64,000 nt of DNA from Alphaproteobacteria bacterium (GTDB lineage: Bacteria > Pseudomonadota > Alphaproteobacteria > UBA828), in NCBI GenBank assembly GCA_965214705.1, contig CBDCCI010000002.1:288001-352000 (forward strand), given 5' to 3'. Of this stretch, positions 1-64,000 are shown in pieces. How positions within the stretch are numbered: position 1 is the first letter of the stretch; the number at the start of each line of letters is the position of its first letter. A model generated the notes under the pieces. That model was not told where the DNA came from. It made no database searches and saw only the letters and a program-made list of their open reading frames with translations. The position numbers and the translations under genes are program-made.

Positions 1-87
1 ACGACCCGTCACTACGCCCGCGTCACCGGCAAGATGTTCGAGGGCCTCGACCACCCGATCTCAGGCTTCGCAGCGTTGCGCAACTGA
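1..87 (+). CDS. 3' end of tyrosine recombinase (partial)
   Basis: Identical to the C-terminus (TTRHYARVTGKMF...) of 6953-7831. Confidence 0.85.
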   Translation, partial: TTRHYARVTGKMFEGLDHPISGFAALRN

Positions 88-93
88 CGGCGC

Positions 94-1335
94 GTGGAGG
101 CCGAACGCGCGGGCGTGGCGGAGATCTTCCGCCGCGCCGGCGCCGCTTTCCGTGAGCGCCACAAAGGGCGCATCGACGCCGCCCGGCTCAAGGTCATGGG
201 CGCCATCGAGGCGTGCCGCACCGCCGTGCTCGGCGGCCACATGTACGCCTGCGAGGGCTGCGGGCGCGAGCATCCGCTCTTCAACTCCTGCCGCAACCGC
301 CACTGCCCCACCTGCCAGGGTCTCGCCGCCAACCTCTGGAGCGAGGAGCGCGCCGGGGACATCCTGCCGGTGCCCTACTTCCATGTGGTCTTCACCCTGC
401 CCAAGGAGGTTGCCGCCATTGCCTTCTGCAACCGCAGGGTGGTGTTCGACATCCTCTTCCGGGCCGTCGCCGAGACCCTGCGCACCATCGCCGCCGATCC
501 CCGCCACGGCGGCATGCGCATCGGCGGCACCGCGGTCCTCCATACCTGGGATCAGAAGCTCCGCTTCCACCCGCACCTGCACGTGGTCGTGCCCAACGCG
601 GGCTTCGACGTAGACAGTGGCGAGTGGAAGACGGGGAGCACCACCTTCCTCGCCCCCGTCAAGGTCCTCGGCAGCCTGTTCCGCCGCCTCTTCCTCGAGG
701 AGCTCGCCCGCGCCCACGGCCGGGGGGACCTGGAGTTCCACGGCACCCTCGCCCACCTCGCCAATCCCGGCGAGTTCCACGCCACGCTTGCCGCCGCCCG
801 GGCCAGGGACTGGGTGGTCTACGCCAAGCGGCCCTTCCGCGGGCCTGAGCAGGTCTTCCGGTACCTCTCGCACTACACGCACAGGATCGCCATCTCCGAC
901 AGCCGCATCGTCTCCTTCGACGGCGAGACGGTCTCCTTCCGCCACCGAAAGCCCAAGGCGCCGGGGCAGAGAAAGCCGCGCTACGGCATCGCCACCGTGA
1001 GCGCCGACGAGTTCATCCGCCGCTTCCTGAGGCACGTCCTGCCGGACGGCATGCACCGCATTCGCTACTTCGGCATCCTCGCCAACGGCTGCCGCGCCAG
1101 CACGCTGGAGAGAGCACGCCAGGCTCTCGGCGCCCTCGGCTGCGCCGCCCCCGAGGGAAGCGTGGACGGCGCTCGGGCCGAGCCCGACGAAGAGCCCGAG
1201 ATCGGCACCGCGCCCGTGGCCTGCCCCCACTGCGGCGGCGTCATGCGCCTCGTCCGCGAAATCCGCCGCCGCCATGAGCCCCGCTCGACGCGCGGCCCGC
1301 CGGCGCTGCCGCCGACCCACAGGGGGAAACCGTGA
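94..1335 (+). CDS. IS91-family HUH (Y2) transposase with N-terminal Zn-binding domain
   Basis: CRT...CEGC...SCRNRHCPTC Zn domain, HPHLH HUH motif, YLSHY catalytic YxxxY, C-terminal CPHC. Confidence 0.95.
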   Translation: MEAERAGVAEIFRRAGAAFRERHKGRIDAARLKVMGAIEACRTAVLGGHMYACEGCGREHPLFNSCRNRHCPTCQGLAANLWSEERAGDILPVPYFHVVFTLPKEVAAIAFCNRRVVFDILFRAVAETLRTIAADPRHGGMRIGGTAVLHTWDQKLRFHPHLHVVVPNAGFDVDSGEWKTGSTTFLAPVKVLGSLFRRLFLEELARAHGRGDLEFHGTLAHLANPGEFHATLAAARARDWVVYAKRPFRGPEQVFRYLSHYTHRIAISDSRIVSFDGETVSFRHRKPKAPGQRKPRYGIATVSADEFIRRFLRHVLPDGMHRIRYFGILANGCRASTLERARQALGALGCAAPEGSVDGARAEPDEEPEIGTAPVACPHCGGVMRLVREIRRRHEPRSTRGPPALPPTHRGKP

Positions 1336-1597
1336 GACGCCCGCTCGCTTCGGCCCCGCGCAACGGCGCCAAAGCGCCGACGCACGACCGAACCTGTCTC
1401 CGCTTGAGCCGGGCTGACAGCCCTCGGCTCACACCCCGCTCAGTCCTCGCAGCGTGCGCCCGCATGCCTGCCGAAAGACCGGCGCGAGCGTCGATTTTAT
1501 GCGCAACTCTGCTGCCGGTGGATGCCGCCTGACGCTGACATCAGCGCACTTTCCACATAGCTCAACTTCGCCTCTCGTGGCCCGCGGCTTCGTTCAA

Positions 1598-1639
1598 AAG
1601 GGTTGGGCAGGCTCTCGAGAGAGAGCCTGCCCAACCCTT
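1598..1639. repeat. Terminal hairpin (19-bp stem) at the downstream end of the IS91-type element
   Basis: AAGGGTTGGGCAGGCTCTC-GAGA-GAGAGCCTGCCCAACCCTT; repeated at 11506-11547. Confidence 0.85.
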
Positions 1640-1643
1640 AACC

Positions 1644-4600
1644 TTGAATCCATCCTGGAACGGATTGGGAAGCCAATCGAATTCCGGCTGAGCCGATAGC
1701 GCGTTCCGAACTCGGAGAATTCGCCATCTGCCGCCGTGTCCGCGGGCCATTCGGGTGGCCGCATGGATTTCGCTCATCCCGAGTTCGAACTGCGGCTCGT
1801 CCCCCGCGGTCGCCTTGACTTCGACGTGCCAGCGTCTCCGCCGATAACTGAAACGAAAGTCGAATCCATGGCTATCGCTCGCATCGTCCCGTTCTCCAGG
1901 TACGGGCGGCAATACACGCTGGCGGATTTCCGAAACCCATGCGTCGGGAGTGATCGTGTCGGTGCCGAACTCCTGACGTAAGAATCGGTACGCGTGAATT
2001 TCACCGACGATTCCAACGAGCTCCCGCAATTCGGGTGTTGGGCGCAAGTGCGACGTCTTGCCCTTGGTGCCGCTGCCACCGGCCGGCCGGCCGCCGGGCG
2101 GAGGTGCTGCCAACTCCGTGAAAGAGTCGCGGCTTGCGCGTGGCCCGACGGGAGCGGCCAGGCCGCTGAGATGGTCGAAGAGATCTCTGACGTTCGTCGT
2201 TCCGACTTCGAAGGGAACGCCAGCGACGTCGAATGTCCGCCTTTGGCGTTGTTTCTCCCGCTCCCGCTGTTGTCTCTCGCGGCGCCGAGCCGCGATTGCC
2301 TCAGGATTGAGCCTTAGCCGGACCCGGATGTTTTCGAGGCTCGCGCAGCCGGCACAAGCTTGGCTGAACGCGGTCTTGCCCATGCAATGGAAAGCTTGGA
2401 GCAGCAGATCGGTCTCGGACCAGAGGTTCAGATAGGCCTCAGGCTCGATGTCTTCCGGCGGGTGAGGACGTTCGGGCGCGGCTGATTCGCATGTCGTCAA
2501 TTCAAGCCACGTTCGATGAAGATCGTGAAGCTCGTTGAGCAGATTTTCGAGCCGGCTCCTGTTGCGACGAGCGATTTCGTATGGATTGCAGTCGGTGGAG
2601 ATTGAGAAATCGTCAAGCGCCGTTCGGAGATCGTCGACATCTTGCGCGTTATCGAGGATTCCGAGGTGGTGCGTCACGCCTGGTACTTTCGAGTAGGCAG
2701 CGGTGAGTTCTGCGATGATGGCCGTGAACGGTACTTCCCACCAGCGCGTTGACCAATCGTCGCGAGGGTGGAAGTCTCCAGTCACGGCTTCCAGTTCATG
2801 GAACAGACCGGGATCGTTCTCCTCGATGGCGATATGGCGCGCAAAGCAGCGAAGCAGCGGCGCGGCTGATTCGATGAGCGTGGTGGTTTGGTCGTGTACG
2901 GCGTTGTTCTTGACCGTTTCGTGTCGTTCGCCGAGGGCGGCAAGAGTTGCGTTCCACGCTGGCAGTTGGGCGACATCGCCAAGAGCGCGCCATGCGCTCA
3001 GCCCCATCTCATGATCGTCTCGGCTCTTGCGAGCGGAAGATAGGAGGTCTTGGGTCGGCCACTGCGGTGCGTTGGCGGACAACCACTCGGTGAGCGATTC
3101 GATGTCCGAAGCCGCCTGGTCGAAACCGTCGAGGCGAATGCCAAGAAGTGCGAGCACCGGCCTGATTCGGTCAACCAGCAGGCTGAGTGTTCCGGCCCAC
3201 CGGTTGTGGATGTCGGCAAGTGCCTGGGCGTCGATTTCGGCGCGTTCCAAAGCCGCCTCAATCTGATCGATGGTCGGCATTTCCTTGTAGGAGAGCGTTC
3301 CAAGGACGAGACGCAGGTCCTTGAGGAGGTCTTGGCGGTCAAGAATTCGCTGAGCGGCGACGGCGAGACTTTCGTGGGCCAGTTGCGAGTCGCGACAAAT
3401 GGCGAGGACATTGCCAGGTAGCCACTCCGCCGGCGGCTCGCTTCTCGCCACGATCTTGTCTGCGTCGACCAACTGGACTGAAATGGTTTCGCAAACCGCC
3501 ACTTGGGCGCGGCTCAGTCGGTGGGCCGCTTCGCGCCAACGTTGCGTCGAAGCACCAGTCGGTTCGGCGCCGCCGTATGCAGCGATGGCGAGGAGCGTGA
3601 CCGGGAGCCATGCATATTCGCTGGATTCCAGCGATGGCAATTCGTCAGCGGTGCCGGTCCATAGTGTGCCGTCGACGAACACCTTCTCCACCAGAGCAGA
3701 CGAACGTCTGACGTCCGTCGCGGCTTCCAACCCGTCGGCGACGCGGCTGGCTTCTCTCGCGTTCATCTCAAGGATGTGTTGGCCATGTGCAAGTAGCGAT
3801 CGTGTTCGATCGCGACTATCGGGCAGGTATACGTCGGCGAGGTCATCCTGCCCGCAGGTCGAGAACGTTCGATGTCCCGTCCTGACAAGGAGGGTTTCAG
3901 GGAGTCCCTTCTGCGCGTCGAGATGACGCCACCCGTCGCGCACTTGGCCGAGGAAGACATCGAATCGCCCGACGGGAACCCGGTCAGAGGCCCAAGCGGC
4001 AGCCAGAGCTTCGAGCAGTTCCGGGCCGATCCGGTCGTCTTCGACCGGATACACGTTCAGGCCAAGCATCGTAAGCGCGGCTTTCAGTTCCGGCTCTGCT
4101 TCGAGCTTGCGAGAGAGCTCCAGAGACAGTGAATTGAGATGCCGGTAGCGGTCGCGTTGGCCCCGAAGGAGCGACGTCGGGACGAGCCAACGGTCTGGAA
4201 GAGCTGTCGTGGCCGCCGTCCCGTCGAGCAGCCACGGCTCTGTAGTCAGCCAGTGCCGGAGCGGTGACGTGACCGTTGTCGACCAATCAAGACCGCCCTG
4301 CTTCTTGATAGAGGTCGTGTGCCAGTTGCGCGGCCAGTGCGGAATCGAAGCGAGTAGGAGGCGCGAGAAGGCGTTTCGGCCCTGTCGGCTCAACGTGGCG
4401 AGGTGATGGATTTCCGGCAGTAGTTTGATGCGGGAGAGTGAATAGGTGAAATCGCCTATGTAGTAGGGCCGTGCCTCCTCGCGCACGGTGCGACGCCAAC
4501 CGTCCCATGCTTCCTGGGGAACTTCCGGAGGAGGGGTGGATGGCAACTCGTAGTCCGAGCCCTGCATGTCGAAACTTGTATCGGGAGCGGATTGGAGGCG

Positions 4601-6721
4601 GAGACCATCGACAACGCCGACGCGAGCGAAGAACTGATCCAGATGCCCGACAGCGCTTCCCCAGCGGGGGTCGTCCGGCGGGAGCAATGTCGAACCGCGC
4701 AGGCGTGCCGCCGGGTATTCGGGCAACCCCTCTGCGAGGAGCCAGACCTCATCGCCACGGCGGTTCGGCCAACCGGGACCGAATACGGCGTCGTCCATGG
4801 TGAGCCAGCCTGCATGGCAGGCCGCGGGTAGCCGTTTGAGCAGGGGCAGCAATTGACCCGACGGGTCTTCGCCCAATAGCTGAGCGGTCCACGCGAAGAG
4901 GTCGGCGCACAGTGTGGCGCGTTTTCCTCCGTGCGAAGCGGGCAACGTTGGAACCGTCGGCAGAACGACCTCTCGAAGCAGGTCTTCGCGCCGAAACGCG
5001 CGGGCAAACCTCCCGTCCAGAAACTTCTGTACCGGGGTGTTGCGGCGAGGTGGCGGTCCCAGTTGCGTCTGGATGTCGGGATGGAGGAAGGCAACGCGGT
5101 GTTTGAGGGAATCCGGAACATGACCGACGAAATCGGCTGCGTCGTCGACACCACGAACGGGTTGGAAGAACAGCTTGGCCGAGTCGGAAACGCTTAGCAG
5201 ACGGTCGTCTTGATCGGGGAGGAATCTTCCTGTGGCAAGCGGATCGGGATTGCCGGCTTTCGGTTCGGACCGCATGTCGGACGGCAGTACGGCGACTACG
5301 CTGTTCAAGAAGGCATCCCAGCTCACGTCGATCTCGTGATCGCGAACGCCGATTGCCGCTCGGTCGAGTGTTTGCAGCCATTCCGAATTGGTTGGAATGA
5401 GTGAGCCGCCGAGCTTCCTTACCAGTTCGCGGACAGCGGGTCGCCTGCCATCGAGGGCAGTCGAAACGACTTGGAATGCGGCGAAGGAGCGCCAATGCCC
5501 AGTGCCAATGGGGAGGTCGGCCGCGACTTCGGGCGCTTCTCGCGCAGCGCCGGGAGCGCACCAGCCACCGTCGCACAGGAGTAGATTGCAATCGTCGAGT
5601 GCCAGGCCAGTTTTCGATGCACGGTCGAACAGGGCATCCATTACGCGCCACTCGTCGCCATCAACCGATGCAGGCGAGGACAGAAGATCGACTACCGCGC
5701 GTGCTCGCCATGCTTCCGGCTCTTCAGATACGAGTGCGGCAACTGCGTCCAGAGACAGATCCAGCACGCATTCCAGGAGCAGGTCGTTGTAGGGGATGCC
5801 GAAGTCGATGTGGCGGCGGTCGAGAGAGCTATAGAATGGCGCGTTGATATGCGCCCCGGTCCCCGTCGCCATCTCGGTCGGCAGAAAGATGACGAACTGA
5901 CCCTTGGCAGGCGAAGGCGCTTCTTCGACCGCGATTCCCACTACGATGCTGTGGACTTCCGGCCATCGGTTGGGCAGGTTACTGACCACGGTGCGGATGC
6001 GGTCCGCTTGTTCGGGATCGTCGTCTCCGCCGATTGCACGGGTCCAAAGCTGAAATTCGTGAGTCGTGTGGCTATTGGGCGCCGGTCCAGACTGTCCGAC
6101 AAGAAGACGTTGCTGGCGAGATCGCGAGCGTGTGGAGAAACCGATTTCAGACTCCACGACGCGTTCAAGAACGCGGTGCTCGTCATCCATACCTATGGTG
6201 AGTCTTTCTGCCTGGAAGAGAAAAACGGCTGCTTGGGCATCGAGCGCGTCAAGCTGTTCCCTGACGGACTGAACCGCCTCATCCGACGAACCTGCGCCTC
6301 CTCCATCCAACGGGAGACGGACGACTGTGACATGCCCTTGTCGCAACAGGCGCTCAACCTCTGGAGGTGTTCCCTGAATGGGAAGTGGAAGCAGGTAGGG
6401 GGACAGGAACTCGCTGGCCTCGCGAGCGCAATCAAGTCGTGCGTCGGTTATGCGATTGCGATACTGGGCCAACTGTTCCTCGGACCAGTCCAGGAGCGGG
6501 CGAGCGGAATCGAACGGTGAGCGCGCATCGAGGCCTTTTTCTTCGAGTTCTCGCGCCGCGGCTGCAACGCATTCGGAAACTGCGGGGTCGAATCGAAATG
6601 CGAACGACGTCTGGCTCCCGATTGGAGCCGTGGACCAGATCTCCGGGCAAGTTGAAACCTCGAGAACGCTCCTGAATCCGAGCCCCTTGTTGCCGACGCT
6701 CTGGTTTGGATCCTTCGGGCT
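1644..6721 (-). pseudogene. Sacsin-like HATPase (GHKL) + C-terminal DUF3883/NOV_C-like nuclease protein, main fragment
   Basis: GNKGLGFRSV GHKL motif and HINAPF at the N-terminal side; C-terminal GELH-like GEIHAY...GFDF...VEVKAT...SE. Cut at both ends by IS91-type copies. Confidence 0.8.
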
Positions 6722-6952
6722 TTGAACGAAGCCGCTACGCGGAGTTAGCGGCGTAGAGTTCATTCATTTCCGAGGCGTCGCGGGTGCCGTTTGTTCTGTG
6801 CGTTCGCTTCCCGGTTGCGTCAGTGGCGCTCCGCCCGTCGGGTGGCGGATCCCCAGCAGCCTCCCGATCACCAGTGGTTAGTATCGACCCCTGCGACGGA
6901 CCGTCGCCGGATCGGTCCGGCGGCGCGCCGTCGCGATCCAGGGAGATCGATA

Positions 6953-7831
6953 ATGACCGGGACCGCGTGCGACACGAACACCGTCACCCCTCTTCGCCAG
7001 CGCATGGAGGAGCAGCTCCGCATCGCCAATCTGGCCGCGAGCACGTCCAAGGCCTACATCTGCGAGATCAAGAACCTGGCCAGGTACTACGACGCCTCGC
7101 CGGACGAGCTCGACGCCGAGCAGGTGCGCCAGTGGTACCTGGGGCGGATCGACAAGGGGCTCAGTCCGGGCACGACCAACGTCTCCTTCGCCGCGCTGAA
7201 CTTCCTCTACATCGACACACTCGGCTGGCCTGACCATGTCGCCGGCCTGCGCTCCCGCAAGAAGCCCGGCAAGCTGCCGCGCTACATGTCGGAGCAGGAG
7301 GTCGAGCACCTCATCCTTGCGACACCCGACCTCCGCCACCGTGCTGCCATTGTCACCGGCTATGGCGGCGGGCTCCGCATCTCCGAGACCTTGGCCATCA
7401 AGGTCGGCGACATCCTGTCGGAGAAGAAGCTGCTGCACATCCCCTCCGGCAAAGGCGGCACCGAGAGAATGGCACCGTTGCCGGACATCGTCATCCACTA
7501 CTTGCGCGTCTACTACAGGAACATCTGGCCGCGTCCGACGAGCTGGCTCTTCTACGGCGTCTCGCTCGACAGGCCCATCGCAACGGAGACCTTGCAGGCC
7601 GCCTTCAGGAGGGCGCGCGACATTGCCGAGCTCGACCGCAGCTACACCTTCCATTGCCTGCGCCATTCGGCGGCGACCCATCTCCTCGAGCGCGGCGGCG
7701 ATATCGAGGTGATCCGGGACATGCTCGGCCATCGAAGCGCGAACACGACCCGTCACTACGCCCGCGTCACCGGCAAGATGTTCGAGGGCCTCGACCACCC
7801 GATCTCAGGCTTCGCAGCGTTGCGCAACTGA
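6953..7831 (+). CDS. Tyrosine recombinase (SAM-like N-terminus) of the IS91-type element
   Basis: GLRISE, GKGG, HCLRHS, LGH, TRHY motifs; GGGAG RBS before the ATG. Confidence 0.93.
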   Translation: MTGTACDTNTVTPLRQRMEEQLRIANLAASTSKAYICEIKNLARYYDASPDELDAEQVRQWYLGRIDKGLSPGTTNVSFAALNFLYIDTLGWPDHVAGLRSRKKPGKLPRYMSEQEVEHLILATPDLRHRAAIVTGYGGGLRISETLAIKVGDILSEKKLLHIPSGKGGTERMAPLPDIVIHYLRVYYRNIWPRPTSWLFYGVSLDRPIATETLQAAFRRARDIAELDRSYTFHCLRHSAATHLLERGGDIEVIRDMLGHRSANTTRHYARVTGKMFEGLDHPISGFAALRN

Positions 7832-7837
7832 CGGCGC

Positions 7838-9079
7838 GTGGAGGCCGAACGCGCGGGCGTGGCGGAGATCTTCCGCCGCGCCGGCGCCGCTTTCCGTGAG
7901 CGCCACAAAGGGCGCATCGACGCCGCCCGGCTCAAGGTCATGGGCGCCATCGAGGCGTGCCGCACCGCCGTGCTCGGCGGCCACATGTACGCCTGCGAGG
8001 GCTGCGGGCGCGAGCATCCGCTCTTCAACTCCTACCGCAACCGCCACTGCCCCACCTGCCAGGGTCTCGCCGCCAACCTCTGGAGCGAGGAGCGCGCCGG
8101 GGACATCCTGCCGGTGCCCTACTTCCATGTGGTCTTCACCCTGCCCAAGGAGGTTGCCGCCATTGCCTTCTGCAACCGCAGGGTGGTGTTCGACATCCTC
8201 TTCCGGGCCGTCGCCGAGACCCTGCGCACCATCGCCGCCGATCCCCGCCACGGCGGCATGCGCATCGGCGGCACCGCGGTCCTCCATACCTGGGATCAGA
8301 AGCTCCGCTTCCACCCGCACCTGCACGTGGTCGTGCCCAACGCGGGCTTCGACGTAGACAGTGGCGAGTGGAAGACGGGGAGCACCACCTTCCTCGCCCC
8401 CGTCAAGGTCCTCGGCAGCCTGTTCCGCCGCCTCTTCCTCGAGGAGCTCGCCCGCGCCCACGGCCGGGGGGACCTGGAGTTCCACGGCACCGTCGCCCAC
8501 CTCGCCAATCCCGGCGAGTTCCACGCCACGCTTGCCGCCGCCCGGGCCAGGGACTGGGTGGTCTACGCCAAGCGGCCCTTCCGCGGGCCTGAGCAGGTCT
8601 TCCGGTACCTCTCGCACTACACGCACAGGATCGCCATCTCCGACAGCCGCATCGTCTCCTTCGACGGCGAGACGGTCTCCTTCCGCCACCGAAAGCCCAA
8701 GGCGCCGGGGCAGAGAAAGCCGCGCTACGGCATCGCCACCGTGAGCGCCGACGAGTTCATCCGCCGCTTCCTGAGGCACGTCCTGCCGGACGGCCTGCAC
8801 CGCATTCGCTACTTCGGCATCCTCGCCAACGGCTGCCGCGCCAGCACGCTGGAGAGAGCACGCCAGGCTCTCGGCGCCCTCGGCTGCGCCGCCCCCGAGG
8901 GAAGCGTGGACGGCGCTCGGGCCGAGCCCGACGAAGAGCCCGAGATCGGCACCGCGCCCGTGGCCTGCCCCCACTGCGGCGGCGTCATGCGCCTCGTCCG
9001 CGAAATCCGCCGCCGCCATGAGCCCCGCTCGACGCGCGGCCCGCCGGCGCTGCCGCCGACCCACAGGGGGAAACCGTGA
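7838..9079 (+). CDS. IS91-family transposase, copy 2 (Cys->Tyr in SCRNRHC motif)
   Basis: 3 aa differences from 94-1335, including FNSYRNRHC versus FNSCRNRHC. Confidence 0.93.
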   Translation: MEAERAGVAEIFRRAGAAFRERHKGRIDAARLKVMGAIEACRTAVLGGHMYACEGCGREHPLFNSYRNRHCPTCQGLAANLWSEERAGDILPVPYFHVVFTLPKEVAAIAFCNRRVVFDILFRAVAETLRTIAADPRHGGMRIGGTAVLHTWDQKLRFHPHLHVVVPNAGFDVDSGEWKTGSTTFLAPVKVLGSLFRRLFLEELARAHGRGDLEFHGTVAHLANPGEFHATLAAARARDWVVYAKRPFRGPEQVFRYLSHYTHRIAISDSRIVSFDGETVSFRHRKPKAPGQRKPRYGIATVSADEFIRRFLRHVLPDGLHRIRYFGILANGCRASTLERARQALGALGCAAPEGSVDGARAEPDEEPEIGTAPVACPHCGGVMRLVREIRRRHEPRSTRGPPALPPTHRGKP

Positions 9080-11239
9080 CCCAAGTTGGCACTTTTCCGC
9101 TGCCTGTGTTCCCTATTGGTTTGATTCAACGCGATATTTTTCTCGGTCGATTCCAACATGGCCCCACATTTTGTGAGATTCTGTCAGCTCATCAGACGGG
9201 TCCTCGTGCGGTGGATGGCGGGGTCCACGCCCGCCGCCGAGGAGATTGCGGCAACCTCGGCGGCCGGGCGCGTGTCCTGGCGGTTGACGATCAAGGTGCC
9301 GTCGGTCTGGCGCAGGCGCGTGGTGATCCGCACCCAGGTCCGCATGCTCTCGCGGATCGACGCCCAGCACTTGTGGATGCCGCGCGCGGCCAGCCGGGTA
9401 CGGATCAGATGCACGGCGTGGTAGGCCAGCACGGCGATCAGCAGGTGGGCCGCGATGCGCCGGTCGAGCTGGTGCCAGATCGGGCGAAGGCCGAGCTCGG
9501 ATTTCAGGCTCCGGAATGTCGCCTCGATATCCGTGATCCGCCAGTACGTCCGCAGGACCGTCTCGATGTCCCAGTCGACGTGGCTGGTGCGCAGCACATA
9601 GGCACCGGCGCCCTCATCGGCCTCGTCGTATCGCGGCCTGCGCTTGAAGCGCACGGCGGTGGCATTGGGGCCGGTTTTCGCCCTCTCGACCGTGATCTCG
9701 TAGTGCCTGGCGACGGCGGAGAAGCGCTGCTTGAGGCGGCCTATGCTCTCCAGCACCTTGTCGTAGCGCTTGAGGCGGCCCTTGACCGGGAGGCCGCCGT
9801 GGAGCCTTTCCAGCGCCGCCTCGAAGCGGTTCCGCCTCAGGCCGATGATCGCGTTCTCGGCCTTCTTCTTGCCCTCGCTGACGACGTAGAGCCGCGCCTC
9901 GCCGTCCTCGCTGGCAAGCCGCCAGGCCCGCACCTCGTGGCGCGCGCTGGTGATCAGCAGGGCCTCGGGTCCGCCCTCGGGCGGCGCAGGCCTGGCACCG
10001 CGGCTGACCGCGATCCAGTCGTAGCCCTGCTCGCCCAGCCACGCGATGTTTTTCTCGGTGGCGATGCCCGCGTCCATGACCACCGTGGGCTTCGGCGCCG
10101 TGCCGCCGCACACCGCCTCGAGCCGCGCCAGCGCCTCGTGCAGCGTGCCCGGCTCGCTCACGTTGCCCGGCAGGATCTCGCAACTGCGCGGGAAGCCCGC
10201 GCCGTCGAGCGCCAGCGCCAGCGTGATGAGGGGACAGTCGTCGCGCTTCTGCTTGGAGCGCCCGAACCTGGGAAGCTCGCCGCCCGTGTGGCCGTGGTAG
10301 TGGACGTTGGTGAGATCGTAGAAGGCGATCGTCTCGGGCAGGTCGAGCAGTGCGCGCTCACGGTTGAACAGCTCCCGCTGGATGGCGGCGCGGTGGCGCC
10401 AGAGCAGGTCGCCGATGCGGTAGAGCGTCTTGCGCCGCAGCGCCTTGCGGTCGCCCTCCAGGCCCAGGAGCTCGGCGGCCGCGCTGTCGTGGCGGAGCCA
10501 GCGGCTGGTATCACGCTCGCTGGCGGGATGGACCATCCTGGCGACGATCAGCGCGCTGGCGATGCGCCCGTCGCGGCCCTTGATGTCGAGGCCGTGGAGG
10601 ATTTCGGCGAAGCCGAGGGCGTCGAGGGCCTTGAGGCACAGGCGCTCGCAGCCGACCGTGCGCGGGTTCTCGTGCTCCAGGGTATCGAGGTCGACGGTGG
10701 CGATGTCGGGCTTGCGCGCCTCTTCCTGCATCGCCTCGACGCGGAACCCCCTGGCCCTGAGCTTGGCGACGATGTCCTCGGCTGCGGCCCGCACATCCGC
10801 CTCGCCCTCGAACAGCGGCGGCTTGCCGTGAAGCAGCGCCTCGGCGAGTTCGGTGACGGCCTTCCACTTCTCGCGCGGCACCGGATAGTCGGTGCCGAGA
10901 TTGAGCAGCGTCCTGTGGCGCACCTTGTCGCCGACGCGCTGGGCGAGCACGAGGCGATGGCTTCGGACCGGCTGGCCGGCCTTGTCGGTGTGTGTCCTGG
11001 TTGCCTTGATGTACATGGCGGCGCCGTTTCTGCGATGCCTGTTTCGCATACACGGCGTTCGCGGCATCTGGCAAGAGGGATATCGACTCAACTCCAAAGT
11101 CCTGGCCCCACAATTGGCTTCCAGGACCACGAATGGCAAATGTGGGTCTCAGGTGTCCTCCAACCCCAACATCTAGTGGTTCAGCGCCGCAAAACTGGCT
11201 CGAACAGGCTCGGCTGGTCGGAAAAAGTGCCAACTTGGG
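9080..11239 (-). mobile_element. IS1634-family insertion sequence
   Basis: Terminal IRs CCCAAGTTGGCACTTTT / AAAAGTGCCAACTTGGG; GTGA duplicated at 9076-9079 and 11240-11243. Confidence 0.9.
9184..11016 (-). CDS. IS1634-family DDE transposase
   Basis: FYDLTN, FGRSKQKRDD, VVMDAG, IEATFRSLKSELGLRPIWH...AHL motifs. Confidence 0.92.
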   Translation of the reverse strand: MYIKATRTHTDKAGQPVRSHRLVLAQRVGDKVRHRTLLNLGTDYPVPREKWKAVTELAEALLHGKPPLFEGEADVRAAAEDIVAKLRARGFRVEAMQEEARKPDIATVDLDTLEHENPRTVGCERLCLKALDALGFAEILHGLDIKGRDGRIASALIVARMVHPASERDTSRWLRHDSAAAELLGLEGDRKALRRKTLYRIGDLLWRHRAAIQRELFNRERALLDLPETIAFYDLTNVHYHGHTGGELPRFGRSKQKRDDCPLITLALALDGAGFPRSCEILPGNVSEPGTLHEALARLEAVCGGTAPKPTVVMDAGIATEKNIAWLGEQGYDWIAVSRGARPAPPEGGPEALLITSARHEVRAWRLASEDGEARLYVVSEGKKKAENAIIGLRRNRFEAALERLHGGLPVKGRLKRYDKVLESIGRLKQRFSAVARHYEITVERAKTGPNATAVRFKRRPRYDEADEGAGAYVLRTSHVDWDIETVLRTYWRITDIEATFRSLKSELGLRPIWHQLDRRIAAHLLIAVLAYHAVHLIRTRLAARGIHKCWASIRESMRTWVRITTRLRQTDGTLIVNRQDTRPAAEVAAISSAAGVDPAIHRTRTRLMS

Positions 11240-11551
11240 GTGAGACGCCCGCTCGCTTCGGCCCCGCGCAACGGCGCCAAAGCGCCGACGCACGACCGAA
11301 CCTGTCTCCGCTTGAGCCGGGCTGACAGCCCTCGGCTCACACCCCGCTCAGTCCTCGCAGCGTGCGCCCGCATGCCTGCCGAAAGACCGGCGCGAGCGTC
11401 GATTTTATGCGCAACTCTGCTGCCGGTGGATGCCGCCTGACGCTGACATCAGCGCACTTTCCACATAGCTCAACTTCGCCTCTCGTGGCCCGCGGCTTCG
11501 TTCAAAAGGGTTGGGCAGGCTCTCGAGAGAGAGCCTGCCCAACCCTTAACC

Positions 11552-11890
11552 TTGTCCGAGCTGGCAGAGTCCGGTGAAATTGTGGAGGTGGAAGGGAGCA
11601 CCGGTGTTCCCGATCAAGAGTTCGGGACGTGACGAGGAGTTCAACACGAAAGATACTTGCCGAGGATCCCCGCTCGGGGCCGTCGTCAGTGCATCGTGAG
11701 CGTTCTGAAGCAGCTCGAGAATACATCGCCCCCTGTATGCTTGGGCGATCTGTGCGTCGAGGCTGGCTATCGTTCGGTAGTTTTGCGTGCCATTCTTGGT
11801 CTCGTCGAAAAAGGTCTGCACCTGACGCTGTGCTTGGTCGACGATGAGTTCATCGCCAGCCCGTCTGGAGACTGAGCACTCGACTGCCAT
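11552..11890 (-). pseudogene. N-terminal fragment of the sacsin-like HATPase gene
   Basis: YRGRCILELLQNAHDA...NTGAPF GHKL motifs; joins in frame to 6721. Confidence 0.85.
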
Positions 11891-12026
11891 CCGTCTCAGT
11901 CAATCATCGGGACATGGCTGGAGACGGCGGCCTGCCAAGAGTTGCTAATCGCATCCGGGATGTCACTTGAAGGCTCGTGGTAAGGGCAGAATGTGAGTTT
12001 CCTGTCCGAGACTCATGCTGAAACAG

Positions 12027-12392
12027 TCATGTTGACTGGCTGCGCCTTGTCGTTGCGTTTGGCGCCGAGTTGGCGGGGTTGGACGAGTCCGTATCAGGGT
12101 CGGGCACGATGGTCGAGATGAAGTCGCGAATTTCCTCGATTTCGTGTTCGCGTCCCTCGGCAATAAGGCCGCGCGCGAGGACCTGAGCGGCGAACAGCGA
12201 GGCGCGCGCGATACGCACCCTCGCCTCCTTTCCGAACAGTTCTCTCTGGTCGAGGGCCTCTATGGCGAGTTCGACCAAGAGCTCGTTCGGATTCTGCATG
12301 GTGCCCAAAGCCGCCTTCTCGACCCGCGCCCATTGCCCGGGGAGGATGCGAATGCGCCTGCTCTGGGTCTTGTCGGTCGTTTCAGTCATCAC
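12027..12392 (-). CDS. Small ribbon-helix-helix-like protein (paralog of 39879-40175)
   Basis: RRIRILPGQWARVEKAA...NELLVELAIEALDQRE aligns with NIRVRPEQWERLEDAA...NQLLLELAMEALDRRE. The RHH fold is inferred. Confidence 0.7.
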   Translation of the reverse strand: MMTETTDKTQSRRIRILPGQWARVEKAALGTMQNPNELLVELAIEALDQRELFGKEARVRIARASLFAAQVLARGLIAEGREHEIEEIRDFISTIVPDPDTDSSNPANSAPNATTRRSQST

Positions 12393-12641
12393 GTTCCGTC
12401 GAAAATCTGTCAGTTTCCGGTCACGAACGAAGCTGCAAGTCGTCGGACTCTACACAAGAATGGGCTGGTCCGGGCACGAAACGCGCCCGGTTTCGGGCGA
12501 CTGGGCGGCGGGGTGGCGCAAGGCGCGAGAGAAGGCGGTCATCATACGCCGCACCCCGCCCTGGCACAAATCGCGACCACGCAGGCGATTGCCTATACCC
12601 CGCGGAAACACGCTTCGTGTTTCGTTTCACGGCACCGCCTC

Positions 12642-12654
12642 TAACCCATTGATA
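12642..12654 (-). promoter_or_regulatory. IHF-like binding site
   Basis: TATCAATGGGTTA matches WATCAANNNNTTR exactly. Confidence 0.5.
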
Positions 12655-13195
12655 ATGAGACGTAACCAGCGTGTTACGATGTGCTGCTCCCTGGTCGCGT
12701 TTCGTGCCAACTTTTCCCGGCACGCGAGGGGCGCGCTCGGGTACGAACGATCGTACCCGGTCGCAGCGCATCGCACGCAAACGCAGCCACCGCGACCCCT
12801 GCATCAGCGATGCGTCGGGTGTATGACCCAGACCGCTCCAGCGGTGGGAGCGGCCAATTCGTGCGGCATGAGCGATGGGGGAATCTTCGCCGGCGAGCGC
12901 AGCGGTTCGGAGCCGCCGCGGCGATTGATGCGGGCGGTCCGGCCGTCGCGAGCGAGGGCACCGGTGCGAAGCACCGTGCCGAACGGTGCGGCAGCGCATG
13001 ACATGGACGCGAAACGCAGCGCCGACAGCGAGCGAAGCGAGACCCCGGATCGCAGTCCGGGGCAGGCTGCGCATTGAGCGCCGCGCGAAGCGCGCGCGGT
13101 GGTCGGTACAGCCGCGAGACGGTCGGTGCGAAGAGAACGAGCCGCGCCGCCGTCCCGATGCCGGGATGACGACGCGGCCCGCGATGCGTTGCGGT

Positions 13196-14116
13196 CTAGG
13201 CCGCCTTCAGGACCGGAATGCCGAGCTGCCGCGCGCGGTCCACAAGGTTCTCGGTGATGCCGGAGCCGGGGAACGCGATCACGCCCTTGGGCAGGAGGTT
13301 GAGCAGTTCCTCGTTGCGGCGGAACGGTGCGGCGCGTCCGTGGCGGTCCCAGTCCGGCTTGCAGACGATCTGGTGGACGCCGTTGCGGTCTGCCCACTGC
13401 GCCGCGATCTTCTCGACGCCGGGGCCGCCGCCGTGCACGAGCACGATGTCTGCGTATTTGGCGCGGGCCTGTTCGAGCTTCGCGATCACCGTCGCCGGGT
13501 CGTCGACGTTCTTGCCGCCCGCGATGGCTACCAGCGTGCCCTGCGGCAGGTGCGCCGTGGTCGCGCGGTCCTTCCTCGCGCGCATGTAGTCTCGGGCGTC
13601 GATAGCCGCGCTGGTCAGCCTGCCGGTCTGCGAGGTGTGCGATCCCCGGCGCGGCCGCCACACGCTGCCGGTGTCCGCGCGGTAGGCGTCGGCGGCTTCG
13701 TCGCGCATCCGCTCGAACGCGTCGCGGCGCGCGGTCAGGTTGTGCGCCCTGTCCGTCACCAGCTCCAGCTCGCGCGACTTGATCTCGGTGCCGTCCTGCC
13801 CGCGCTGGAGGTCGCGCAGTTGCGGCGTCAGCTTGTCGGCGGCGCGGTCGAGGCGGTTGGTCTGGCTGTCGAGCATGTTTACGAAGCCCCACAGCAGGCT
13901 CTCGCGCTCGTCGGCGATTTGGAACCCGTCCGGCGCGACGCCCTGGGCCATGATGCGGAACGCCTCCGCGACGGCGGTCAGCGCGTCGTCCTCGTCCCAG
14001 ACCTCGCGGGTGTCGAACTCGTCGCGCTCGGGGGCGGCGCCGAAGAGGGCGGCGTTGTCGCTGATGGTCGCTGTCATGGACTGGTCCTGCGCTTCGATGT
14101 TCTCGATGGTGGTCAT
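13196..14116 (-). CDS. DUF2493 / YspA-related SLOG family protein
   Basis: LVHGGGPGVEKIAAQWA...PDWDRHGRAAPFRRN...IAFPGSGITENL; GAGGAG RBS. Confidence 0.88.
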   Translation of the reverse strand: MTTIENIEAQDQSMTATISDNAALFGAAPERDEFDTREVWDEDDALTAVAEAFRIMAQGVAPDGFQIADERESLLWGFVNMLDSQTNRLDRAADKLTPQLRDLQRGQDGTEIKSRELELVTDRAHNLTARRDAFERMRDEAADAYRADTGSVWRPRRGSHTSQTGRLTSAAIDARDYMRARKDRATTAHLPQGTLVAIAGGKNVDDPATVIAKLEQARAKYADIVLVHGGGPGVEKIAAQWADRNGVHQIVCKPDWDRHGRAAPFRRNEELLNLLPKGVIAFPGSGITENLVDRARQLGIPVLKAA

Positions 14117-14203
14117 GACGATCTCCTCGATCTGAAGTTGCACGGATCGGAGCGTTGGCCCCGACGTGATGTCCTGTTGGGAACCGCGCGCGCAGCGGAA
14201 GCA

Positions 14204-14327
14204 CCTGGGCTTAGAAGGTCTTGGGGCGGAGTGGTGCGGAAAGTCGCCGATCTTGGTGCGGAAGATCGCTCCGCGATCTTCACGGTCGGCGACTTTCACG
14301 GTCCGCCCCTAGAGCTTCTTGCCCAGG
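14204..14327 (-). promoter_or_regulatory. Long imperfect hairpin upstream of DUF2493 (copy A)
   Basis: Stacked stems GAAGATCGC/GCGATCTTC, GAAAGTCGCCGA/TCGGCGACTTTC, GGGGCGGA/TCCGCCCC and CCTGGGC/GCCCAGG. Confidence 0.75.
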
Positions 14328-14511
14328 CCGCAGGGAGCGGAGCGACCGGAGGACCCGGAGGGTTGCTGTAGCGAGCACGTGGGTCACAATGGGAGATCAC
14401 GTCGCCCCGCCCATTCTCTCCACCCGCACCGCCCCACGGCCTCGCGGCGGGCACGGCGTCGGCAAGCGAGGCGAGGACCGTGCTGCTGGCTGCCCGTGCT
14501 TGCCATCGCGG

Positions 14512-14739
14512 TCATGGCCACAGAGGGTGCGTCAGGACGCGCCGGGCGACGGTCTCGCGTATTTGCGAGCGCTCATGGATGCGCACCGGGCCGCGAGGGT
14601 CTTCGTCGAGCCAGCAGACGTAGTAGTGCGCCCCCGGCTTGAGGATGTCGTCCTGGCGATGGACCTCGCCGACGAAGTCGCCGTCGAAATAGACGCGGGA
14701 CTCTTCCGGCGTGATGCGCTTGAAGGCGATGTCGGTCAT
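14512..14739 (-). CDS. Conserved small hypothetical protein (75 aa)
   Basis: GGGAG RBS; homologous to the split gene at 28878-29011/37076-37169. Confidence 0.75.
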   Translation of the reverse strand: MTDIAFKRITPEESRVYFDGDFVGEVHRQDDILKPGAHYYVCWLDEDPRGPVRIHERSQIRETVARRVLTHPLWP

Positions 14740-15043
14740 GTGGTGCTCCCTGTCCGATGCCGCGCGAGGCAGGGACCGCTCCCTCCCTCCTCGCGGCGTT
14801 CGCCCCCTCCGAGCTTCACTCCACTCCACGTCAGGGCTGCCCGGCGCGGCATGCGCGATCGGGGGTTCGGTCTCCGGACCCACTGCAAAAGGAAAGGGAC
14901 GGCGCCGAAGCACCGCCCCGAGTCGAGGAGAGACAGTTGACGATCGCCGGAACCCTCGTCGGGAGGCTGAAAATGCCCCCACGGAACGATACCGTCGCGT
15001 CAGCCGGCCGGCCCGGGCTCCGGTGGAGGCTCGAAGCCCTCAC

Positions 15044-15076
15044 CAAAAAAGGGGCCAGCGCCGAAGCGCCGGCCCC
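15044..15076 (-). terminator. Intrinsic terminator after ssb fragment
   Basis: GGGGCCGGCGC-TTCG-GCGCTGGCCCC-TTTTTT on the minus strand. Confidence 0.75.
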
Positions 15077-15110
15077 CGAGTTGGGAGGGAGGAACGAAGG
15101 GAAGCGGTCC

Positions 15111-15405
15111 CTAAAAGGGGATCGATCCGGCCGGATCCGCGGACGTGTCCGAACCGTTCGCGGGCTCGTCCGCGGGCTGCGCCGAGGCCGTCGCGCCGTT
15201 GCCGTTGGACCCGTTCGCCTTGTCGAGGAACTGGATCCGCGAGCCGGGGACGAGCAGGATCTCGGTCGAGAACCGATCCGAGTCCTCACCGTCCTTCCGC
15301 CACTTCCTGGTCTGCAGCTTGCCCGCGACGTAGACGAGCCGGCCCTTCTTCGCGTGCTTCGCGAGCATGTCGATCAGCCCGTCCTGGAAGGTCACGCAGC
15401 GGTGC
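15111..15405 (-). pseudogene. ssb: ssb, C-terminal half only (5' truncated)
   Basis: HRCVTFQDGLIDML...KGRLVYVAGKLQTR...IPF is nearly identical to 27094-27537; the N-terminus is missing. Confidence 0.85.
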
Positions 15406-15634
15406 CTTTCAGTAAGTTGGGGATTATCGGCTACGCCACACGTACGCATGAGTGCCTAGATGTGCGATAAATCGCTCTATGAATACAGGTTTCTCCCGCT
15501 TCCTCGCGTACAGCCCGTATCTTTCTCGCGACAGACGCGCGCTCCGATACGCGTTTGTTCCACATCGGTCGCTTGCAGGGTGCTTACGATTCACCTACCA
15601 TGCAAAACCGTCAAGAATTCGCTACCCCCGACCC

Positions 15635-16816
15635 ATGCCCAGACGCGCCGAACGCAAACTCTCCAAACGCACCGTCGACGCCCTCGCCGCCGAGCGGCGC
15701 GACGCCGTCTTCTGGGATCGCGACCTGCCCGGCTTCGGGGTCAGGGTTTATCCCTCCGGCCGCAAGGTCTACCTCGTTCAGACCAGGGGACCGAACGGCT
15801 CGAAGCGGGCAACGCTCGGCAGCCACGGAGACCTCACCCCGGAGCAGGCCCGCAAGAAGGCCGCGGTCGCCATCGACCGCATCAAGCGCGGCGAACACCC
15901 GCTCCCGGCAGAGCCGCAGCCCGAGCCCACCGTGGCCGACCTGGCCGCGCACTACATGCGTGCCCATGTGGAGGTGAACTGCCAGCCGGCGACCGTGAAG
16001 GACTACCGGCGCACCCTCGACCTGCACATCCTGCCCGCCCTCGGGGAGATGACGCTCGCCTCGGTCGAGCGCGAGCATGCCGCCGACCTCCACTACCGGC
16101 TGCGCGAGACGCCGACGCGGGCGAACGCGGCGCTGAAGATCCTGTCGCACATATTCGCCCTGGCTCCGGGCTGGGGTTTCGAGACAGGCGGCAGGAACCC
16201 CTGCCGCTTCGTGCGCGGCTATCGTGAGCGCAAACGCGATCGCTTCCTGACCCGCGACGAGTACCGCCGGCTGGGCGACGTCCTGGACGAGGCGGAGAGG
16301 GGCCGGATGTCGGTGCACACGGTGGCCGCGATCCGCGTGCTGATGCTGACCGGGTGCCGGCGCAACGAGGTCCTGGAGCTGAAGTGGGACGACGTGGACC
16401 GGACGGCGGGGGAGCTGCGGATTCGTCATGCCAAGACCGGCCCGCGCCGGGTGCCGCTGACGCCGGCCGTGGCGGAGATTCTGGACGCGCTCCCTCGCGT
16501 GGAGGGCAAGCCCTGGGTGTTTCCGGGCCGGGGCGCCGACGGCCGTCTGGTCAACATCAACGCGCAGTGGCAGGCCCTGTGCGCCCGCGCCGGGCTTGAG
16601 GACGTGCGCATCCATGACCTTCGTCATTCGTACGCCTCGCGCGCGCTGGCGCTGGGCGAGAGCCTGACCACCATCGGCGGCCTTCTCGGTCACACGAAGG
16701 TGCGGACCACCGCGCGCTATGCGCATCTTGCCCGAGACACGGAGATCGAGGCTTCGGCGAAGATTGGGGCCAGCATCGGCGCCCATGTCCTGCAGGACGG
16801 GACCGGGCCAGCCTGA
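15635..16816 (+). CDS. Tyrosine integrase with arm-binding (DUF4102-type) N-domain
   Basis: FWDRDLPGFGVRVYPSG; TGCRRNE, HDLRHS, LLGH, TARY. Confidence 0.92.
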   Translation: MPRRAERKLSKRTVDALAAERRDAVFWDRDLPGFGVRVYPSGRKVYLVQTRGPNGSKRATLGSHGDLTPEQARKKAAVAIDRIKRGEHPLPAEPQPEPTVADLAAHYMRAHVEVNCQPATVKDYRRTLDLHILPALGEMTLASVEREHAADLHYRLRETPTRANAALKILSHIFALAPGWGFETGGRNPCRFVRGYRERKRDRFLTRDEYRRLGDVLDEAERGRMSVHTVAAIRVLMLTGCRRNEVLELKWDDVDRTAGELRIRHAKTGPRRVPLTPAVAEILDALPRVEGKPWVFPGRGADGRLVNINAQWQALCARAGLEDVRIHDLRHSYASRALALGESLTTIGGLLGHTKVRTTARYAHLARDTEIEASAKIGASIGAHVLQDGTGPA

Positions 16817-16843
16817 GGCGACGTTCGGGGAAGAGGTTCGGCG

Positions 16844-18037
16844 ATGGCGAAGCTTAAGCGACAGTCGATCTCGCGGCGCACGGTCGAGGCGCTGTCGGTC
16901 GACAAGGACACCGTGTTCTGGGACCGGGAGCTGACGGGCTTCGGGGTCCGCGTCTATCCGTCGGGGTCGAAGTACTACATCGTGCAGGTGCGCGGCCCGG
17001 AGGGCTCGAAGCGTCTCACGGTGGGCCGGCACGGCGTCATCACGGCGGACCGGGCGCGGCAGCGGGCGGCGCTGATCATTGCCCGGATCAAGGCGGGGGA
17101 GGACCCGATCCCGGCACCCCTGCCGCCGCCCCCGGACGGGCCGACGGTCGGCGAGATCGCGGCGCGCTACCTTGAACAGCATGTGGCGGTGCGCTGCAGG
17201 GCGAGCACGGCGGACATGTACCGGCGCAAGATCGAGCGCTACATCCTGCCGGCCTTCGGCACGTTGCCGCTTTCGGCGGTCAGCCGCGAGGACGTAGCCG
17301 GATTGCACTACGAACTCCGCGACAGGCCGGTGCTGGCGAACCATGTTGTCGAGGTCCTGTCGCGCCTGTTCACCATGGCGGAGTACTGGGGCCTTGCGCC
17401 CGAGGGCGGCAACCCGTGCCGGTTCGTGAAGCCCCACCGGGTGCGCCGGCGCGAGCGCTTCCTGACGGAGGAGGAGTTCACCCGCCTGGGCCGGGTTCTC
17501 GCCGAGGCGGAGACGGACGGCCCGGCGATGCCGAGCACGGTGGCGGCGATCCGGCTTCTGATGCTGACCGGGTGCCGGCGCAGCGAGATCCTGGAGCTGA
17601 AGTGGGATGACGTGGACCTGGAGCGCCGCGAGCTGAGGTTGCGCCAGACCAAGACGGGACCGCGCACGGTGCCGCTGAACCCTGCTGCGGTGCAGGTGCT
17701 GTCGGGGCTGCGGCGGGCGCCGGACAATCCCTGGGTGCTGCCGGGCAGGCAGCCGGGCCGGCGTATCTCGAGCCTCAACGAGCCCTGGCTGCGGCTTCGC
17801 AAGCGCGCCGGGCTGGAGGACGTGCGGCTTCATGACCTGCGTCACAGCTTCGCTTCGCGCGCGCTGGCGCTTGGGGAATCGCTTCCGATGATCGCGCGGC
17901 TCCTGGGCCACGCCGAGGTGCAGACGACGGCGCACTACGCCCACCTGAGCCGCGAAGCCCTTAATGCGGCGGCGGCCAGGATCGCGGACAGCATCGGTGA
18001 GGACATTCTTCGCGGCGCCCGGACTTCGAGCCCCTGA
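16844..18037 (+). CDS. Second, paralogous tyrosine integrase with arm-binding N-domain
   Basis: FWDRELTGFGVRVYPSG; TGCRRSE, HDLRHS, LLGH, TAHY. Confidence 0.92.
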   Translation: MAKLKRQSISRRTVEALSVDKDTVFWDRELTGFGVRVYPSGSKYYIVQVRGPEGSKRLTVGRHGVITADRARQRAALIIARIKAGEDPIPAPLPPPPDGPTVGEIAARYLEQHVAVRCRASTADMYRRKIERYILPAFGTLPLSAVSREDVAGLHYELRDRPVLANHVVEVLSRLFTMAEYWGLAPEGGNPCRFVKPHRVRRRERFLTEEEFTRLGRVLAEAETDGPAMPSTVAAIRLLMLTGCRRSEILELKWDDVDLERRELRLRQTKTGPRTVPLNPAAVQVLSGLRRAPDNPWVLPGRQPGRRISSLNEPWLRLRKRAGLEDVRLHDLRHSFASRALALGESLPMIARLLGHAEVQTTAHYAHLSREALNAAAARIADSIGEDILRGARTSSP

Positions 18038-18126
18038 GAGGCGGGGCCGGGACGGGCGGGGAGCGGCAAAGCCAAGCCGGGGGGTCGCAGCCGCCCCGTC
18101 AGTTCGACCCGCAGCAGCGCTAGCAA

Positions 18127-18225
18127 TGTTGTTAAGCTCGCTTTGTTGCCCCCCCCCAATCCAGCAAGATCAATGAGTTACCGCGCCGATCGGCATCCAA
18201 CCCGTGCGCCGATCAACACTTCGGG
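18127..18225 (+). repeat. Degenerate ~100-bp direct repeat, copy 1 (IHF-like core)
   Basis: TGTTGTT...CCCCCC...TCAATGAGTTA.CGCGC.GATCGGC...GCGCCGA.CAACACT; similar to 20938-21036. Confidence 0.6.
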
Positions 18226-18388
18226 CACGTCAAGGCAATCCTCAACATCGGATTGTCGACGAAGCCGCGGCCGGTTTATGACTCCTCAATCGGCAACCGC
18301 GGACACAGACGCGTTCGACGATCTGCCCCGGCGATGGTTGCGACATCGTCGGCACCGCCCGCTCACCGCCAAACCGCAGGGTCCCACC

Positions 18389-18826
18389 ATGTCGAAAGTC
18401 ATCGAAAGCCTTCGTTCCCTGGACCGAAAAGAACGCTTTGCGGTCGTACGGGAAGCGCTGTGCATCGACGAACAAACGCCCAAACTCGACAAGGGTTTTC
18501 GCGAGAAGCTGAGCGGCTGCGTCGGCGTGCCGGTACCCGAACACGCGTTCGTCGCCATGGACTACCATCTCGACTGGATCCGGATGTCCCTTCACCTTGC
18601 AGAAAATCCGGCCCCCAGGCCCGGGGAACCGTTCCCCAACCTCGGCTTCGACGACATCAACAACGACCAGGAAGACATCGACCTGCTGGTCGCTTTCGAC
18701 TCGGGGGACGAAACCGCGCCGGCAACGCATCTGGCGATGATCGAAGCGAAGGCCTACCTGCCCTGGACCAACGAGCAACTGAAGTCCAAGACCTGTCGGC
18801 TGGGTGTGGTTCTGGTATGGCGGTAA
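18389..18826 (+). pseudogene. PD-(D/E)XK-like hypothetical protein, 3' truncated by MITE
   Basis: QEDIDLLVAF...MIEAK motif; the frame runs into the MITE inverted repeat at 18801. Confidence 0.6.
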
Positions 18827-19014
18827 TGAACCCGGTCTGATCCATGAGTCCTTGCGGTGCGGAGCGTCCTCACCTCCCAGTCAAGCCGGCTGTCGAGACA
18901 AAATCCTGCCCTGGAACGGTCGATTGTCACGAAACCCCGATTTCGGCTGTCTGCCTCGACCCATGAAACGTTCTACGTCAATGACTTACGATTGCCATAC
19001 CAGACCCACACCCA
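18801..19014. mobile_element. MITE / internally deleted IS (214 bp)
   Basis: 21-bp terminal IRs TGGGTGTGGTTCTGGTATGGC / GCCATACCAGACCCACACCCA with 1 mismatch; no transposase. Confidence 0.75.
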
Positions 19015-19036
19015 CTTCAAGCGGTGAACCTACTAT

Positions 19037-19994
19037 TTACTTGCCTTCCGGCGCAATTGCATCCTCTAGGTTCAGACTCTTGAGGTGAGGCTCAAGTGCG
19101 TTGATCAGCCGATTCATTGAGTCGGTCATCAGGTCGTGCGTCTTTTTCCAACTCTGCTCGGGATCGCTGTATCCTCCCTGCACGGTTGCTCGTATGCGAC
19201 AGGCCCGTTTTCCCTCCAATTTCTCCCATCTAAGCGGTCCTCCAAATGCACCTTCAATCTCCTCCTTCCGTGCACAAAGTTGATTGAAAATGTGCAGATT
19301 CAGATGATCCATGTTCTTGCCGCGGTCGACATAAAGCTCTGCAGCAGCCTCGTTCTGCCAAACCACGTAATTGAAGCTCGCACCGCGCACCCCAAGAGCT
19401 AAGCCCCATCCACGAGTGATGCCTTGGACTGATGTGCCGGTGAAGCGTCGCGTCCGGGTGCTGAACCAACTGTGACCACCATTTGTAGCGCGTATGATGC
19501 CGCTCGCTCATTTCTTGCTTGCTGCGCCCGATCGATTTCCCCTCTTCGGATGGACCAACGATCACGGTGAGCAAAGGGGCAGGTAATGAGTTGTCGATGC
19601 GGATGGCCTCGATTTTCACGAGATAGAAGTCGGCACTCGACGACTCATTGAGCCAAGTCATGGCGGCGACGTGCTCAGGGCGTGGATCGGCCACAATCCA
19701 GACAGCAACCTTGGCCTGCATGGCAGTCAGGTAGGTAATCAGCTTGCCCAAATGGTCGTGATTGCTCTTCTCCAATTGGTTCTCGATTATGATTGAAGAC
19801 CCATCGTTTCCTTCCGCAACCAGATCAGCACTGAAGGTGCTCTCTGTCTTCCTCTCCCTTTCGACATTTTCGATATCGCGACTTATTGCGGCGCTTAAGA
19901 CATCAATGTTTTCCTCAAGCCACTTTGTGAAGTCGTACGCTTCGTGCTTCCAGAGATCGCGAAGCGAGACACGTTCAATCTTTGCTATCGACAT
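19037..19994 (-). pseudogene. DUF4268 protein with nuclease-like N-domain, +1 frameshift near 19394
   Basis: WKHEAYDFTKWL...IIIENQLEKSNHDHLGKLITY; C-terminal KEEIEGAFGGPLRWEKLEGKRACRI lies in another frame. Confidence 0.8.
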
Positions 19995-20596
19995 CCTCAT
20001 CCTTCTTCGGGCGGGTGGTCGTCTTCCGCGTCAGTCTGCAGGCGGCCGTCGGCGCGAAGCCGGGCTTCGACCGGGAGCGGTTCTTGTATGGCGGGAATGG
20101 GCGTTTCCGCTTGATACACCTTCCGCTCAGCACCATACATGCCCATCCCGCTTGATGCACGCGGCGCCGTCATCCTGCCCCCGATGGCGTGCGGCCCCAT
20201 CCTGACAGGATTCCGCCCGGGTCGGGCACTTTGTCACGAAAATCCGGAGTCAGACGAACAGGGAGCGCCTAAGCCATTGAATCTCAACACTCTCAATCCG
20301 CCATCCCAGAACCCCACCCTGTCGGCTCCGAGAGATGTTCGGCGAAGACGGAATGCAGGCCGGCGTGGTGAAGCCGCATTTCCTACTGATGACGGCCCGC
20401 AGGTCGGACAAAATCTTGACCGCCACGTGGCCCGGCTGGACAAAAGACAGGCAGGGAAACCCGCTCTGGCTCGATTACGACTTGCCTTCCCGCCGCAAGG
20501 TCACGCGCTGCGATGCCGGCGGCAAGCCCGACAAGCGCGGCGGTCACCTGCGGCTCGACCCCGTGCCGCGTTCGATCAAATAACGGCCCACATCAT

Positions 20597-20899
20597 TCAA
20601 CTGGTGCGCCGTCCGGTCGTGCGCTGGATTCCTGCCCCGACACAATCTGCCCGCGACCCGATTTCGCGGGCTCGCGCCTGTCCCCGGATACCTCGGACCA
20701 ATCCGCCGGAGGTCCTTCCCGCAGCAGCTTGAACAACGACTGCCGCGCGAGTTCGAACAGGCAGCCCCAGCGCCTCCGCTCTTCCGCCGTGCCAGCGGTT
20801 GGCCGTACGGTGCGCCTTGTCGTTCCGCACCAGGTACTCGTGCAGCATGTAATCCGCCGCTTTCGACGCTGACGCCAGCGCGCACGGACCCGAGAGCAT
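20597..20899 (-). pseudogene. Degenerate N-terminal fragment resembling a MOB-F relaxase
   Basis: ASKAADY...YLVRNDKAHRTANRWHGGRAEALGL resembles SPAQGVSYY..YYARHDAEHLEASAWAGKGADALGL of 44286-47237. Confidence 0.5.
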
Positions 20900-20937
20900 C
20901 CTAGCGTCCGGAGCGCGGGCGGGCTGACGGGGTGCGG

Positions 20938-21036
20938 TGTTGTTCGGCGTGCAACTTGGACCCCCCAGTATCGAGCCGCTTCAATGGCTTATCGCGCTGA
21001 TCGGCGCACAATCCACGCGCCGAACAACACTCGGGG
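20938..21036 (+). repeat. Degenerate ~100-bp direct repeat, copy 2, with 13-bp inverted arms
   Basis: GTGTTGTTCGGCG (20937-20949) and CGCCGAACAACAC (21018-21030) flank TTCAATGGCTTA. Confidence 0.6.
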
Positions 21037-21362
21037 TGGCGCGGAACCCGCATATCCGCACAACCTCCGCAAGCGCGATACATTAGCACAGTTGCGGACA
21101 ATTGCCGCGCAAGGCACCGCGCGGCGCGCCGGCTGCTCCGCGATCGTGAACGGGGACATGCAGCACGGTCCACGCTTGCGCGTTGTGGAGATGGTCGATC
21201 CCTTCGCCGCAATCGCCGGCGATACGGTGGCGTCGCCGATCGGGCGGCGACGCCCGCAGACGCATACCCAGAGCGGTGAAGGCAGCGCTTGGTGTAGGCC
21301 AGTTCGATGGAGGAGGATCAGCGCAAGTGGGGCCTCTAACGATTCAAGAAAGCCATTTCTGG

Positions 21363-24300
21363 CTAGGACGCAAAGGAACTACGGGGCAGCAGGGGCTTCC
21401 ATTCCCGCCCGTTCGCATTTCCGGAAGACCAGAAAACGGGAAGGGTGTTGTTGGGGATTGTGTTGTGAAAGGAAACGAGAGCAGCCACGTCTCCGAAGCC
21501 CAGCGGATGTTGGGGTGTCAGTTGCTGCCCAATTTGAAACATTATCTCTTCTGCATATGCTCTTTCGCTGTCGTCGTCGAATATGCCGGCGTCAGGTGAA
21601 AACGCCTTCACCTGGTCATCGAATGTGGTCATGGTTAGGACGCTTACTTCCGGAAATTCGTGTTGCAGTCGCATAATCGCTTCCGGAAAGGCCGTTTGGA
21701 GACAGCACACGACGCGACCTTCGCCGGCGAGTTCGGAGAACAGCTGCTCATCCAGCGACCAAAGTCGTTTGAGGCCCTGCACAAGAGTGTTTCCGGTGCC
21801 TGCAAAGTCATCGACGACGACGAGTACGGGGTCGTTGTCGAGACGTGCCTGGACCCAGGTGTACATGCCTTTGACGTGACTGCATTTTCCCGGACTCATG
21901 CGTTTGGCGAGCTCTCGAGCGGTAGCGGCTCCGCTTTTCGTATCCGAGTCGACGTGACCCAAGTAAAGGTTATCTTTTCTTCGCCTGAATATACGCCACG
22001 CACCGTCGCCGATGTCTTGCCTGCGCGCATTCAGTGAATTGTCCATCTTTGCGAGGCCATTGACGCTCGCGCCATCATTAACAAATCCGTTCTCTGCAAG
22101 CCGCTTGAGCAACATAAAGGCTACCTCGACACGGCTGTCATCGTCGAACTGGCGTAACCATCGACGGACCTCTGCGACGTCTATTTGGCGTCCCAGATAA
22201 ACGAGACGCTCGGACACGGAGAGAAGCTCGTCCTCTGTGATCGGGAAAGCGGCGGACTCGATGATCGTCAATGGAGTCGTCTCATCTACCGGCTCTGTCG
22301 CGGCCAGTTCTTCCTGGAAAGATCGCCAAACCGGTATGAGTTCAACCTCACCGCTCTCGAGCAACCAGTCTCGGAATGCAGGGAGCGCGACCTCATAACC
22401 TCGTGAACCGGCCTTTTGGCGGGAGATAACGCGTCTTCGCATCAGCCCGTCCTGGATTTCGCGAAGATCCTGTGGTGACAACCGCTCGTGGGGTTCCAAA
22501 TCGAGTTGCTTTTGCGCTTCTATCAGATCATCTACCGATTCATATTCACCCGAACCGAGCCTTGCCACGATCGCGAGGAAGAGGCAGTTGCGGGCAACAG
22601 ACCCCTGCTTGTGGTTGGGATCGAGAACGGGAACGTCTTCCCAAAAATGCGCGAAGTTCGTCGGCCCAAGCTCTCGCACCAGACTACGCCGCACGTAATC
22701 GAAATCGCTGGTCCCCACGTAAGTGCGCTGCTCCTGAGCGCAGCGGCGGAATACTTTGCCAGCGACAAGATGCATGTAGAACGGATTGCCCCGACAATAG
22801 TCCACGATGCGCTTTACGGTGTCAGGATCGTACTCGATCTTGCCGGCGAGTGGTTGGATTAGAAGGGCTTCGCAATCGGCGTCTACTTCGATTCGGTCAA
22901 GAGAACTATTGATCCATTTATTTAGGTCGGCCGAATGACTATGGTAGATGCTGTTCATTCGTTCGCTGCCGACGAACATGAAGGTCAATCCAACCTCCGA
23001 GAGCGAGCGCAGAGCCTTGACGAACTGCTTACCGCGTTCTCCCAAGTAGAAGGCGGGATTGAGATCGTCAAACTCATCGATGATGACCAACATCTTGCGG
23101 CCGATTTCGCGCGCTAACCCGTCGACGTAGGGAACAAGGCGGCCGAGACCCGCTCGGAAGTCATCTTCGGCGGGTGGTTGGCGCTGGATGCCCAGCGCAC
23201 TTGTCAGGCGGGTGGCCAAAGTGTGTCCAAGCTGTCCTTCGTGCAGGGACGCCAATTCGCCCATTCGCAGCACAACGCACACGATGTCGTCACGGGCATC
23301 AAGGTTAGCGGCTAGGACCTGGAGCACCGAGGTCTTGCCGACTCGCTTCTGGCCCCACAAGAACGTGGATGTCTCGTTCGAGACGTGAAGTTCGAGCTCA
23401 GCGAGGACGGAGTCCCTACCGTAAAGATCTTTCTTTTCTCGGATCGGATTGATTGCGTAGGGAGGGTTCTTGAGTAGCTCGTCCCAGTCTGGCTGGGTGC
23501 GTTGCTGTTGGAACTCGAGATACTGCTCAAATTTCAAGGTTCGCCCGTTTGCCGTCTGGCATGCCAGCGCAGCCTGGAGGTTGAATGTTCTATCGCCTGG
23601 GGCGTTGCTCAACTTGAGCTGGATCAAGCGTTCGGTGTGGGGTGGGAGGTCGAAGGGAGTGGAAGGTTCGAAAGCGGAGAGTGTTGCGATTCCAACTGGA
23701 TCGGCCAATAGGATGCTGACCGAGTAGGCTGTTCCATCCCCGTCGTTGACCACGCGCGCCGGAAATACGATACCGTCGTTGCGGCCGCCGAGATCAAGCT
23801 TGAACGTGCCGCCCACGATTTCGAGCGCAGGCTTCATCATCTCGTCACTCGCCTGGGTTCCTTCTTCGATGAGGCGGGACATGTGCTTGGCCACTGGCTC
23901 CAGCACCATCCTCTGGAGTCTGTGGTTCACATTGTCGCCCAGTCCATCGAGCGTCCGTTGCAATTGACGAGTTAAGTCACGCGCGCGCCTGGGAATTCGT
24001 TCGGCCTCGTATCTCTCGCAGCTTTCGCAGAACTTGCGGAACAAGGTTCCCAGCAGCGTTTCAACATCCCGAAGAGTCTGCCGTTCCCCCAGGAGCGCGT
24101 AAGGCGTGTATGCATGAGCGTGCTTGATGATGTCGGTGGATGGCAACTTGGCAGCGACGACCGTCGACTGGCAGAAGCTTTGTACTGCCCTGTCCAACGC
24201 CGAACTCAGTTCCCTTGTTTTGACCGTGGCTGCGGTCATCGTTGCGGACGGGTTGGTCCTTGCGGGAAGGCGGAGCAGTGAGCGGAGCGGCGGTGCAATC

Positions 24301-25364
24301 CGATAGCTGAGATCGCCAACTCGCGCTGGAAGCTCCCGGCCTGCGTCTTCCATTCTCAATGTTGCATGAAGTGTCGCCAGGGCAAGCGATTCGACAACGA
24401 ATTTGTCGATGTGCTCCAGCAGATCCGCGATGGTGTTAATCTCGGCATCCACTGGGTTGGTCGACGCCCACCACGTGACGGTGTTTACGAATGTCTTCTC
24501 AAGATCGGCGTTGTCTACCAAATGCAGTTGCGATGCAAATGCTTCTCCCACACCGAGGCTGTCGCCATTCGTTCGGTAACGGTCAAGGATGGCCTGGAAC
24601 TCTTCGGCTTTGCCCTCCGGTTCGCCAGGGTCTCTTGCGGTGTCAGCCTGTGCTTTGTCCTGTGCCCCAACAGGAACGTCAACTAGAAGGGATACCGAAG
24701 GCGGGCGTTCTGTCCCGATCGCTAGAAGGTCCTCGACCGGACCGGCCGACTCGCCGCGGCCCCGCTTCCGCTCACGCCAGCCAAGGTCCGGCTCGCCGCG
24801 GCCCACAGGTTCGGCCAAGACGGTCGAGGCATCCACGGCCACGATGGACGAAACCATCGGACCCTGACGGCCTTCCGTCACCTCGCAGGTCACGGTCGCG
24901 CCCTGCGGCAGCGTGTCGTACCCGGCGTCCCTGACGACCGAGGCATGGCAGAACACGTCGGGCGAGCTGTCGTCGGGCACCAGAAACCCGAAGCCTTTCG
25001 CCGGATTGAACCATTTCACGGCAGCCACGACGCGGCGGCCCCGAGCCGGACCAGGCTCGCCGTGACCATGTCCGTACGCCCTGCGCGGCGACATGCCGCC
25101 CCTCGCCGGGATCGCGGTCGAGGTATCGACGGCATGAATCTGCGTGACTTGGGGACCCTGGCAGCCCTGCTCGACCTCACACGTTACAGTCGCACCCTCG
25201 GGCAGAGTTTCGAAGCCCGCCCACTTCACTACCGATGCATGGCAGAAGATGTCGCGCGAGCCTTCGGCGGGGGTCAGGAAACCAAAACCCTTCACCGGAT
25301 TGAACCATTTGACCGCCGCAACGACCGTTGCGCCGGGCGCCGACCCTGAACCGCCTTCCCGCAT
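21363..25364 (-). CDS. Fusion: two cold-shock domains + P-loop (STAND-like) ATPase + PRTase-like C-terminal domain (1333 aa)
   Basis: Two VKWFNPxKGFGF...FCHAS repeats; Walker A WGQKRVGKTS; Walker B IIDEFD; PRPP loop VVDDFAGTG and PLGF...HNTIPNNTLPVFW; no stop between parts; purine-rich stretch (AAGGAAAGG...AGGA) before ATG 25364. Confidence 0.8.
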   Translation of the reverse strand: MREGGSGSAPGATVVAAVKWFNPVKGFGFLTPAEGSRDIFCHASVVKWAGFETLPEGATVTCEVEQGCQGPQVTQIHAVDTSTAIPARGGMSPRRAYGHGHGEPGPARGRRVVAAVKWFNPAKGFGFLVPDDSSPDVFCHASVVRDAGYDTLPQGATVTCEVTEGRQGPMVSSIVAVDASTVLAEPVGRGEPDLGWRERKRGRGESAGPVEDLLAIGTERPPSVSLLVDVPVGAQDKAQADTARDPGEPEGKAEEFQAILDRYRTNGDSLGVGEAFASQLHLVDNADLEKTFVNTVTWWASTNPVDAEINTIADLLEHIDKFVVESLALATLHATLRMEDAGRELPARVGDLSYRIAPPLRSLLRLPARTNPSATMTAATVKTRELSSALDRAVQSFCQSTVVAAKLPSTDIIKHAHAYTPYALLGERQTLRDVETLLGTLFRKFCESCERYEAERIPRRARDLTRQLQRTLDGLGDNVNHRLQRMVLEPVAKHMSRLIEEGTQASDEMMKPALEIVGGTFKLDLGGRNDGIVFPARVVNDGDGTAYSVSILLADPVGIATLSAFEPSTPFDLPPHTERLIQLKLSNAPGDRTFNLQAALACQTANGRTLKFEQYLEFQQQRTQPDWDELLKNPPYAINPIREKKDLYGRDSVLAELELHVSNETSTFLWGQKRVGKTSVLQVLAANLDARDDIVCVVLRMGELASLHEGQLGHTLATRLTSALGIQRQPPAEDDFRAGLGRLVPYVDGLAREIGRKMLVIIDEFDDLNPAFYLGERGKQFVKALRSLSEVGLTFMFVGSERMNSIYHSHSADLNKWINSSLDRIEVDADCEALLIQPLAGKIEYDPDTVKRIVDYCRGNPFYMHLVAGKVFRRCAQEQRTYVGTSDFDYVRRSLVRELGPTNFAHFWEDVPVLDPNHKQGSVARNCLFLAIVARLGSGEYESVDDLIEAQKQLDLEPHERLSPQDLREIQDGLMRRRVISRQKAGSRGYEVALPAFRDWLLESGEVELIPVWRSFQEELAATEPVDETTPLTIIESAAFPITEDELLSVSERLVYLGRQIDVAEVRRWLRQFDDDSRVEVAFMLLKRLAENGFVNDGASVNGLAKMDNSLNARRQDIGDGAWRIFRRRKDNLYLGHVDSDTKSGAATARELAKRMSPGKCSHVKGMYTWVQARLDNDPVLVVVDDFAGTGNTLVQGLKRLWSLDEQLFSELAGEGRVVCCLQTAFPEAIMRLQHEFPEVSVLTMTTFDDQVKAFSPDAGIFDDDSERAYAEEIMFQIGQQLTPQHPLGFGDVAALVSFHNTIPNNTLPVFWSSGNANGREWKPLLPRSSFAS

Positions 25365-25700
25365 TCCTGACGACCTGCCTTTCCTTGATTGCCGGAGCCA
25401 GGCCGCCGCCGGGCCACCGGTCGAATGATCGCGGCGGAGCGGTCTCCGCCACCGGGCTGGCATCATAGTTACGGCCGGGGCGCGGCAACAGATCCGTGAC
25501 GCCTTGTGTGTCCGCCTCCAGCATCGCGTCATAACGAAGTCGCCCTCCGCCACCGCCGCGCGCCGCCTCCCCGTCGTCATTCTGCCGCCACACGTCTGTG
25601 CGCCACCGCGAGCGAGAGGCCGGCCGTGACGCGGGCGGCGGGGGCGGCGCTGCGGAGCGTGTCCCCGCCGTCGGCAACCACCACCGGGGGAGACGGCAAG

Positions 25701-26024
25701 ATGCGGACCGGCCGAATGTTCCATCGCGACGCGCAGACCTTTCTGGTGCACCTGTTCGGCAGAGGTCTCGACGACGAGCGCTACGTGGTCGAGAAGTACC
25801 GTTCCCATCCCAACGGCGAGATCGAGCCCATCCAGGCGGAGGAGCCCAGGACGAAGGGCCGGCGCAGGCCGCGCAGGAAGATCGTCTCGCGCAAAGCGGT
25901 CCGGGAGATGCGGCCCGAACGCGACGAGATCATCGTCTGCACAGGGGTCAAGCTGGCCCGCTCCGGAGTCCAGATCTGGGGTGTTGCCGCGGCAGGCCTC
26001 GGCCTCGTGCGCACCGCGCGCTGA
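25701..26024 (+). CDS. Hypothetical protein
   Basis: GGGGAG RBS, protein-like composition, operon-like spacing to the next ORF. Confidence 0.6.
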   Translation: MRTGRMFHRDAQTFLVHLFGRGLDDERYVVEKYRSHPNGEIEPIQAEEPRTKGRRRPRRKIVSRKAVREMRPERDEIIVCTGVKLARSGVQIWGVAAAGLGLVRTAR

Positions 26025-26039
26025 CCGGGGTGGCCGGTC

Positions 26040-26849
26040 ATGCCGCTCAGGGACCCGGTGAAGAAGAAGGCGCGGGACCTTCGCCACCGTCAGCGCCACG
26101 CCGCGCGCTCCGCCAGCGGCCGTTGCACCCGCTGCGGGCGACTTCCTCCCGAGCCCGGTCGCAAAGTGTGTACAGGCTGTGCCGAGAAGCGCCGCGCCGC
26201 CGACCGCGCCCGCCGTGCCAGAGCCCGGCAGCAGGGGATGCCGTACGGCGGCCGCGATCCGGAGCAGTGCCGACGCGCCGACCGCGCCGGCGACAGGCGC
26301 CGCCGCCGGGCGCGTCTCGAGGCGGGCCTCTGCACGTCCTGCGGCCTCCGCCGGCCGGAGGACAACCGCTCCGTCTGCGAGCCGTGCCGCGAGGCAAGGC
26401 GCGCACGCGACCGCCGGCGCTATGAGACGCGAAGGGTGGCCGGCCGCTGCGTGCGCTGCACGCAGCCCACGGTCGGCGGCCTGTCGCGCTGCGGCCGGTG
26501 CCTCGCGCTGGAAAAGGAACGCGTCTGTCCCGAGCAAGAGAGCGCCGCCGGGAAGAGACGCTATGTCGCGAGGCGAGCGCAGGGCGCGTGTGTGGATTGT
26601 GGAGTCCCCACCGGCGGCTCGGCCCGCTGTCCGCGCTGCGCATATCGATCCAACTCCCGCGCGCCCGAGCGCCACCTGGCGGCGCTCTGGCCGCCGCAGA
26701 TCACCGTGGTCGAATTGGAGACGGGCGAGGAGCTGGGCGTCTTCGAGACCGAATCCGAGGCCGCCGCCTGCATCGCCTTCGCCCGCCTGCGCCCCGACCA
26801 GGTGGAGATCCTCTCCAACGTTCCCTTGATGGCTTTGTCGCCCTCATGA
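26040..26849 (+). CDS. Arg-rich protein with four CxxC-(9-11)-CxxC repeats
   Basis: GRCTRC..VCTGC, GLCTSC..VCEPC, GRCVRC..RCGRC, GACVDC..RCPRC. Confidence 0.75.
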   Translation: MPLRDPVKKKARDLRHRQRHAARSASGRCTRCGRLPPEPGRKVCTGCAEKRRAADRARRARARQQGMPYGGRDPEQCRRADRAGDRRRRRARLEAGLCTSCGLRRPEDNRSVCEPCREARRARDRRRYETRRVAGRCVRCTQPTVGGLSRCGRCLALEKERVCPEQESAAGKRRYVARRAQGACVDCGVPTGGSARCPRCAYRSNSRAPERHLAALWPPQITVVELETGEELGVFETESEAAACIAFARLRPDQVEILSNVPLMALSPS

Positions 26850-27093
26850 GCGCTGACCCGCCGCGGGCGTTCCGAACGTGAACCTGCTCCCGTCAACCGC
26901 GATACCTAATGGGCGCCACGGCAGTCACCGGCCGTGCGGTCCGCGAGGCCTCGTGAACCCGGCGGGCCTCAGAGCAGGCGGCAGACGAGAGGAGGTGTGG
27001 AGCTTGGAGAAGGTGAGCAGGGCGGGGCCGAGGAGAGGCTCCAGCCCGCTCGCCAACCTTCGTCATCAACTCGAATCGACAGGAGACAAGACC

Positions 27094-27537
27094 ATGGCTT
27101 TCGGATTGAACAGGGCCGAAGTGATCGGCCGGCTGGGTGCCGATGCGACCATCAGCAACCTCGCCTCCGGCGGGCGCGTCGCCAACATGAGCATCGCGAC
27201 CGACGAGAGCTACATCGACAGGCAGAGCGGCGAGAGGGTGGATCGGACGGAGTGGCATCGCGCGGTCAGCTTCCAGAGCGGGCTGATCGACATGCTGGAG
27301 AAGCACGCGAAGAAGGGCCGGTTGGTCTACGTCGCGGGCAAGCTGCAGACCCGCCGGTGGCGCAAGGACGGCGAGGACAGCGACCGGTTCTCGACCGAGA
27401 TCCTGCTCGTCCCCGGTGGCCGCATGCAGTTTCTCGATCGCCCCGCCGGCAGCAACGGCAACGGCGCCCAGGCGTCCGACGGTGAGGCTGCGCCGGCTGC
27501 CGATGCCGATCCCGCGGATAGCACCATACCGTTCTAG
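27094..27537 (+). CDS. ssb: Single-stranded DNA-binding protein
   Basis: LNRAEVIGRLGAD...TEWHR...GKLQTR, IPF tail; AGGAG RBS. Confidence 0.95.
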   Translation: MAFGLNRAEVIGRLGADATISNLASGGRVANMSIATDESYIDRQSGERVDRTEWHRAVSFQSGLIDMLEKHAKKGRLVYVAGKLQTRRWRKDGEDSDRFSTEILLVPGGRMQFLDRPAGSNGNGAQASDGEAAPAADADPADSTIPF

Positions 27538-27574
27538 TTAAACCCCGCGGCGGGCTTCCTCGGCCCGCCCGCCC

Positions 27575-27618
27575 CATGGCCGGACTCGCGTCCCTCCCGC
27601 GCGGGTTCGGCCATTTTT
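27575..27618 (+). terminator. Intrinsic terminator after ssb
   Basis: ATGGCCGGACTCGCG...CGCGGGTTCGGCCAT-TTTT. Confidence 0.6.
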
Positions 27619-27820
27619 GTGCAGCGTGTTCCGAGTCCCTCACGGGCCGGACGGCGGGGCTCGCGCTTCGCGCGCCGCCCGCCGTCCCGGCTCCTCCAGG
27701 AGAAAGAGTGAGGCCGGGACCGGGCACGTCCCATCCAGCGGCCAGCGAGGTCCCCATGCTCTCCATCTCCGCTCACGGTCCCGGCTTCGCCGGCTCCCGC
27801 CCCCGCCCGAGGTGTGCGCC

Positions 27821-28801
27821 ATGAACGCGGCCTCCGTCGCCGCAGCACTCGCCGAGCGCGCCGAAGAGGTCTGCCGCCGATACCTGCCCTACGGGCGGCG
27901 CCGGGGCCGGTATTGGGTCGCGGGCGACCTCGACGGTGGGCGCGGCCGATCCCTTTACGTCCGCCTCGCGCCGCCGGGTGCGTCCGGGAAGTTCACCGAT
28001 GCAGCCACGGGGGAGCATGGCGATCTGCTCGACATCATCCGCCACCGCACCTGCGCGCCGACGCTGCGCGCGGCGCTCGACGAGGCCCGCGCCTTCCTCG
28101 CCCGGCCGGCTTCGCCGGCCGCGGGCTCGGGCGACTCCTACGACGCCACCGAAGCGGCGCGGCGTCTCTGGCGCCGCTGCCGCGCCATCGACGGCACGCA
28201 TGCGGAAGCCTACCTGCGCGCCCGGGGACTCGCGCGCTGCCGCTTCGCGGCCCTGCGCTTCCATCCCGCGTTGCTCTACAGGGATGGCGGCGGCATTCGC
28301 CGCCTGCCGGCCCTCGTCGCCGCTGTAACCGCTCGCGACGGCGACATCGTCAGCGGTGTCCATCGCACATGGTTGGACCCTCAGCGCCCCGCGAAGGCAA
28401 ACCTCTCATCGCCGCGCAAGGCGCTGGGCCGCGTGCACGGCCATGCCGTCCGTTTCGGCGCTCCCGGCGCCGGCACGCTGCTGGTCGGCGAGGGCATCGA
28501 GACCGTGCTGTCCGTCGTCACCGCCATCCCCGACACCGTCGCCGCAGCAGCACTGTCCGCCGGCAGCCTCGGCGCATTCGCACCGCCTACCGGCCTCACG
28601 CGGCTGGTCATCGCGCGCGACAACGACCCCGAGGGAGAGCGTGCCGCCGAGCGCCTCGCCCGCCGCTGCGCGCGGGCGGGCGTCGCCGCCACCGTCATCG
28701 TGCCTCGCGGCACCGACTTCAACGAGGACTTGCTCACCTTCGGTCCCGCCGCGCTCGCCGCCTGGACGGCGGCCGCGCTCGCAGACCGGGAGCTCGAGTG
28801 A
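27821..28801 (+). CDS. Plasmid-type toprim (primase-like) protein
   Basis: AEAYLRARG, GVHRTWL, VGEGIET, IARDND, DFNEDL motifs. Confidence 0.88.
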   Translation: MNAASVAAALAERAEEVCRRYLPYGRRRGRYWVAGDLDGGRGRSLYVRLAPPGASGKFTDAATGEHGDLLDIIRHRTCAPTLRAALDEARAFLARPASPAAGSGDSYDATEAARRLWRRCRAIDGTHAEAYLRARGLARCRFAALRFHPALLYRDGGGIRRLPALVAAVTARDGDIVSGVHRTWLDPQRPAKANLSSPRKALGRVHGHAVRFGAPGAGTLLVGEGIETVLSVVTAIPDTVAAAALSAGSLGAFAPPTGLTRLVIARDNDPEGERAAERLARRCARAGVAATVIVPRGTDFNEDLLTFGPAALAAWTAAALADRELE

Positions 28802-28877
28802 AGCAGGCGAGCGGCGATCCTCATGGAGAGGAGAGAGAGTCCTTTCCGCACCGGCATCACGCTACGGGGAGAAGGCC

Positions 28878-29011
28878 ATGAGCAGCGACATCAGGTTCCG
28901 GCGGGTGGGCGAGAACGAAGCCCGCGTCTATCAGGACGGCGACTACGTCGGGGACGTCTTCCGTCACGACGACATCCTCAACCGCGGCGCCGTGTTCTAC
29001 GTGGTGCACCT
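28878..29011 (+). pseudogene. 5' half of small hypothetical gene split by the RIT composite
   Basis: MSSDIRFRRVGENEARVYQDGDYVG...VHL; continues at 37076 (SEDPRGPVRVHER); homolog intact at 14512-14739. Confidence 0.85.
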
Positions 29012-29343
29012 CCTATGTTGAGCTCAACATAGTGAATTGGCCTGTATCGGTCGTGCGCAGCAGGACCGATACAGGCATTGAGCTGAGCCGCGCTGCACGG
29101 CCGTAGTGCCGGGCTATGGGGAAAGTAACCGCTGGGTGGGAGCCGATTAGGCCGAAGCGGTGCAACCTGTTGGTGTCGCTGGCGGCGCCGGCACTCTGAA
29201 TCTCCACTTATCAGGTTGCGACGCGGCTGTGCAGGGGCTCGCGACGATGTTTCGCCGCCGGGCAGCACGAAGCGGGCGCAGGAGCGGTCGCGGCGCGGCG
29301 GCCGGGGGGACTGTTGTCGGACCTTGTCGGTTCTGACGCATCG

Positions 29344-30564
29344 TCACGGCGGTCGGGTATTCGTCGCCCGCATGGCTGCTTGGGGCTGCGGCTCAAGAAT
29401 GACGGTTTGCCGCAGCGTTGCCTCGCCGCACTGGCGGCACACGGTGATGTCGATCCCCGTCAGTCGCAGCATCATCTGCTGCGTCGTTTCCGGCTCCCGC
29501 GGTTCAGGGGCAGGCTGGCCGAGCAGGTCTCGGCAGCGGGCGAGCTTGCGAGCCCGGCAGCGATTGGCGAGCAAGCCGTAGTGGCGCAGGCGGGTGAAGC
29601 CGCGCGGGAGGACGTGCAGGAGGAAGCGGCGGATGAACTCGTCGACGTCGAGACGCATCACCTTGACCTTGTTGCCGTCAGCGTAGTCGCGCCAACGGAA
29701 GCGAACGTGCTCGCCGTCGAAGTCGACGAGGCGATGATTGGCGATGGCAGCCTTGTGGGTGTAGCGCCCGAGATAGGCCAGAACGTGCCCGGCGCCGGCG
29801 AACGGGGCCTTGGTGTAGACCACCCAGTCGTTCGACCGCAGCGCGGTCTTCAGACACTCGAACTCGCGGCTGTCGTCACCACCGCCGACGACCTTGAGCC
29901 GGAGTTCGCCGTCGCGGTGCGCGGCGCCGAGGAAGTCGAGATACTTGCCGCGGAAGACCTTCGAGAGCGCGACCGTGGGGAACAGGAAGCCCTTGCGCGC
30001 GGGAGTGAGCCAGCGCTCTCTGTCCGGGCTCAGACCGCCGTCGGTGACGATACAGTGGACATGGATGTGCTGTCCCAGATTCTGCCCCCAAGTGTGCAGC
30101 ACCATGGTGATGCCGAGCTCGCCGCCGAGCCAGCGGGGATTGCGGCCGAACTCGAGCAGGGTCTGGGAGGCGGCCTTGAAGAGCAGCCTGTAGATGAGCG
30201 CGGCATTGCCCTGGGCCACGGGGTTGAGCTCGTGGGGCAGGGTGAACACGACATGCCAGTAGTCGATGTCGAGCAGATCGGCGCACTGACGCTCAACCCA
30301 CCTGGTCTGCGAGAGGGTCTGGCACTTGGGGCAATGACGGTTCCGGCACGAGGCGTACTGGATCGTCACCGCCCCGCAGTGATCGCATTCTGCCTTGAAC
30401 CCGCCGAGCACAGCGGTGCGGCAGTTCACCAGCGCGTCGACGACCCTCTGCTGCTGGGCCGAGAGCAGATGTGTCTCGCCATAGGCGTCGCCGCGCTCGC
30501 GCAGGATGTCCGCGACCTCCAGCGCCGGCCGTGTGGCTGGCGCCGCGTGGCCGACATGAGCCAC
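29344..30564 (-). CDS. IS91-family HUH transposase
   Basis: SCRNRHCPKC, HIHVH, YLGRY, FIRRFLLHVLP. Confidence 0.95.
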   Translation of the reverse strand: MAHVGHAAPATRPALEVADILRERGDAYGETHLLSAQQQRVVDALVNCRTAVLGGFKAECDHCGAVTIQYASCRNRHCPKCQTLSQTRWVERQCADLLDIDYWHVVFTLPHELNPVAQGNAALIYRLLFKAASQTLLEFGRNPRWLGGELGITMVLHTWGQNLGQHIHVHCIVTDGGLSPDRERWLTPARKGFLFPTVALSKVFRGKYLDFLGAAHRDGELRLKVVGGGDDSREFECLKTALRSNDWVVYTKAPFAGAGHVLAYLGRYTHKAAIANHRLVDFDGEHVRFRWRDYADGNKVKVMRLDVDEFIRRFLLHVLPRGFTRLRHYGLLANRCRARKLARCRDLLGQPAPEPREPETTQQMMLRLTGIDITVCRQCGEATLRQTVILEPQPQAAMRATNTRPP

Positions 30565-30567
30565 CGG

Positions 30568-31422
30568 TCAGGCCTGGGCAGGACGCGGAAACTCCAGCAG
30601 GTCCAGGGGCGACGGCGTGGCGGACGTCTTGTCGTGAGCAAGGTGAAGGTAGCGCATGGTCGAGCGGATTGAGGTGTGCCCGAGGCGGCGTTGGATGACA
30701 TGCAGCTCGACGCCGGCCTCGAGGAGCCCGGTGGCGTAGCAATGGCGCAGCGTGTGGATCCCGCCGGGCTTGGCGATCCCGGCTTTGTCCTTGGCTCGAT
30801 CGTAAACGTGTGCTGGCCCATGGCGCGTCATCGGCCGGCCGGGAATCCGACCGGGGAACAGCCAGTGCTCGGGCCGTACCCGCTGCCAGTACTCGCGCAG
30901 CTCGTCGAGCAGCCGGGGCGAGAGCGGGACGTAGCGGTCCTTGTTGCCCTTGCCCTGATCGACGCGCAGGCACATCCGCTGTGAGTCGATATCGCTGATC
31001 TGCAACCGGCCGAGCTCGCTCGCCCGAAGCCCCGCTGCATAGGCCGTCATCAGCAAGGCGCGGTGCTTGCGGTTGATGGTGACGCTGAACAGCCGCACCA
31101 GTTCGTCTTGGTTGAGCAGTACGGGCAGGGTGGAAGGCGTCTTGGCGAAGGGCAGATAGAAGTGCGGCTCGGGCAAGCCCAGCGTGATGCGATAGAGGAA
31201 GCGGATCCCTTGGCGAGCGCTGTTGCAGCTCTGCCAAGCCAGCCCCCGCTCTTCGTGAAGAAAGATGAGGTACTCCTGGACTTCCTCCGCTGAGATGTGC
31301 TCGGGGCTGCGACCGTAGTGAACCGCGAGCCCGGAGACCGAGTTGAGGTAGGACTTCCTGGTGTTCTCGGCGAAGCCGCGAACCGTCATGTCGTTGATCA
31401 TGCGCTGGCGAAGTGCCGTCAT
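30568..31422 (-). CDS. Tyrosine recombinase of the IS91-type element
   Basis: GLRASE, GKGNKDR, HTLRH, LGH, TMRY. Confidence 0.93.
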   Translation of the reverse strand: MTALRQRMINDMTVRGFAENTRKSYLNSVSGLAVHYGRSPEHISAEEVQEYLIFLHEERGLAWQSCNSARQGIRFLYRITLGLPEPHFYLPFAKTPSTLPVLLNQDELVRLFSVTINRKHRALLMTAYAAGLRASELGRLQISDIDSQRMCLRVDQGKGNKDRYVPLSPRLLDELREYWQRVRPEHWLFPGRIPGRPMTRHGPAHVYDRAKDKAGIAKPGGIHTLRHCYATGLLEAGVELHVIQRRLGHTSIRSTMRYLHLAHDKTSATPSPLDLLEFPRPAQA

Positions 31423-31646
31423 GGGGCGTCTCCCTCTGGGTTTGGTCTGTCACGAAGACACGCCCATGCTCTTGCTCGCCGGCTTGGCGGTCGACGACCA
31501 TCGATCAACGAGGGAGAAACAGGATTCGACCCTGCGCCCAGACGCTGGAGCGAACGGCCACACTCAACTTACGCGCGGCAAGGAGATCACTCTGGGCACC
31601 CGGCGGCCGAGGCGCCCCGCCGCGGAACGCGGCTCAGTTCAAGAGA

Positions 31647-31731
31647 TGGCATTTCGCGTCGAACAATATGTTGAGCAGCGACGCGAAGGCCCCGGCAGCT
31701 CTGGCTGCAGGGGCCTAAACGCTCAACATAG
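31647..31731 (+). repeat. RIT inverted repeat, left (85 bp)
   Basis: Reverse complement of 36988-37072; contains TATGTTGAGC...GCTCAACATA. Confidence 0.92.
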
Positions 31732-31734
31732 AGT

Positions 31735-32736
31735 TCACGACCTCGGGGCGCTCAGAACCCTGAGTAGCTTGTCCTGTGCGCCGCTGAAGGCCCCTTTTCG
31801 GATCCTAGGGGGCACATTCGCGTTGAGTATCTTGAGCTTCTCCGCTGTGTTGCCCCGCAGGTAAAGCTCCGTGCTCGATATGTTTGTGTGCCCCAGCCAC
31901 ATCGAGACGTAAAGAACGTTCCAGTGCGTCGCTTCCAACGTGTGCATGGCGCAGGAGCGCCTCAAGACGTGGGGCGTGATGCGCTTGCTGTCGATGGACG
32001 GCATAACTGATTTCGCGGCGGCAGCATGCACATTAAGACGCTGGGCGAAGCCGTGGCGGCTTATCGGTTGCCCACGGGCGCTGAGAAAGAGGTGATTAAC
32101 GTGAACCTCGGGACGGATTACGAGCCAGTTCTGAAGAACGGACTGGGTTTCCTTCCAGAGAGGTAGGATCCGCTCGCGTCGCCCCTTGCCCATCACATGC
32201 ACCGTATCCAAGTGCGGGTGCGAGAGGCTATCAATCGTAAGCGACGTCAGTTCAGAGACGCGAAGCGCTGCGGTATAGGCGAGATGAAGCATCGCCCGGT
32301 CCCGCACACCGGAAGGTGTGCTGATGTCCGGTGCGTCGACAATCGCCTGGATTTCGTCGCGGTCGAGCCAGTGGGGTAGCGCTTTTTCGCTACGCTTCTC
32401 CGGAATGGCGTGCAACCGCCGAGAGAGTTCGAGACATGCGGGCTCTCTGTATTCGAGGTAACGAAAGAACGATTTGATTGCTGTTAGCCGGGCGTTCCTC
32501 GTGCGAGCCGTGTTTCCACGCTCTTTTTCCAGGTAGTCCAAGAAGTCGAGGATGAGCTCAATTGAGAGTTGCTCGAGTACGATGGAGCTCGGTTGAATGC
32601 CGAACCGACCGGCAGCGAACACAGTAAACAGCAGCAGACTGTCGGAGTAGCTGTCTATGGTATTCTGGCTGAGGTGCCGATCGCGTGGCAGGTGCTCGAG
32701 AACGAACGCCGTTACATGGGGAGCAATGTAAATCAT
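31735..32736 (-). CDS. RIT tyrosine recombinase C
   Basis: TRNARLTAIKSFFRY, ALRVSE, GKGRRER, HVLRRS, WLGH, ELY. Confidence 0.9.
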   Translation of the reverse strand: MIYIAPHVTAFVLEHLPRDRHLSQNTIDSYSDSLLLFTVFAAGRFGIQPSSIVLEQLSIELILDFLDYLEKERGNTARTRNARLTAIKSFFRYLEYREPACLELSRRLHAIPEKRSEKALPHWLDRDEIQAIVDAPDISTPSGVRDRAMLHLAYTAALRVSELTSLTIDSLSHPHLDTVHVMGKGRRERILPLWKETQSVLQNWLVIRPEVHVNHLFLSARGQPISRHGFAQRLNVHAAAAKSVMPSIDSKRITPHVLRRSCAMHTLEATHWNVLYVSMWLGHTNISSTELYLRGNTAEKLKILNANVPPRIRKGAFSGAQDKLLRVLSAPRS

Positions 32737-33498
32737 TGTTGCGTCCTCCCCGTCTGTACCCGCTCTGCCTTCTCGGCGATTCGCCGAAGCAGTGGCGGAG
32801 TTGCCTTGAGATACCAGTACGTATTGGCCAGGTTGGAGTGGCCGAGGTAGGTAGAGAGAGCCAGCATGTGCGTGCTTGAGTCTTCGTCACTGTCCAGGCT
32901 CTCCAGTACCCATACACAGTAGCTGTGCCGCAAATCGTGCAGCCGCGGTCCCGGCTCGCCCGGCTGTCCGCGCAGGCCCAACTGACGAAGAAGCCGCAAA
33001 AATGCACGTGTGGCGGTAGGACCAGCCGGCGGCTTGCCTGTTGCCAGAACAAACAGGTGCTCACCAGGCCCGCCAAGGCGTTTTCTGATCGCGACATACT
33101 CGTCTAGGGCGCGCCATGTGTCTTCGTGAAGCGGCAGGAGTCGGCTCTTGCGGAACTTCGATTCGCGGACGAGTAAGCCGTCTGAGGTGATGTCTGACAG
33201 CTGCAGAGCCAGTGCCTCCGACCTTCGTATGCCCGTCACCGCCATCAGCCCGAACAGGTAATGCCATGTATACGGCGCAATCGGGTCACGAGTGGGCAGG
33301 GACAGAGCAGCGTCCATCACCTGACGAACCTGGGCTCGCGTGAGCAAGTACGGTGACGGCCTGCTTGGGTTTCGCCGGCCCACGACGTCGCGAGGCGGCA
33401 CCTCGTGGCGTGCATCCTCCGCGTGTAGCGAGAGTGCGAAGTTTCGAGCGATCTGCAGCTTGAGCGAAGCCCTGTTCGGGGACGTTCCCTTGGAAGCC
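32733..33498 (-). pseudogene. RIT recombinase B, 3' part (split by IS110)
   Basis: TGIRRSE, SKFRKSR, RLHDLRHS, LSTYLGH, TYWYL; joins in frame DWA|SKG to 35223-35378. Confidence 0.88.
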
Positions 33499-33559
33499 AC
33501 CACCACTGCGGCGCAGCGGCTCAGTCGCTGAAGTAACTGGGGGTAGAGTCTTCGACTGG

Positions 33560-33781
33560 GGTTGAGTCTTCGACGGTTGAAGCGTGAAGTGGTAGCGGGT
33601 AGGGCAGACGAGGCCGTCCCTTCAGTGGCGTGCGAGGGCACCCGTTTGGAAGCTTGGCCCGAACCGTGATCGGCTTCTGTCACTGATGGCGCGGGTTCGC
33701 CCGTGACCTCGTTCAAGAGATTGAGACTTCGCCGCGGTTCCTCCCCACCCGCAACGTCAACGGAGTTTGGGAGGGCTCTCG
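33560..33781 (+). ncRNA. Putative IS110 bridge RNA (boundaries approximate)
   Basis: Non-coding left end contains TTGGAAGC (matches target flank 33490-33497) and TCAAGAG (matches element right end 35218-35224). Confidence 0.6.
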
Positions 33782-35206
33782 ATGGCGCGCAAGCGGAGAA
33801 GGAGGCAGCGCCTCAAGGTAGTGCACCCGAATTGCGCCGGGATCGACATCGGCAAGGACCGGCACTTCGTGGCGGTGGATCCGGAGCGAGCCGAGGAACC
33901 GGTGAGGGAGTTCGGCGCGTTCACGCGCGACCTGGATGCGATGGCCGAGTGGCTGAAGTCGTGCGGTGTGACGAAGGTGGCGATGGAGTCGACCTCGGTC
34001 TACTGGATCCCGGTTTACGAGGTCCTGGATCGAGCCGGCTTCGAGGTGATGCTTGTGCCGCCCCGGATGACGAAGCAGATCGGCGGGCGCAAGAGCGATG
34101 TGCTGGACTGCCAGTGGATCTGGCAGCTGATGTCCTACGGCCTTCTGCGCGGCGCCTTCCGGCCGGGCGACGCGATCTGCCCGTTGCGCTCCTTCATGCG
34201 CCAGGCGAAGCAGTTGATCGAGGACCGCTCTCGCTGCGTGCTGCATATGCAGAAGGCGCTGACCCAGATGAACGTGCGTCTGGACTCGGTGATCAGCGAT
34301 ATCATGGGGAAGACGGGTGAGCGCATCCTGCGGGCGATCATCGCCGGCGAGCGCGACCCCGGGCGGCTGGCGTCGCTTCGCGACAGGCGGATCAAGGCCA
34401 GCGCCGACACGATTGCCGCGAGCCTGGAGGGCACTTGGCGCGAGGAGCACCTGTTCGCGCTTGAGCAGGCGATGCAGCGCTACGACTTTCTGGAGCAGCA
34501 GATCGCGGACTGCGAGGCGCGGATCATGGCGGAGGTTGAGCACCTGACCCCGCCGGACGATCCGACGGATGAGGGTACGCCCGAGGACACTCCCAGTGTC
34601 GGATCATCGGGCACGGCGTCGAACGAGACCCCAAGCAGCAGCGGCAGGGCGCTCCGCGGGCAGGATAAGGCCATGGCTATGGCGCTGCATAAGATGATGG
34701 GGGTCGATCTCACCGCAATCCCCACCGTCGGCGTCAACACTGCCCTGGTGATCGCCGCCGAGATCGGTCCTGACTTCTCCGCCTTTCCCTCCGCACAGCA
34801 CTTCAGTTCCTGGCTGGGGCTGGCGCCTGGGACCAGGATCAGCGGCGGCAAACCGTTGCCGGGCCGGGGGCCCAAGGTGGTCAACCGCGTTGGCCAGGCA
34901 CTGCGCATGGCGGCCATGACCGCTCGCACCAGCCAAACCTTCATCGGCGCCAAGCACCGCAGCCGCCTCGCCCGGATGGACACCAGCGTAGCCGTTGTCG
35001 CCACCGCCCGAGAACTCGCCTGCCTGATCTACCTGATGGTGACCCGCGGCCAGCAATATGCCGAGAAGGGGATGGAGGTCTACGAGAGCCGACGCCTGGA
35101 CCGAAAGTTCTCTTCGCTCCGTCGACAGGCCAAGAAGCTCGGCTTCCAACTGGTCGAGATCGACGACGACAACAAAAACACAAATGCCTCTATGTCAACG
35201 GCTTAG
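33782..35206 (+). CDS. IS110-family DEDD recombinase
   Basis: AGIDIGK, VAMESTSVYW, RKSDVLDC, WLGLAPGTRISGG. Confidence 0.95.
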   Translation: MARKRRRRQRLKVVHPNCAGIDIGKDRHFVAVDPERAEEPVREFGAFTRDLDAMAEWLKSCGVTKVAMESTSVYWIPVYEVLDRAGFEVMLVPPRMTKQIGGRKSDVLDCQWIWQLMSYGLLRGAFRPGDAICPLRSFMRQAKQLIEDRSRCVLHMQKALTQMNVRLDSVISDIMGKTGERILRAIIAGERDPGRLASLRDRRIKASADTIAASLEGTWREEHLFALEQAMQRYDFLEQQIADCEARIMAEVEHLTPPDDPTDEGTPEDTPSVGSSGTASNETPSSSGRALRGQDKAMAMALHKMMGVDLTAIPTVGVNTALVIAAEIGPDFSAFPSAQHFSSWLGLAPGTRISGGKPLPGRGPKVVNRVGQALRMAAMTARTSQTFIGAKHRSRLARMDTSVAVVATARELACLIYLMVTRGQQYAEKGMEVYESRRLDRKFSSLRRQAKKLGFQLVEIDDDNKNTNASMSTA

Positions 35207-35222
35207 AGAGAAGTTACTCAAG

Positions 35223-35378
35223 AGCCCAGTCGATGATTCGGTCGCAGCGTGTCCATTCGTCCCCGAATGCCGTGGCGAACTCGGCGTACTCCCGCAGCAC
35301 CCGCTCGTTGTCCGCAAACTTGTAGCCAAGCTTCCTGTTCAGCTCGACGTAGCGTTCGACGTGGAGGATTAACGACAT
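35223..35378 (-). pseudogene. RIT recombinase B, 5' part
   Basis: MSLILHVERYVELNRKLGYKF...IIDWA; start overlaps the ritA end. Confidence 0.85.
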
Positions 35379-36940
35379 GCCTCATCTCCTCCAATCCAGG
35401 GTTGTGCAACGTGGAGAAGCATTTCGGTGTCCACCTTGGCGTAGATCGCCGTGGTCTCTCGGAACCGATGGCGAAGCACCGCCCCAACAACGTCCAGCGT
35501 GGCGCCAGAGCGCAGCAGGCTGGTCGCGGCGGAATGGCGAAAGACACGAACGCCCCCCGCGCCGGGGGGTTTGACCTCGGCGCGGTCGAGCGCATCGCGC
35601 GCGATTAGCGATACCATCTGGCCGTCCCGGAACGGTCGATGTGGCGCTCGCGTCCGGAGGAACACTTTCTCTTCGTCGACCCGGGGACGCGCGGTGAGGA
35701 TGTAGTCCAGCAACGCGTCACCGACATCCTGCGGAAGGGGCAGAGCGGCCTCGATTGCCGACTTGCTACGGACACGAAGAGAGGCGTTCTTCCAATCGAT
35801 GTCTGACAGTTTCAGATTCGAGACGTCCCGTGCCCGGAGGCCGAGCCTGCCAAGAAGGAGGACAATCGTACGATCACGTCTCCCTTTGCCTGTCGTTGTG
35901 TCGAACGATCCAATCACCCGTTCCATATCGTCGGGCGAGATGTATTTCGGCAATGTCGAGAGCCGCCAATGAGGAACTGTCGGGATTGCTTCGACCAGTT
36001 CTGCGGGGCATTCGCCCTTCGAGGCCAAGTAGCGGATGTACATGCGCACCGCTCCGACCAGATTCTTAGCGTAGGATGGCGAGACGTCCTTTAGGTGATG
36101 TAGGAGAGCACTTCTGATTACTTCAACATCGTATCCGCGCGGATTATCGCCGAGATTCGGCAGCACTCTGGAAAGGTTGTAAATGTGATTCTGAATCGCC
36201 TCGTCTCCGGTGCCGCGGTGTTGACGCAACCACTCTCGGTAGTCATCCAGCCCGTCGTTGGGCTCCTTCCTCGATGGCAACATCTTCGGAGCTAGACCCC
36301 GTTCAGCGAGGAACGTGATGAACGCCCGGGTCTGGTAAGGGACGCGAACAGCGGCACGATGTCCTCTGAATCCAAAGAAGACACCGGGCCGGGCACAATT
36401 GCAGTCGTGGCTGGAGAACCGGTCGAGCACGGACTTGTCGATGTCGGCCAGGGAGATGCGACAATGATGGAGCCAGAAGAGGAAGTGACGGCTCCCGCCG
36501 CGGCAATGTCTGATTGAGCTCGCCGAATGACCCTCCGCCTGCCGCTGCTCCAGGAAGGTGTTCAGCAGGCGGAGGTTGTCATCAATCTCTCCTGGAGTAG
36601 TTATCCGCCCGGTCTCCTCAAGAAACTGAACAAACGTGCGAAGACCGGATACAAAGTGAGGTACCTCCCGGTTGTGAAGCCGATTGAACTTGAACGGCGG
36701 CACCGGACAGGTGCACTCATGCTCAAGAAAGCGGTGCAGGATATCGTCGTCCACCGTGTCCAGAGAGGTACGGCTAAGCTTCAACCAAGCCAGAAAGTGT
36801 TCCGCGGGACCCAGATACCTGAGGATCTTGGCGTGGCCACGTCCCGCCTCAGACAGGTAGGCCGAAAACTGCGGGATGATGCCTGTGAACAGGGCCTGAT
36901 CCGTTCCAGAGCTGACGGTGCATCGGGTGTCTTGTGACAT
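35369..36940 (-). CDS. RIT tyrosine recombinase A (extended N-terminus)
   Basis: WRLSTLPKY, LGLRARD, VFRHSAAT, VLRH, TAIYAKVD...QPW. Confidence 0.9.
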   Translation of the reverse strand: MSQDTRCTVSSGTDQALFTGIIPQFSAYLSEAGRGHAKILRYLGPAEHFLAWLKLSRTSLDTVDDDILHRFLEHECTCPVPPFKFNRLHNREVPHFVSGLRTFVQFLEETGRITTPGEIDDNLRLLNTFLEQRQAEGHSASSIRHCRGGSRHFLFWLHHCRISLADIDKSVLDRFSSHDCNCARPGVFFGFRGHRAAVRVPYQTRAFITFLAERGLAPKMLPSRKEPNDGLDDYREWLRQHRGTGDEAIQNHIYNLSRVLPNLGDNPRGYDVEVIRSALLHHLKDVSPSYAKNLVGAVRMYIRYLASKGECPAELVEAIPTVPHWRLSTLPKYISPDDMERVIGSFDTTTGKGRRDRTIVLLLGRLGLRARDVSNLKLSDIDWKNASLRVRSKSAIEAALPLPQDVGDALLDYILTARPRVDEEKVFLRTRAPHRPFRDGQMVSLIARDALDRAEVKPPGAGGVRVFRHSAATSLLRSGATLDVVGAVLRHRFRETTAIYAKVDTEMLLHVAQPWIGGDEACR

Positions 36941-36987
36941 CGTGATGTCCTCCTTTCGTGACAACGCGAAAGAAGCACATCACAAGA

Positions 36988-37072
36988 CTATGTTGAGCGT
37001 TTAGGCCCCTGCAGCCAGAGCTGCCGGGGCCTTCGCGTCGCTGCTCAACATATTGTTCGACGCGAAATGCCA
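36988..37072 (-). repeat. RIT inverted repeat, right (85 bp)
   Basis: Reverse complement of 31647-31731. Confidence 0.92.
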
Positions 37073-37075
37073 CCT

Positions 37076-37169
37076 GTCGGAAGATCCCCGTGGCCCCGTT
37101 CGCGTGCACGAGCGCCATCGCGTCCGCGAGGTCGCCCGTCACCTGCTCGACACCCACCCGATGCTGTGA
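37076..37169 (+). pseudogene. 3' half of the split small gene
   Basis: SEDPRGPVRVHERHRVREVARHLLDTHPML* matches DEDPRGPVRIHERSQIRETVARRVLTHPLWP. Confidence 0.85.
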
Positions 37170-37395
37170 GCGGTGACGAACGACATCGGCGGTGTCTTCG
37201 GCGGCACCGGGAGCGGCTCGCTCTCAATCCCGTTGCCCGGCCCGCGGCCGGCACCGCGCCTCCCATCGCCTCGACGGTGGCGCACCGCTGGCAGGCAACA
37301 GAAACAAAATGGTCCGTTCGTCGTGATGTCCGAGGGTTCCACGCGTGCTCGCGCCAGCAACCCTGCGGGTCCTCCGGTCGCTCCGCTCCCTGCGG

Positions 37396-37724
37396 CCTGA
37401 CCCAAGGAAGTCTAAGGCGGGCCGTGAAGTTCGGCGACCGTGAAGATGGCTCACGTGTAATCGCCAACCGCCTCGTCTCGCAGCGCGCCGGCCCCTGACG
37501 CGGGGCCGCCGCGTCACGCTGCACCGCATCAAATCCATTCGCGGAACCATTCGTGGCGGCGCCTAGACGCCGGGCAGGCCCAAGCGGGCCCGCCCGGCCC
37601 GGCGCCGTAATGACCACTGGAATGGATTTGCTGCGGCGCACCGTTCCCACCGGCACCACGGCGCCATCTTCCGCACCATCGCCGAACTTCCGCACCACCC
37701 CGCCTAAGACTTCCCAGGGCCAGG
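37396..37724 (+). promoter_or_regulatory. Long imperfect hairpin upstream of DUF2493 (copy B, with ~212-nt apical insert)
   Basis: Stems GAAGATGGC/GCCATCTTC, GAAGTTCGGCGA/TCGCCGAACTTC, AGGCGGG/CCCGCCT, GGAAGTCT/AGACTTCC. Confidence 0.75.
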
Positions 37725-37807
37725 TGCTGCCTCTGCGCGCGCGTGAATCACAAAGGACATCACGACGGGGCACAGGGTCCCGGAGGTTGAACCAACAGGA
37801 GATCGTC

Positions 37808-38728
37808 ATGATCGACACCATCGACACCACCGCATCAGCTTCTTCCACTGCCACCGTCTGCGAGAGCATGGCCCTCTACGGCGCAGCGCCCGAGCGCGGC
37901 GAGCTCGACAGCAGGGTCGTCTGGGACGAGGACGATGCCATCGACGCGCTGAACGAAGCCATCCGCGTCATCGTCGACGGTATCACCGTAGACGGCACAC
38001 AGATGGCCGACGAGCGCGAGCCCCTGATGTGGGGTCTGACCAACATGCTGCACTCGCAGGTCACACGCCTCGACCGCGCCGTCGATCGCATCACGCCCGA
38101 GATGCGCGACCTTGAGAAGGCACAGGACGGTTCCGAGGTGAAGGCCTGGGAGTTGCAGACCATGACCGACCGTGCGCAGAGCCTCGGCGACCGGCGCGAC
38201 GCCTTCGAGAAGCTCCGCGACCTCGCCGCCGACGCCTACCGCGTCGAGACCGGCGACACCTGGCGCCCGCGCCATGGCTCGCACACGAGCCAGACCGGAC
38301 AGCTCACCTCCGCCGCCATCGACGCCCGTGATTTTCGGCGCGCATGCAAGGACCGCGAGACCCGCGCGCACCTGCCCGAGGGAACGCTGGTCGCCGTCAC
38401 CGGCGGCAAGACCGTCAGTGATGCCGACGCGGTCTGGAGCACGCTCGACATGGCGCGCGCGAAGTACGGCGACATGGTGCTGCTACATGGTGGCGGTCCC
38501 GGTGTCGAGAAGATCGCCGCGAGCTGGGCCGAGGCCAGAGGCGTCAACCAGGTCGTGTGCCGCCCCGACTGGAGCGCGCACGGCAAGGCCGCGCCCTTCC
38601 GCCGCAACGACGAGCTGCTCAACTTCCTGCCCAAGGGCGTCATCGCGTTTCCCGGCAGCGGCATCACCGGCAACCTCGTCGACAAAGCTCGCACGCTGGG
38701 CATACCGGTGATGACCGTGGCCGCGTGA
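37808..38728 (+). CDS. DUF2493 / YspA-related SLOG family protein
   Basis: Same length (306 aa) and motifs as 13196-14116; AGGAG RBS. Confidence 0.88.
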   Translation: MIDTIDTTASASSTATVCESMALYGAAPERGELDSRVVWDEDDAIDALNEAIRVIVDGITVDGTQMADEREPLMWGLTNMLHSQVTRLDRAVDRITPEMRDLEKAQDGSEVKAWELQTMTDRAQSLGDRRDAFEKLRDLAADAYRVETGDTWRPRHGSHTSQTGQLTSAAIDARDFRRACKDRETRAHLPEGTLVAVTGGKTVSDADAVWSTLDMARAKYGDMVLLHGGGPGVEKIAASWAEARGVNQVVCRPDWSAHGKAAPFRRNDELLNFLPKGVIAFPGSGITGNLVDKARTLGIPVMTVAA

Positions 38729-38751
38729 CGGCGACGCTTGCCTGTTCCGTT

Positions 38752-38796
38752 GGAGGCGGTTCTCGCTTCGGCGAGGATCGCCTCCACATTTTTTTC
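38752..38796 (+). terminator. Intrinsic terminator
   Basis: GGAGGCGGTTCTCGC-TTCG-GCGAGGATCGCCTCC followed by ACA and a T-tract. Confidence 0.75.
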
Positions 38797-39878
38797 GCCG
38801 TCCCCCCTCGCGCATCGCGGCGCGGCACTCCGTGCCGCCGCCGCGCGCGTTTCCTTCGTCAGCGCCTGCGGCAACTGCGCTCGCGCCTGGCTTGGCGCTA
38901 CGCGCCGGCGCCGCGCTCGCCGAACGCGAAGTGCTCTCCGGCCTGCCATCCGCAGCCGTCGCGTCTGGCTCGGCGCGTGCGCGCCATCGCCGGACGCTCG
39001 CCGCACCCTGGCGCCCACGACCGCCGCGCGCTGACCGACAGTGCCGACGACGACGAGCGCCTGCCTGCAAATCCCACACGTACCATGTGGATATCCTTGC
39101 CGCCGCACGACCGGAAGCGCGACTGCGCCGTGCCCCGGTCCGCTCCGTCGCCGCTGGCGACGTTCGCCGCGACACCTTGCCCGCACGATATGCCGCCTCG
39201 GCTGAAGCGCCGAGCGTCACCCCGCCCGACACTCGCCATGACGATGGTGATCGTTCAACCGTGCTGACCATGATCGTGTGCCCCCTCCAGTGCCCAATCC
39301 GGTCGCACCGCACACCGTCGTGTGCCCTGCGCGACCGCCCGGCCAACTGCCGCAGAAACTCCGGCATGCCTCGCTCAACAGGTTGGGCCCTGACCCCTTT
39401 TCTCACCCCCCCCTCAAGTCCCGGCTCTACGGCGGAGCCGCTTTAACTTTCACACCTGACGCAGCAGGCTGCCGGACGGGAAAAACGAGTAGAAGTGGTG
39501 AAAAGCGAATAGAAATAAGACCGGGGAATCGCGCAGAAGCTACAGAAAACATGCTCCCGACGTGCCGGAAAAGTGATACCAAGTTGGTATCCGCTCGTCC
39601 TCGTGGCAGATTCGCACGATATACCAATGCGTTGGAAGTCAGCTCCTCCTCTCGTTTCGGCTCTTCGCAGCCGTATCGAATTCGCTCTTTTCCGTTCAGC
39701 CACCACTTTGGTATCGGAGCCTGTTGCGTACTTCGGCAAGAACCGCAACATTCGTAGCGTCGAGAACGGGTATTGGTCGGCGCACCGATGGGACAGCGCG
39801 CATGGAAAGAGATCCCGAAAGCCGGCGCCGTTAAGCTCGCAACGACGGCGAATACGACGATGAAGGGCAACAGGAAAC

Positions 39879-40175
39879 ATGACAAGGACGCTGCAAAAGA
39901 ACATTCGAGTCCGTCCCGAGCAGTGGGAACGCCTCGAAGACGCCGCTCGAGAGCGCGACACGACCGCGAACCAGCTGCTCCTCGAACTTGCGATGGAAGC
40001 CCTGGACCGTCGCGAATGGCCGAAGACCGATCTCGAAATCCTCATGCTGCGCTCGTGCGTGTTCGCCGCCCAGGCCGCAGTGCGCGACATGATCGCGGCC
40101 GGCCGCAGCGATGAGATCGAGGAAATCGAGCGGGCCATCTCCGCAGTCGCCCCGGCCATGCCCGAGAACCTGTGA
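39879..40175 (+). CDS. Small ribbon-helix-helix-like protein
   Basis: Paralog of 12027-12392; AGGA RBS. Confidence 0.72.
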   Translation: MTRTLQKNIRVRPEQWERLEDAARERDTTANQLLLELAMEALDRREWPKTDLEILMLRSCVFAAQAAVRDMIAAGRSDEIEEIERAISAVAPAMPENL

Positions 40176-40292
40176 CCGCGGCTCCTGCGAGAGGGCGGCA
40201 GCTGCACGGCAACGAGGAGCATCAGGCCAATTCGAACTCCCGCCATACGAGAATCGCCCCCGGGCGATCACCTCCGTCACGGGCACGCGACC

Positions 40293-40573
40293 TCAGTTCC
40301 TGACATCGTGGAGCACGTCAAGCTGGGAGAAAACCACCCCAAGTTCCTTGCGGACCTTCCGCATCTCGACAAGCAGACCCCGGAACGTCTCACGCGTCTT
40401 CTCGTCGAATTCGGAATCCGCTTCGACATCCCGCTCAAGACCTTCAAGGTCCTGATCGATCATCCTCAACAAGCCCGCCCCCAGGTCCGGGTTCCCCGAC
40501 GCCACCAGTACGGAAAGGAAGCTGATCAACCGCCGATTGCACAGCACCTGCGCTCGCAATTCTTCCGTCATCA
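40293..40573 (-). CDS. Hypothetical helical protein
   Basis: AGGAGG upstream; protein-like composition. Confidence 0.55.
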
Positions 40574-40874
40574 TCACGAACCCCATCCTCCTTCTCACGC
40601 TCCCGACATGGGTACCGCGTCACCTTGTCCTCTGAAGCCAACGAGCGCCAGGGTCCGTGCGCCGGGTTTCCGTCCCTCAGCCGGCCGGCTCGCTACTCTG
40701 CCGAGGCCCGCGCCGGTATTCGACGCCCGGCACGAGACACCGTCGCGGGCATGAGCACCGCCGGGGCAACTCCTCCGCAGCCAGCATCCGACCGCATCAC
40801 AGGCGATCATATTTCGGTTGCGCGCCGACCTGCGGCGATGTAGCGTTACATGTAACTGCTGACGCGGGAACACC

Positions 40875-41096
40875 ATGCCGAGATCGGTAAACGAACGGGT
40901 CCGAAAGCGGCGAGAGGCGATGCGCCAGGCCGGGCTTCGACCCGTGCAGATGTGGGTACCGGACACCCGCAAGCCGGGTTTCGCGGAGGAATGCCGGCGC
41001 CAGGGCCAGGTCGCAGCCGACGCCGACCTCGCCGATCCGGATCTGCTTGAGGTCATGGACGCCGCCCTGGCGAGTGCCCACGAGTGGACGTCGTAA
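40875..41096 (+). CDS. MazE-like antitoxin (DUF3018)
   Basis: RVRKRREAMRQAGLRPVQMWVPDTRKPGFAEECRRQ; overlaps the toxin start. Confidence 0.9.
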   Translation: MPRSVNERVRKRREAMRQAGLRPVQMWVPDTRKPGFAEECRRQGQVAADADLADPDLLEVMDAALASAHEWTS

Positions 41097-41416
41097 GGCG
41101 CGGCGATCTCGTGACCGTCGCGGTCGCCGGCGACTTCGGCAAGCCGCGCCCAGCCCTGGTCATCCAGTCCGATCAATTCGACACCACCGCGACGGTCACG
41201 GTGCTACTGGTGTCGAGCACGATCGTTGAGGCGCCGCTGATCCGCCTGACCGTTGAGCCTTCCGCGGGCAACGGTCTCCGGCAGCGCTCTCAGGTCATGG
41301 CCGACAAGGCGATGACGGTGAAGCGGGACAAACTTGGATCGCGTCTCGGCCGTCTCGATGACGACACCCTGGGCTCCGTCAACCGGGCCTTGGCATTGTT
41401 CCTCGGCTTCGCCTAG
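41084..41416 (+). CDS. mazF: PemK/MazF-family toxin
   Basis: RRGDLV...GDFGKPRPALVIQSD...NGL...SQVMADK. Confidence 0.92.
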   Translation: MDVVRRGDLVTVAVAGDFGKPRPALVIQSDQFDTTATVTVLLVSSTIVEAPLIRLTVEPSAGNGLRQRSQVMADKAMTVKRDKLGSRLGRLDDDTLGSVNRALALFLGFA

Positions 41417-41454
41417 GGAACAGGAACGGCCCATTGTCGCCGTCAAGACGGACA

Positions 41455-41811
41455 ATGGCCCGGATCGGCAGAAATCAGCCTTGCCCATGCGGCAGCGGCA
41501 GGAAGTACGAGCGCTGCTGCTGGGAGCGCGACCGCGCCGCTCGCGTTCGCACCGCCCCGGCAGTATCGACTCAGCGACACCGCGTCCCGGCAGAATCCCT
41601 TCTCCGATGCCGCTTTGCGGAGACCGGGCTCGACCTCCTGCTTCTCCTCGATCTTCTGGATTGTGATAGGCCCCAATCTCCCCCGGAGGGAGGGATGGTT
41701 GCGAAGTTCGCATTCCGTGATCATTTCCATGAGAACTCTCCCTCTCGTGGAGTAAATCGCCCCACCCGTGGCAGCGGGCGGGGCGCCCTTTTTCGCCAGC
41801 AAACGCCGTAG
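41455..41811 (+). pseudogene. SEC-C motif fragment
   Basis: IGRNQPCPCGSGRKYERCC, followed by sequence that does not look protein-like. Confidence 0.45.
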
Positions 41812-42001
41812 CGTTGACGCCCCTGCGTCAACCTGCGACGCTTCTCCTGTCGCCATTTCAACCATGGGGAGCCTGTGCGCCGGGCTGCCCGCTGAATAGA
41901 ACACCGTTCGCGCGGAAACAGGCGGGAACCGTGACCCCATGGTTGTTTGGCGACCGGCCCGGCACCACGCCGGCGCCGACCCTGACACATGGGAGGACGG
42001 C

Positions 42002-42415
42002 TTGAGAGCGGCACTCATCATCGGTGCGACCGCGCTGGCGCTCGCGGCATGCGTCAACACGGGGGAGATCGAGGGGCACAAGGTTCGCGGCACGGCGGAA
42101 CCGCCCGCCGAAACAGTTTCGGAAAACTACCTGCACCGCGCAGCCCCGCAGTGGTTCAAGGACTATTGGGCTAAATATCTTCGTCATGCGCACGGCTACA
42201 GTGTCATGGCGGTGGACCGAAACGCGCGCGGCGCGTTCTACGTCTATTGCAGCAGCGCATGCCAGAATCTTACTGGTTCCACCTTCCAGTCATGGAAGGA
42301 CGTGAACTACAAACACGAGGCGCTGGAGAAGTGTCGTGAGTGGGTGCGGAAAGAATTCCCCGCCGCGAAGCCCAACTGCGCGATCTACGCGATCAAGGAC
42401 AAGATCGTGTGGTGA
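42002..42415 (+). CDS. Cys-containing lipoprotein
   Basis: GGGAGG RBS, TTG start, lipobox LAAC. Confidence 0.75.
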   Translation: MRAALIIGATALALAACVNTGEIEGHKVRGTAEPPAETVSENYLHRAAPQWFKDYWAKYLRHAHGYSVMAVDRNARGAFYVYCSSACQNLTGSTFQSWKDVNYKHEALEKCREWVRKEFPAAKPNCAIYAIKDKIVW

Positions 42416-42442
42416 AGGCCGGATGCCATGGTAGTAAGTACC

Positions 42443-43837
42443 ATGAAACGGCTTCTGTTCGCAGCTCTTGCTTTCGCGGCCCTGGCGGGTTGCACGGGTT
42501 CCGTCACAACAGGACAGGTGCAGACGCCTGTCCTGACTGATTTCCACGCACAGACGGGCGCAGCCCCAAAGATCGCCTATGCAAGTTCTCCCGTCGGCAA
42601 GTCCCGTTCCTACGTCAACATCTATGCCGACGAGCCGGGTGAAACGTGGTACGGGCTCGGCGACATCCCGGAAAGCTCGCGCGGTGGCTATACCTTCAAG
42701 GCGCGCGAGTATCAGCGCATCATTCCGAATCTCGTTTTCGACTACGCCCCAGGCCGCGCTGCCGATCCTGAGCTGGAAGCCCAGGTTCGCCGCGCCTTCA
42801 AACTCTGGACGCGCTACTTGACCGGCGTCCGCGGCTATGATTTCCGGCGCTGGACAACCGTCGTGGAAGTGGGCTACGCCAGCGCCTGTGGAGGACAGGC
42901 CAGCGTGCTTGCGTGCGTGGTCCCGGCCGGACATTCCTCTAATCCCTACGACTTGCCGGTCATGCAGATTCCGGCCAGCCAGGCCGCCCTGGTCGCCAAC
43001 GCGAACAGCCCGATTTCCCTGCTCAACACCCTCGCTCACGAAGCGGGCCACGCCCTCGACTACAGGCATCCCGGCCTCGGCTACTACAACCCCGAGACCG
43101 GCCGGTACGACAGAGCGCATGCGCCGCCCCACGCTAGGCAGCTCATGTCTCCCCACAGCGGAGATTCTGCCACCATCGGGCCGCAGGTTGCGGACCTTCG
43201 TGGCGTGGGGCACATCTTCACCTACGGAGAGGCTTACTCCCCCGAGTATTTCGGCTGGTGGATAGACGCGCCCGCGGGCTCAAACCTGAGGGCGTTCGGA
43301 GCCGGTGTCGCACGCTCGTTTGACGTCGCCGACCTCGCCGGCGCGACCGGCGATGTCGACGCTAACAGCAGCTCGGTGACGGCGGATACCGTCACCTCGG
43401 ACTTCGTGAAAGTGTCATCCTTCGTCGACGGTATCCCGACCCACCCAAGTTGGCTTGATGACGCCGATCTCCCGGCGTACCAGGACTTGGGCAGCGCCTC
43501 GTGGGCTGGTGTGCTTCTGGCGGTCGACACCGTCGACCTTCGCCCGGTGACTGGGGCGGCTCACCTTTCGATGAATTTCACGAGTTCGAGACTGTCTGCC
43601 CGGTTCGACAGCTTCATCGAAGGGCCGGATTGGGATACTTGGGCGGGCCCAAACTCTCTCAGCTACGTCATGTACGAGAACGATGACGGCGTTTGGCACG
43701 ACACCGCAGGACGCGTGGATGCGAGGTTCTTTGCCTCGCAAGTAAACGGAGAGATCGATCCTGCGCACACGGTCGCGGGCCATCTCGACGACGATCGGGC
43801 TGGTATCTTGGGAGCGTATGGAGCTACTCGCGACTGA
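42443..43837 (+). CDS. Lipoprotein: metzincin-type Zn peptidase + TbpB-like C-terminal barrel
   Basis: Lipobox LAGC; HEAGHALDYRH and LMSP Met-turn; C-terminal ASWAGVLL...VDARFF...GILGAYGATRD. The barrel is inferred. Confidence 0.75.
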   Translation: MKRLLFAALAFAALAGCTGSVTTGQVQTPVLTDFHAQTGAAPKIAYASSPVGKSRSYVNIYADEPGETWYGLGDIPESSRGGYTFKAREYQRIIPNLVFDYAPGRAADPELEAQVRRAFKLWTRYLTGVRGYDFRRWTTVVEVGYASACGGQASVLACVVPAGHSSNPYDLPVMQIPASQAALVANANSPISLLNTLAHEAGHALDYRHPGLGYYNPETGRYDRAHAPPHARQLMSPHSGDSATIGPQVADLRGVGHIFTYGEAYSPEYFGWWIDAPAGSNLRAFGAGVARSFDVADLAGATGDVDANSSSVTADTVTSDFVKVSSFVDGIPTHPSWLDDADLPAYQDLGSASWAGVLLAVDTVDLRPVTGAAHLSMNFTSSRLSARFDSFIEGPDWDTWAGPNSLSYVMYENDDGVWHDTAGRVDARFFASQVNGEIDPAHTVAGHLDDDRAGILGAYGATRD

Positions 43838-44285
43838 TCGCACGAAGTGGAGGAAGACATGACCGATGAGTTCGCGCGCTCTGACGCGCGGGCAAAACCC
43901 CACACCTAATCAGCCGAGTAAGGCAGACTTGGAGGAGCCGATTGTCATCCGCAAGGCGGACGGCTCGATGCCGTCGACAGAGGAGTTCGCGCGCGTGGCG
44001 CTACACCCCGTGAACGTTGCGGCTGACCCGGAGGTCTGATCGCCTGGCCAGCACGTCATTGTGACGAGGCGCCGCGCGCCTGTGCGCCTTCACCAGATCG
44101 GTCTTCGGTCGATAGCCGGGCATCAGCTCGTTCGGGCGTCGCCACGTCGTGGGCAACGACCAAACGTGACTGCCAAGAAGTCCCGTCATGGCCGTCTTCT
44201 CCTCTTTCGAGGAGGACCCACTCGACCGGCTCGTGGGAAACGCTAGGATTATCCCACTCGTTGTAGGGCCAATTCGGTGCGCCTC

Positions 44286-47237
44286 CTACAGCTCGAGTTC
44301 GAGTTCCGGCCCTTCCCGAACGATCTCCCGCTCCCGTTTCCGTTCGGCGGGCGCCTGGGTCCGTTCCGGCCGCCGCGGTGCTCTCTCCTCATCCGGCGAC
44401 TGGAATTCGGGTTCGAGCGGTCCCGGCGGGCGCTCCCGCGCCACGTTCAAGCCTTCCTTCGGCACCTTGACGCGTTCCGGCTCGACCGCCTCCAGCGCGG
44501 CAATACGCTCGCCGGTGGCAACCTCCAGCCGCTCGCGCAACGCGCTGCGGTCGTCGGTCACCAGCTCGGCATGGTAGCGGGCGCGGCTGATCTCGACGTA
44601 GAGCGTCTTCTGCGTGGTCAGATGGGGGTGGCCGGCTTCCATCGCGGCGATCACACGGTCGACGGTGCGGCCCTGGAAGGCATGCACGGTCGAGGCCCAG
44701 GCCCTGTCCACATGGCGCAACTGCGGATCGTCCCTTCGCAATTCCAGCGTCCGGCCGTCTTCGAGACGGAAGGACACCCCCCGCTCTCCGATGGCCGCCA
44801 CCTCGGCGGTGCCGCTGTTGACCAGCCCGTGCGTCCTGTCGTTCCGGGTCCAGCACAGCCTGTCGCCGCTTTGCAGCTCGACGGCATCGACGGCGTAGAC
44901 CTCCACGCCGCCGGTTCGGGCCGCCAGCCTGCCCGGCTCCCAGGCCACGGTCCTGCCGTCCTTGCCGGAGAGCGTCACCACGCCCGCGCTGCGGTCGACG
45001 CCGGCGACGCGCAGCTCGTCGCCCTTCTCCACTCCGAAGCGCTTGTACCGGCGGTGGAAGGCCACCACGTCGCCGCGCGCATAGTTGGCCGCGAGCGACT
45101 TCTCCGCATTGGTATAGCCCCTCGAGAGCAGCCGCTCGGCGTTCATGGCCGGACCGCCGATGGCTCCGTCGCGGACCAGGCGCTCCCGGACGATGGCGTT
45201 GATCCTCTCCCTGAGAGCGTGGCTGGGCGCCATGAGCCCCGTGCTCTCCCGCTCTTCGGCCGACAGCGCCAGCCAGCGCGCGGCCGCCGCGCCCGCGAGG
45301 TTGTCCGCCTTCACCTCCGCAACGTTTGGACCGAGCTTTTCGAACGCCTTGCGGACGTCGCCCGCGAGGCTCGCTTCGACCGCTTCCTTCAGTGCCGGAT
45401 CGCGCTGGCGCACGATGTCGTCCATCACCGCGCACTTCATGCCCGCGCCCTGCAACTGCGCGAAGGGCTTGCCGGCGTCGACGGCGTCCAGCTGCTTCTC
45501 GTCGCCCACCAGGACGACGCGGGGGATGCGCAGGGTCTCCGCAATCTTCAGGAGATCGCGCGCCTGCGCGGTCGAGGCGAGGGAGCCCTCGTCCACGACC
45601 AGAACCGTCTTCCCGAACCCGGTGCGCATGCGCCGCTCCGCCCTGTCCGTGAGCCGGCCCCCGGCAACGCCTGCGTTGCGGACGAGGAAGCCCTGCAGCG
45701 TCTCGCTCGCGATACCGGCCTCGGTGCCGAGCGTGCGCGCGGCCGACGCGGACGGCGCCAGGCCCCTGACCTCGAAGCCCCGCTTCTCCAGCAGCGCGCG
45801 GGCACGGTTGAGCATGGTGGTCTTGCCGGTGCCGGCATAGCCCTGGACGCCCACCACGCGGTCCCTGTCCGACAGGATCAACTTCACCGCGTCCTTCTGT
45901 CCCGGGGTGAGGGGACCGTTGCGCAGCGCCTTGTCGACCGCGCGCCCGCGCATCGCCACCGCGCCCCGCCCCCGGCCGCGCTCCATCAGCGCGATTGTCT
46001 CGCGCTCGTCGGCGACGGCCCTGTCGGTGGTGAGCGAGTCTCCCGGCACCGGGTGGTTTGCGGCATGCAGGGTGCCGGCCTTCACCAGGCGCGCCACGGC
46101 GGCCTCGGCCTCTCCGATGCTCAGGGCGCCCGGCCTCCAGGCGAGGGCGGCGGTGAGCAGGTTCGTGCGCGAGAACACCGCTTCGCGCTCCGAGAGATGC
46201 GCGACGGCCCAGTTCACGGCCCGGTCCGGGTCGTTCTCCTTCGCCTGCGCCGGACCCCGCCCGTCCCCGCCGCGCCCGAGCCCCTCCCGATGCGCCGCCC
46301 TTGCCGCCTTCCGCCGTGCCGCCCCGGCCGCGAGTTCATAAGCGTCGAAGCCCAGATCGGCCGCCTGCCTCTGCCAGCTTTCGCGCAGCGCGTCTTTGTC
46401 GACGTCGCGCTTGTGGGCGCGGGTCACCAGGGCGGCGCGCTGCGCGAGACGCTGGTCCTGCGCCGGATCGCCCAGCCCCCGCGCCGCCATCGCCGCCTCG
46501 ATCTCGGCGCGCCGCGTGGAAAAGGCCTCGACGACCGTCCGCGTCACGCCCGCGATCTCGAAGCGCCCGTCCGCGTGGGTCTTCTCGATGGCGTAGCCCA
46601 GCTCCTCCAGGCCCCGCGCCAGCTCCGCGCGATAGAGGGCGCCGATCAGCATCTTCGACGCGTAGAGCTTCTCGTTCGCCATGGTGCGCCACTTGCCGTC
46701 CCCGCCCTGCACCATGTTGGCGATCACCGCGTGCGTGTGAAGCTGGGGGTCCAGATTGCGCGAGGTATCGTGGCGGAAGGTGGCGATCACGGCCTTCTGG
46801 TTTCCGGCACGGATCATGCGCCCGCTGTCTGCGTCCATCGTCCGGGTCTCGGCGGCGTTGCCCTCGATCCACGCAAGGGTCTGCCGCACCGCGGCGTCAT
46901 GGGCGGCCACGATCCGCCCGTCGCCGCCGATCAGGGCGGCGATGGAGACCGACTTCGGCGCCGAGAGGGTGACGTCCCGGCCGGGACGGTGGCTGATCGT
47001 GCCGTCCCCCAGGCGGCGGCCGAGCCGCCGGCCCAAGCCGTCGGGGACGGTGCCGTCGAGGATGTCCGCGAAGAGATCGGGATCGACGGGGCCGGAGAGC
47101 CCCAGCGCGTCCGCGCCCTTGCCGGCCCAGGCGCTGGCCTCGAGGTGCTCGGCATCGTGTCTGGCGTAGTACCCGTCCCTTTCGTAGTAGCTGACGCCCT
47201 GCGCGGGCGAGGAGACGGCGCCGATCGAGGCGACCAT
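44286..47237 (-). CDS. trwC: MOB-F relaxase-helicase (TrwC/TraI type)
   Basis: YY..GYY, DVTLSAPKSVS, HDTSRNLDPQLHTH, GYAGTGKT, VVDEGS. Confidence 0.95.
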   Translation of the reverse strand: MVASIGAVSSPAQGVSYYERDGYYARHDAEHLEASAWAGKGADALGLSGPVDPDLFADILDGTVPDGLGRRLGRRLGDGTISHRPGRDVTLSAPKSVSIAALIGGDGRIVAAHDAAVRQTLAWIEGNAAETRTMDADSGRMIRAGNQKAVIATFRHDTSRNLDPQLHTHAVIANMVQGGDGKWRTMANEKLYASKMLIGALYRAELARGLEELGYAIEKTHADGRFEIAGVTRTVVEAFSTRRAEIEAAMAARGLGDPAQDQRLAQRAALVTRAHKRDVDKDALRESWQRQAADLGFDAYELAAGAARRKAARAAHREGLGRGGDGRGPAQAKENDPDRAVNWAVAHLSEREAVFSRTNLLTAALAWRPGALSIGEAEAAVARLVKAGTLHAANHPVPGDSLTTDRAVADERETIALMERGRGRGAVAMRGRAVDKALRNGPLTPGQKDAVKLILSDRDRVVGVQGYAGTGKTTMLNRARALLEKRGFEVRGLAPSASAARTLGTEAGIASETLQGFLVRNAGVAGGRLTDRAERRMRTGFGKTVLVVDEGSLASTAQARDLLKIAETLRIPRVVLVGDEKQLDAVDAGKPFAQLQGAGMKCAVMDDIVRQRDPALKEAVEASLAGDVRKAFEKLGPNVAEVKADNLAGAAAARWLALSAEERESTGLMAPSHALRERINAIVRERLVRDGAIGGPAMNAERLLSRGYTNAEKSLAANYARGDVVAFHRRYKRFGVEKGDELRVAGVDRSAGVVTLSGKDGRTVAWEPGRLAARTGGVEVYAVDAVELQSGDRLCWTRNDRTHGLVNSGTAEVAAIGERGVSFRLEDGRTLELRRDDPQLRHVDRAWASTVHAFQGRTVDRVIAAMEAGHPHLTTQKTLYVEISRARYHAELVTDDRSALRERLEVATGERIAALEAVEPERVKVPKEGLNVARERPPGPLEPEFQSPDEERAPRRPERTQAPAERKREREIVREGPELELEL

Positions 47238-47238
47238 G

Positions 47239-49404
47239 TCACGTCCGACACAGACCCGAAGGCATCGTTCTGTTCTCCGGCGGACCGGCCGGCGCGTCCT
47301 TACGGGACGGCGCCTGCGGGCGCGAGGATGCGGCCGGCGCATCGACGGCGCCTTCGTCCGCTTGCGGCCCTGCATCCGCCGCGCCTTCCGCGACGTCGAC
47401 GGCGCAGTCCAGCGTGCGCTCGCCACCCGCCTCTTCGGATGGACACCCGACCGGGCAATCCGGCCCGTCGTCCGCCGGCATCCACCCCTCGAAGAGCCAC
47501 TCCGCCTCTTCGCCCGCCTCTTCGCCCGCGTCCGTGAGGCGCCATCGATCCGGCTCGTCCCGCTCGGGACGGCCACCGCCTTCGCTGCTTCCCGTCTCCT
47601 CGACGGGCGCAGCTTCGGCCGCTGCCACGGCTGCGGATACGCCGCTGCCGCCGCTCCGCCTCTCTTCCTCATCCTCCTTCGGCACGAAGCGCGGGGCCAC
47701 GATCTTTCGCTCCCTGTACCTGAGCCCGATCCGCGCCACGGGCAACTTGCCGGGGAACTTCAGGTAGCCCGAGAGGTTCTCCAGGCGCGCCACCTCCGAC
47801 GGAAGAATCAGGGGACGCTCCTCGCGCCGCGTGCTCAGCGTCACGCCGCCGTGCGGGGTGTCGTAGCTCACGCCCTCCGAAAGCGACTCGACCTCCACGT
47901 TCCCCAGGCTCTTTGCGGCCCACTCCGAGGTGTCCTTGTCGGGTGCCGCCAGGACGACCCGCGTGCCGCAGAGGCCCGAGATCGTCGTCGCGCCGTCGCC
48001 GCCGTAGATCTCCCGCAAGGCCGAGAACACCTGGACGCCCAGCACGAAGCAGCCCCCGTACTGGCGGCTCTGCGAAAGGCCGGGCCGGAGGCTCGGGAGC
48101 TGGTGCAGGGTCGGAAGCTCGTCGAGGATGACCCAGACACGCCTTCTGCCGCCGCGCGGCAGCGAGAGCAGCGCGTTCACCGCGATCTCCAGCCAGGTGG
48201 AGATCAGGCCCCGCAGGCTCGCGTGCTGGTCGGCCCTCGACGTGAGGAAGAGGAAGCCGCCGCCTCCCTCGTGCCCGACCCACTCGCGGATGGAGAAGGG
48301 AGATCCCTCGTCGGGAAACAGGTCCAGGGCAGCGATGCTGGCGGTGAGCATCGCGCGCACGGACAGCGCAGTCTTCGGGTTGTCGGGATCGACGATGGAC
48401 TGCACCACGGTGTCCTCCATGGCCTCCGCGAGCTCGCTCAGCTCGGTCTTGAGCAGGTGCTCCACCAGCACCCGGTTGCGGGTCTCGCCGCGCTTCCACA
48501 GCACGGCGGCTCCGTTGGAAAACAGTTGGCGTGCTGCGGTGATCCAGAAGGGGTCTGCGGCGTCCTTCTGGCGGGGGATCAGGGCCGCTGCCATCGTGTC
48601 GAAGTCGCGTGCCGTGCGGGCTTCGAGGAAGGGCGACCAGCGCGGCGCGCGCCGGTCGAGCGGGTTGAGCAGCACGTCGCGCTCCCTGTCGAAGAAGGTC
48701 TCGGTATAGGAGCCCATCTTGTCGTAGACGACGCAGCGCTCGCCCCTGGCGCGTATCTGCTCGACCAGATCGGAAATGAGCACGGTCTTGCCCGACCCGG
48801 TGGTGCCGGAGACGATCGTGTGGAGTGTCTCGGCCCTTCTGGGCCAGGGGATGCTGGCGACGGTGTACGGAGCGGCCTCGGGCCCCCGCATCAGCAGCAG
48901 CATCTCCCGCCACCAGGGCATGGTGCGCCGCGCCAGCTCCGTTGCCGTCGTCAGCTCGCCGCCGCGCAGGCGCCGGCCGCGCCGGACCCTGCGGCCGACC
49001 GTGCGCAGCCCGAACGCGGCAACGAAGACGAGGCCCACGCCGATACCGCCGCCCAGCATCGCCGCGCCGAGGATGTCGTCCAGGATGCGCTCGCGCAGCG
49101 CGATGAGCCCGTCGAACGACGCGATGTCGCGGAGCGTCTCGTGGTAGACCGTCCCGTCCTCGGCGCGGATCGACTTCTTCTTGTCCGGGCTGAACTGGAA
49201 GGTCAGCATGAGTTCCGAGAGCATGTGAACGCCCAGGACGTGCCACTCCCAGGCGGTGACGCCCACGAAGCTCTTCACGGCCGCGCCGAGCGCGCCCGAG
49301 CCGAGGGCCCAGGTCGCAACGGACCAGCCGAACCTCCACCACGTGCGCCAGCCCCGCACGGCGACCCGGACGCCCCGCCCGGTGTCTCCGCCCACACCCA
49401 TCAT
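47239..49404 (-). CDS. trwB: Type IV coupling protein (TrwB/TraD type)
   Basis: Two TM segments, GTTGSGKT, LNPLDRR...WSPF, ILDELPTL. Confidence 0.93.
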   Translation of the reverse strand: MMGVGGDTGRGVRVAVRGWRTWWRFGWSVATWALGSGALGAAVKSFVGVTAWEWHVLGVHMLSELMLTFQFSPDKKKSIRAEDGTVYHETLRDIASFDGLIALRERILDDILGAAMLGGGIGVGLVFVAAFGLRTVGRRVRRGRRLRGGELTTATELARRTMPWWREMLLLMRGPEAAPYTVASIPWPRRAETLHTIVSGTTGSGKTVLISDLVEQIRARGERCVVYDKMGSYTETFFDRERDVLLNPLDRRAPRWSPFLEARTARDFDTMAAALIPRQKDAADPFWITAARQLFSNGAAVLWKRGETRNRVLVEHLLKTELSELAEAMEDTVVQSIVDPDNPKTALSVRAMLTASIAALDLFPDEGSPFSIREWVGHEGGGGFLFLTSRADQHASLRGLISTWLEIAVNALLSLPRGGRRRVWVILDELPTLHQLPSLRPGLSQSRQYGGCFVLGVQVFSALREIYGGDGATTISGLCGTRVVLAAPDKDTSEWAAKSLGNVEVESLSEGVSYDTPHGGVTLSTRREERPLILPSEVARLENLSGYLKFPGKLPVARIGLRYRERKIVAPRFVPKEDEEERRSGGSGVSAAVAAAEAAPVEETGSSEGGGRPERDEPDRWRLTDAGEEAGEEAEWLFEGWMPADDGPDCPVGCPSEEAGGERTLDCAVDVAEGAADAGPQADEGAVDAPAASSRPQAPSRKDAPAGPPENRTMPSGLCRT

Positions 49405-50072
49405 GGCGCGTGCTCCGCCTCGGCGGGCCCGGCGGCTCCGCTGCCGCCATTGCGATGCCCGCCGAGTGCGAGGAAGCGTTCCAGCCAGCGCTCGGCTGCC
49501 GCCTCGGGCGCCATGGGCCGGATCGTGCGGCGCAGCGGCGGGAAGGGGAAGCCGCCCGCGCCTGCGCCGAGGTCGCGCCGCTCGGCGGCATCGGTCATGC
49601 GGGCGACGAAGCGCAGCACTTCGGCCCACTCCTCCGGCGGCTCGGGATCGAGGCCCGCCGCTTCCCGCACCGCCCGGTCTATCTGCGTGCCGTGCGTCCT
49701 CGCGCGCGCCGCAGCCCGGGCCGAGGCAGGGTGTTCGCCCTCCCCGTCGCCGAGCCAGGCGGCGCTCGCATTCGCCAGAAGCGCGTGAAGCGCGAGCGCA
49801 CGGCGGTCGCCGTCGGCGATGCCGTCGAGCGCCTCGATCTCCTCGGACGCCGTGAGCCCATGCTGGGCGAGCGAGAGGAAGCGCCTGACGCGACCGTTCC
49901 AGCGGCAGGTGTTGGCCAGCACATGGGCGACGGCCTCGAAGTCCACTGCGCCGGCCTCCACCTGCTCGTGGTCGCTCGGCCACCTGGGCTGCGGGCCGGA
50001 GGCTGCGGCCGCCTGCCTGGGGCTGCGCTCCCTGCGGCGACGCTTGACCGGTGTTTCCTGTTCTGTGACCAT
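49401..50072 (-). CDS. HD-fold phosphohydrolase homolog with degenerate HD motif
   Basis: AHVLANTCRWNG...SLAQH...ALLANASAAWLGD; the family normally has LLHDAxEAYxGD. Confidence 0.7.
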   Translation of the reverse strand: MVTEQETPVKRRRRERSPRQAAAASGPQPRWPSDHEQVEAGAVDFEAVAHVLANTCRWNGRVRRFLSLAQHGLTASEEIEALDGIADGDRRALALHALLANASAAWLGDGEGEHPASARAAARARTHGTQIDRAVREAAGLDPEPPEEWAEVLRFVARMTDAAERRDLGAGAGGFPFPPLRRTIRPMAPEAAAERWLERFLALGGHRNGGSGAAGPAEAEHAP

Positions 50073-50412
50073 CCCGCTCGTCCTTTCACTTCAGTAATGC
50101 GGTGTTGTTCGCCGGGGGCCGCTTCAGCAACGGCTCCCGGCATTTGTGTGCGGTCCGCGCTCCTCGATCTCCGCCGCTGTGCGTGGAGGCAGAGCCGACG
50201 GCGCAGCGCCTGCCCGCGGCGCTTGACGGGCGCCTCCCGTTCGGTAACGGCGGCCTGCCTCGCGAAAGCCGAGGCTTGCTGCAGTGTGCCGGGGGGTGCC
50301 TGAGGGCACTGGCCGAAGCCGGCAGCCCAAAGGCGGCCCCCGGCATCTTTTCCAGGCGCCCGGCCACAACCGGGCACGGTCCGCGCCGGGAGCCGCGCCG
50401 CGCTCCATCGCC

Positions 50413-52689
50413 CTAGCCTCCCGATCCCGAACCGCCGCGCAGGCGCCCGGTCAGGCGGCCGCTACCCGCTCTCGCGATGCCGCCGGTAACGGCACCCGCG
50501 AGGCGGCCTGCGCCGTCGTCCCCGCCGCCGGCCCGCCCGCCGATCCACTCCAGGACGGCGGAAGGCAGCAGGTCGATCAGCTTGAAGGCACCGTTCATCA
50601 GCGCGTAGCAGAGCATCACGTAGAGGGTGAGCATCGCGAGAAAGCCGATGGGACCCAGTCCGTCCGAAGCACCCGCGTCCCTCAGCTGCGGCAGCCAGAT
50701 GGCGTTGAGCAGGCCGATCGCCGCGAGGAACACGAAGTAGCCGAGGATGAGGCCGAACAGCATCAGCGGCGGGCGCAGGATCAGGCCCGGCAGGAACAGC
50801 CAGCCCTGGCGTGTCGCGGGCACCATGAGGCCCCGGTCCTGGCCGCGCGTGACGTGGGCTGCGGCGAACACGGTGACGGCGAGCACCGCCTCGACCACGT
50901 TTACCAGCCAGCCGAAGACGCCGAAGAGGAAGCGGATGAAGGGGAGCGCAGGCAGCACGAACGCGAGCACGGCGCCTGCGATCAGCATGAGGCCCAGGAT
51001 GGTGGAAACGAAGCCGTCGGTGACGTGCCAGACGGACTCGAAGGCATCGAGGCCCTTGCCGAAGAAGGGGATCGATTCCAGCAGACCGGAGCCCACGGCG
51101 ACGCCGGAGATCGCGCCGATGGCCCCCAGGGCTGAGGCGATCAGGTCGTAGCCGAAGCCCGCGAGGTCGGCGATCGGGTTGCCGCTGTCGGCGATGACGA
51201 CCGCATCGAGGTCGATGAACTCGAAGAGCCCGGCCACCAGCCCGCCGTCGCCTCCCCCTGCCGAAGAAAGCGTCCCCGCAACCCCGCCGCCTGCGGCAAA
51301 GAACACGGGTTGCCAGGTGCGCGAAGATGCCAGAGCGGCGAGCAGGCCCTTCACCGCCGCGGCCGCGGGCGGCGACCACTCTTCGAGGCTCGGCAGGGGG
51401 AGCGCCGCGTCGGGGACGTTGTGGGCGGCGGCCTGGAAGAGGCCGGTGCGGGACGCGATGGTGTTGAAGAAACCGGCGGCGGCGAGCCACGACGAGCCTG
51501 CGGCGTCCTCGGCGACGGCACGCTCCAGGGCGACCCGCTCCTCGGAAGCGGCCCGGCTCAACGCATCGTCAAGGACGGACTCATAGGACAGCGCGAGGCC
51601 GCGGGCGTTCATGGCAGCCTCGACGTCCGGCAGCGGCCGGCCGTGCACGGGCGAGCCCGGCAGGTAGCGGTCTCCCAGATCGGCGGCGAGGCCGCGCAAG
51701 GCCGGGAGCAGCCCCTCCATGGCGCGCCGATGTCCGTGCGCGGCGATCCCTCTGGACCCTTCGCCGTCGAGGCCGTCGAAGCGCACCGCCCCGCACAGGT
51801 CGCGGGGCATGCCGCGCCCGTCGCCGTCGTAGTGCAGCAGCAACGCGCCGCCTGCGCGCTCGTCGTTCACCTCGATGTAGGGGTCGTCGCCGATACGGCG
51901 CGCATTGGCGTTGGCGACATGCGTGCAGGTCTCGGCCAGCAGCACGCGGGATATGGCCGAGCGCCAGGCGGCGGCCTTGGGACGTGGCGCGATGGGATCG
52001 CCGCGGCCCAGCGCCTGTTCGGAAAAGGGCGTCCACACCGCGCCGGCGAAATCGCCGCCGAGAGTGGCCAGTCCCACCACGGCGTGCTGCGCACCGTTCA
52101 TGCCGCCCGGCAGCGGGGCCATGAGGGCCACCGCCACCACGATCCGCACGATCTCCCAGGCCCCGAACCCCCAGCGGCCGGTGCGGGCCGTGTCGACGGT
52201 TCCAGCCACGGTGTGCCAGAGCAGCAAGAAACCCGCGAGCACCAGCACGCCGCCGTTGAAGACGAAAAGCATGTCGCCCAGCACCGCATGGCGCGCGACA
52301 TCCATGTCGCTCAGGAACCCCAGCAGGTCCCGCGTCGCGTTGTCGGCGGTGGCGAAGATATCGGGATCGATGGTCTGCGCGCCCGCGGAGCGGGTGGCCA
52401 GCCCCGCGGCACCGACGGCCGCCAGGCCCGCGCCCAGGGCCGAGAGCGCGGCACCGAGCAGGACGCGGGGACGCCGATCCCGCTCCAGCAGGCGCCGCCA
52501 GCGCCGCTCCCCGCCGATCACGGGGGAACCCCCTGGTACAGGGGAACTCCCTGGTACAGGGGAACTCCCCGATATCCCGTCCGAAAGCGCCCGGACGCTT
52601 CGGCCGAGACGCCGGGCGGCCTGCCGGACCTCGCCCAGGCTGCGGCCCACCTCGGGCGCGAACAGGAAGCGCAGGATCCGCACGGTCAT
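50413..52689 (-). CDS. dotA: DotA/TraY-family membrane protein
   Basis: GTVDTARTG, SWLAAAGFF, LPALPFIRF...VVEAV...AAHV, LRPPLMLFG, IDLLPSAVLEWIGG. Confidence 0.88.
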   Translation of the reverse strand: MTVRILRFLFAPEVGRSLGEVRQAARRLGRSVRALSDGISGSSPVPGSSPVPGGSPVIGGERRWRRLLERDRRPRVLLGAALSALGAGLAAVGAAGLATRSAGAQTIDPDIFATADNATRDLLGFLSDMDVARHAVLGDMLFVFNGGVLVLAGFLLLWHTVAGTVDTARTGRWGFGAWEIVRIVVAVALMAPLPGGMNGAQHAVVGLATLGGDFAGAVWTPFSEQALGRGDPIAPRPKAAAWRSAISRVLLAETCTHVANANARRIGDDPYIEVNDERAGGALLLHYDGDGRGMPRDLCGAVRFDGLDGEGSRGIAAHGHRRAMEGLLPALRGLAADLGDRYLPGSPVHGRPLPDVEAAMNARGLALSYESVLDDALSRAASEERVALERAVAEDAAGSSWLAAAGFFNTIASRTGLFQAAAHNVPDAALPLPSLEEWSPPAAAAVKGLLAALASSRTWQPVFFAAGGGVAGTLSSAGGGDGGLVAGLFEFIDLDAVVIADSGNPIADLAGFGYDLIASALGAIGAISGVAVGSGLLESIPFFGKGLDAFESVWHVTDGFVSTILGLMLIAGAVLAFVLPALPFIRFLFGVFGWLVNVVEAVLAVTVFAAAHVTRGQDRGLMVPATRQGWLFLPGLILRPPLMLFGLILGYFVFLAAIGLLNAIWLPQLRDAGASDGLGPIGFLAMLTLYVMLCYALMNGAFKLIDLLPSAVLEWIGGRAGGGDDGAGRLAGAVTGGIARAGSGRLTGRLRGGSGSGG
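52522..52570 (+). repeat. 18-bp tandem repeat CCCTGGTACAGGGGAACT inside dotA
   Basis: Two perfect copies (52531-52566) plus a partial copy. Confidence 0.85.
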
Positions 52690-53879
52690 CGCGGCGCCGC
52701 GCCCGGATCGGTGAGGCCGGGCAGCCGGCGCATCTCCTCGGTGGCGAGCGCCAGACGCGCCGCCTCCATGGCCCCCCGGCGCTCGTCGAGCCGATAACGC
52801 TCCCAGCCGAGCATGAGGTCGATGGATTGCAGCATGACAAGCTCGCGCAGCAGGTTGGCCTCGGACATCTCCTGCAGCGCGACGAACCTGTTGGGGTCCT
52901 CGAAGCGGCGGCTCGCCAGCAGCTCCATCAACTCGTAGCGGCTCACGGGCGCTTCCGGGTCGCGGCCGCTTTCCGGCGCAACCGCGCGCGCCCATGCGCC
53001 GAGACCGGCGCCGGGGGCGCGCCGGCTCCTGGCCTGAGCGAACCAGTCGGCGGCCAGCGCCGTGCGCGCGTCGGCCGCACGGGCCAGCAGCACCAGCCGT
53101 CGCTCCCGGTCGGTCTCGGCGGACGCCAGCGGCAGCGGGTCGTGCACCACCGGCGCAGCCAGATTGCGGGAGAGCTCGATGGCGGCGTGCAGTTCTTCCT
53201 CGCTGCCGAAGGTGCGGCGATCGAGGAGCGTCCCCGGCCTGAGGTCGGCGCCGTGCCATGCGTCCTCACCACTGCACGCGTCCTCGCCGGCCCGGCCGGG
53301 GCTGCAATACGTCCCGGTGACGACATCGAAGCGGGCAGCGCCGTCGGCGGCGCTGCCGGCTTCCGCCACCACCGCCCGGTCGCTGACGATACGGCCGGTC
53401 TCGATCTCCTGCGCCGCCGCGCCGGCATACTCCGCCGCGTCTCGCGCCGCCCCCAGACCGGCCAGCCCCGTGACCGCGGCGCAGGCGCTCCGGCTGGGGC
53501 GGTGCGCGTTCATGGAGCGGGTCTCTTCCACCTCGCGGGAAGTCTGGGCCTGCAGGCGGGTCTGGGCGTCCAGCGCCTGGGTCAGCGCCTTCGTGCCCTG
53601 CGCGGTGTAGCCCGAGAGCTGCCCGGTCTGGAGCCTGAGCGCCTCGATGATTGCGCGCTCCATGGCGTCGATCTCGCCCGTCAAGACCCGGATCGCCCGG
53701 CTGGCCTCGGCGCGGTCGTTGTCGGTGCGGTCGCAGGCGTGGCCCAGCGCCGGCGCCGACGGCAACAGCGCCGACGCCACCGCGACAAATATCGCGCACG
53801 CCATGCCTGCGAACCTGGCCGCCCGCGGAAGCGAAGCCGAAACGCTCATCCTCCGCGCCCTTGCCGCACCGGCAGTCAT
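52686..53879 (-). CDS. Secreted T4BSS component (TraW/IcmX-like)
   Basis: Signal peptide; SRRFEDP...LQEMSEANLLRELV; position before dotA. Confidence 0.6.
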   Translation of the reverse strand: MTAGAARARRMSVSASLPRAARFAGMACAIFVAVASALLPSAPALGHACDRTDNDRAEASRAIRVLTGEIDAMERAIIEALRLQTGQLSGYTAQGTKALTQALDAQTRLQAQTSREVEETRSMNAHRPSRSACAAVTGLAGLGAARDAAEYAGAAAQEIETGRIVSDRAVVAEAGSAADGAARFDVVTGTYCSPGRAGEDACSGEDAWHGADLRPGTLLDRRTFGSEEELHAAIELSRNLAAPVVHDPLPLASAETDRERRLVLLARAADARTALAADWFAQARSRRAPGAGLGAWARAVAPESGRDPEAPVSRYELMELLASRRFEDPNRFVALQEMSEANLLRELVMLQSIDLMLGWERYRLDERRGAMEAARLALATEEMRRLPGLTDPGAAPR

Positions 53880-54436
53880 TGCCCGCCTCCCACGATGCTG
53901 CGAAACAGCGGAACTCGCTGGTACAGGGGAACGCCCTGGTCCAGCGGAACTCGCCGGTCCAGGGGAACGCCCCGGTCGCGCCCGGCGCTCCTCGTGCGGG
54001 CCGCCGATTCGGCCGCCCGCACCGGCTCAAGGCCGGGCAGACGGGGGATGCGGGAGGTGTAGAGGGCGGCGTCGAGCGGACGGCCGAGGTAGCCCCGGTA
54101 GGCTTCCCTGGCCGCAGCGCAGATGCGCCGCTGCACCAGCCCCAGCAGGTCCGTCATGCCGCGTCCCGGATCGAAGAGGATGTCGAAGCGCCGGAAGTCG
54201 AAGAGGTCGTCCGTGCAGGAGAAGTCGAGGATCGAGTCCGGGTCGCGGATGCCCTGGTCGGGATGGCGCAGGACGGCCACGTCTCGCTGTACGCCGATGC
54301 GCGCCCCTTCCGCCAGCGCCCGTTCCACCTCCGGTGCGCAGTCCGCCCCGGCGTGCGTCTCTCCATCCGCAGACACCGGCGTCGACCAGAGGGACAGCGC
54401 CAGCACCGACGCCAGGAGAGCCGACCGGCTACTCAT
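53876..54436 (-). CDS. Secreted Cys-containing conjugation protein
   Basis: Signal peptide; three spaced Cys; overlaps neighbours. Confidence 0.6.
   Translation of the reverse strand: MSSRSALLASVLALSLWSTPVSADGETHAGADCAPEVERALAEGARIGVQRDVAVLRHPDQGIRDPDSILDFSCTDDLFDFRRFDILFDPGRGMTDLLGLVQRRICAAAREAYRGYLGRPLDAALYTSRIPRLPGLEPVRAAESAARTRSAGRDRGVPLDRRVPLDQGVPLYQRVPLFRSIVGGGQ
53906..53977 (+). repeat. Degenerate 18-bp tandem repeat, same motif as in dotA
   Basis: CGCTGGTACAGGGGAACG CCCTGGTCCAGCGGAACT CGCCGGTCCAGGGGAACG. Confidence 0.85.
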
Positions 54437-55421
54437 GGCCGTCCCCGCCGCCGTCGGACGGGCGGACGATACCGGCATCCGCGCCCTCGCCCTCTCCGCC
54501 GATCTCCGTGCGGGCCTCGCCGCCCTGTTCGGCGCCGGGGGCGGCTTCTTCGTCCGCGGTCCCCGCTTGCCCGGCTGCGCCGGGTTCCGGTCCGGGCTCG
54601 ACGCTCCCTTCGCCTGCGGCGTCGCCGGCAGGGACAAGAGCAAGAGCTGCCTGTTCGCCGGCGCCGGCCGCATCGCCTGTCTCGCCGGCCGGCTCTTTGG
54701 CAGCGACGGCGGCGACGGTGGATGCGGTGTCGTCCCGCCGGTCCGCATCGCCGCCGGACGTGCCGCTCCCTGCGCGGATCGAAGAATTCGTGTCGGCCGT
54801 GCCGCCGGCTCCGGCGTCCGCGGCCGGGTCGTCGCCCTCATCGGCTTTGCCGCCGCCGGTCTCCCCTTGCCCCGCGGAAGCGTTGCCGGCTGCGCCGTTC
54901 CCGGCATCGGCCCGGCCGGCCGGCATGGCGGCTTCGCCCGCGCCGCCTTGAGCATTGGCGTCCGAAGCGGCGGTCGCCGCCGTGCCGGCAGGTTCCGCCT
55001 CCGCCGGCTTCGCCGCCCCTGCGGGCGCGGCTCCGCCGGGCGGCTCGTCGTCTCCGCCGCTATCGTCCGGCCCCCGCCGGCGCTGCTCCAGCACGTTCAC
55101 CTGCGCCTGCGGCCCGGACACCACGATCTCCGTGATCCGCCGCTCGGCGCCCCTCCTGTCCCGCCAGGACCGCGTGGCGATGCGGCCCTCGACCAGCACC
55201 CGGTCGCCCTTGCGCACCAGCTTCCTCGCCGCCTCGGCCGCTTCGCCGTACGCCACCACGGCGTGCCACTGGGTGTCCTCGCCGTCCGTGCCGTCCCTGC
55301 GCCGGAAGCGCTCGGTCGTGGCCAGGCTGAACAGCGCCACGTCGCCGCCGGAGGTCAGCTTTCGCATCTCGGGGTTGCGTCCGGCGTAGCCCAGCAGGGT
55401 CGCCCTGTTCATTGTCAGCAT
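54429..55421 (-). CDS. ssb: SSB with ~200-aa acidic low-complexity tail
   Basis: MNRATLLGYAGRNPE...TQWHAVV...KGDRVLVEGRIATR; tail lacks IPF. Confidence 0.85.
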   Translation of the reverse strand: MLTMNRATLLGYAGRNPEMRKLTSGGDVALFSLATTERFRRRDGTDGEDTQWHAVVAYGEAAEAARKLVRKGDRVLVEGRIATRSWRDRRGAERRITEIVVSGPQAQVNVLEQRRRGPDDSGGDDEPPGGAAPAGAAKPAEAEPAGTAATAASDANAQGGAGEAAMPAGRADAGNGAAGNASAGQGETGGGKADEGDDPAADAGAGGTADTNSSIRAGSGTSGGDADRRDDTASTVAAVAAKEPAGETGDAAGAGEQAALALVPAGDAAGEGSVEPGPEPGAAGQAGTADEEAAPGAEQGGEARTEIGGEGEGADAGIVRPSDGGGDGHE

Positions 55422-58400
55422 CGTTCCGGTCTCCTTTCTCCGGTGGTTGGATCGGTCAATACGTTCCGTTGCACCGCGGCGGCAGGGCCGGCCCCGGCGG
55501 TCCGCGGCCTTCCCCCGGACCGGGGCGTTTCCCGGTCATCCGCCAGCTCGTCCACGAGCCTCTCCAGCAGATCGCTCTCGGACGCCGCGACCCTGGCGCC
55601 GCGCAGCTCCAGCCGGCGCAGCTCGGCCTCGATCCAGGTCCGGGCGCTACCCGTGGGGAAGCGCCTGGCCAGTGCCGCGCGCGCTTCCGCCGGAGCGAGA
55701 CGGGCGTGCAGCCGCTCGCGGAGAGCAGCGTCGCGCGGCGAGGTGGTGAGCGCCCAGAGCTCCACCGGCCCCGGCGCGTTCACCGCCACCTGCTCGAAGC
55801 GGCCCCGGGCATCGGTGGCGATCAGCAGGGCGGGCGCCCCGTCGGCCCCCGGTCCGGTGAGGCGGAAGCGCACCGCCTCCGTGACCGTCTCGCTCAGCTC
55901 GAACACCCGCGCGAGCGACTCCATCTCCCCCGCCTTGCCGCCCGCGCCCAGCACCCAGATGCGGTTGGCGAGCTCCACCAGGGCGTCGCCGAAGTCGTCG
56001 AGACGCTGGGAAGCGAGGCAAAGCCTGACATGGTGCTTGCGCGCCTCGCGGGCGTCGCGCTCCACCTGCGCGCGTACAGCCAGCGCGGAGCCGGTGCGGT
56101 GGAACTCGTCGAAGGCGAGGCGCTTCGGGGTCTCGCGGATCTGACGCAGGCGGCTGCGGTGCCACTCGCGGAAGCGCTCGGGCATAAGGTCGATATCCTC
56201 CCCGGCGATCCACCAATGGCGGGTGAGCGCGTGGCGGGCGAGCATGTAGAAGGCGGCGGTCTGGCGGTCGGCCTCGGCCGAGCCCCTCGGCGCCACCTCG
56301 CGCAGGTCGATGGCCGCCACCCTGGCGGCGCCGGTATCGAAGGCGGTGGGGGCGAACATCGCGGGCCACGAGCCCGCGAGCGCGGTGAGGATGCGGATGA
56401 ACGCCTGCGTCACGGTCTCGCCGCCCGTTCCGTGCCGGGCATCGCCCACGAGGCCCTGAACCGCGGGCTCGCGCACCGCCGAGAGGAAATCTCCCAGCAC
56501 CGGCACCGCGTAACGCTGGGCGCGGGAGGCTGAGACCGGATCGCCCGCGTCGAACAGCGCGTCCACCACGTCCCACCAGGGAAGCTCCGAAGGAGCCAGG
56601 CCCGCACGCTCCAGAGCCCCGTCCACGTCCCGGTCCCGGCCGGGCGCGTAGACGTTGGGCTCCGCGCCCGCGATCCGGTCGGAGCGGAGCGCATAGGCGC
56701 CCGCGATCGTGGGACCGATCAGCTCGCGCATGCCGTCCGGCACCCCTGCGGCGCCGGCTGGGGTCAGGATCAGCCCCAGCAGGTTCTCCAGAAAGGCGCG
56801 CTCGGCCGGAAGGGGCGCGCGGCAGCCGAGCTGCGTGTCGCAGGGGTTGATGGCGCATCCGGCGCTCATGCGGAGCGGGAACCAGCCGGCCTCCGCCCGG
56901 CGCTCCGGCGGCAGGGCCTCGCGGATCAGCGAGATCAGGCCGGAGGACGAGGGGCCGATGTCGATGGTGGCGGCCAGCGGCAGCCGCGCCGGGCCGGTCT
57001 GAAGCACGTGGGCGAGGGTGAGGCTGTTCATCAGCACCGACTTGCCGCGCCCCGGGATGCCGTGGATCAGCTCGAAGCCGTGGTCCTCGCCGTCTTCGCA
57101 GGACCAGGGCAGCATCTTGCCGTCGGGCGCCCGGAACAGGTGGTTGACGGCCGACCAGGGCGTTCCCCTGCGGCGCGCGAGCGGCGCGGGGCGGCAGACG
57201 GGCAGCAGGCGTAGCGCCTCCGAAAGCGGCGCGAGCGCAGGTTCTGCGGTGCCGCCGCAGCAGAAGCCCGGGACCGAGGATGCGAAGGCCTCCAGGGGAT
57301 CGCCCACCAGGGCCGAGAACACGCACTCGCCCCAGCCCTCGGCGATCTGCTGCAGGCGCCCCAGGCGGCGCGCCAGCTCCTCTTCTCCCTCTTCGGGACT
57401 CACCCACGTCAGCATGCCGAGGCGCAGGCGAACCACGGCCTGCGCGGCCGCGTCCTGCTCGGCGAGGGCGCGCATGGCGTCGCGCACGGCGCGGCTGTCG
57501 GGATGGGAGAAGGCGAGGAAGGCGGATGCGACGTGCGCCACGGCAGCGCCCAGGCGGCGCAGTCCGCCGCCCTCGATCAGGATGGAGAAGCGGCAGGGGA
57601 TGCCGGCCTCCGCCAGCCCTTCCATGAGCTCCGCGAAGGGCGGCGCGCGCCTTGGTCCCAACACCATGTCCAGTGCGCCGTAGAGGCGGCCGCCCATGCG
57701 GATGCCGCTGTCTGCGCGCACCGGATCGCGGACCAGGATCTGCGGCGCCAGCGGCGGCGGGAAGGCCCCCGCCTCCGGCGGCTCGGTCACCCGTGCCGGG
57801 GCATCGTTGGCGACGGTCACCGGACGCCAGTCCGGCGCGGTCGTATCCGAACCGTTGAGCAGCACCCGCATGGTGCGCAGCGCTGCATCGTCGCCGAGGC
57901 GTTCCGCGACCATGCCCGTCTCGCCGAAGAGCGCCGCCAGGGTGTCCGTGAGCGCCCGGTGGCGCGCCTCCAGCCCGTCGAGCACGGCATGGGGGCACTG
58001 GGACTCGCCCGGCTCGGGCAGCCAGCCCTTCGTGCGTGCCCGCAGCCGTTTGCGGCCGCGCCTGGCCTCCGCTGCGGTCAGGCACGCGGGCCGGGTCCAG
58101 CAGGCGAGCGTCATGGTCTCCGCGGCGAGGAGGGGCGCGAGACAACGTGCCCGCTCGTCGAGAACGTCGCGCAACTCGAGACCCAGCCGCACCGCCTGCC
58201 TCCCGGCCCGCGCGCAGACGTCCTCGACTTGCGACTCCGCTTCGTCCGGGGCCCGCTCCAGCATCAGGTGGAGCGCATGGCCGGGTTCGGCGAGCCGGCT
58301 GTTGAGGCGGCGGCAGGCCACCTCGACGAAGCGCTCCAGCTCGGCCGGCCCGGTCATGGAGCGTGCCCCGTCGATGAGGAACAGCGACACCAGCGAGCCG

Positions 58401-58516
58401 TCGGAGCAGGCCAGAAGCCCACCGCCCACGGCCGCCCGCGGCAGCAGAAAACTCTCCAGCGGCTTGCGCCGGAGCGTCCAGCCCGCCGCCAGCGCGTCCT
58501 CGAGAGCGCGGTGCAT
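55415..58516 (-). CDS. icmB: IcmB/DotO/TraU VirB4-like ATPase
   Basis: GIPGRGKS, IDIGPSSSG, INPCDTQLGCR, PKRLAFDEFHR, ELWALTT. Confidence 0.92.
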   Translation of the reverse strand: MHRALEDALAAGWTLRRKPLESFLLPRAAVGGGLLACSDGSLVSLFLIDGARSMTGPAELERFVEVACRRLNSRLAEPGHALHLMLERAPDEAESQVEDVCARAGRQAVRLGLELRDVLDERARCLAPLLAAETMTLACWTRPACLTAAEARRGRKRLRARTKGWLPEPGESQCPHAVLDGLEARHRALTDTLAALFGETGMVAERLGDDAALRTMRVLLNGSDTTAPDWRPVTVANDAPARVTEPPEAGAFPPPLAPQILVRDPVRADSGIRMGGRLYGALDMVLGPRRAPPFAELMEGLAEAGIPCRFSILIEGGGLRRLGAAVAHVASAFLAFSHPDSRAVRDAMRALAEQDAAAQAVVRLRLGMLTWVSPEEGEEELARRLGRLQQIAEGWGECVFSALVGDPLEAFASSVPGFCCGGTAEPALAPLSEALRLLPVCRPAPLARRRGTPWSAVNHLFRAPDGKMLPWSCEDGEDHGFELIHGIPGRGKSVLMNSLTLAHVLQTGPARLPLAATIDIGPSSSGLISLIREALPPERRAEAGWFPLRMSAGCAINPCDTQLGCRAPLPAERAFLENLLGLILTPAGAAGVPDGMRELIGPTIAGAYALRSDRIAGAEPNVYAPGRDRDVDGALERAGLAPSELPWWDVVDALFDAGDPVSASRAQRYAVPVLGDFLSAVREPAVQGLVGDARHGTGGETVTQAFIRILTALAGSWPAMFAPTAFDTGAARVAAIDLREVAPRGSAEADRQTAAFYMLARHALTRHWWIAGEDIDLMPERFREWHRSRLRQIRETPKRLAFDEFHRTGSALAVRAQVERDAREARKHHVRLCLASQRLDDFGDALVELANRIWVLGAGGKAGEMESLARVFELSETVTEAVRFRLTGPGADGAPALLIATDARGRFEQVAVNAPGPVELWALTTSPRDAALRERLHARLAPAEARAALARRFPTGSARTWIEAELRRLELRGARVAASESDLLERLVDELADDRETPRSGGRPRTAGAGPAAAVQRNVLTDPTTGERRPERC

Positions 58517-58524
58517 CGCCGTTC

Positions 58525-58965
58525 TCAGAGCTTGGGCCGGGCCACGGTCTGGACCGCACCGCCCAGGCCGAAGGTGTCGCCGAGGCCGTTGATCACCGCA
58601 GGTGCCGCGATCAGCGCTACGCCGATAAGGATGGCGATGAGCCCGGAGCCCAGGGTGGTCTGCTGCGGGTGGTCGACGTGGCGCTTGAGCTTCAAGAGCC
58701 CGAAGCCGGCGACGGCGGCACCCACGATGTAGAAGCCGATGGCGAGCAGCGCGGGCACCGCGTCGAGGTCCGCCGCCGCCTTGTCGGCCATGTCGCCGAG
58801 CGATACCGCCAGCGCGGGCTGCGCGGCGAGAAACCATACGGTCCCGAGGACCGCCAGTGCAGCGGCCCGCAGGGGTGCGGCCGCCCGCAGGGGCGCGGCC
58901 ATCCGCAGGGATGTAGCCGTCCGCAGGGGTGTGCCCACCCGCAGGGGTGCGATCGCGATGGTCAT
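58525..58965 (-). CDS. Pilin-like IcmD/TraR-type membrane protein
   Basis: AAGGAG RBS; leader plus two TM helices; GLLKLKRH..HPQQ. Confidence 0.7.
   Translation of the reverse strand: MTIAIAPLRVGTPLRTATSLRMAAPLRAAAPLRAAALAVLGTVWFLAAQPALAVSLGDMADKAAADLDAVPALLAIGFYIVGAAVAGFGLLKLKRHVDHPQQTTLGSGLIAILIGVALIAAPAVINGLGDTFGLGGAVQTVARPKL
58867..58952 (+). repeat. Five 18-bp degenerate repeats (CCGCAGGG...) in the pilin leader
   Basis: Period 18 at 58867, 58885, 58903, 58921, 58939; encodes xxPLRx units. Confidence 0.8.
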
Positions 58966-58976
58966 GGTCGTCTCCT

Positions 58977-59513
58977 TCATGTGATCCGCAGAACCTGGAT
59001 GCCGAGGCTGGTCTGCACCGCCCCGATCAGGCTCTCGATGTGCCAGGCGCAGACCCCGCCCAGCATGTGCATGGCGGCCCGCCCGGCGCTCGCGCCGGGT
59101 ACCCCGTCCGCTGCCGCGCTCAGCACGAATGCGCCGCGCAGGAAGGCCAGCAGCCCGACCCAGCCCACGACGGTGAGCACCGCGCCGATGAGCGCGTCGT
59201 AGTCGGCGCCCCGCCGGGAGTGGTGCCCGAGGCTGGCGGAGGCTGCGGTTCCCTGCCCGAACAGGCTCTCGCCGCCGGCGGCGAGCCACGAGGGGAAGCT
59301 CGCCATCACCAGGCAGACCAGGAAGCAGAGCGCCGTGCCAGCGCCGGACGGTCCGTTGAAGCGGTCCTCCGAGAGCCGCAGCAGGCGCGCGCATCCCTGG
59401 ACGAACGCCAGCAGCGCAAGCAGGTAGCAGGCCGCTGCGATCAGCCCCATCAGCGCGGGATCGAGGTCCCGCACGAGGGAGATCATCGCGCCTCCGAGGT
59501 CATTCCCCTGCAT
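58977..59513 (-). CDS. IcmC/DotE/TraQ-like membrane protein
   Basis: Four TM segments; VGLLAFLRG...HMLGG. Confidence 0.75.
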   Translation of the reverse strand: MQGNDLGGAMISLVRDLDPALMGLIAAACYLLALLAFVQGCARLLRLSEDRFNGPSGAGTALCFLVCLVMASFPSWLAAGGESLFGQGTAASASLGHHSRRGADYDALIGAVLTVVGWVGLLAFLRGAFVLSAAADGVPGASAGRAAMHMLGGVCAWHIESLIGAVQTSLGIQVLRIT

Positions 59514-60669
59514 CGGCCCTCTCCCGCCGGCCAAGGTCCGGCGCCTTTCCCGGCGCTCTCGCGAAGTCGCGAGCCACCATGACCACCAGGGGCGTGTCGC
59601 GGGGGATGCGGACCGTGGTCTCCTTCGGCGCGTCCGCCATAAGTATGTCGCCCAGGGTGCGCGCAGCGGCGCCGGCACCCGCATGGAGCGCCTCGCGCTC
59701 GCCGGCGGCACCGCGCTCGTGGAAGATCGTCCCGTCCTGCATGGTGAGGGTTCTGGCCGGCGCGGCGACGGCGGTGAGAAAACCCTCCGCGAATCGCGCC
59801 GCCGCGGGAAGCAGGACGCGGGACACGAAGTGCCGGTCGACCTCGCCCTCGATCCCGTAGCAGGCGCAGTTCGGGTCCACCGCCCAGGCGTCGAGCGGGA
59901 AGGTCCGGCCCCGCCAGGTCAGACTGGCGAGGCGCAGCACCAGCCTCTGGCGCACGCGCTCGAAGCCGCCGTGCGCGACCGCGCCGGCGAGTGGCGGCTG
60001 CAGGATCTCCAGCACCACCGGGCCGGGATAGTCCGAGTCCACGGCGTAAAGGGTGCGCGCGTAGAGCCCGGTCCCGGCTGCGACATGCGGCAGCCTCGGG
60101 CCGTCCGGAGCCGCCCTTTCCGCGCTGCGGCCGGCAGCCGCGCCGCCGCGGTCCCGGGGAGCCGCGTAGCGCAGGCTCACGATCTGCGGCGGCCGGGACC
60201 ACTCCTCCAGGAGCACGGCGACCAGCGCAGCCAGACCGTCGCCAGCGTCCGTGCTGCGCCTGTCCGGCCGCGACGTGCTCTCGTACACGGCGCGGGGCCG
60301 CACATCCACCCCTTCGGGCTCGCCCGCAGTCCCGGTGCGCCCCGTCCAGCGGTCTCCCGGGTTCGGCTCACCCATCTCCCCGATGTCCTGGCCCTCTCCC
60401 GGCGCCTGCCCGGTGCCGTGGAACGTCGACATGAAGGAGTCGCCGCGCGCCCGGGCTTGCTCCCGACGCTGCCCGTCGCGCCGGTCGAGCGTGTCCTCGT
60501 AGGCCGGCGACAGCGGATCTTCGGGGTTCAGGCTCACTCCGCGGTTGTCAGGCATCTGCGGCCAGGCAGGCGCGGCACAGGCCAGCATCAGGAACAATGC
60601 AGCCAGGGCCGCTCCCAACAGCCGGCCCCTGTGGGCGGCCGATGCTGCAACAGGTGCTCTGGCGTTCAT
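59500..60669 (-). CDS. dotG: DotG/IcmE/TraO (VirB10-like)
   Basis: AGTGLYA...VDSDYPGPV...GEVDRHF. Confidence 0.82.
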   Translation of the reverse strand: MNARAPVAASAAHRGRLLGAALAALFLMLACAAPAWPQMPDNRGVSLNPEDPLSPAYEDTLDRRDGQRREQARARGDSFMSTFHGTGQAPGEGQDIGEMGEPNPGDRWTGRTGTAGEPEGVDVRPRAVYESTSRPDRRSTDAGDGLAALVAVLLEEWSRPPQIVSLRYAAPRDRGGAAAGRSAERAAPDGPRLPHVAAGTGLYARTLYAVDSDYPGPVVLEILQPPLAGAVAHGGFERVRQRLVLRLASLTWRGRTFPLDAWAVDPNCACYGIEGEVDRHFVSRVLLPAAARFAEGFLTAVAAPARTLTMQDGTIFHERGAAGEREALHAGAGAAARTLGDILMADAPKETTVRIPRDTPLVVMVARDFARAPGKAPDLGRRERADAGE

Positions 60670-61712
60670 TTGCGTTCTCCTTCGCTCTCGAATGCAGGGA
60701 ACCCCGGAACCTCGTTCCGCTCCCGGAACGCAAGCCGCGTCTCGCGGCCGTCGCGGCTGACCAGCGCGTAGGGCACGTCGGGGAACCGGTAGGCCCAGCG
60801 CCCGCCAGCGCCGCGCTCCGCCGCCCATGGCCCCGGCGAGAGCAGATCGGCCCGCGACACGAGCAGCAGGTCGGTGCCGAGCAGCCACGCCCGGTCGCCG
60901 GGATCCCCGCCGTCGACCTCCAGGCGCTCCGCGCCCGGTGGGGCGATCCCGCCCAGAAGGTCCAGCAGCACCCCGTCCCCGGCGTGGAAACCGGCCTGCG
61001 CCGCGACTTCCGGCATGGCGTTGGGTCCGCGCAGGCTCAGCCTGATCTCGACCCGGAAGTCCGCTTCCGCGCCGCCGCCCCGAACGATCGCCGCCAGCGG
61101 CTCGGCCAGGCCGTGCAGCTTCACGACCGCGTTGCCGTGCAGGGAGCGCGCCTGCGGGGCCAAATAGAGGAGGTGACTCGCCGCCGGTCCGCTTCCGCCG
61201 CCGGCCACCCCGGTCGTCTCCGGCACGACGGTCCCGGACAGAACTGTCTCGGACAGGACTGTCTCGGACAGAAACCGGCCATCCACCAGCACCCGTTCGA
61301 TCGGCCAGGGTGCGCCGGTGGCGTCGGTGAACGAGACCGCCGTCACGTAGCCCTTGCGTACCGCGATCGAGGGGATCGCACCCTCGCCGGGAGCGCCGAT
61401 GAGCACCCGCCTGATTCGGCCTTCCGGCGGCGAACCGCCGCCGAGCGCCACCGCCGCCTGCGTCTCCCGCAGCAGGTGTCCCAGCGCCTCGATCTGGTCC
61501 GCCGTGAACGGCATCGCCGCCCGGCCCTCGCGCGCGACGTCCTCGTCCGGCGCCGCGTGCTCCATCCACAGGGATTCGCCCTGGTACAGGGGATCGCCCT
61601 GATGAACCTCGCCGCCGCCGTCCCGGCCGCTATCGGCGGAGACCGATGTCACCGGTGCGGCGGCCAGCAACAGGGATATGGCAAGAGCGGCTCTCAAGGT
61701 TCGTCTCCTCAT
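60666..61712 (-). CDS. dotH: DotH/IcmK/TraN
   Basis: PG...GYVTAVSFTDATGAPWPI, GNAVV, GPNA, LLSP. Confidence 0.88.
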   Translation of the reverse strand: MRRRTLRAALAISLLLAAAPVTSVSADSGRDGGGEVHQGDPLYQGESLWMEHAAPDEDVAREGRAAMPFTADQIEALGHLLRETQAAVALGGGSPPEGRIRRVLIGAPGEGAIPSIAVRKGYVTAVSFTDATGAPWPIERVLVDGRFLSETVLSETVLSGTVVPETTGVAGGGSGPAASHLLYLAPQARSLHGNAVVKLHGLAEPLAAIVRGGGAEADFRVEIRLSLRGPNAMPEVAAQAGFHAGDGVLLDLLGGIAPPGAERLEVDGGDPGDRAWLLGTDLLLVSRADLLSPGPWAAERGAGGRWAYRFPDVPYALVSRDGRETRLAFRERNEVPGFPAFESEGERK

Positions 61713-62353
61713 TGCGCCGGCCTCCGCTTGTCCGCGATCAGCTGTGCGATGCCGATGCCGGCGGGCCGCTCGGAGAGCGGCACCCGCATCACCAGGACAC
61801 GCGCAAGCAGGTCCTGGCTCACGCTGCGCGCGCCCGCCGCGAAGGTCACCAGAAGCGGGAACTCGATGGCCCAGCCGAGACGCCCCTCGAAGTAGCGCGT
61901 CTCCGTCACCACCGGCGCGCCTTGCGCCACCGCAGAGGCCACCTGCAGGTTGTCCCTTAGCCGGTCCAGGAACAGGCTCTCCTCCAGCCCCTTCAGGAAG
62001 GACTCGTAGCCCTCGTCGGTGAAGCTCTCGCGCACCGAGGCGAGCCTGAGCCGCCAGTCGTGGTGGCCGAGGGTGAAGGCCTCGGTGACCGCCGAGACGG
62101 TCCAGTTCCTGAGCGCCGCGTCGGACATGATCGGATCGTCGAGCGGGGTCAGCGGCACCAGCTTGCCGTCCGGCGTGGCGGCGACGGTGATGTAGACGGT
62201 GGAGTGGAGCGCCACGTATGCGCCGAATATGGCCAGCGTGAGCGCGTTGCAGAGCAGCAGCCAGACTGCGGCCCTGCGCCAGCCGCGGTGCTGGTCGCGG
62301 TGGAAGGCGAAGCGGTTGACCGCATGCCTGACGGCGCGCGACCGTTCACTCAT
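61709..62353 (-). CDS. dotI: DotI/IcmL/TraM
   Basis: ATPDGKLVPLTPLDDP...FTDEGYESF...GIGIAQ. Confidence 0.9.
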   Translation of the reverse strand: MSERSRAVRHAVNRFAFHRDQHRGWRRAAVWLLLCNALTLAIFGAYVALHSTVYITVAATPDGKLVPLTPLDDPIMSDAALRNWTVSAVTEAFTLGHHDWRLRLASVRESFTDEGYESFLKGLEESLFLDRLRDNLQVASAVAQGAPVVTETRYFEGRLGWAIEFPLLVTFAAGARSVSQDLLARVLVMRVPLSERPAGIGIAQLIADKRRPAQ

Positions 62354-63401
62354 CGGCCGAGCCCTCCAGCCAGGAATCGACGTCTTCAACGTCTCCGACC
62401 CGCTGCGCGACGCGGCCGTCCCCCGCCCGCCAGGCGATCAGCGGAACCGCGCCGGCGCCCCACGCATCGAACAGGGCGTTGTTGCGGGCGATCCGGCGCC
62501 CGCCCTCCGGGCTCGCCCGCTCGTCCGGTCCTTCGAACCAGGCCAGCGCCGGATCGGAGCCGGACGCGATGGCGGCGGCCTCGCGGGCCGAGGCGGCGCC
62601 GAGCACGCCCACCGGGATCACCCGCAGCCGCAGGCGTCCGTCGAGTGCGGCACGCACCAGCCGTGTGACCGCCGCGCGCGACCAGCGGCAGGCGGGATCG
62701 GCGAACACCACCGCCGCCGGGCCGCTCCGCCCGACCGAAAAGCCGAAGGCGGAATGGGATCGCGCGAGCAGCGCCTCCGCGTACCAAGGAGTTCCCTTGT
62801 CGGGTACCTGCGGCTCGCCGCCCTCGGCGTGAGCCAGGCGGAACGCTGCGGCATCGGAGATATCGCCCCTGTCTGCCTTGCCGGTTCCGCGTCCCTCGAA
62901 CCCGGCGACGTAAACTGGAAGGACATCGGTCTCGCCGTCGCGAGCCGCCTCATGGCCGGACCGTCCGCCGGAGACGGAGCTCTCCCCGTTCGGCGTGGCG
63001 CGAGACACGCGCCGCGCCACATACGTCTCGACGGCGCTTCCGCTTGAGATACCCTCGGAAGCGAGTTGGCGGCCGGTGAGCAGGGCTCCGTCGGGACCGT
63101 AGAGCAGACCCGCGACCGCATGGCCGTCCGGCGTCAGGTAGAGGCTGTAGGCGTCGCCGTCCGCCGGCTCCACCAGGCGCCCGTCGAGACCGCCCCGCTT
63201 GCCCAGCGGCAGGACGCGCGCGCCGTTCGCGCGCAGGGCCGCGACCACGGCCGGTTCCGGCCTCTCCACGGCCGACAGGTCAATCGGCGGCCGCGGCCAC
63301 CGGTCCGGCAACGACAGCACCGCGATGCACGCCGCCAGGCCCCCGAGGCATCCCGCCAGGAGAGGCCCGAGAGACCGCATCGGCGCTCCCGCGCGCCTCA
63401 T
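62346..63401 (-). CDS. DsbG-like thioredoxin-fold protein (CxxS)
   Basis: YLTPDG.AVAGLLY, VFADPACRWS, IPVGVL, GAVP. Confidence 0.78.
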   Translation of the reverse strand: MRRAGAPMRSLGPLLAGCLGGLAACIAVLSLPDRWPRPPIDLSAVERPEPAVVAALRANGARVLPLGKRGGLDGRLVEPADGDAYSLYLTPDGHAVAGLLYGPDGALLTGRQLASEGISSGSAVETYVARRVSRATPNGESSVSGGRSGHEAARDGETDVLPVYVAGFEGRGTGKADRGDISDAAAFRLAHAEGGEPQVPDKGTPWYAEALLARSHSAFGFSVGRSGPAAVVFADPACRWSRAAVTRLVRAALDGRLRLRVIPVGVLGAASAREAAAIASGSDPALAWFEGPDERASPEGGRRIARNNALFDAWGAGAVPLIAWRAGDGRVAQRVGDVEDVDSWLEGSADE

Positions 63402-63862
63402 CGTCCCTCTCCTGCGAAGGGCGCCCGATGAAGGACCGCGAGCGTTCGCCCGTCGGGCCTGAGCTCGCCCGCCGGCGGATGCGGCATATGGGAGAGCGAA
63501 GAGAACAACGCCCGCGTCGCCTCCTCGAAGGAACCGCGGAAAGCCCTCCCCTCGTGCAGCCGGTAGCGGCGGTCGGTGAGGAACAGCACCTCCATGCCGG
63601 CGCGCCCTGCCCAGCGGTCCAGAACCTCCCGCAGCATCTCGTTGGGATGAACGCGCCATCGGCCGGAGCCCGGCTTTGCCGCTGTGGTCTCGTCTGCAGC
63701 AATCCGGGCGTCGCCGCTTGCATCGGAGTCCAGCGCCCGCTCCGGTTCCGTACCGCCGCCGGCGTCGACCGCGTTCGGCGACGTCCCGTCCTGCGGCACA
63801 TAGAGGAAGCCGGCATGTCCGGCCGTGGACAGGCACGCCGTTGCCAACGCCACTGCCGCCAT
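63398..63862 (-). CDS. TcpQ/PilL-like domain protein
   Basis: Signal peptide; W.V...LREVLDRWA..AG...F.GSFEEA. Confidence 0.7.
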   Translation of the reverse strand: MAAVALATACLSTAGHAGFLYVPQDGTSPNAVDAGGGTEPERALDSDASGDARIAADETTAAKPGSGRWRVHPNEMLREVLDRWAGRAGMEVLFLTDRRYRLHEGRAFRGSFEEATRALFSSLSHMPHPPAGELRPDGRTLAVLHRAPFAGEGR

Positions 63863-64000
63863 CAGCCGAAGTCCACGAAACGCCGCGCGCGCCTGGCGTG
63901 GAGGGCCGTGCGCCGTCCGGCCAGCCTTGCGCGCACCGCCCTCAGCGCCGCGTGAAGCCGGTAGCCTCTGGCTTCCGCCACCCTCAGGGCGGTCCCTGCG
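63862..64000 (-). CDS. Partial upstream tra gene (3' end)
   Basis: Open frame ending ...RRFVDFG*, with the stop overlapping the next ATG. Confidence 0.4.
   Translation of the reverse strand, partial: AGTALRVAEARGYRLHAALRAVRARLAGRRTALHARRARRFVDFG

Follow-up and report, generated by a model that had tools for sequence, protein, structure and literature searches.

Two paralogous genes in the 64,000-nt stretch analysed here (the window; 67% G+C) are each preceded by an extensive hairpin, which raises the question of what such a structure does in front of a gene. Both genes encode proteins of 306 aa with a C-terminal YAcAr domain (DUF2493, SLOG) and are located at 13196-14116 on the minus strand (copy A; PF10686, E 1.1e-22) and at 37808-38728 on the plus strand (copy B; PF10686, E 5.8e-24). 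Pfam offered only PF10686 as a clue to YAcAr function, and NCBIfam, PHROGs, a PDB sequence search and the protein atlas added none. A first-pass annotation had described a hairpin in each leader, at 14204-14327 and 37396-37724, and both were confirmed at these positions. The stem pairs it quoted differ between the copies by compensatory changes (GAAAGTCGCCGA/TCGGCGACTTTC versus GAAGTTCGGCGA/TCGCCGAACTTC, and GAAGATCGC/GCGATCTTC versus GAAGATGGC/GCCATCTTC), while the CCGT/CGCACCA loops and a 33-nt flanking block are identical in copies A and B.

The original boundaries proved too narrow. Alignment with other copies added three further outer helices, giving an imperfect hairpin that ranges in size from 241 nt, the short form represented by copy A (14163-14403, plus strand), to 447 nt, the long form represented by copy B (37320-37766, minus strand, the predicted transferred strand). 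In copy A, the plus strand is the predicted transferred strand and, according to folding, also the best-folding one. The gene-proximal arm of the basal helix P1 (14163-14174, minus strand) pairs with 14392-14403 in copy A, and that of copy B (37755-37766, plus strand) pairs with 37320-37331; in the alignment, P1 showed pairing together with compensatory TA/AT changes. The distal rod of copy A, which is the hairpin reported initially (14204-14327, plus strand), was recovered from folds, the comparison of inner hairpins and the alignment. On the plus strand it contains two TGGTGCGGAAG/CTTCACGG modules with a 3-nt CGG bulge each, set apart by covarying stems of 12 and 9 bp and ending in a 3-nt tip. 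The rod of copy B (37396-37724, minus strand) includes a structured apical part of 212 nt (37451-37662) that is missing in copy A.

Between the rod and the outer helices, a conserved purine-rich bulge of 35 nt has no partner on the opposite arm. It occupies 14328-14362 (plus strand) in copy A and 37361-37395 (minus strand) in copy B, where it corresponds to the flanking block of the first-pass annotation read on the opposite strand, and it is kept even in the distant loci L060-L072. Directly 3' of this bulge, on the 3' arm of the predicted transferred strand, copy A carries a -35-like hexamer, TTGCTG (14363-14368, plus strand), and 16 nt past it a -10-like hexamer, CACAAT (14385-14390, plus strand). 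The equivalent core of copy B (37333-37360, minus strand) consists of TTGCTG (37355-37360), a 16-nt spacer and AACCCT (37333-37338). The alignments also revealed a small conserved hairpin in the leader of copy B, at about 37767-37783. As a separate observation, CCAGGTGCTnCCnCTGCG on the gene-side arm, which pairs with the -35 helix, might be read as a sigma-54-like GG-N10-GC element.

Folding and covariation showed that a single strand of the element forms a large, stable, imperfect stem-loop. When folded as sense-strand DNA, the segment 14190-14345 reached -51 kcal/mol (z -7.07) and the segment 37380-37740 reached -111.6 kcal/mol (z -6.76); this is far beyond chance, since none of 200 and none of 100 shuffles, respectively, folded as well. 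In a set of 41 unique inner hairpins, taken from the genome and from related loci, covariation was rich in both stems that separate the loops while CCGTGAA and TTCCGCACC were invariant. An alignment of 48 unique elements was then compared with 500 shuffles and with slid controls. Cells were paired in 86.5% of cases, versus 79.5% after shuffling and 36-46% in the slid controls; 47 of 92 pairs had changed on both sides (shuffled mean 29.6), and the covariation score was 0.206 versus 0.097. None of the 500 shuffles reached any of the observed values, which come from related alignment rows and from a structure derived from the first row; because the copies are related, these figures, like the strand statistics given below, overstate independence. 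Pairing reached 99.6% of cells in helix 5 and 99.1% in helix 6, and both partners had changed in 6 and 4 of their pairs, respectively. The shuffle and alignment tests thus agree with the initial proposal of a selected structure with real covariation.

The element is exclusively linked to one gene family. In the 7.9-Mb genome, all 22 left-arm and all 23 right-arm matches (nhmmer, E<1e-3) were on the same strand as, and at most 502 nt upstream of, a YAcAr paralog identified by tblastn, and in 22 of 23 cases the right-arm match ended 35-57 nt before the YAcAr protein match. Profile searches of 63 related loci with nhmmer recovered the left arm in 50 and the right arm in 56, with a left neighbour that varied among a small ORF, Toprim and SSB. 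Some of the related loci carry Binatia or Thermodesulfobacteriota labels. Only one such element was seen per mobile element, a point against the promoter interpretation favoured below, and a search of 23800-29300 found no comparably long inverted repeat before the ssb or the Toprim gene. Rfam 15 gave no match in the window at gathering thresholds, and with E-values up to 1 only chance-level hits appeared, the best by E-value scoring 24.6 bits against a gathering threshold of 168; the element therefore did not coincide with a described Rfam family. A distant-mode blastn search against 72,556 plasmid records, including F, returned no match to the element. In each of five cultured alphaproteobacterial plasmids sampled, plasmids of Phaeobacter and Sphingobium among them, the region of 246-719 nt upstream of the DUF2493 gene also folded better on the antisense strand, and in two of these five the 3' arm carried CTTGAC close to the base of the hairpin.

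Distant relatives changed our view of which part matters. The outer helices and the flanking block are kept in them, whereas the rod is replaced by a 6-bp stub or by an unrelated palindrome, which argues against the earlier idea that the device centres on the rod with its repeated loops; this long distal part probably serves to nucleate folding and to keep the hairpin stable. The freedom at the tip, which accepts nested insertions of 150-254 nt and in distant loci an unrelated 100-nt palindrome, could point to a selfish insertion of the MITE or REP type. Such an insertion would be one form of a broader explanation, namely that the element works as double-stranded DNA, either in this way, as a palindromic operator or cruciform to which a regulator binds, or as an ordinary weak promoter facing away from the gene. 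A near-perfect 8-bp palindrome in the left arm, CACGCGTG, fits this explanation, and in a duplex the TTG and NANNNT boxes described below would point upstream. Dispersal of the MITE or REP type was not seen, however: the copies lie in a single genomic context, every arm match being upstream of a YAcAr paralog, and the apical part of copy B occurs only inside elements and nowhere else in the genome. The conserved mismatches and bulges would be pointless in a duplex, and a divergent promoter would read antisense into the genes of an operon that runs in the same direction. A duplex site also predicts no strand bias, which is contrary to what was observed in all 56 unique elements, and we consider a double-stranded mode of action highly improbable.

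This strand bias was consistent across copies. The strand antisense to the gene was the more stable one in 56 of 56 unique elements (mean -130.7 versus -115.3 kcal/mol). For the whole of copy A, the plus strand folded at -82.7 kcal/mol (z -9.58) and the minus strand at -66 kcal/mol (z -7.01), and for copy B the values were -162.2 kcal/mol for the antisense and -138.4 kcal/mol for the sense strand. G-T pairs numbered 443 on the antisense and 154 on the sense strand over the 56 elements. With a dinucleotide-shuffle control, the excess stability was larger for the antisense strand in 13 of 14 cases (z -8.4 versus -5.8). Scoring against a fixed structure gave 346 G-T cells for the antisense strand and 136 for the sense strand. 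Restricted to the outer helices, the count of wobble pairs tipped towards the sense strand (115 versus 51 cells), with two fixed positions accounting for nearly all of it.

The first-pass annotation had left open whether single-stranded DNA or RNA is the medium. The better folding of the antisense strand supports the former, while the part of the claim that invoked a cis-regulatory RNA on the mRNA strand was not supported, in view of the strand asymmetry and the lack of any Rfam family match at threshold. An RNA could act either as a 5' leader or inter-gene stabiliser, with a CU-rich block masking the ribosome-binding site, or as a structured antisense RNA. Read-through transcripts would include the element, as the genes on both sides have the same orientation, the sense strand also folds well (z -7.0), and the UCCUCC in the conserved block could pair with GGAGG near the start codon. 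Yet the sense strand was the weaker folder in every one of the unique elements and has fewer G-U-type pairs, neither strand carries a terminator-like site, and an antisense RNA would need a promoter within the gene, where none was seen. The invariant TTG and A...T have no obvious reading in RNA either, and we give very little credence to an RNA function.

The surroundings supported the proposal that a conjugative element carries this hairpin in its leading region. Upstream, on the same strand as the YAcAr gene, lie ssb and a DUF7146-Toprim gene, and genes for a TrwC relaxase, a TrwB-type coupling protein, DotA/TraY, DotH and DotI are found nearby; the host is a family of integrative conjugative elements that combines a TrwC-type relaxase with Dot/Icm-like (type IVB) transfer. 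A motif composed of a 5-bp covarying hairpin, GT[C/T][A/G]GGTGT and a purine occurs at six places in the genome, on the antisense strand and downstream of the gene. Among 57 related loci it was found in 23, never on the other strand, and the strict pattern used found none in the remaining 34. The hairpin arms covary (GCACC/GGTGC, GCAGC/GCTGC and GCATC/GATGC). In copy A, the candidate nick region (12801-12822, plus strand) comprises the 5-bp hairpin, GTCGGGTGT and a purine, with the nick predicted after 12822. In copy B, it comprises the hairpin GCAGC-CT-GCTGC, GTCAGGTGT and a G (39451-39472, minus strand), with a nick predicted between 39452 and 39451, some 720 nt past the stop codon of the YAcAr gene.

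A hairpin with 5-bp arms followed by about 9 nt and a purine, with a TrwC-family relaxase encoded nearby, resembles a MOBF-type nick region, and the putative nick site was assigned by this likeness. The nick region of R388 has the same geometry of hairpin, 9 nt, nick and purine (PMC4176350), and some copies share the arm sequences GCACC/GGTGC with it; in the nick region of F, 7-8 of the 9 nt before the nick match (PMC3074121). Since the nick motif sits on the strand antisense to the gene, the predicted transferred strand is the template of the gene. By analogy with the nic sites of F and R388, the DNA toward the YAcAr gene would enter the recipient first. Plasmid F has the same layout, its nic strand being antisense to the leading genes ssb and psiB, but it differs in the arrangement of the relaxase gene, which in the window is convergent with the leading genes. 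The rod modules, which read GGTGCG on the predicted transferred strand, were also considered as additional relaxase sites and rejected, as by eye they did not co-vary with the nick arm of copy B (GCTGC in the nick arm, GGTGC in the rod).

A strand that would bring in the template of the gene and then fold back raises the possibility of a promoter in the fold. The first-pass annotation had seen no canonical sigma-70 boxes in the stems, and this remained correct for the rod; a weak but sharply conserved -35/-10-like pattern sits in the outer helices instead (14363-14390, plus strand; 37333-37360, minus strand). TTG was present in all 56 unique sequences and in 48 of 48 aligned ones, and it was followed by a 16-nt spacer with a TGn position (T in 53 of 56, G in 56 of 56). 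In the -10-like hexamer NANNNT, A(-11) and T(-7) were invariant while 22 different hexamers occurred. Both invariant bases were mostly unpaired, framing a covarying helix of 3 bp formed by the three bases between them. A(-11) was faced by G in 24 sequences, C in 10, A in 9 and T in 5, that is, by a base other than T in 43 of 48; T(-7) was faced by T in 28, C in 11 and G in 9, and never by A. Sigma-70 flips out the bases A-11 and T-7. The middle T of the TTG faces C in 62 of 62 cases, so the gene-side arm has no TTG. The pattern is located on the arm from which a transcript would run out of the hairpin and directly into the gene. If a promoter sat on the opposite arm and faced the loop, it would be able to reach the gene as well, and the geometry assumed here is a permitted one, not one proven typical.

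Agreement with consensus boxes was low: copy A matched TTGACA/TATAAT at 7 of 12 positions and copy B at 5 of 12, the consensus being that of E. coli. A consensus sigma-70 scan found no site at copy A or copy B; it found none in the Frpo2 region of F either, and such a scan therefore has little power here. When the scan was relaxed, F gave one candidate matching 7 of 12 positions on each strand, near the loop. Two features count against the promoter model: the sequence of the spacer helix is kept more strictly than a spacer between promoter boxes would require, and the helix includes, at about -20 and -23, unpaired A's that never vary and for which the model offers no explanation.

Considering these results together, we favour, with some confidence but well short of certainty, the interpretation that the element serves as an Frpo/ssi-type promoter on single-stranded DNA. 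A nick in the antisense strand, made at the motif described above 0.4-2.1 kb downstream of the YAcAr gene, would let this strand enter the recipient with its 5' end first, so that the template of the gene arrives before the palindromic leader of 241-447 nt. The leader would then fold back, its 3' arm supplying the non-template strand of a sigma-70-type promoter, with TTG in a helix, a partly paired 16-nt spacer ending in TGn and a NANNNT hexamer whose A(-11) and T(-7) are unpaired beforehand, and its 5' arm supplying a template that continues directly into the gene. Transcription by RNA polymerase would begin within the basal helix, some 50 nt ahead of the ATG, and would cover the YAcAr gene plus anything between it and the nick while complementary-strand synthesis is still to come. 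Judging from the position of the hexamers, transcripts are predicted to start near 14169 (+/- 2) in copy A and near 37760 (+/- 2) in copy B, with leaders of about 53 and 48 nt. Once the DNA is double-stranded, the gene-side arm would read GGTGCT instead of TTGCT and would lack a -10 hexamer ending in T, so that the promoter would be lost. The same RNA could also prime synthesis of the complementary strand, as has been proposed for Frpo.

Priming leads to the most serious alternative function, in which the element would be only a single-strand initiation or origin signal (ssi/sso), used by the Toprim primase or by host priming proteins and with no role in YAcAr expression. The strand bias and the position on the incoming strand fit this explanation equally well, and a DUF7146-Toprim gene usually lies just upstream. 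The spacer helix with its strong conservation, the 35-nt bulge and the unpaired A's look like sites for protein recognition, which a promoter could do without. In the accessible portions of the literature, sequences of the Frpo type are also likened to sso as signals for priming (PMC7690428), and an sso exists in ICEBs1 (PMC4595007). A pure priming signal would not, however, account for the fixed distance to the YAcAr start, nor for the seven loci in which the element stays with the YAcAr gene although no Toprim match lies within 3 kb. The combination of TTG, 16 nt and a NANNNT whose inner bases vary would be expected of a promoter and not of a primase site. We therefore regard priming as the sole function as quite unlikely; priming and promoter functions are not mutually exclusive.

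To our knowledge, single-stranded-DNA promoters have been shown by experiment only in IncF and IncI plasmids of enterobacteria. Frpo1 and Frpo2 of F and ssi1-3 of ColIb-P9/pESBL form class 1 of these promoters (Masai and Arai, 1997, via PMC9849209, PMC12672017 and PMC11541004). As far as the available parts of these sources describe them, the class 1 elements resemble ours in several ways: an imperfect stem-loop hundreds of nucleotides long forms on the strand that is transferred (in our case the predicted one), it lies in the leading region immediately before an early gene whose template that strand provides, and ssb is nearby. Their stem carries promoter boxes, to which the weak -35/-10-like pattern of our element would correspond. 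They differ in having no sequence similarity to the present element, which is GC-rich and has boxes far from the E. coli consensus. They occur in several copies, in contrast to one per element here, and the host in our case is an integrative element of uncultured Alphaproteobacteria; the 35-nt bulge upstream of the -35 and the repeated bulged modules of the rod are further differences. Since the anatomy fits the known Frpo/ssi logic, the earlier description of an undescribed switch was overstated, although the family is a non-homologous one (PMC9849209, PMC12672017, in the parts available).

Non-homologous hairpin families that do the same job have precedents in the class 2 and class 3 promoters of pESBL and F, which were found by folding energy according to the accessible text of PMC12672017. 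The screen given there, below -75 kcal/mol per 300 nt, is passed by copy A with -82.7 kcal/mol over 241 nt. For these promoters, which control klcA, ardA and a methylase gene of enterobacterial plasmids, transcription starts have been mapped in transconjugants (same source), whereas here the cargo is a DUF2493/YAcAr gene and promoter activity is predicted from sequence. The sso of ICEBs1 (PMC4595007) and the ssi of RSF1010 and others (PMC7690428) likewise use a folded strand to start synthesis on that strand, but, in the portions of these papers available, they are defined by the priming of DNA synthesis and need not precede a gene, in contrast to an element locked to one gene family. Among the listed literature on Frpo and ICEs or on single-stranded-DNA promoters, the available parts describe no such element in Alphaproteobacteria, and the supplements of PMC11541004 and PMC12672017 might list candidates. 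The leading-region survey relied on similarity to five known sequences and on E. coli consensus boxes, according to the part of PMC11541004 that was available. The early genes of pESBL were barely induced in Sinorhizobium, and host-specific promoters were suggested (PMC12672017, in its accessible part). Our searches found no literature linking DUF2493 to conjugation.

A more elaborate version of the promoter interpretation would give the unexplained features a role. In it, the promoter would be gated, with A-11 and T-7 held unpaired in advance, and the conserved extras would form a protein docking platform that couples arrival of the strand to both transcription and priming, the YAcAr protein being the first establishment or anti-defence factor. 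Docking sites could be provided by the 35-nt bulge at the position of an UP element, by the unpaired A's (-20 and -23) and by the pair of CGG-bulge modules in the rod; the partner could be a host protein or one encoded by the element, for example the relaxase that comes in with the 5' end, the Toprim primase or SSB. We regard this version as unlikely; if it were true, YAcAr/DUF2493 would serve in this way a very large group of alphaproteobacterial plasmids and integrative elements.

If the favoured single-stranded-DNA promoter interpretation is correct, a GC-rich, non-homologous family would extend the principle of such promoters to the integrative elements of uncultured Alphaproteobacteria. 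It would also provide testable design rules, namely unpaired bases at -11 and -7 and a -35 box in a helix with one fixed mismatch. The DUF2493/YAcAr protein would then be the probable first product in a new host and a candidate for an establishment or anti-defence function; it is a good candidate because, besides this probable place as first product, its homologues are present on 738 plasmid records, 472 of them typed as conjugative.

The pairing of hairpin leaders at the two YAcAr genes (copy A, 13196-14116 on the minus strand; copy B, 37808-38728 on the plus strand), described in the first-pass annotation, was confirmed and could be enlarged. Both genes encode 306-aa paralogs with a C-terminal YAcAr (DUF2493, SLOG) domain. 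Their leaders share a fold while their stems differ, and the claimed compensatory changes were present in both places; the CCGT and CGCACCA internal loops were the same in the two copies, and the conserved flanking block comprised 33 identical nt. Folds of 14190-14345 (copy A) and 37380-37740 (copy B) gave z values of -7.07 and -6.76 relative to shuffled sequence. The boundaries originally given for this rod (14204-14327 and 37396-37724) were too narrow, since aligning copies A and B, and subsequently 20 copies of this genome, showed pairing that extends outwards beyond it. A 12-bp basal helix, P1, is formed by GTCGTGATGTCC (~120 nt upstream of the rod) and GGACATCACGAC (~45 nt before the ATG), and it is separated from the rod by two more helices (P2 and P3) and an unpaired block of 35 nt. 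From end to end, the element measures 241 nt in the short form (14163-14403) and 447 nt in the long form (37320-37766), the latter including a 212-nt structured apical part that the genome has only inside such elements. In distant relatives (labeled Binatia, Thermodesulfobacteriota, and Deltaproteobacteria; proteins 55-69% identical), P1-P3 and the unpaired block were kept, and the rod was replaced by a 6-bp stub or an unrelated ~100-nt palindrome. It is therefore the outer part, rather than the repeated loops, that forms the conserved core.

Profile searches of the genome (7.9 Mb, three contigs) detected 22 left arms and 23 right arms (E<1e-3), all on the same strand as a tblastn match of the YAcAr protein and at most 502 nt upstream of it; there is no MITE-like dispersal. 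The 64 related loci in other assemblies yielded 63 upstream regions, and the left arm was found in 50 and the right arm in 56 of these. The left-hand neighbor of the element is variable (a 76-aa ORF, the Toprim gene, or ssb), and seven related loci possess the element with no Toprim match within 3 kb. The element travels with the YAcAr gene. The Rfam search proposed earlier was run, and no family was matched by the element. Close relatives of the gene and outer core occur at loci L012, L060-L062, L068, L071, and L072, in assemblies labeled Dehalococcoidia, Binatia, Thermodesulfobacteriota, and Deltaproteobacteria; these labels reflect either cross-phylum spread or binning errors in metagenome bins.

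When 48 unique elements were aligned in the orientation antisense to the YAcAr gene, 86.5% of cells paired (79.5% in shuffles), 47 of 92 pairs were changed on both sides (shuffled mean 29.6), and the covariation score was 0.206 (0.097 in shuffles), figures that overstate independence because the rows are related and the structure was taken from the first row. None of 500 shuffles attained any of these observed values. The view of a selected, covarying structure is supported. Pairing in slid controls was 36-46%; each of the two rod stems was 99% paired, and 6 pairs in one and 4 in the other differed on both sides.

The antisense strand was the more stable in all 56 unique elements (mean -130.7 versus -115.3 kcal/mol) and formed 443 G-T pairs compared with 154 on the sense strand, a strand difference to which base composition contributes, the antisense strand being G-rich. 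Measured against dinucleotide shuffles, 13 of 14 diverse copies still had the greater excess stability on the antisense strand (-28.5 versus -22.5 kcal/mol; z -8.4 versus -5.8), with z values of -9.58 and -7.01 for the antisense and sense strands of copy A. In the fixed structure, 346 G-T cells on the antisense strand compare with 136 would-be G-T cells on the sense strand, and the 4 x 7 internal loops are reduced, on the antisense strand, to a CGG bulge of 3 nt next to a G-G mismatch. As counter-evidence, the outer helices hold two fixed sense-type wobble positions (115 versus 51 cells). On balance, the mRNA strand is the less likely candidate; of the initial proposal of an ssDNA or RNA structure, the ssDNA part is supported for the antisense strand, and a cis-regulatory RNA on the mRNA strand, the weaker folder in each unique element, is not supported.

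Read from loop to base, the 3' arm of the antisense strand carries GGG-TTG-nnn, 16 nt ending in GTGn, and then the hexamer NANNNT. Across 56 unique sequences, the TTG and the A and T of the hexamer were invariant, the remaining -35 positions varied (TTGCTG 44, TTGGCG 6, five others), and 22 different -10 hexamers were present; the 48-row alignment agrees. The base facing A(-11) was G in 24, C in 10, A in 9, and T in 5 cases, and that facing T(-7) was T in 28, C in 11, and G in 9 but never A, while the three bases in between form covarying pairs with the opposite arm (TTG/CAA, TCG/CGA, TTC/GAA, TGA/TCA). Sigma-70 flips two non-template bases, A(-11) and T(-7), into pockets, and in the modeled fold precisely these would be held unpaired beforehand. 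The middle T of TTG stands opposite C in 62 of 62 cases, and the gene-side arm therefore reads GGTGCT; at the hexamer position, this arm is A-rich and has no terminal T. Judged from sequence, a promoter of this kind directed at the gene would be absent from the duplex form. Once the single strand is folded, its 5' arm would serve as template and run on into the YAcAr gene, and we infer a start in P1, near 14169 (copy A) or 37760 (copy B), with a leader of ~50 nt. A small hairpin, GGGGC-N5-GYCCC, lies just past the basal helix (37767-37783) and at the same place in other copies; it has a sense-type G-U wobble, varies in sequence among copies, coincides with the predicted transcript 5' end, and may be a 5' stabilizer of the mRNA.

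Several observations speak against a promoter. Copies A and B match only 7 and 5 of 12 consensus positions, the consensus being that of E. coli, and a consensus promoter scan found nothing at either copy, as it also found nothing at Frpo2 of F, one of the single-stranded-DNA promoters of plasmid leading regions. In addition, conservation of the spacer helix exceeds what a spacer calls for, and there are invariant unpaired A's near -20 and -23. The main rival, an ssi/sso priming signal alone, appears improbable to us. A single-strand promoter is the most likely function, and we favor it with some confidence; it possibly doubles as a priming signal.

A conserved block common to the copies lies ~400 nt upstream of a small ribbon-helix-helix gene (39879-40175, weakly NikA-like). 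On the antisense strand, the block reads as a covarying 5-bp hairpin, then GT[C/T][A/G]GGTGT (GTNNGGTGT), then a purine, and its likeness to R388 and F marks candidate MOBF-type origin-of-transfer nick regions at 39451-39472 (minus strand) and 12801-12822 (plus strand). The R388 nick oligonucleotide described in PMC4176350 runs from a hairpin (5-bp arms) through nine nucleotides to the nick and then a purine, a layout that the candidate shares; the F oligonucleotide described in PMC3074121 consists of a hairpin, GTGGGGTGT, the nick, and G, and the candidate agrees with it in 7-8 of 9 positions at the same spacing. An inverted repeat, CGGCTC-N7-GAGCCG, adjoins the candidate nick regions. Two other sites in the genome carry the motif in its copy B spelling, and two further short-form copies have it as well. 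Among 57 related loci with enough downstream sequence, 23 have it, always on the antisense strand and 0.56-2.1 kb past the gene, and none has it on the other strand. The nic sequence of F is likewise on the strand antisense to ssb and psiB, both of which point towards oriT. Because the relaxase stays attached at the 5' end and transfer runs 5' to 3', the DNA 3' of the nick enters first; the template of the YAcAr gene would thus precede the hairpin.

Other proteins encoded in the window are a TrwC relaxase, a TrwB-type coupling protein, DotA/TraY, DotH/IcmK, DotI/IcmL, and TcpQ. Upstream of the element come ssb and a DUF7146-Toprim gene, both on its strand. In a second arrangement (L038, L042, L043, L048-L050, L053, L054, and L056), a distant TrwC-like gene (30-40% identity) lies 1.2-2 kb downstream of the YAcAr gene on the same strand; in F, the tra genes follow the leading region in this way, whereas the relaxase gene of the window is convergent. 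A MazE-MazF (PemK) pair (40875-41416) lies between the YAcAr and relaxase genes. The minus-strand ORF 21363-26675, translated over 21363-24500, carries AAA ATPase and PRTase-CE domains, suggestive of a protein of the conflict-system type. Insertion elements are very abundant (94-1335, 6791-9079, 9184-11139, and 29344-31422). For a unit that combines a tyrosine recombinase with an IS91-type (Y2) transposase, the rest of the genome holds ~98 near-identical matches; for a DDE transposase element, the figure is ~64. At 15111-18037, ssb is reduced to its C-terminal half (15111-15449, minus strand) and abuts two tyrosine recombinase genes (15452-16816 and 16844-18037), which looks like integration into the ssb of copy A's element. 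At copy B, 8.5 kb of insertions (28802-37319), including an IS91-type unit, tyrosine recombinases (31735-32736 and 35369-36964), and an IS110 transposase (33767-35206), separate the Toprim gene from the hairpin, which are ~0.9 kb apart in intact copies. Over its three contigs, the genome has ~27 copies of the ssb-Toprim-small ORF-hairpin-YAcAr block, many of them insertion-broken, and ~24 TrwC matches; it is an unusual pile-up of conjugative-element remnants.

Full-length homologs of the YAcAr protein occur on 738 plasmid records (472 typed conjugative), chiefly from Rhizobium, Sinorhizobium, roseobacters, and sphingomonads. Five cultured plasmids were sampled (L077-L081, from Sulfitobacter, Mesorhizobium, Sinorhizobium, Phaeobacter, and Sphingobium). 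The DUF2493 gene follows a Toprim gene in two of them; in the Sphingobium plasmid, ssb is found upstream, separated by a single gene on the opposite strand. The regions upstream of the DUF2493 gene (246-719 nt) contain large hairpins, the antisense strand folds better in all five, and in two of them a CTTGAC sits on the 3' arm close to the hairpin base. The Mesorhizobium region contains GGAGCGTGAGCGGAGGAC, which resembles the conserved bulge of the window's element.

Frpo1/2 of F and ssi1-3 of ColIb-P9/pESBL are described as large transferred-strand stem-loops that drive early genes from reconstituted -35 and -10 boxes (PMC9849209, PMC11541004, PMC7690428). Two further non-homologous ssDNA promoter classes with mapped starts came from a folding screen (< -75 kcal/mol per 300 nt; PMC12672017), which copy A passes at -82.7 kcal/mol. 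The hairpin family of the window has the logic of Frpo/ssi in common but not the sequence, and blastn of the element against a plasmid collection containing F gave no match. It further differs in base composition, host, cargo gene, and extra conserved unpaired features, and promoter-like boxes on the 3' arm are an allowed, though not necessarily the usual, geometry. The family is a new, non-homologous version of a known type of device; the repeated bulged modules, the 35-nt bulge, and the conserved spacer helix go beyond the promoter model and leave room for a bolder reading.
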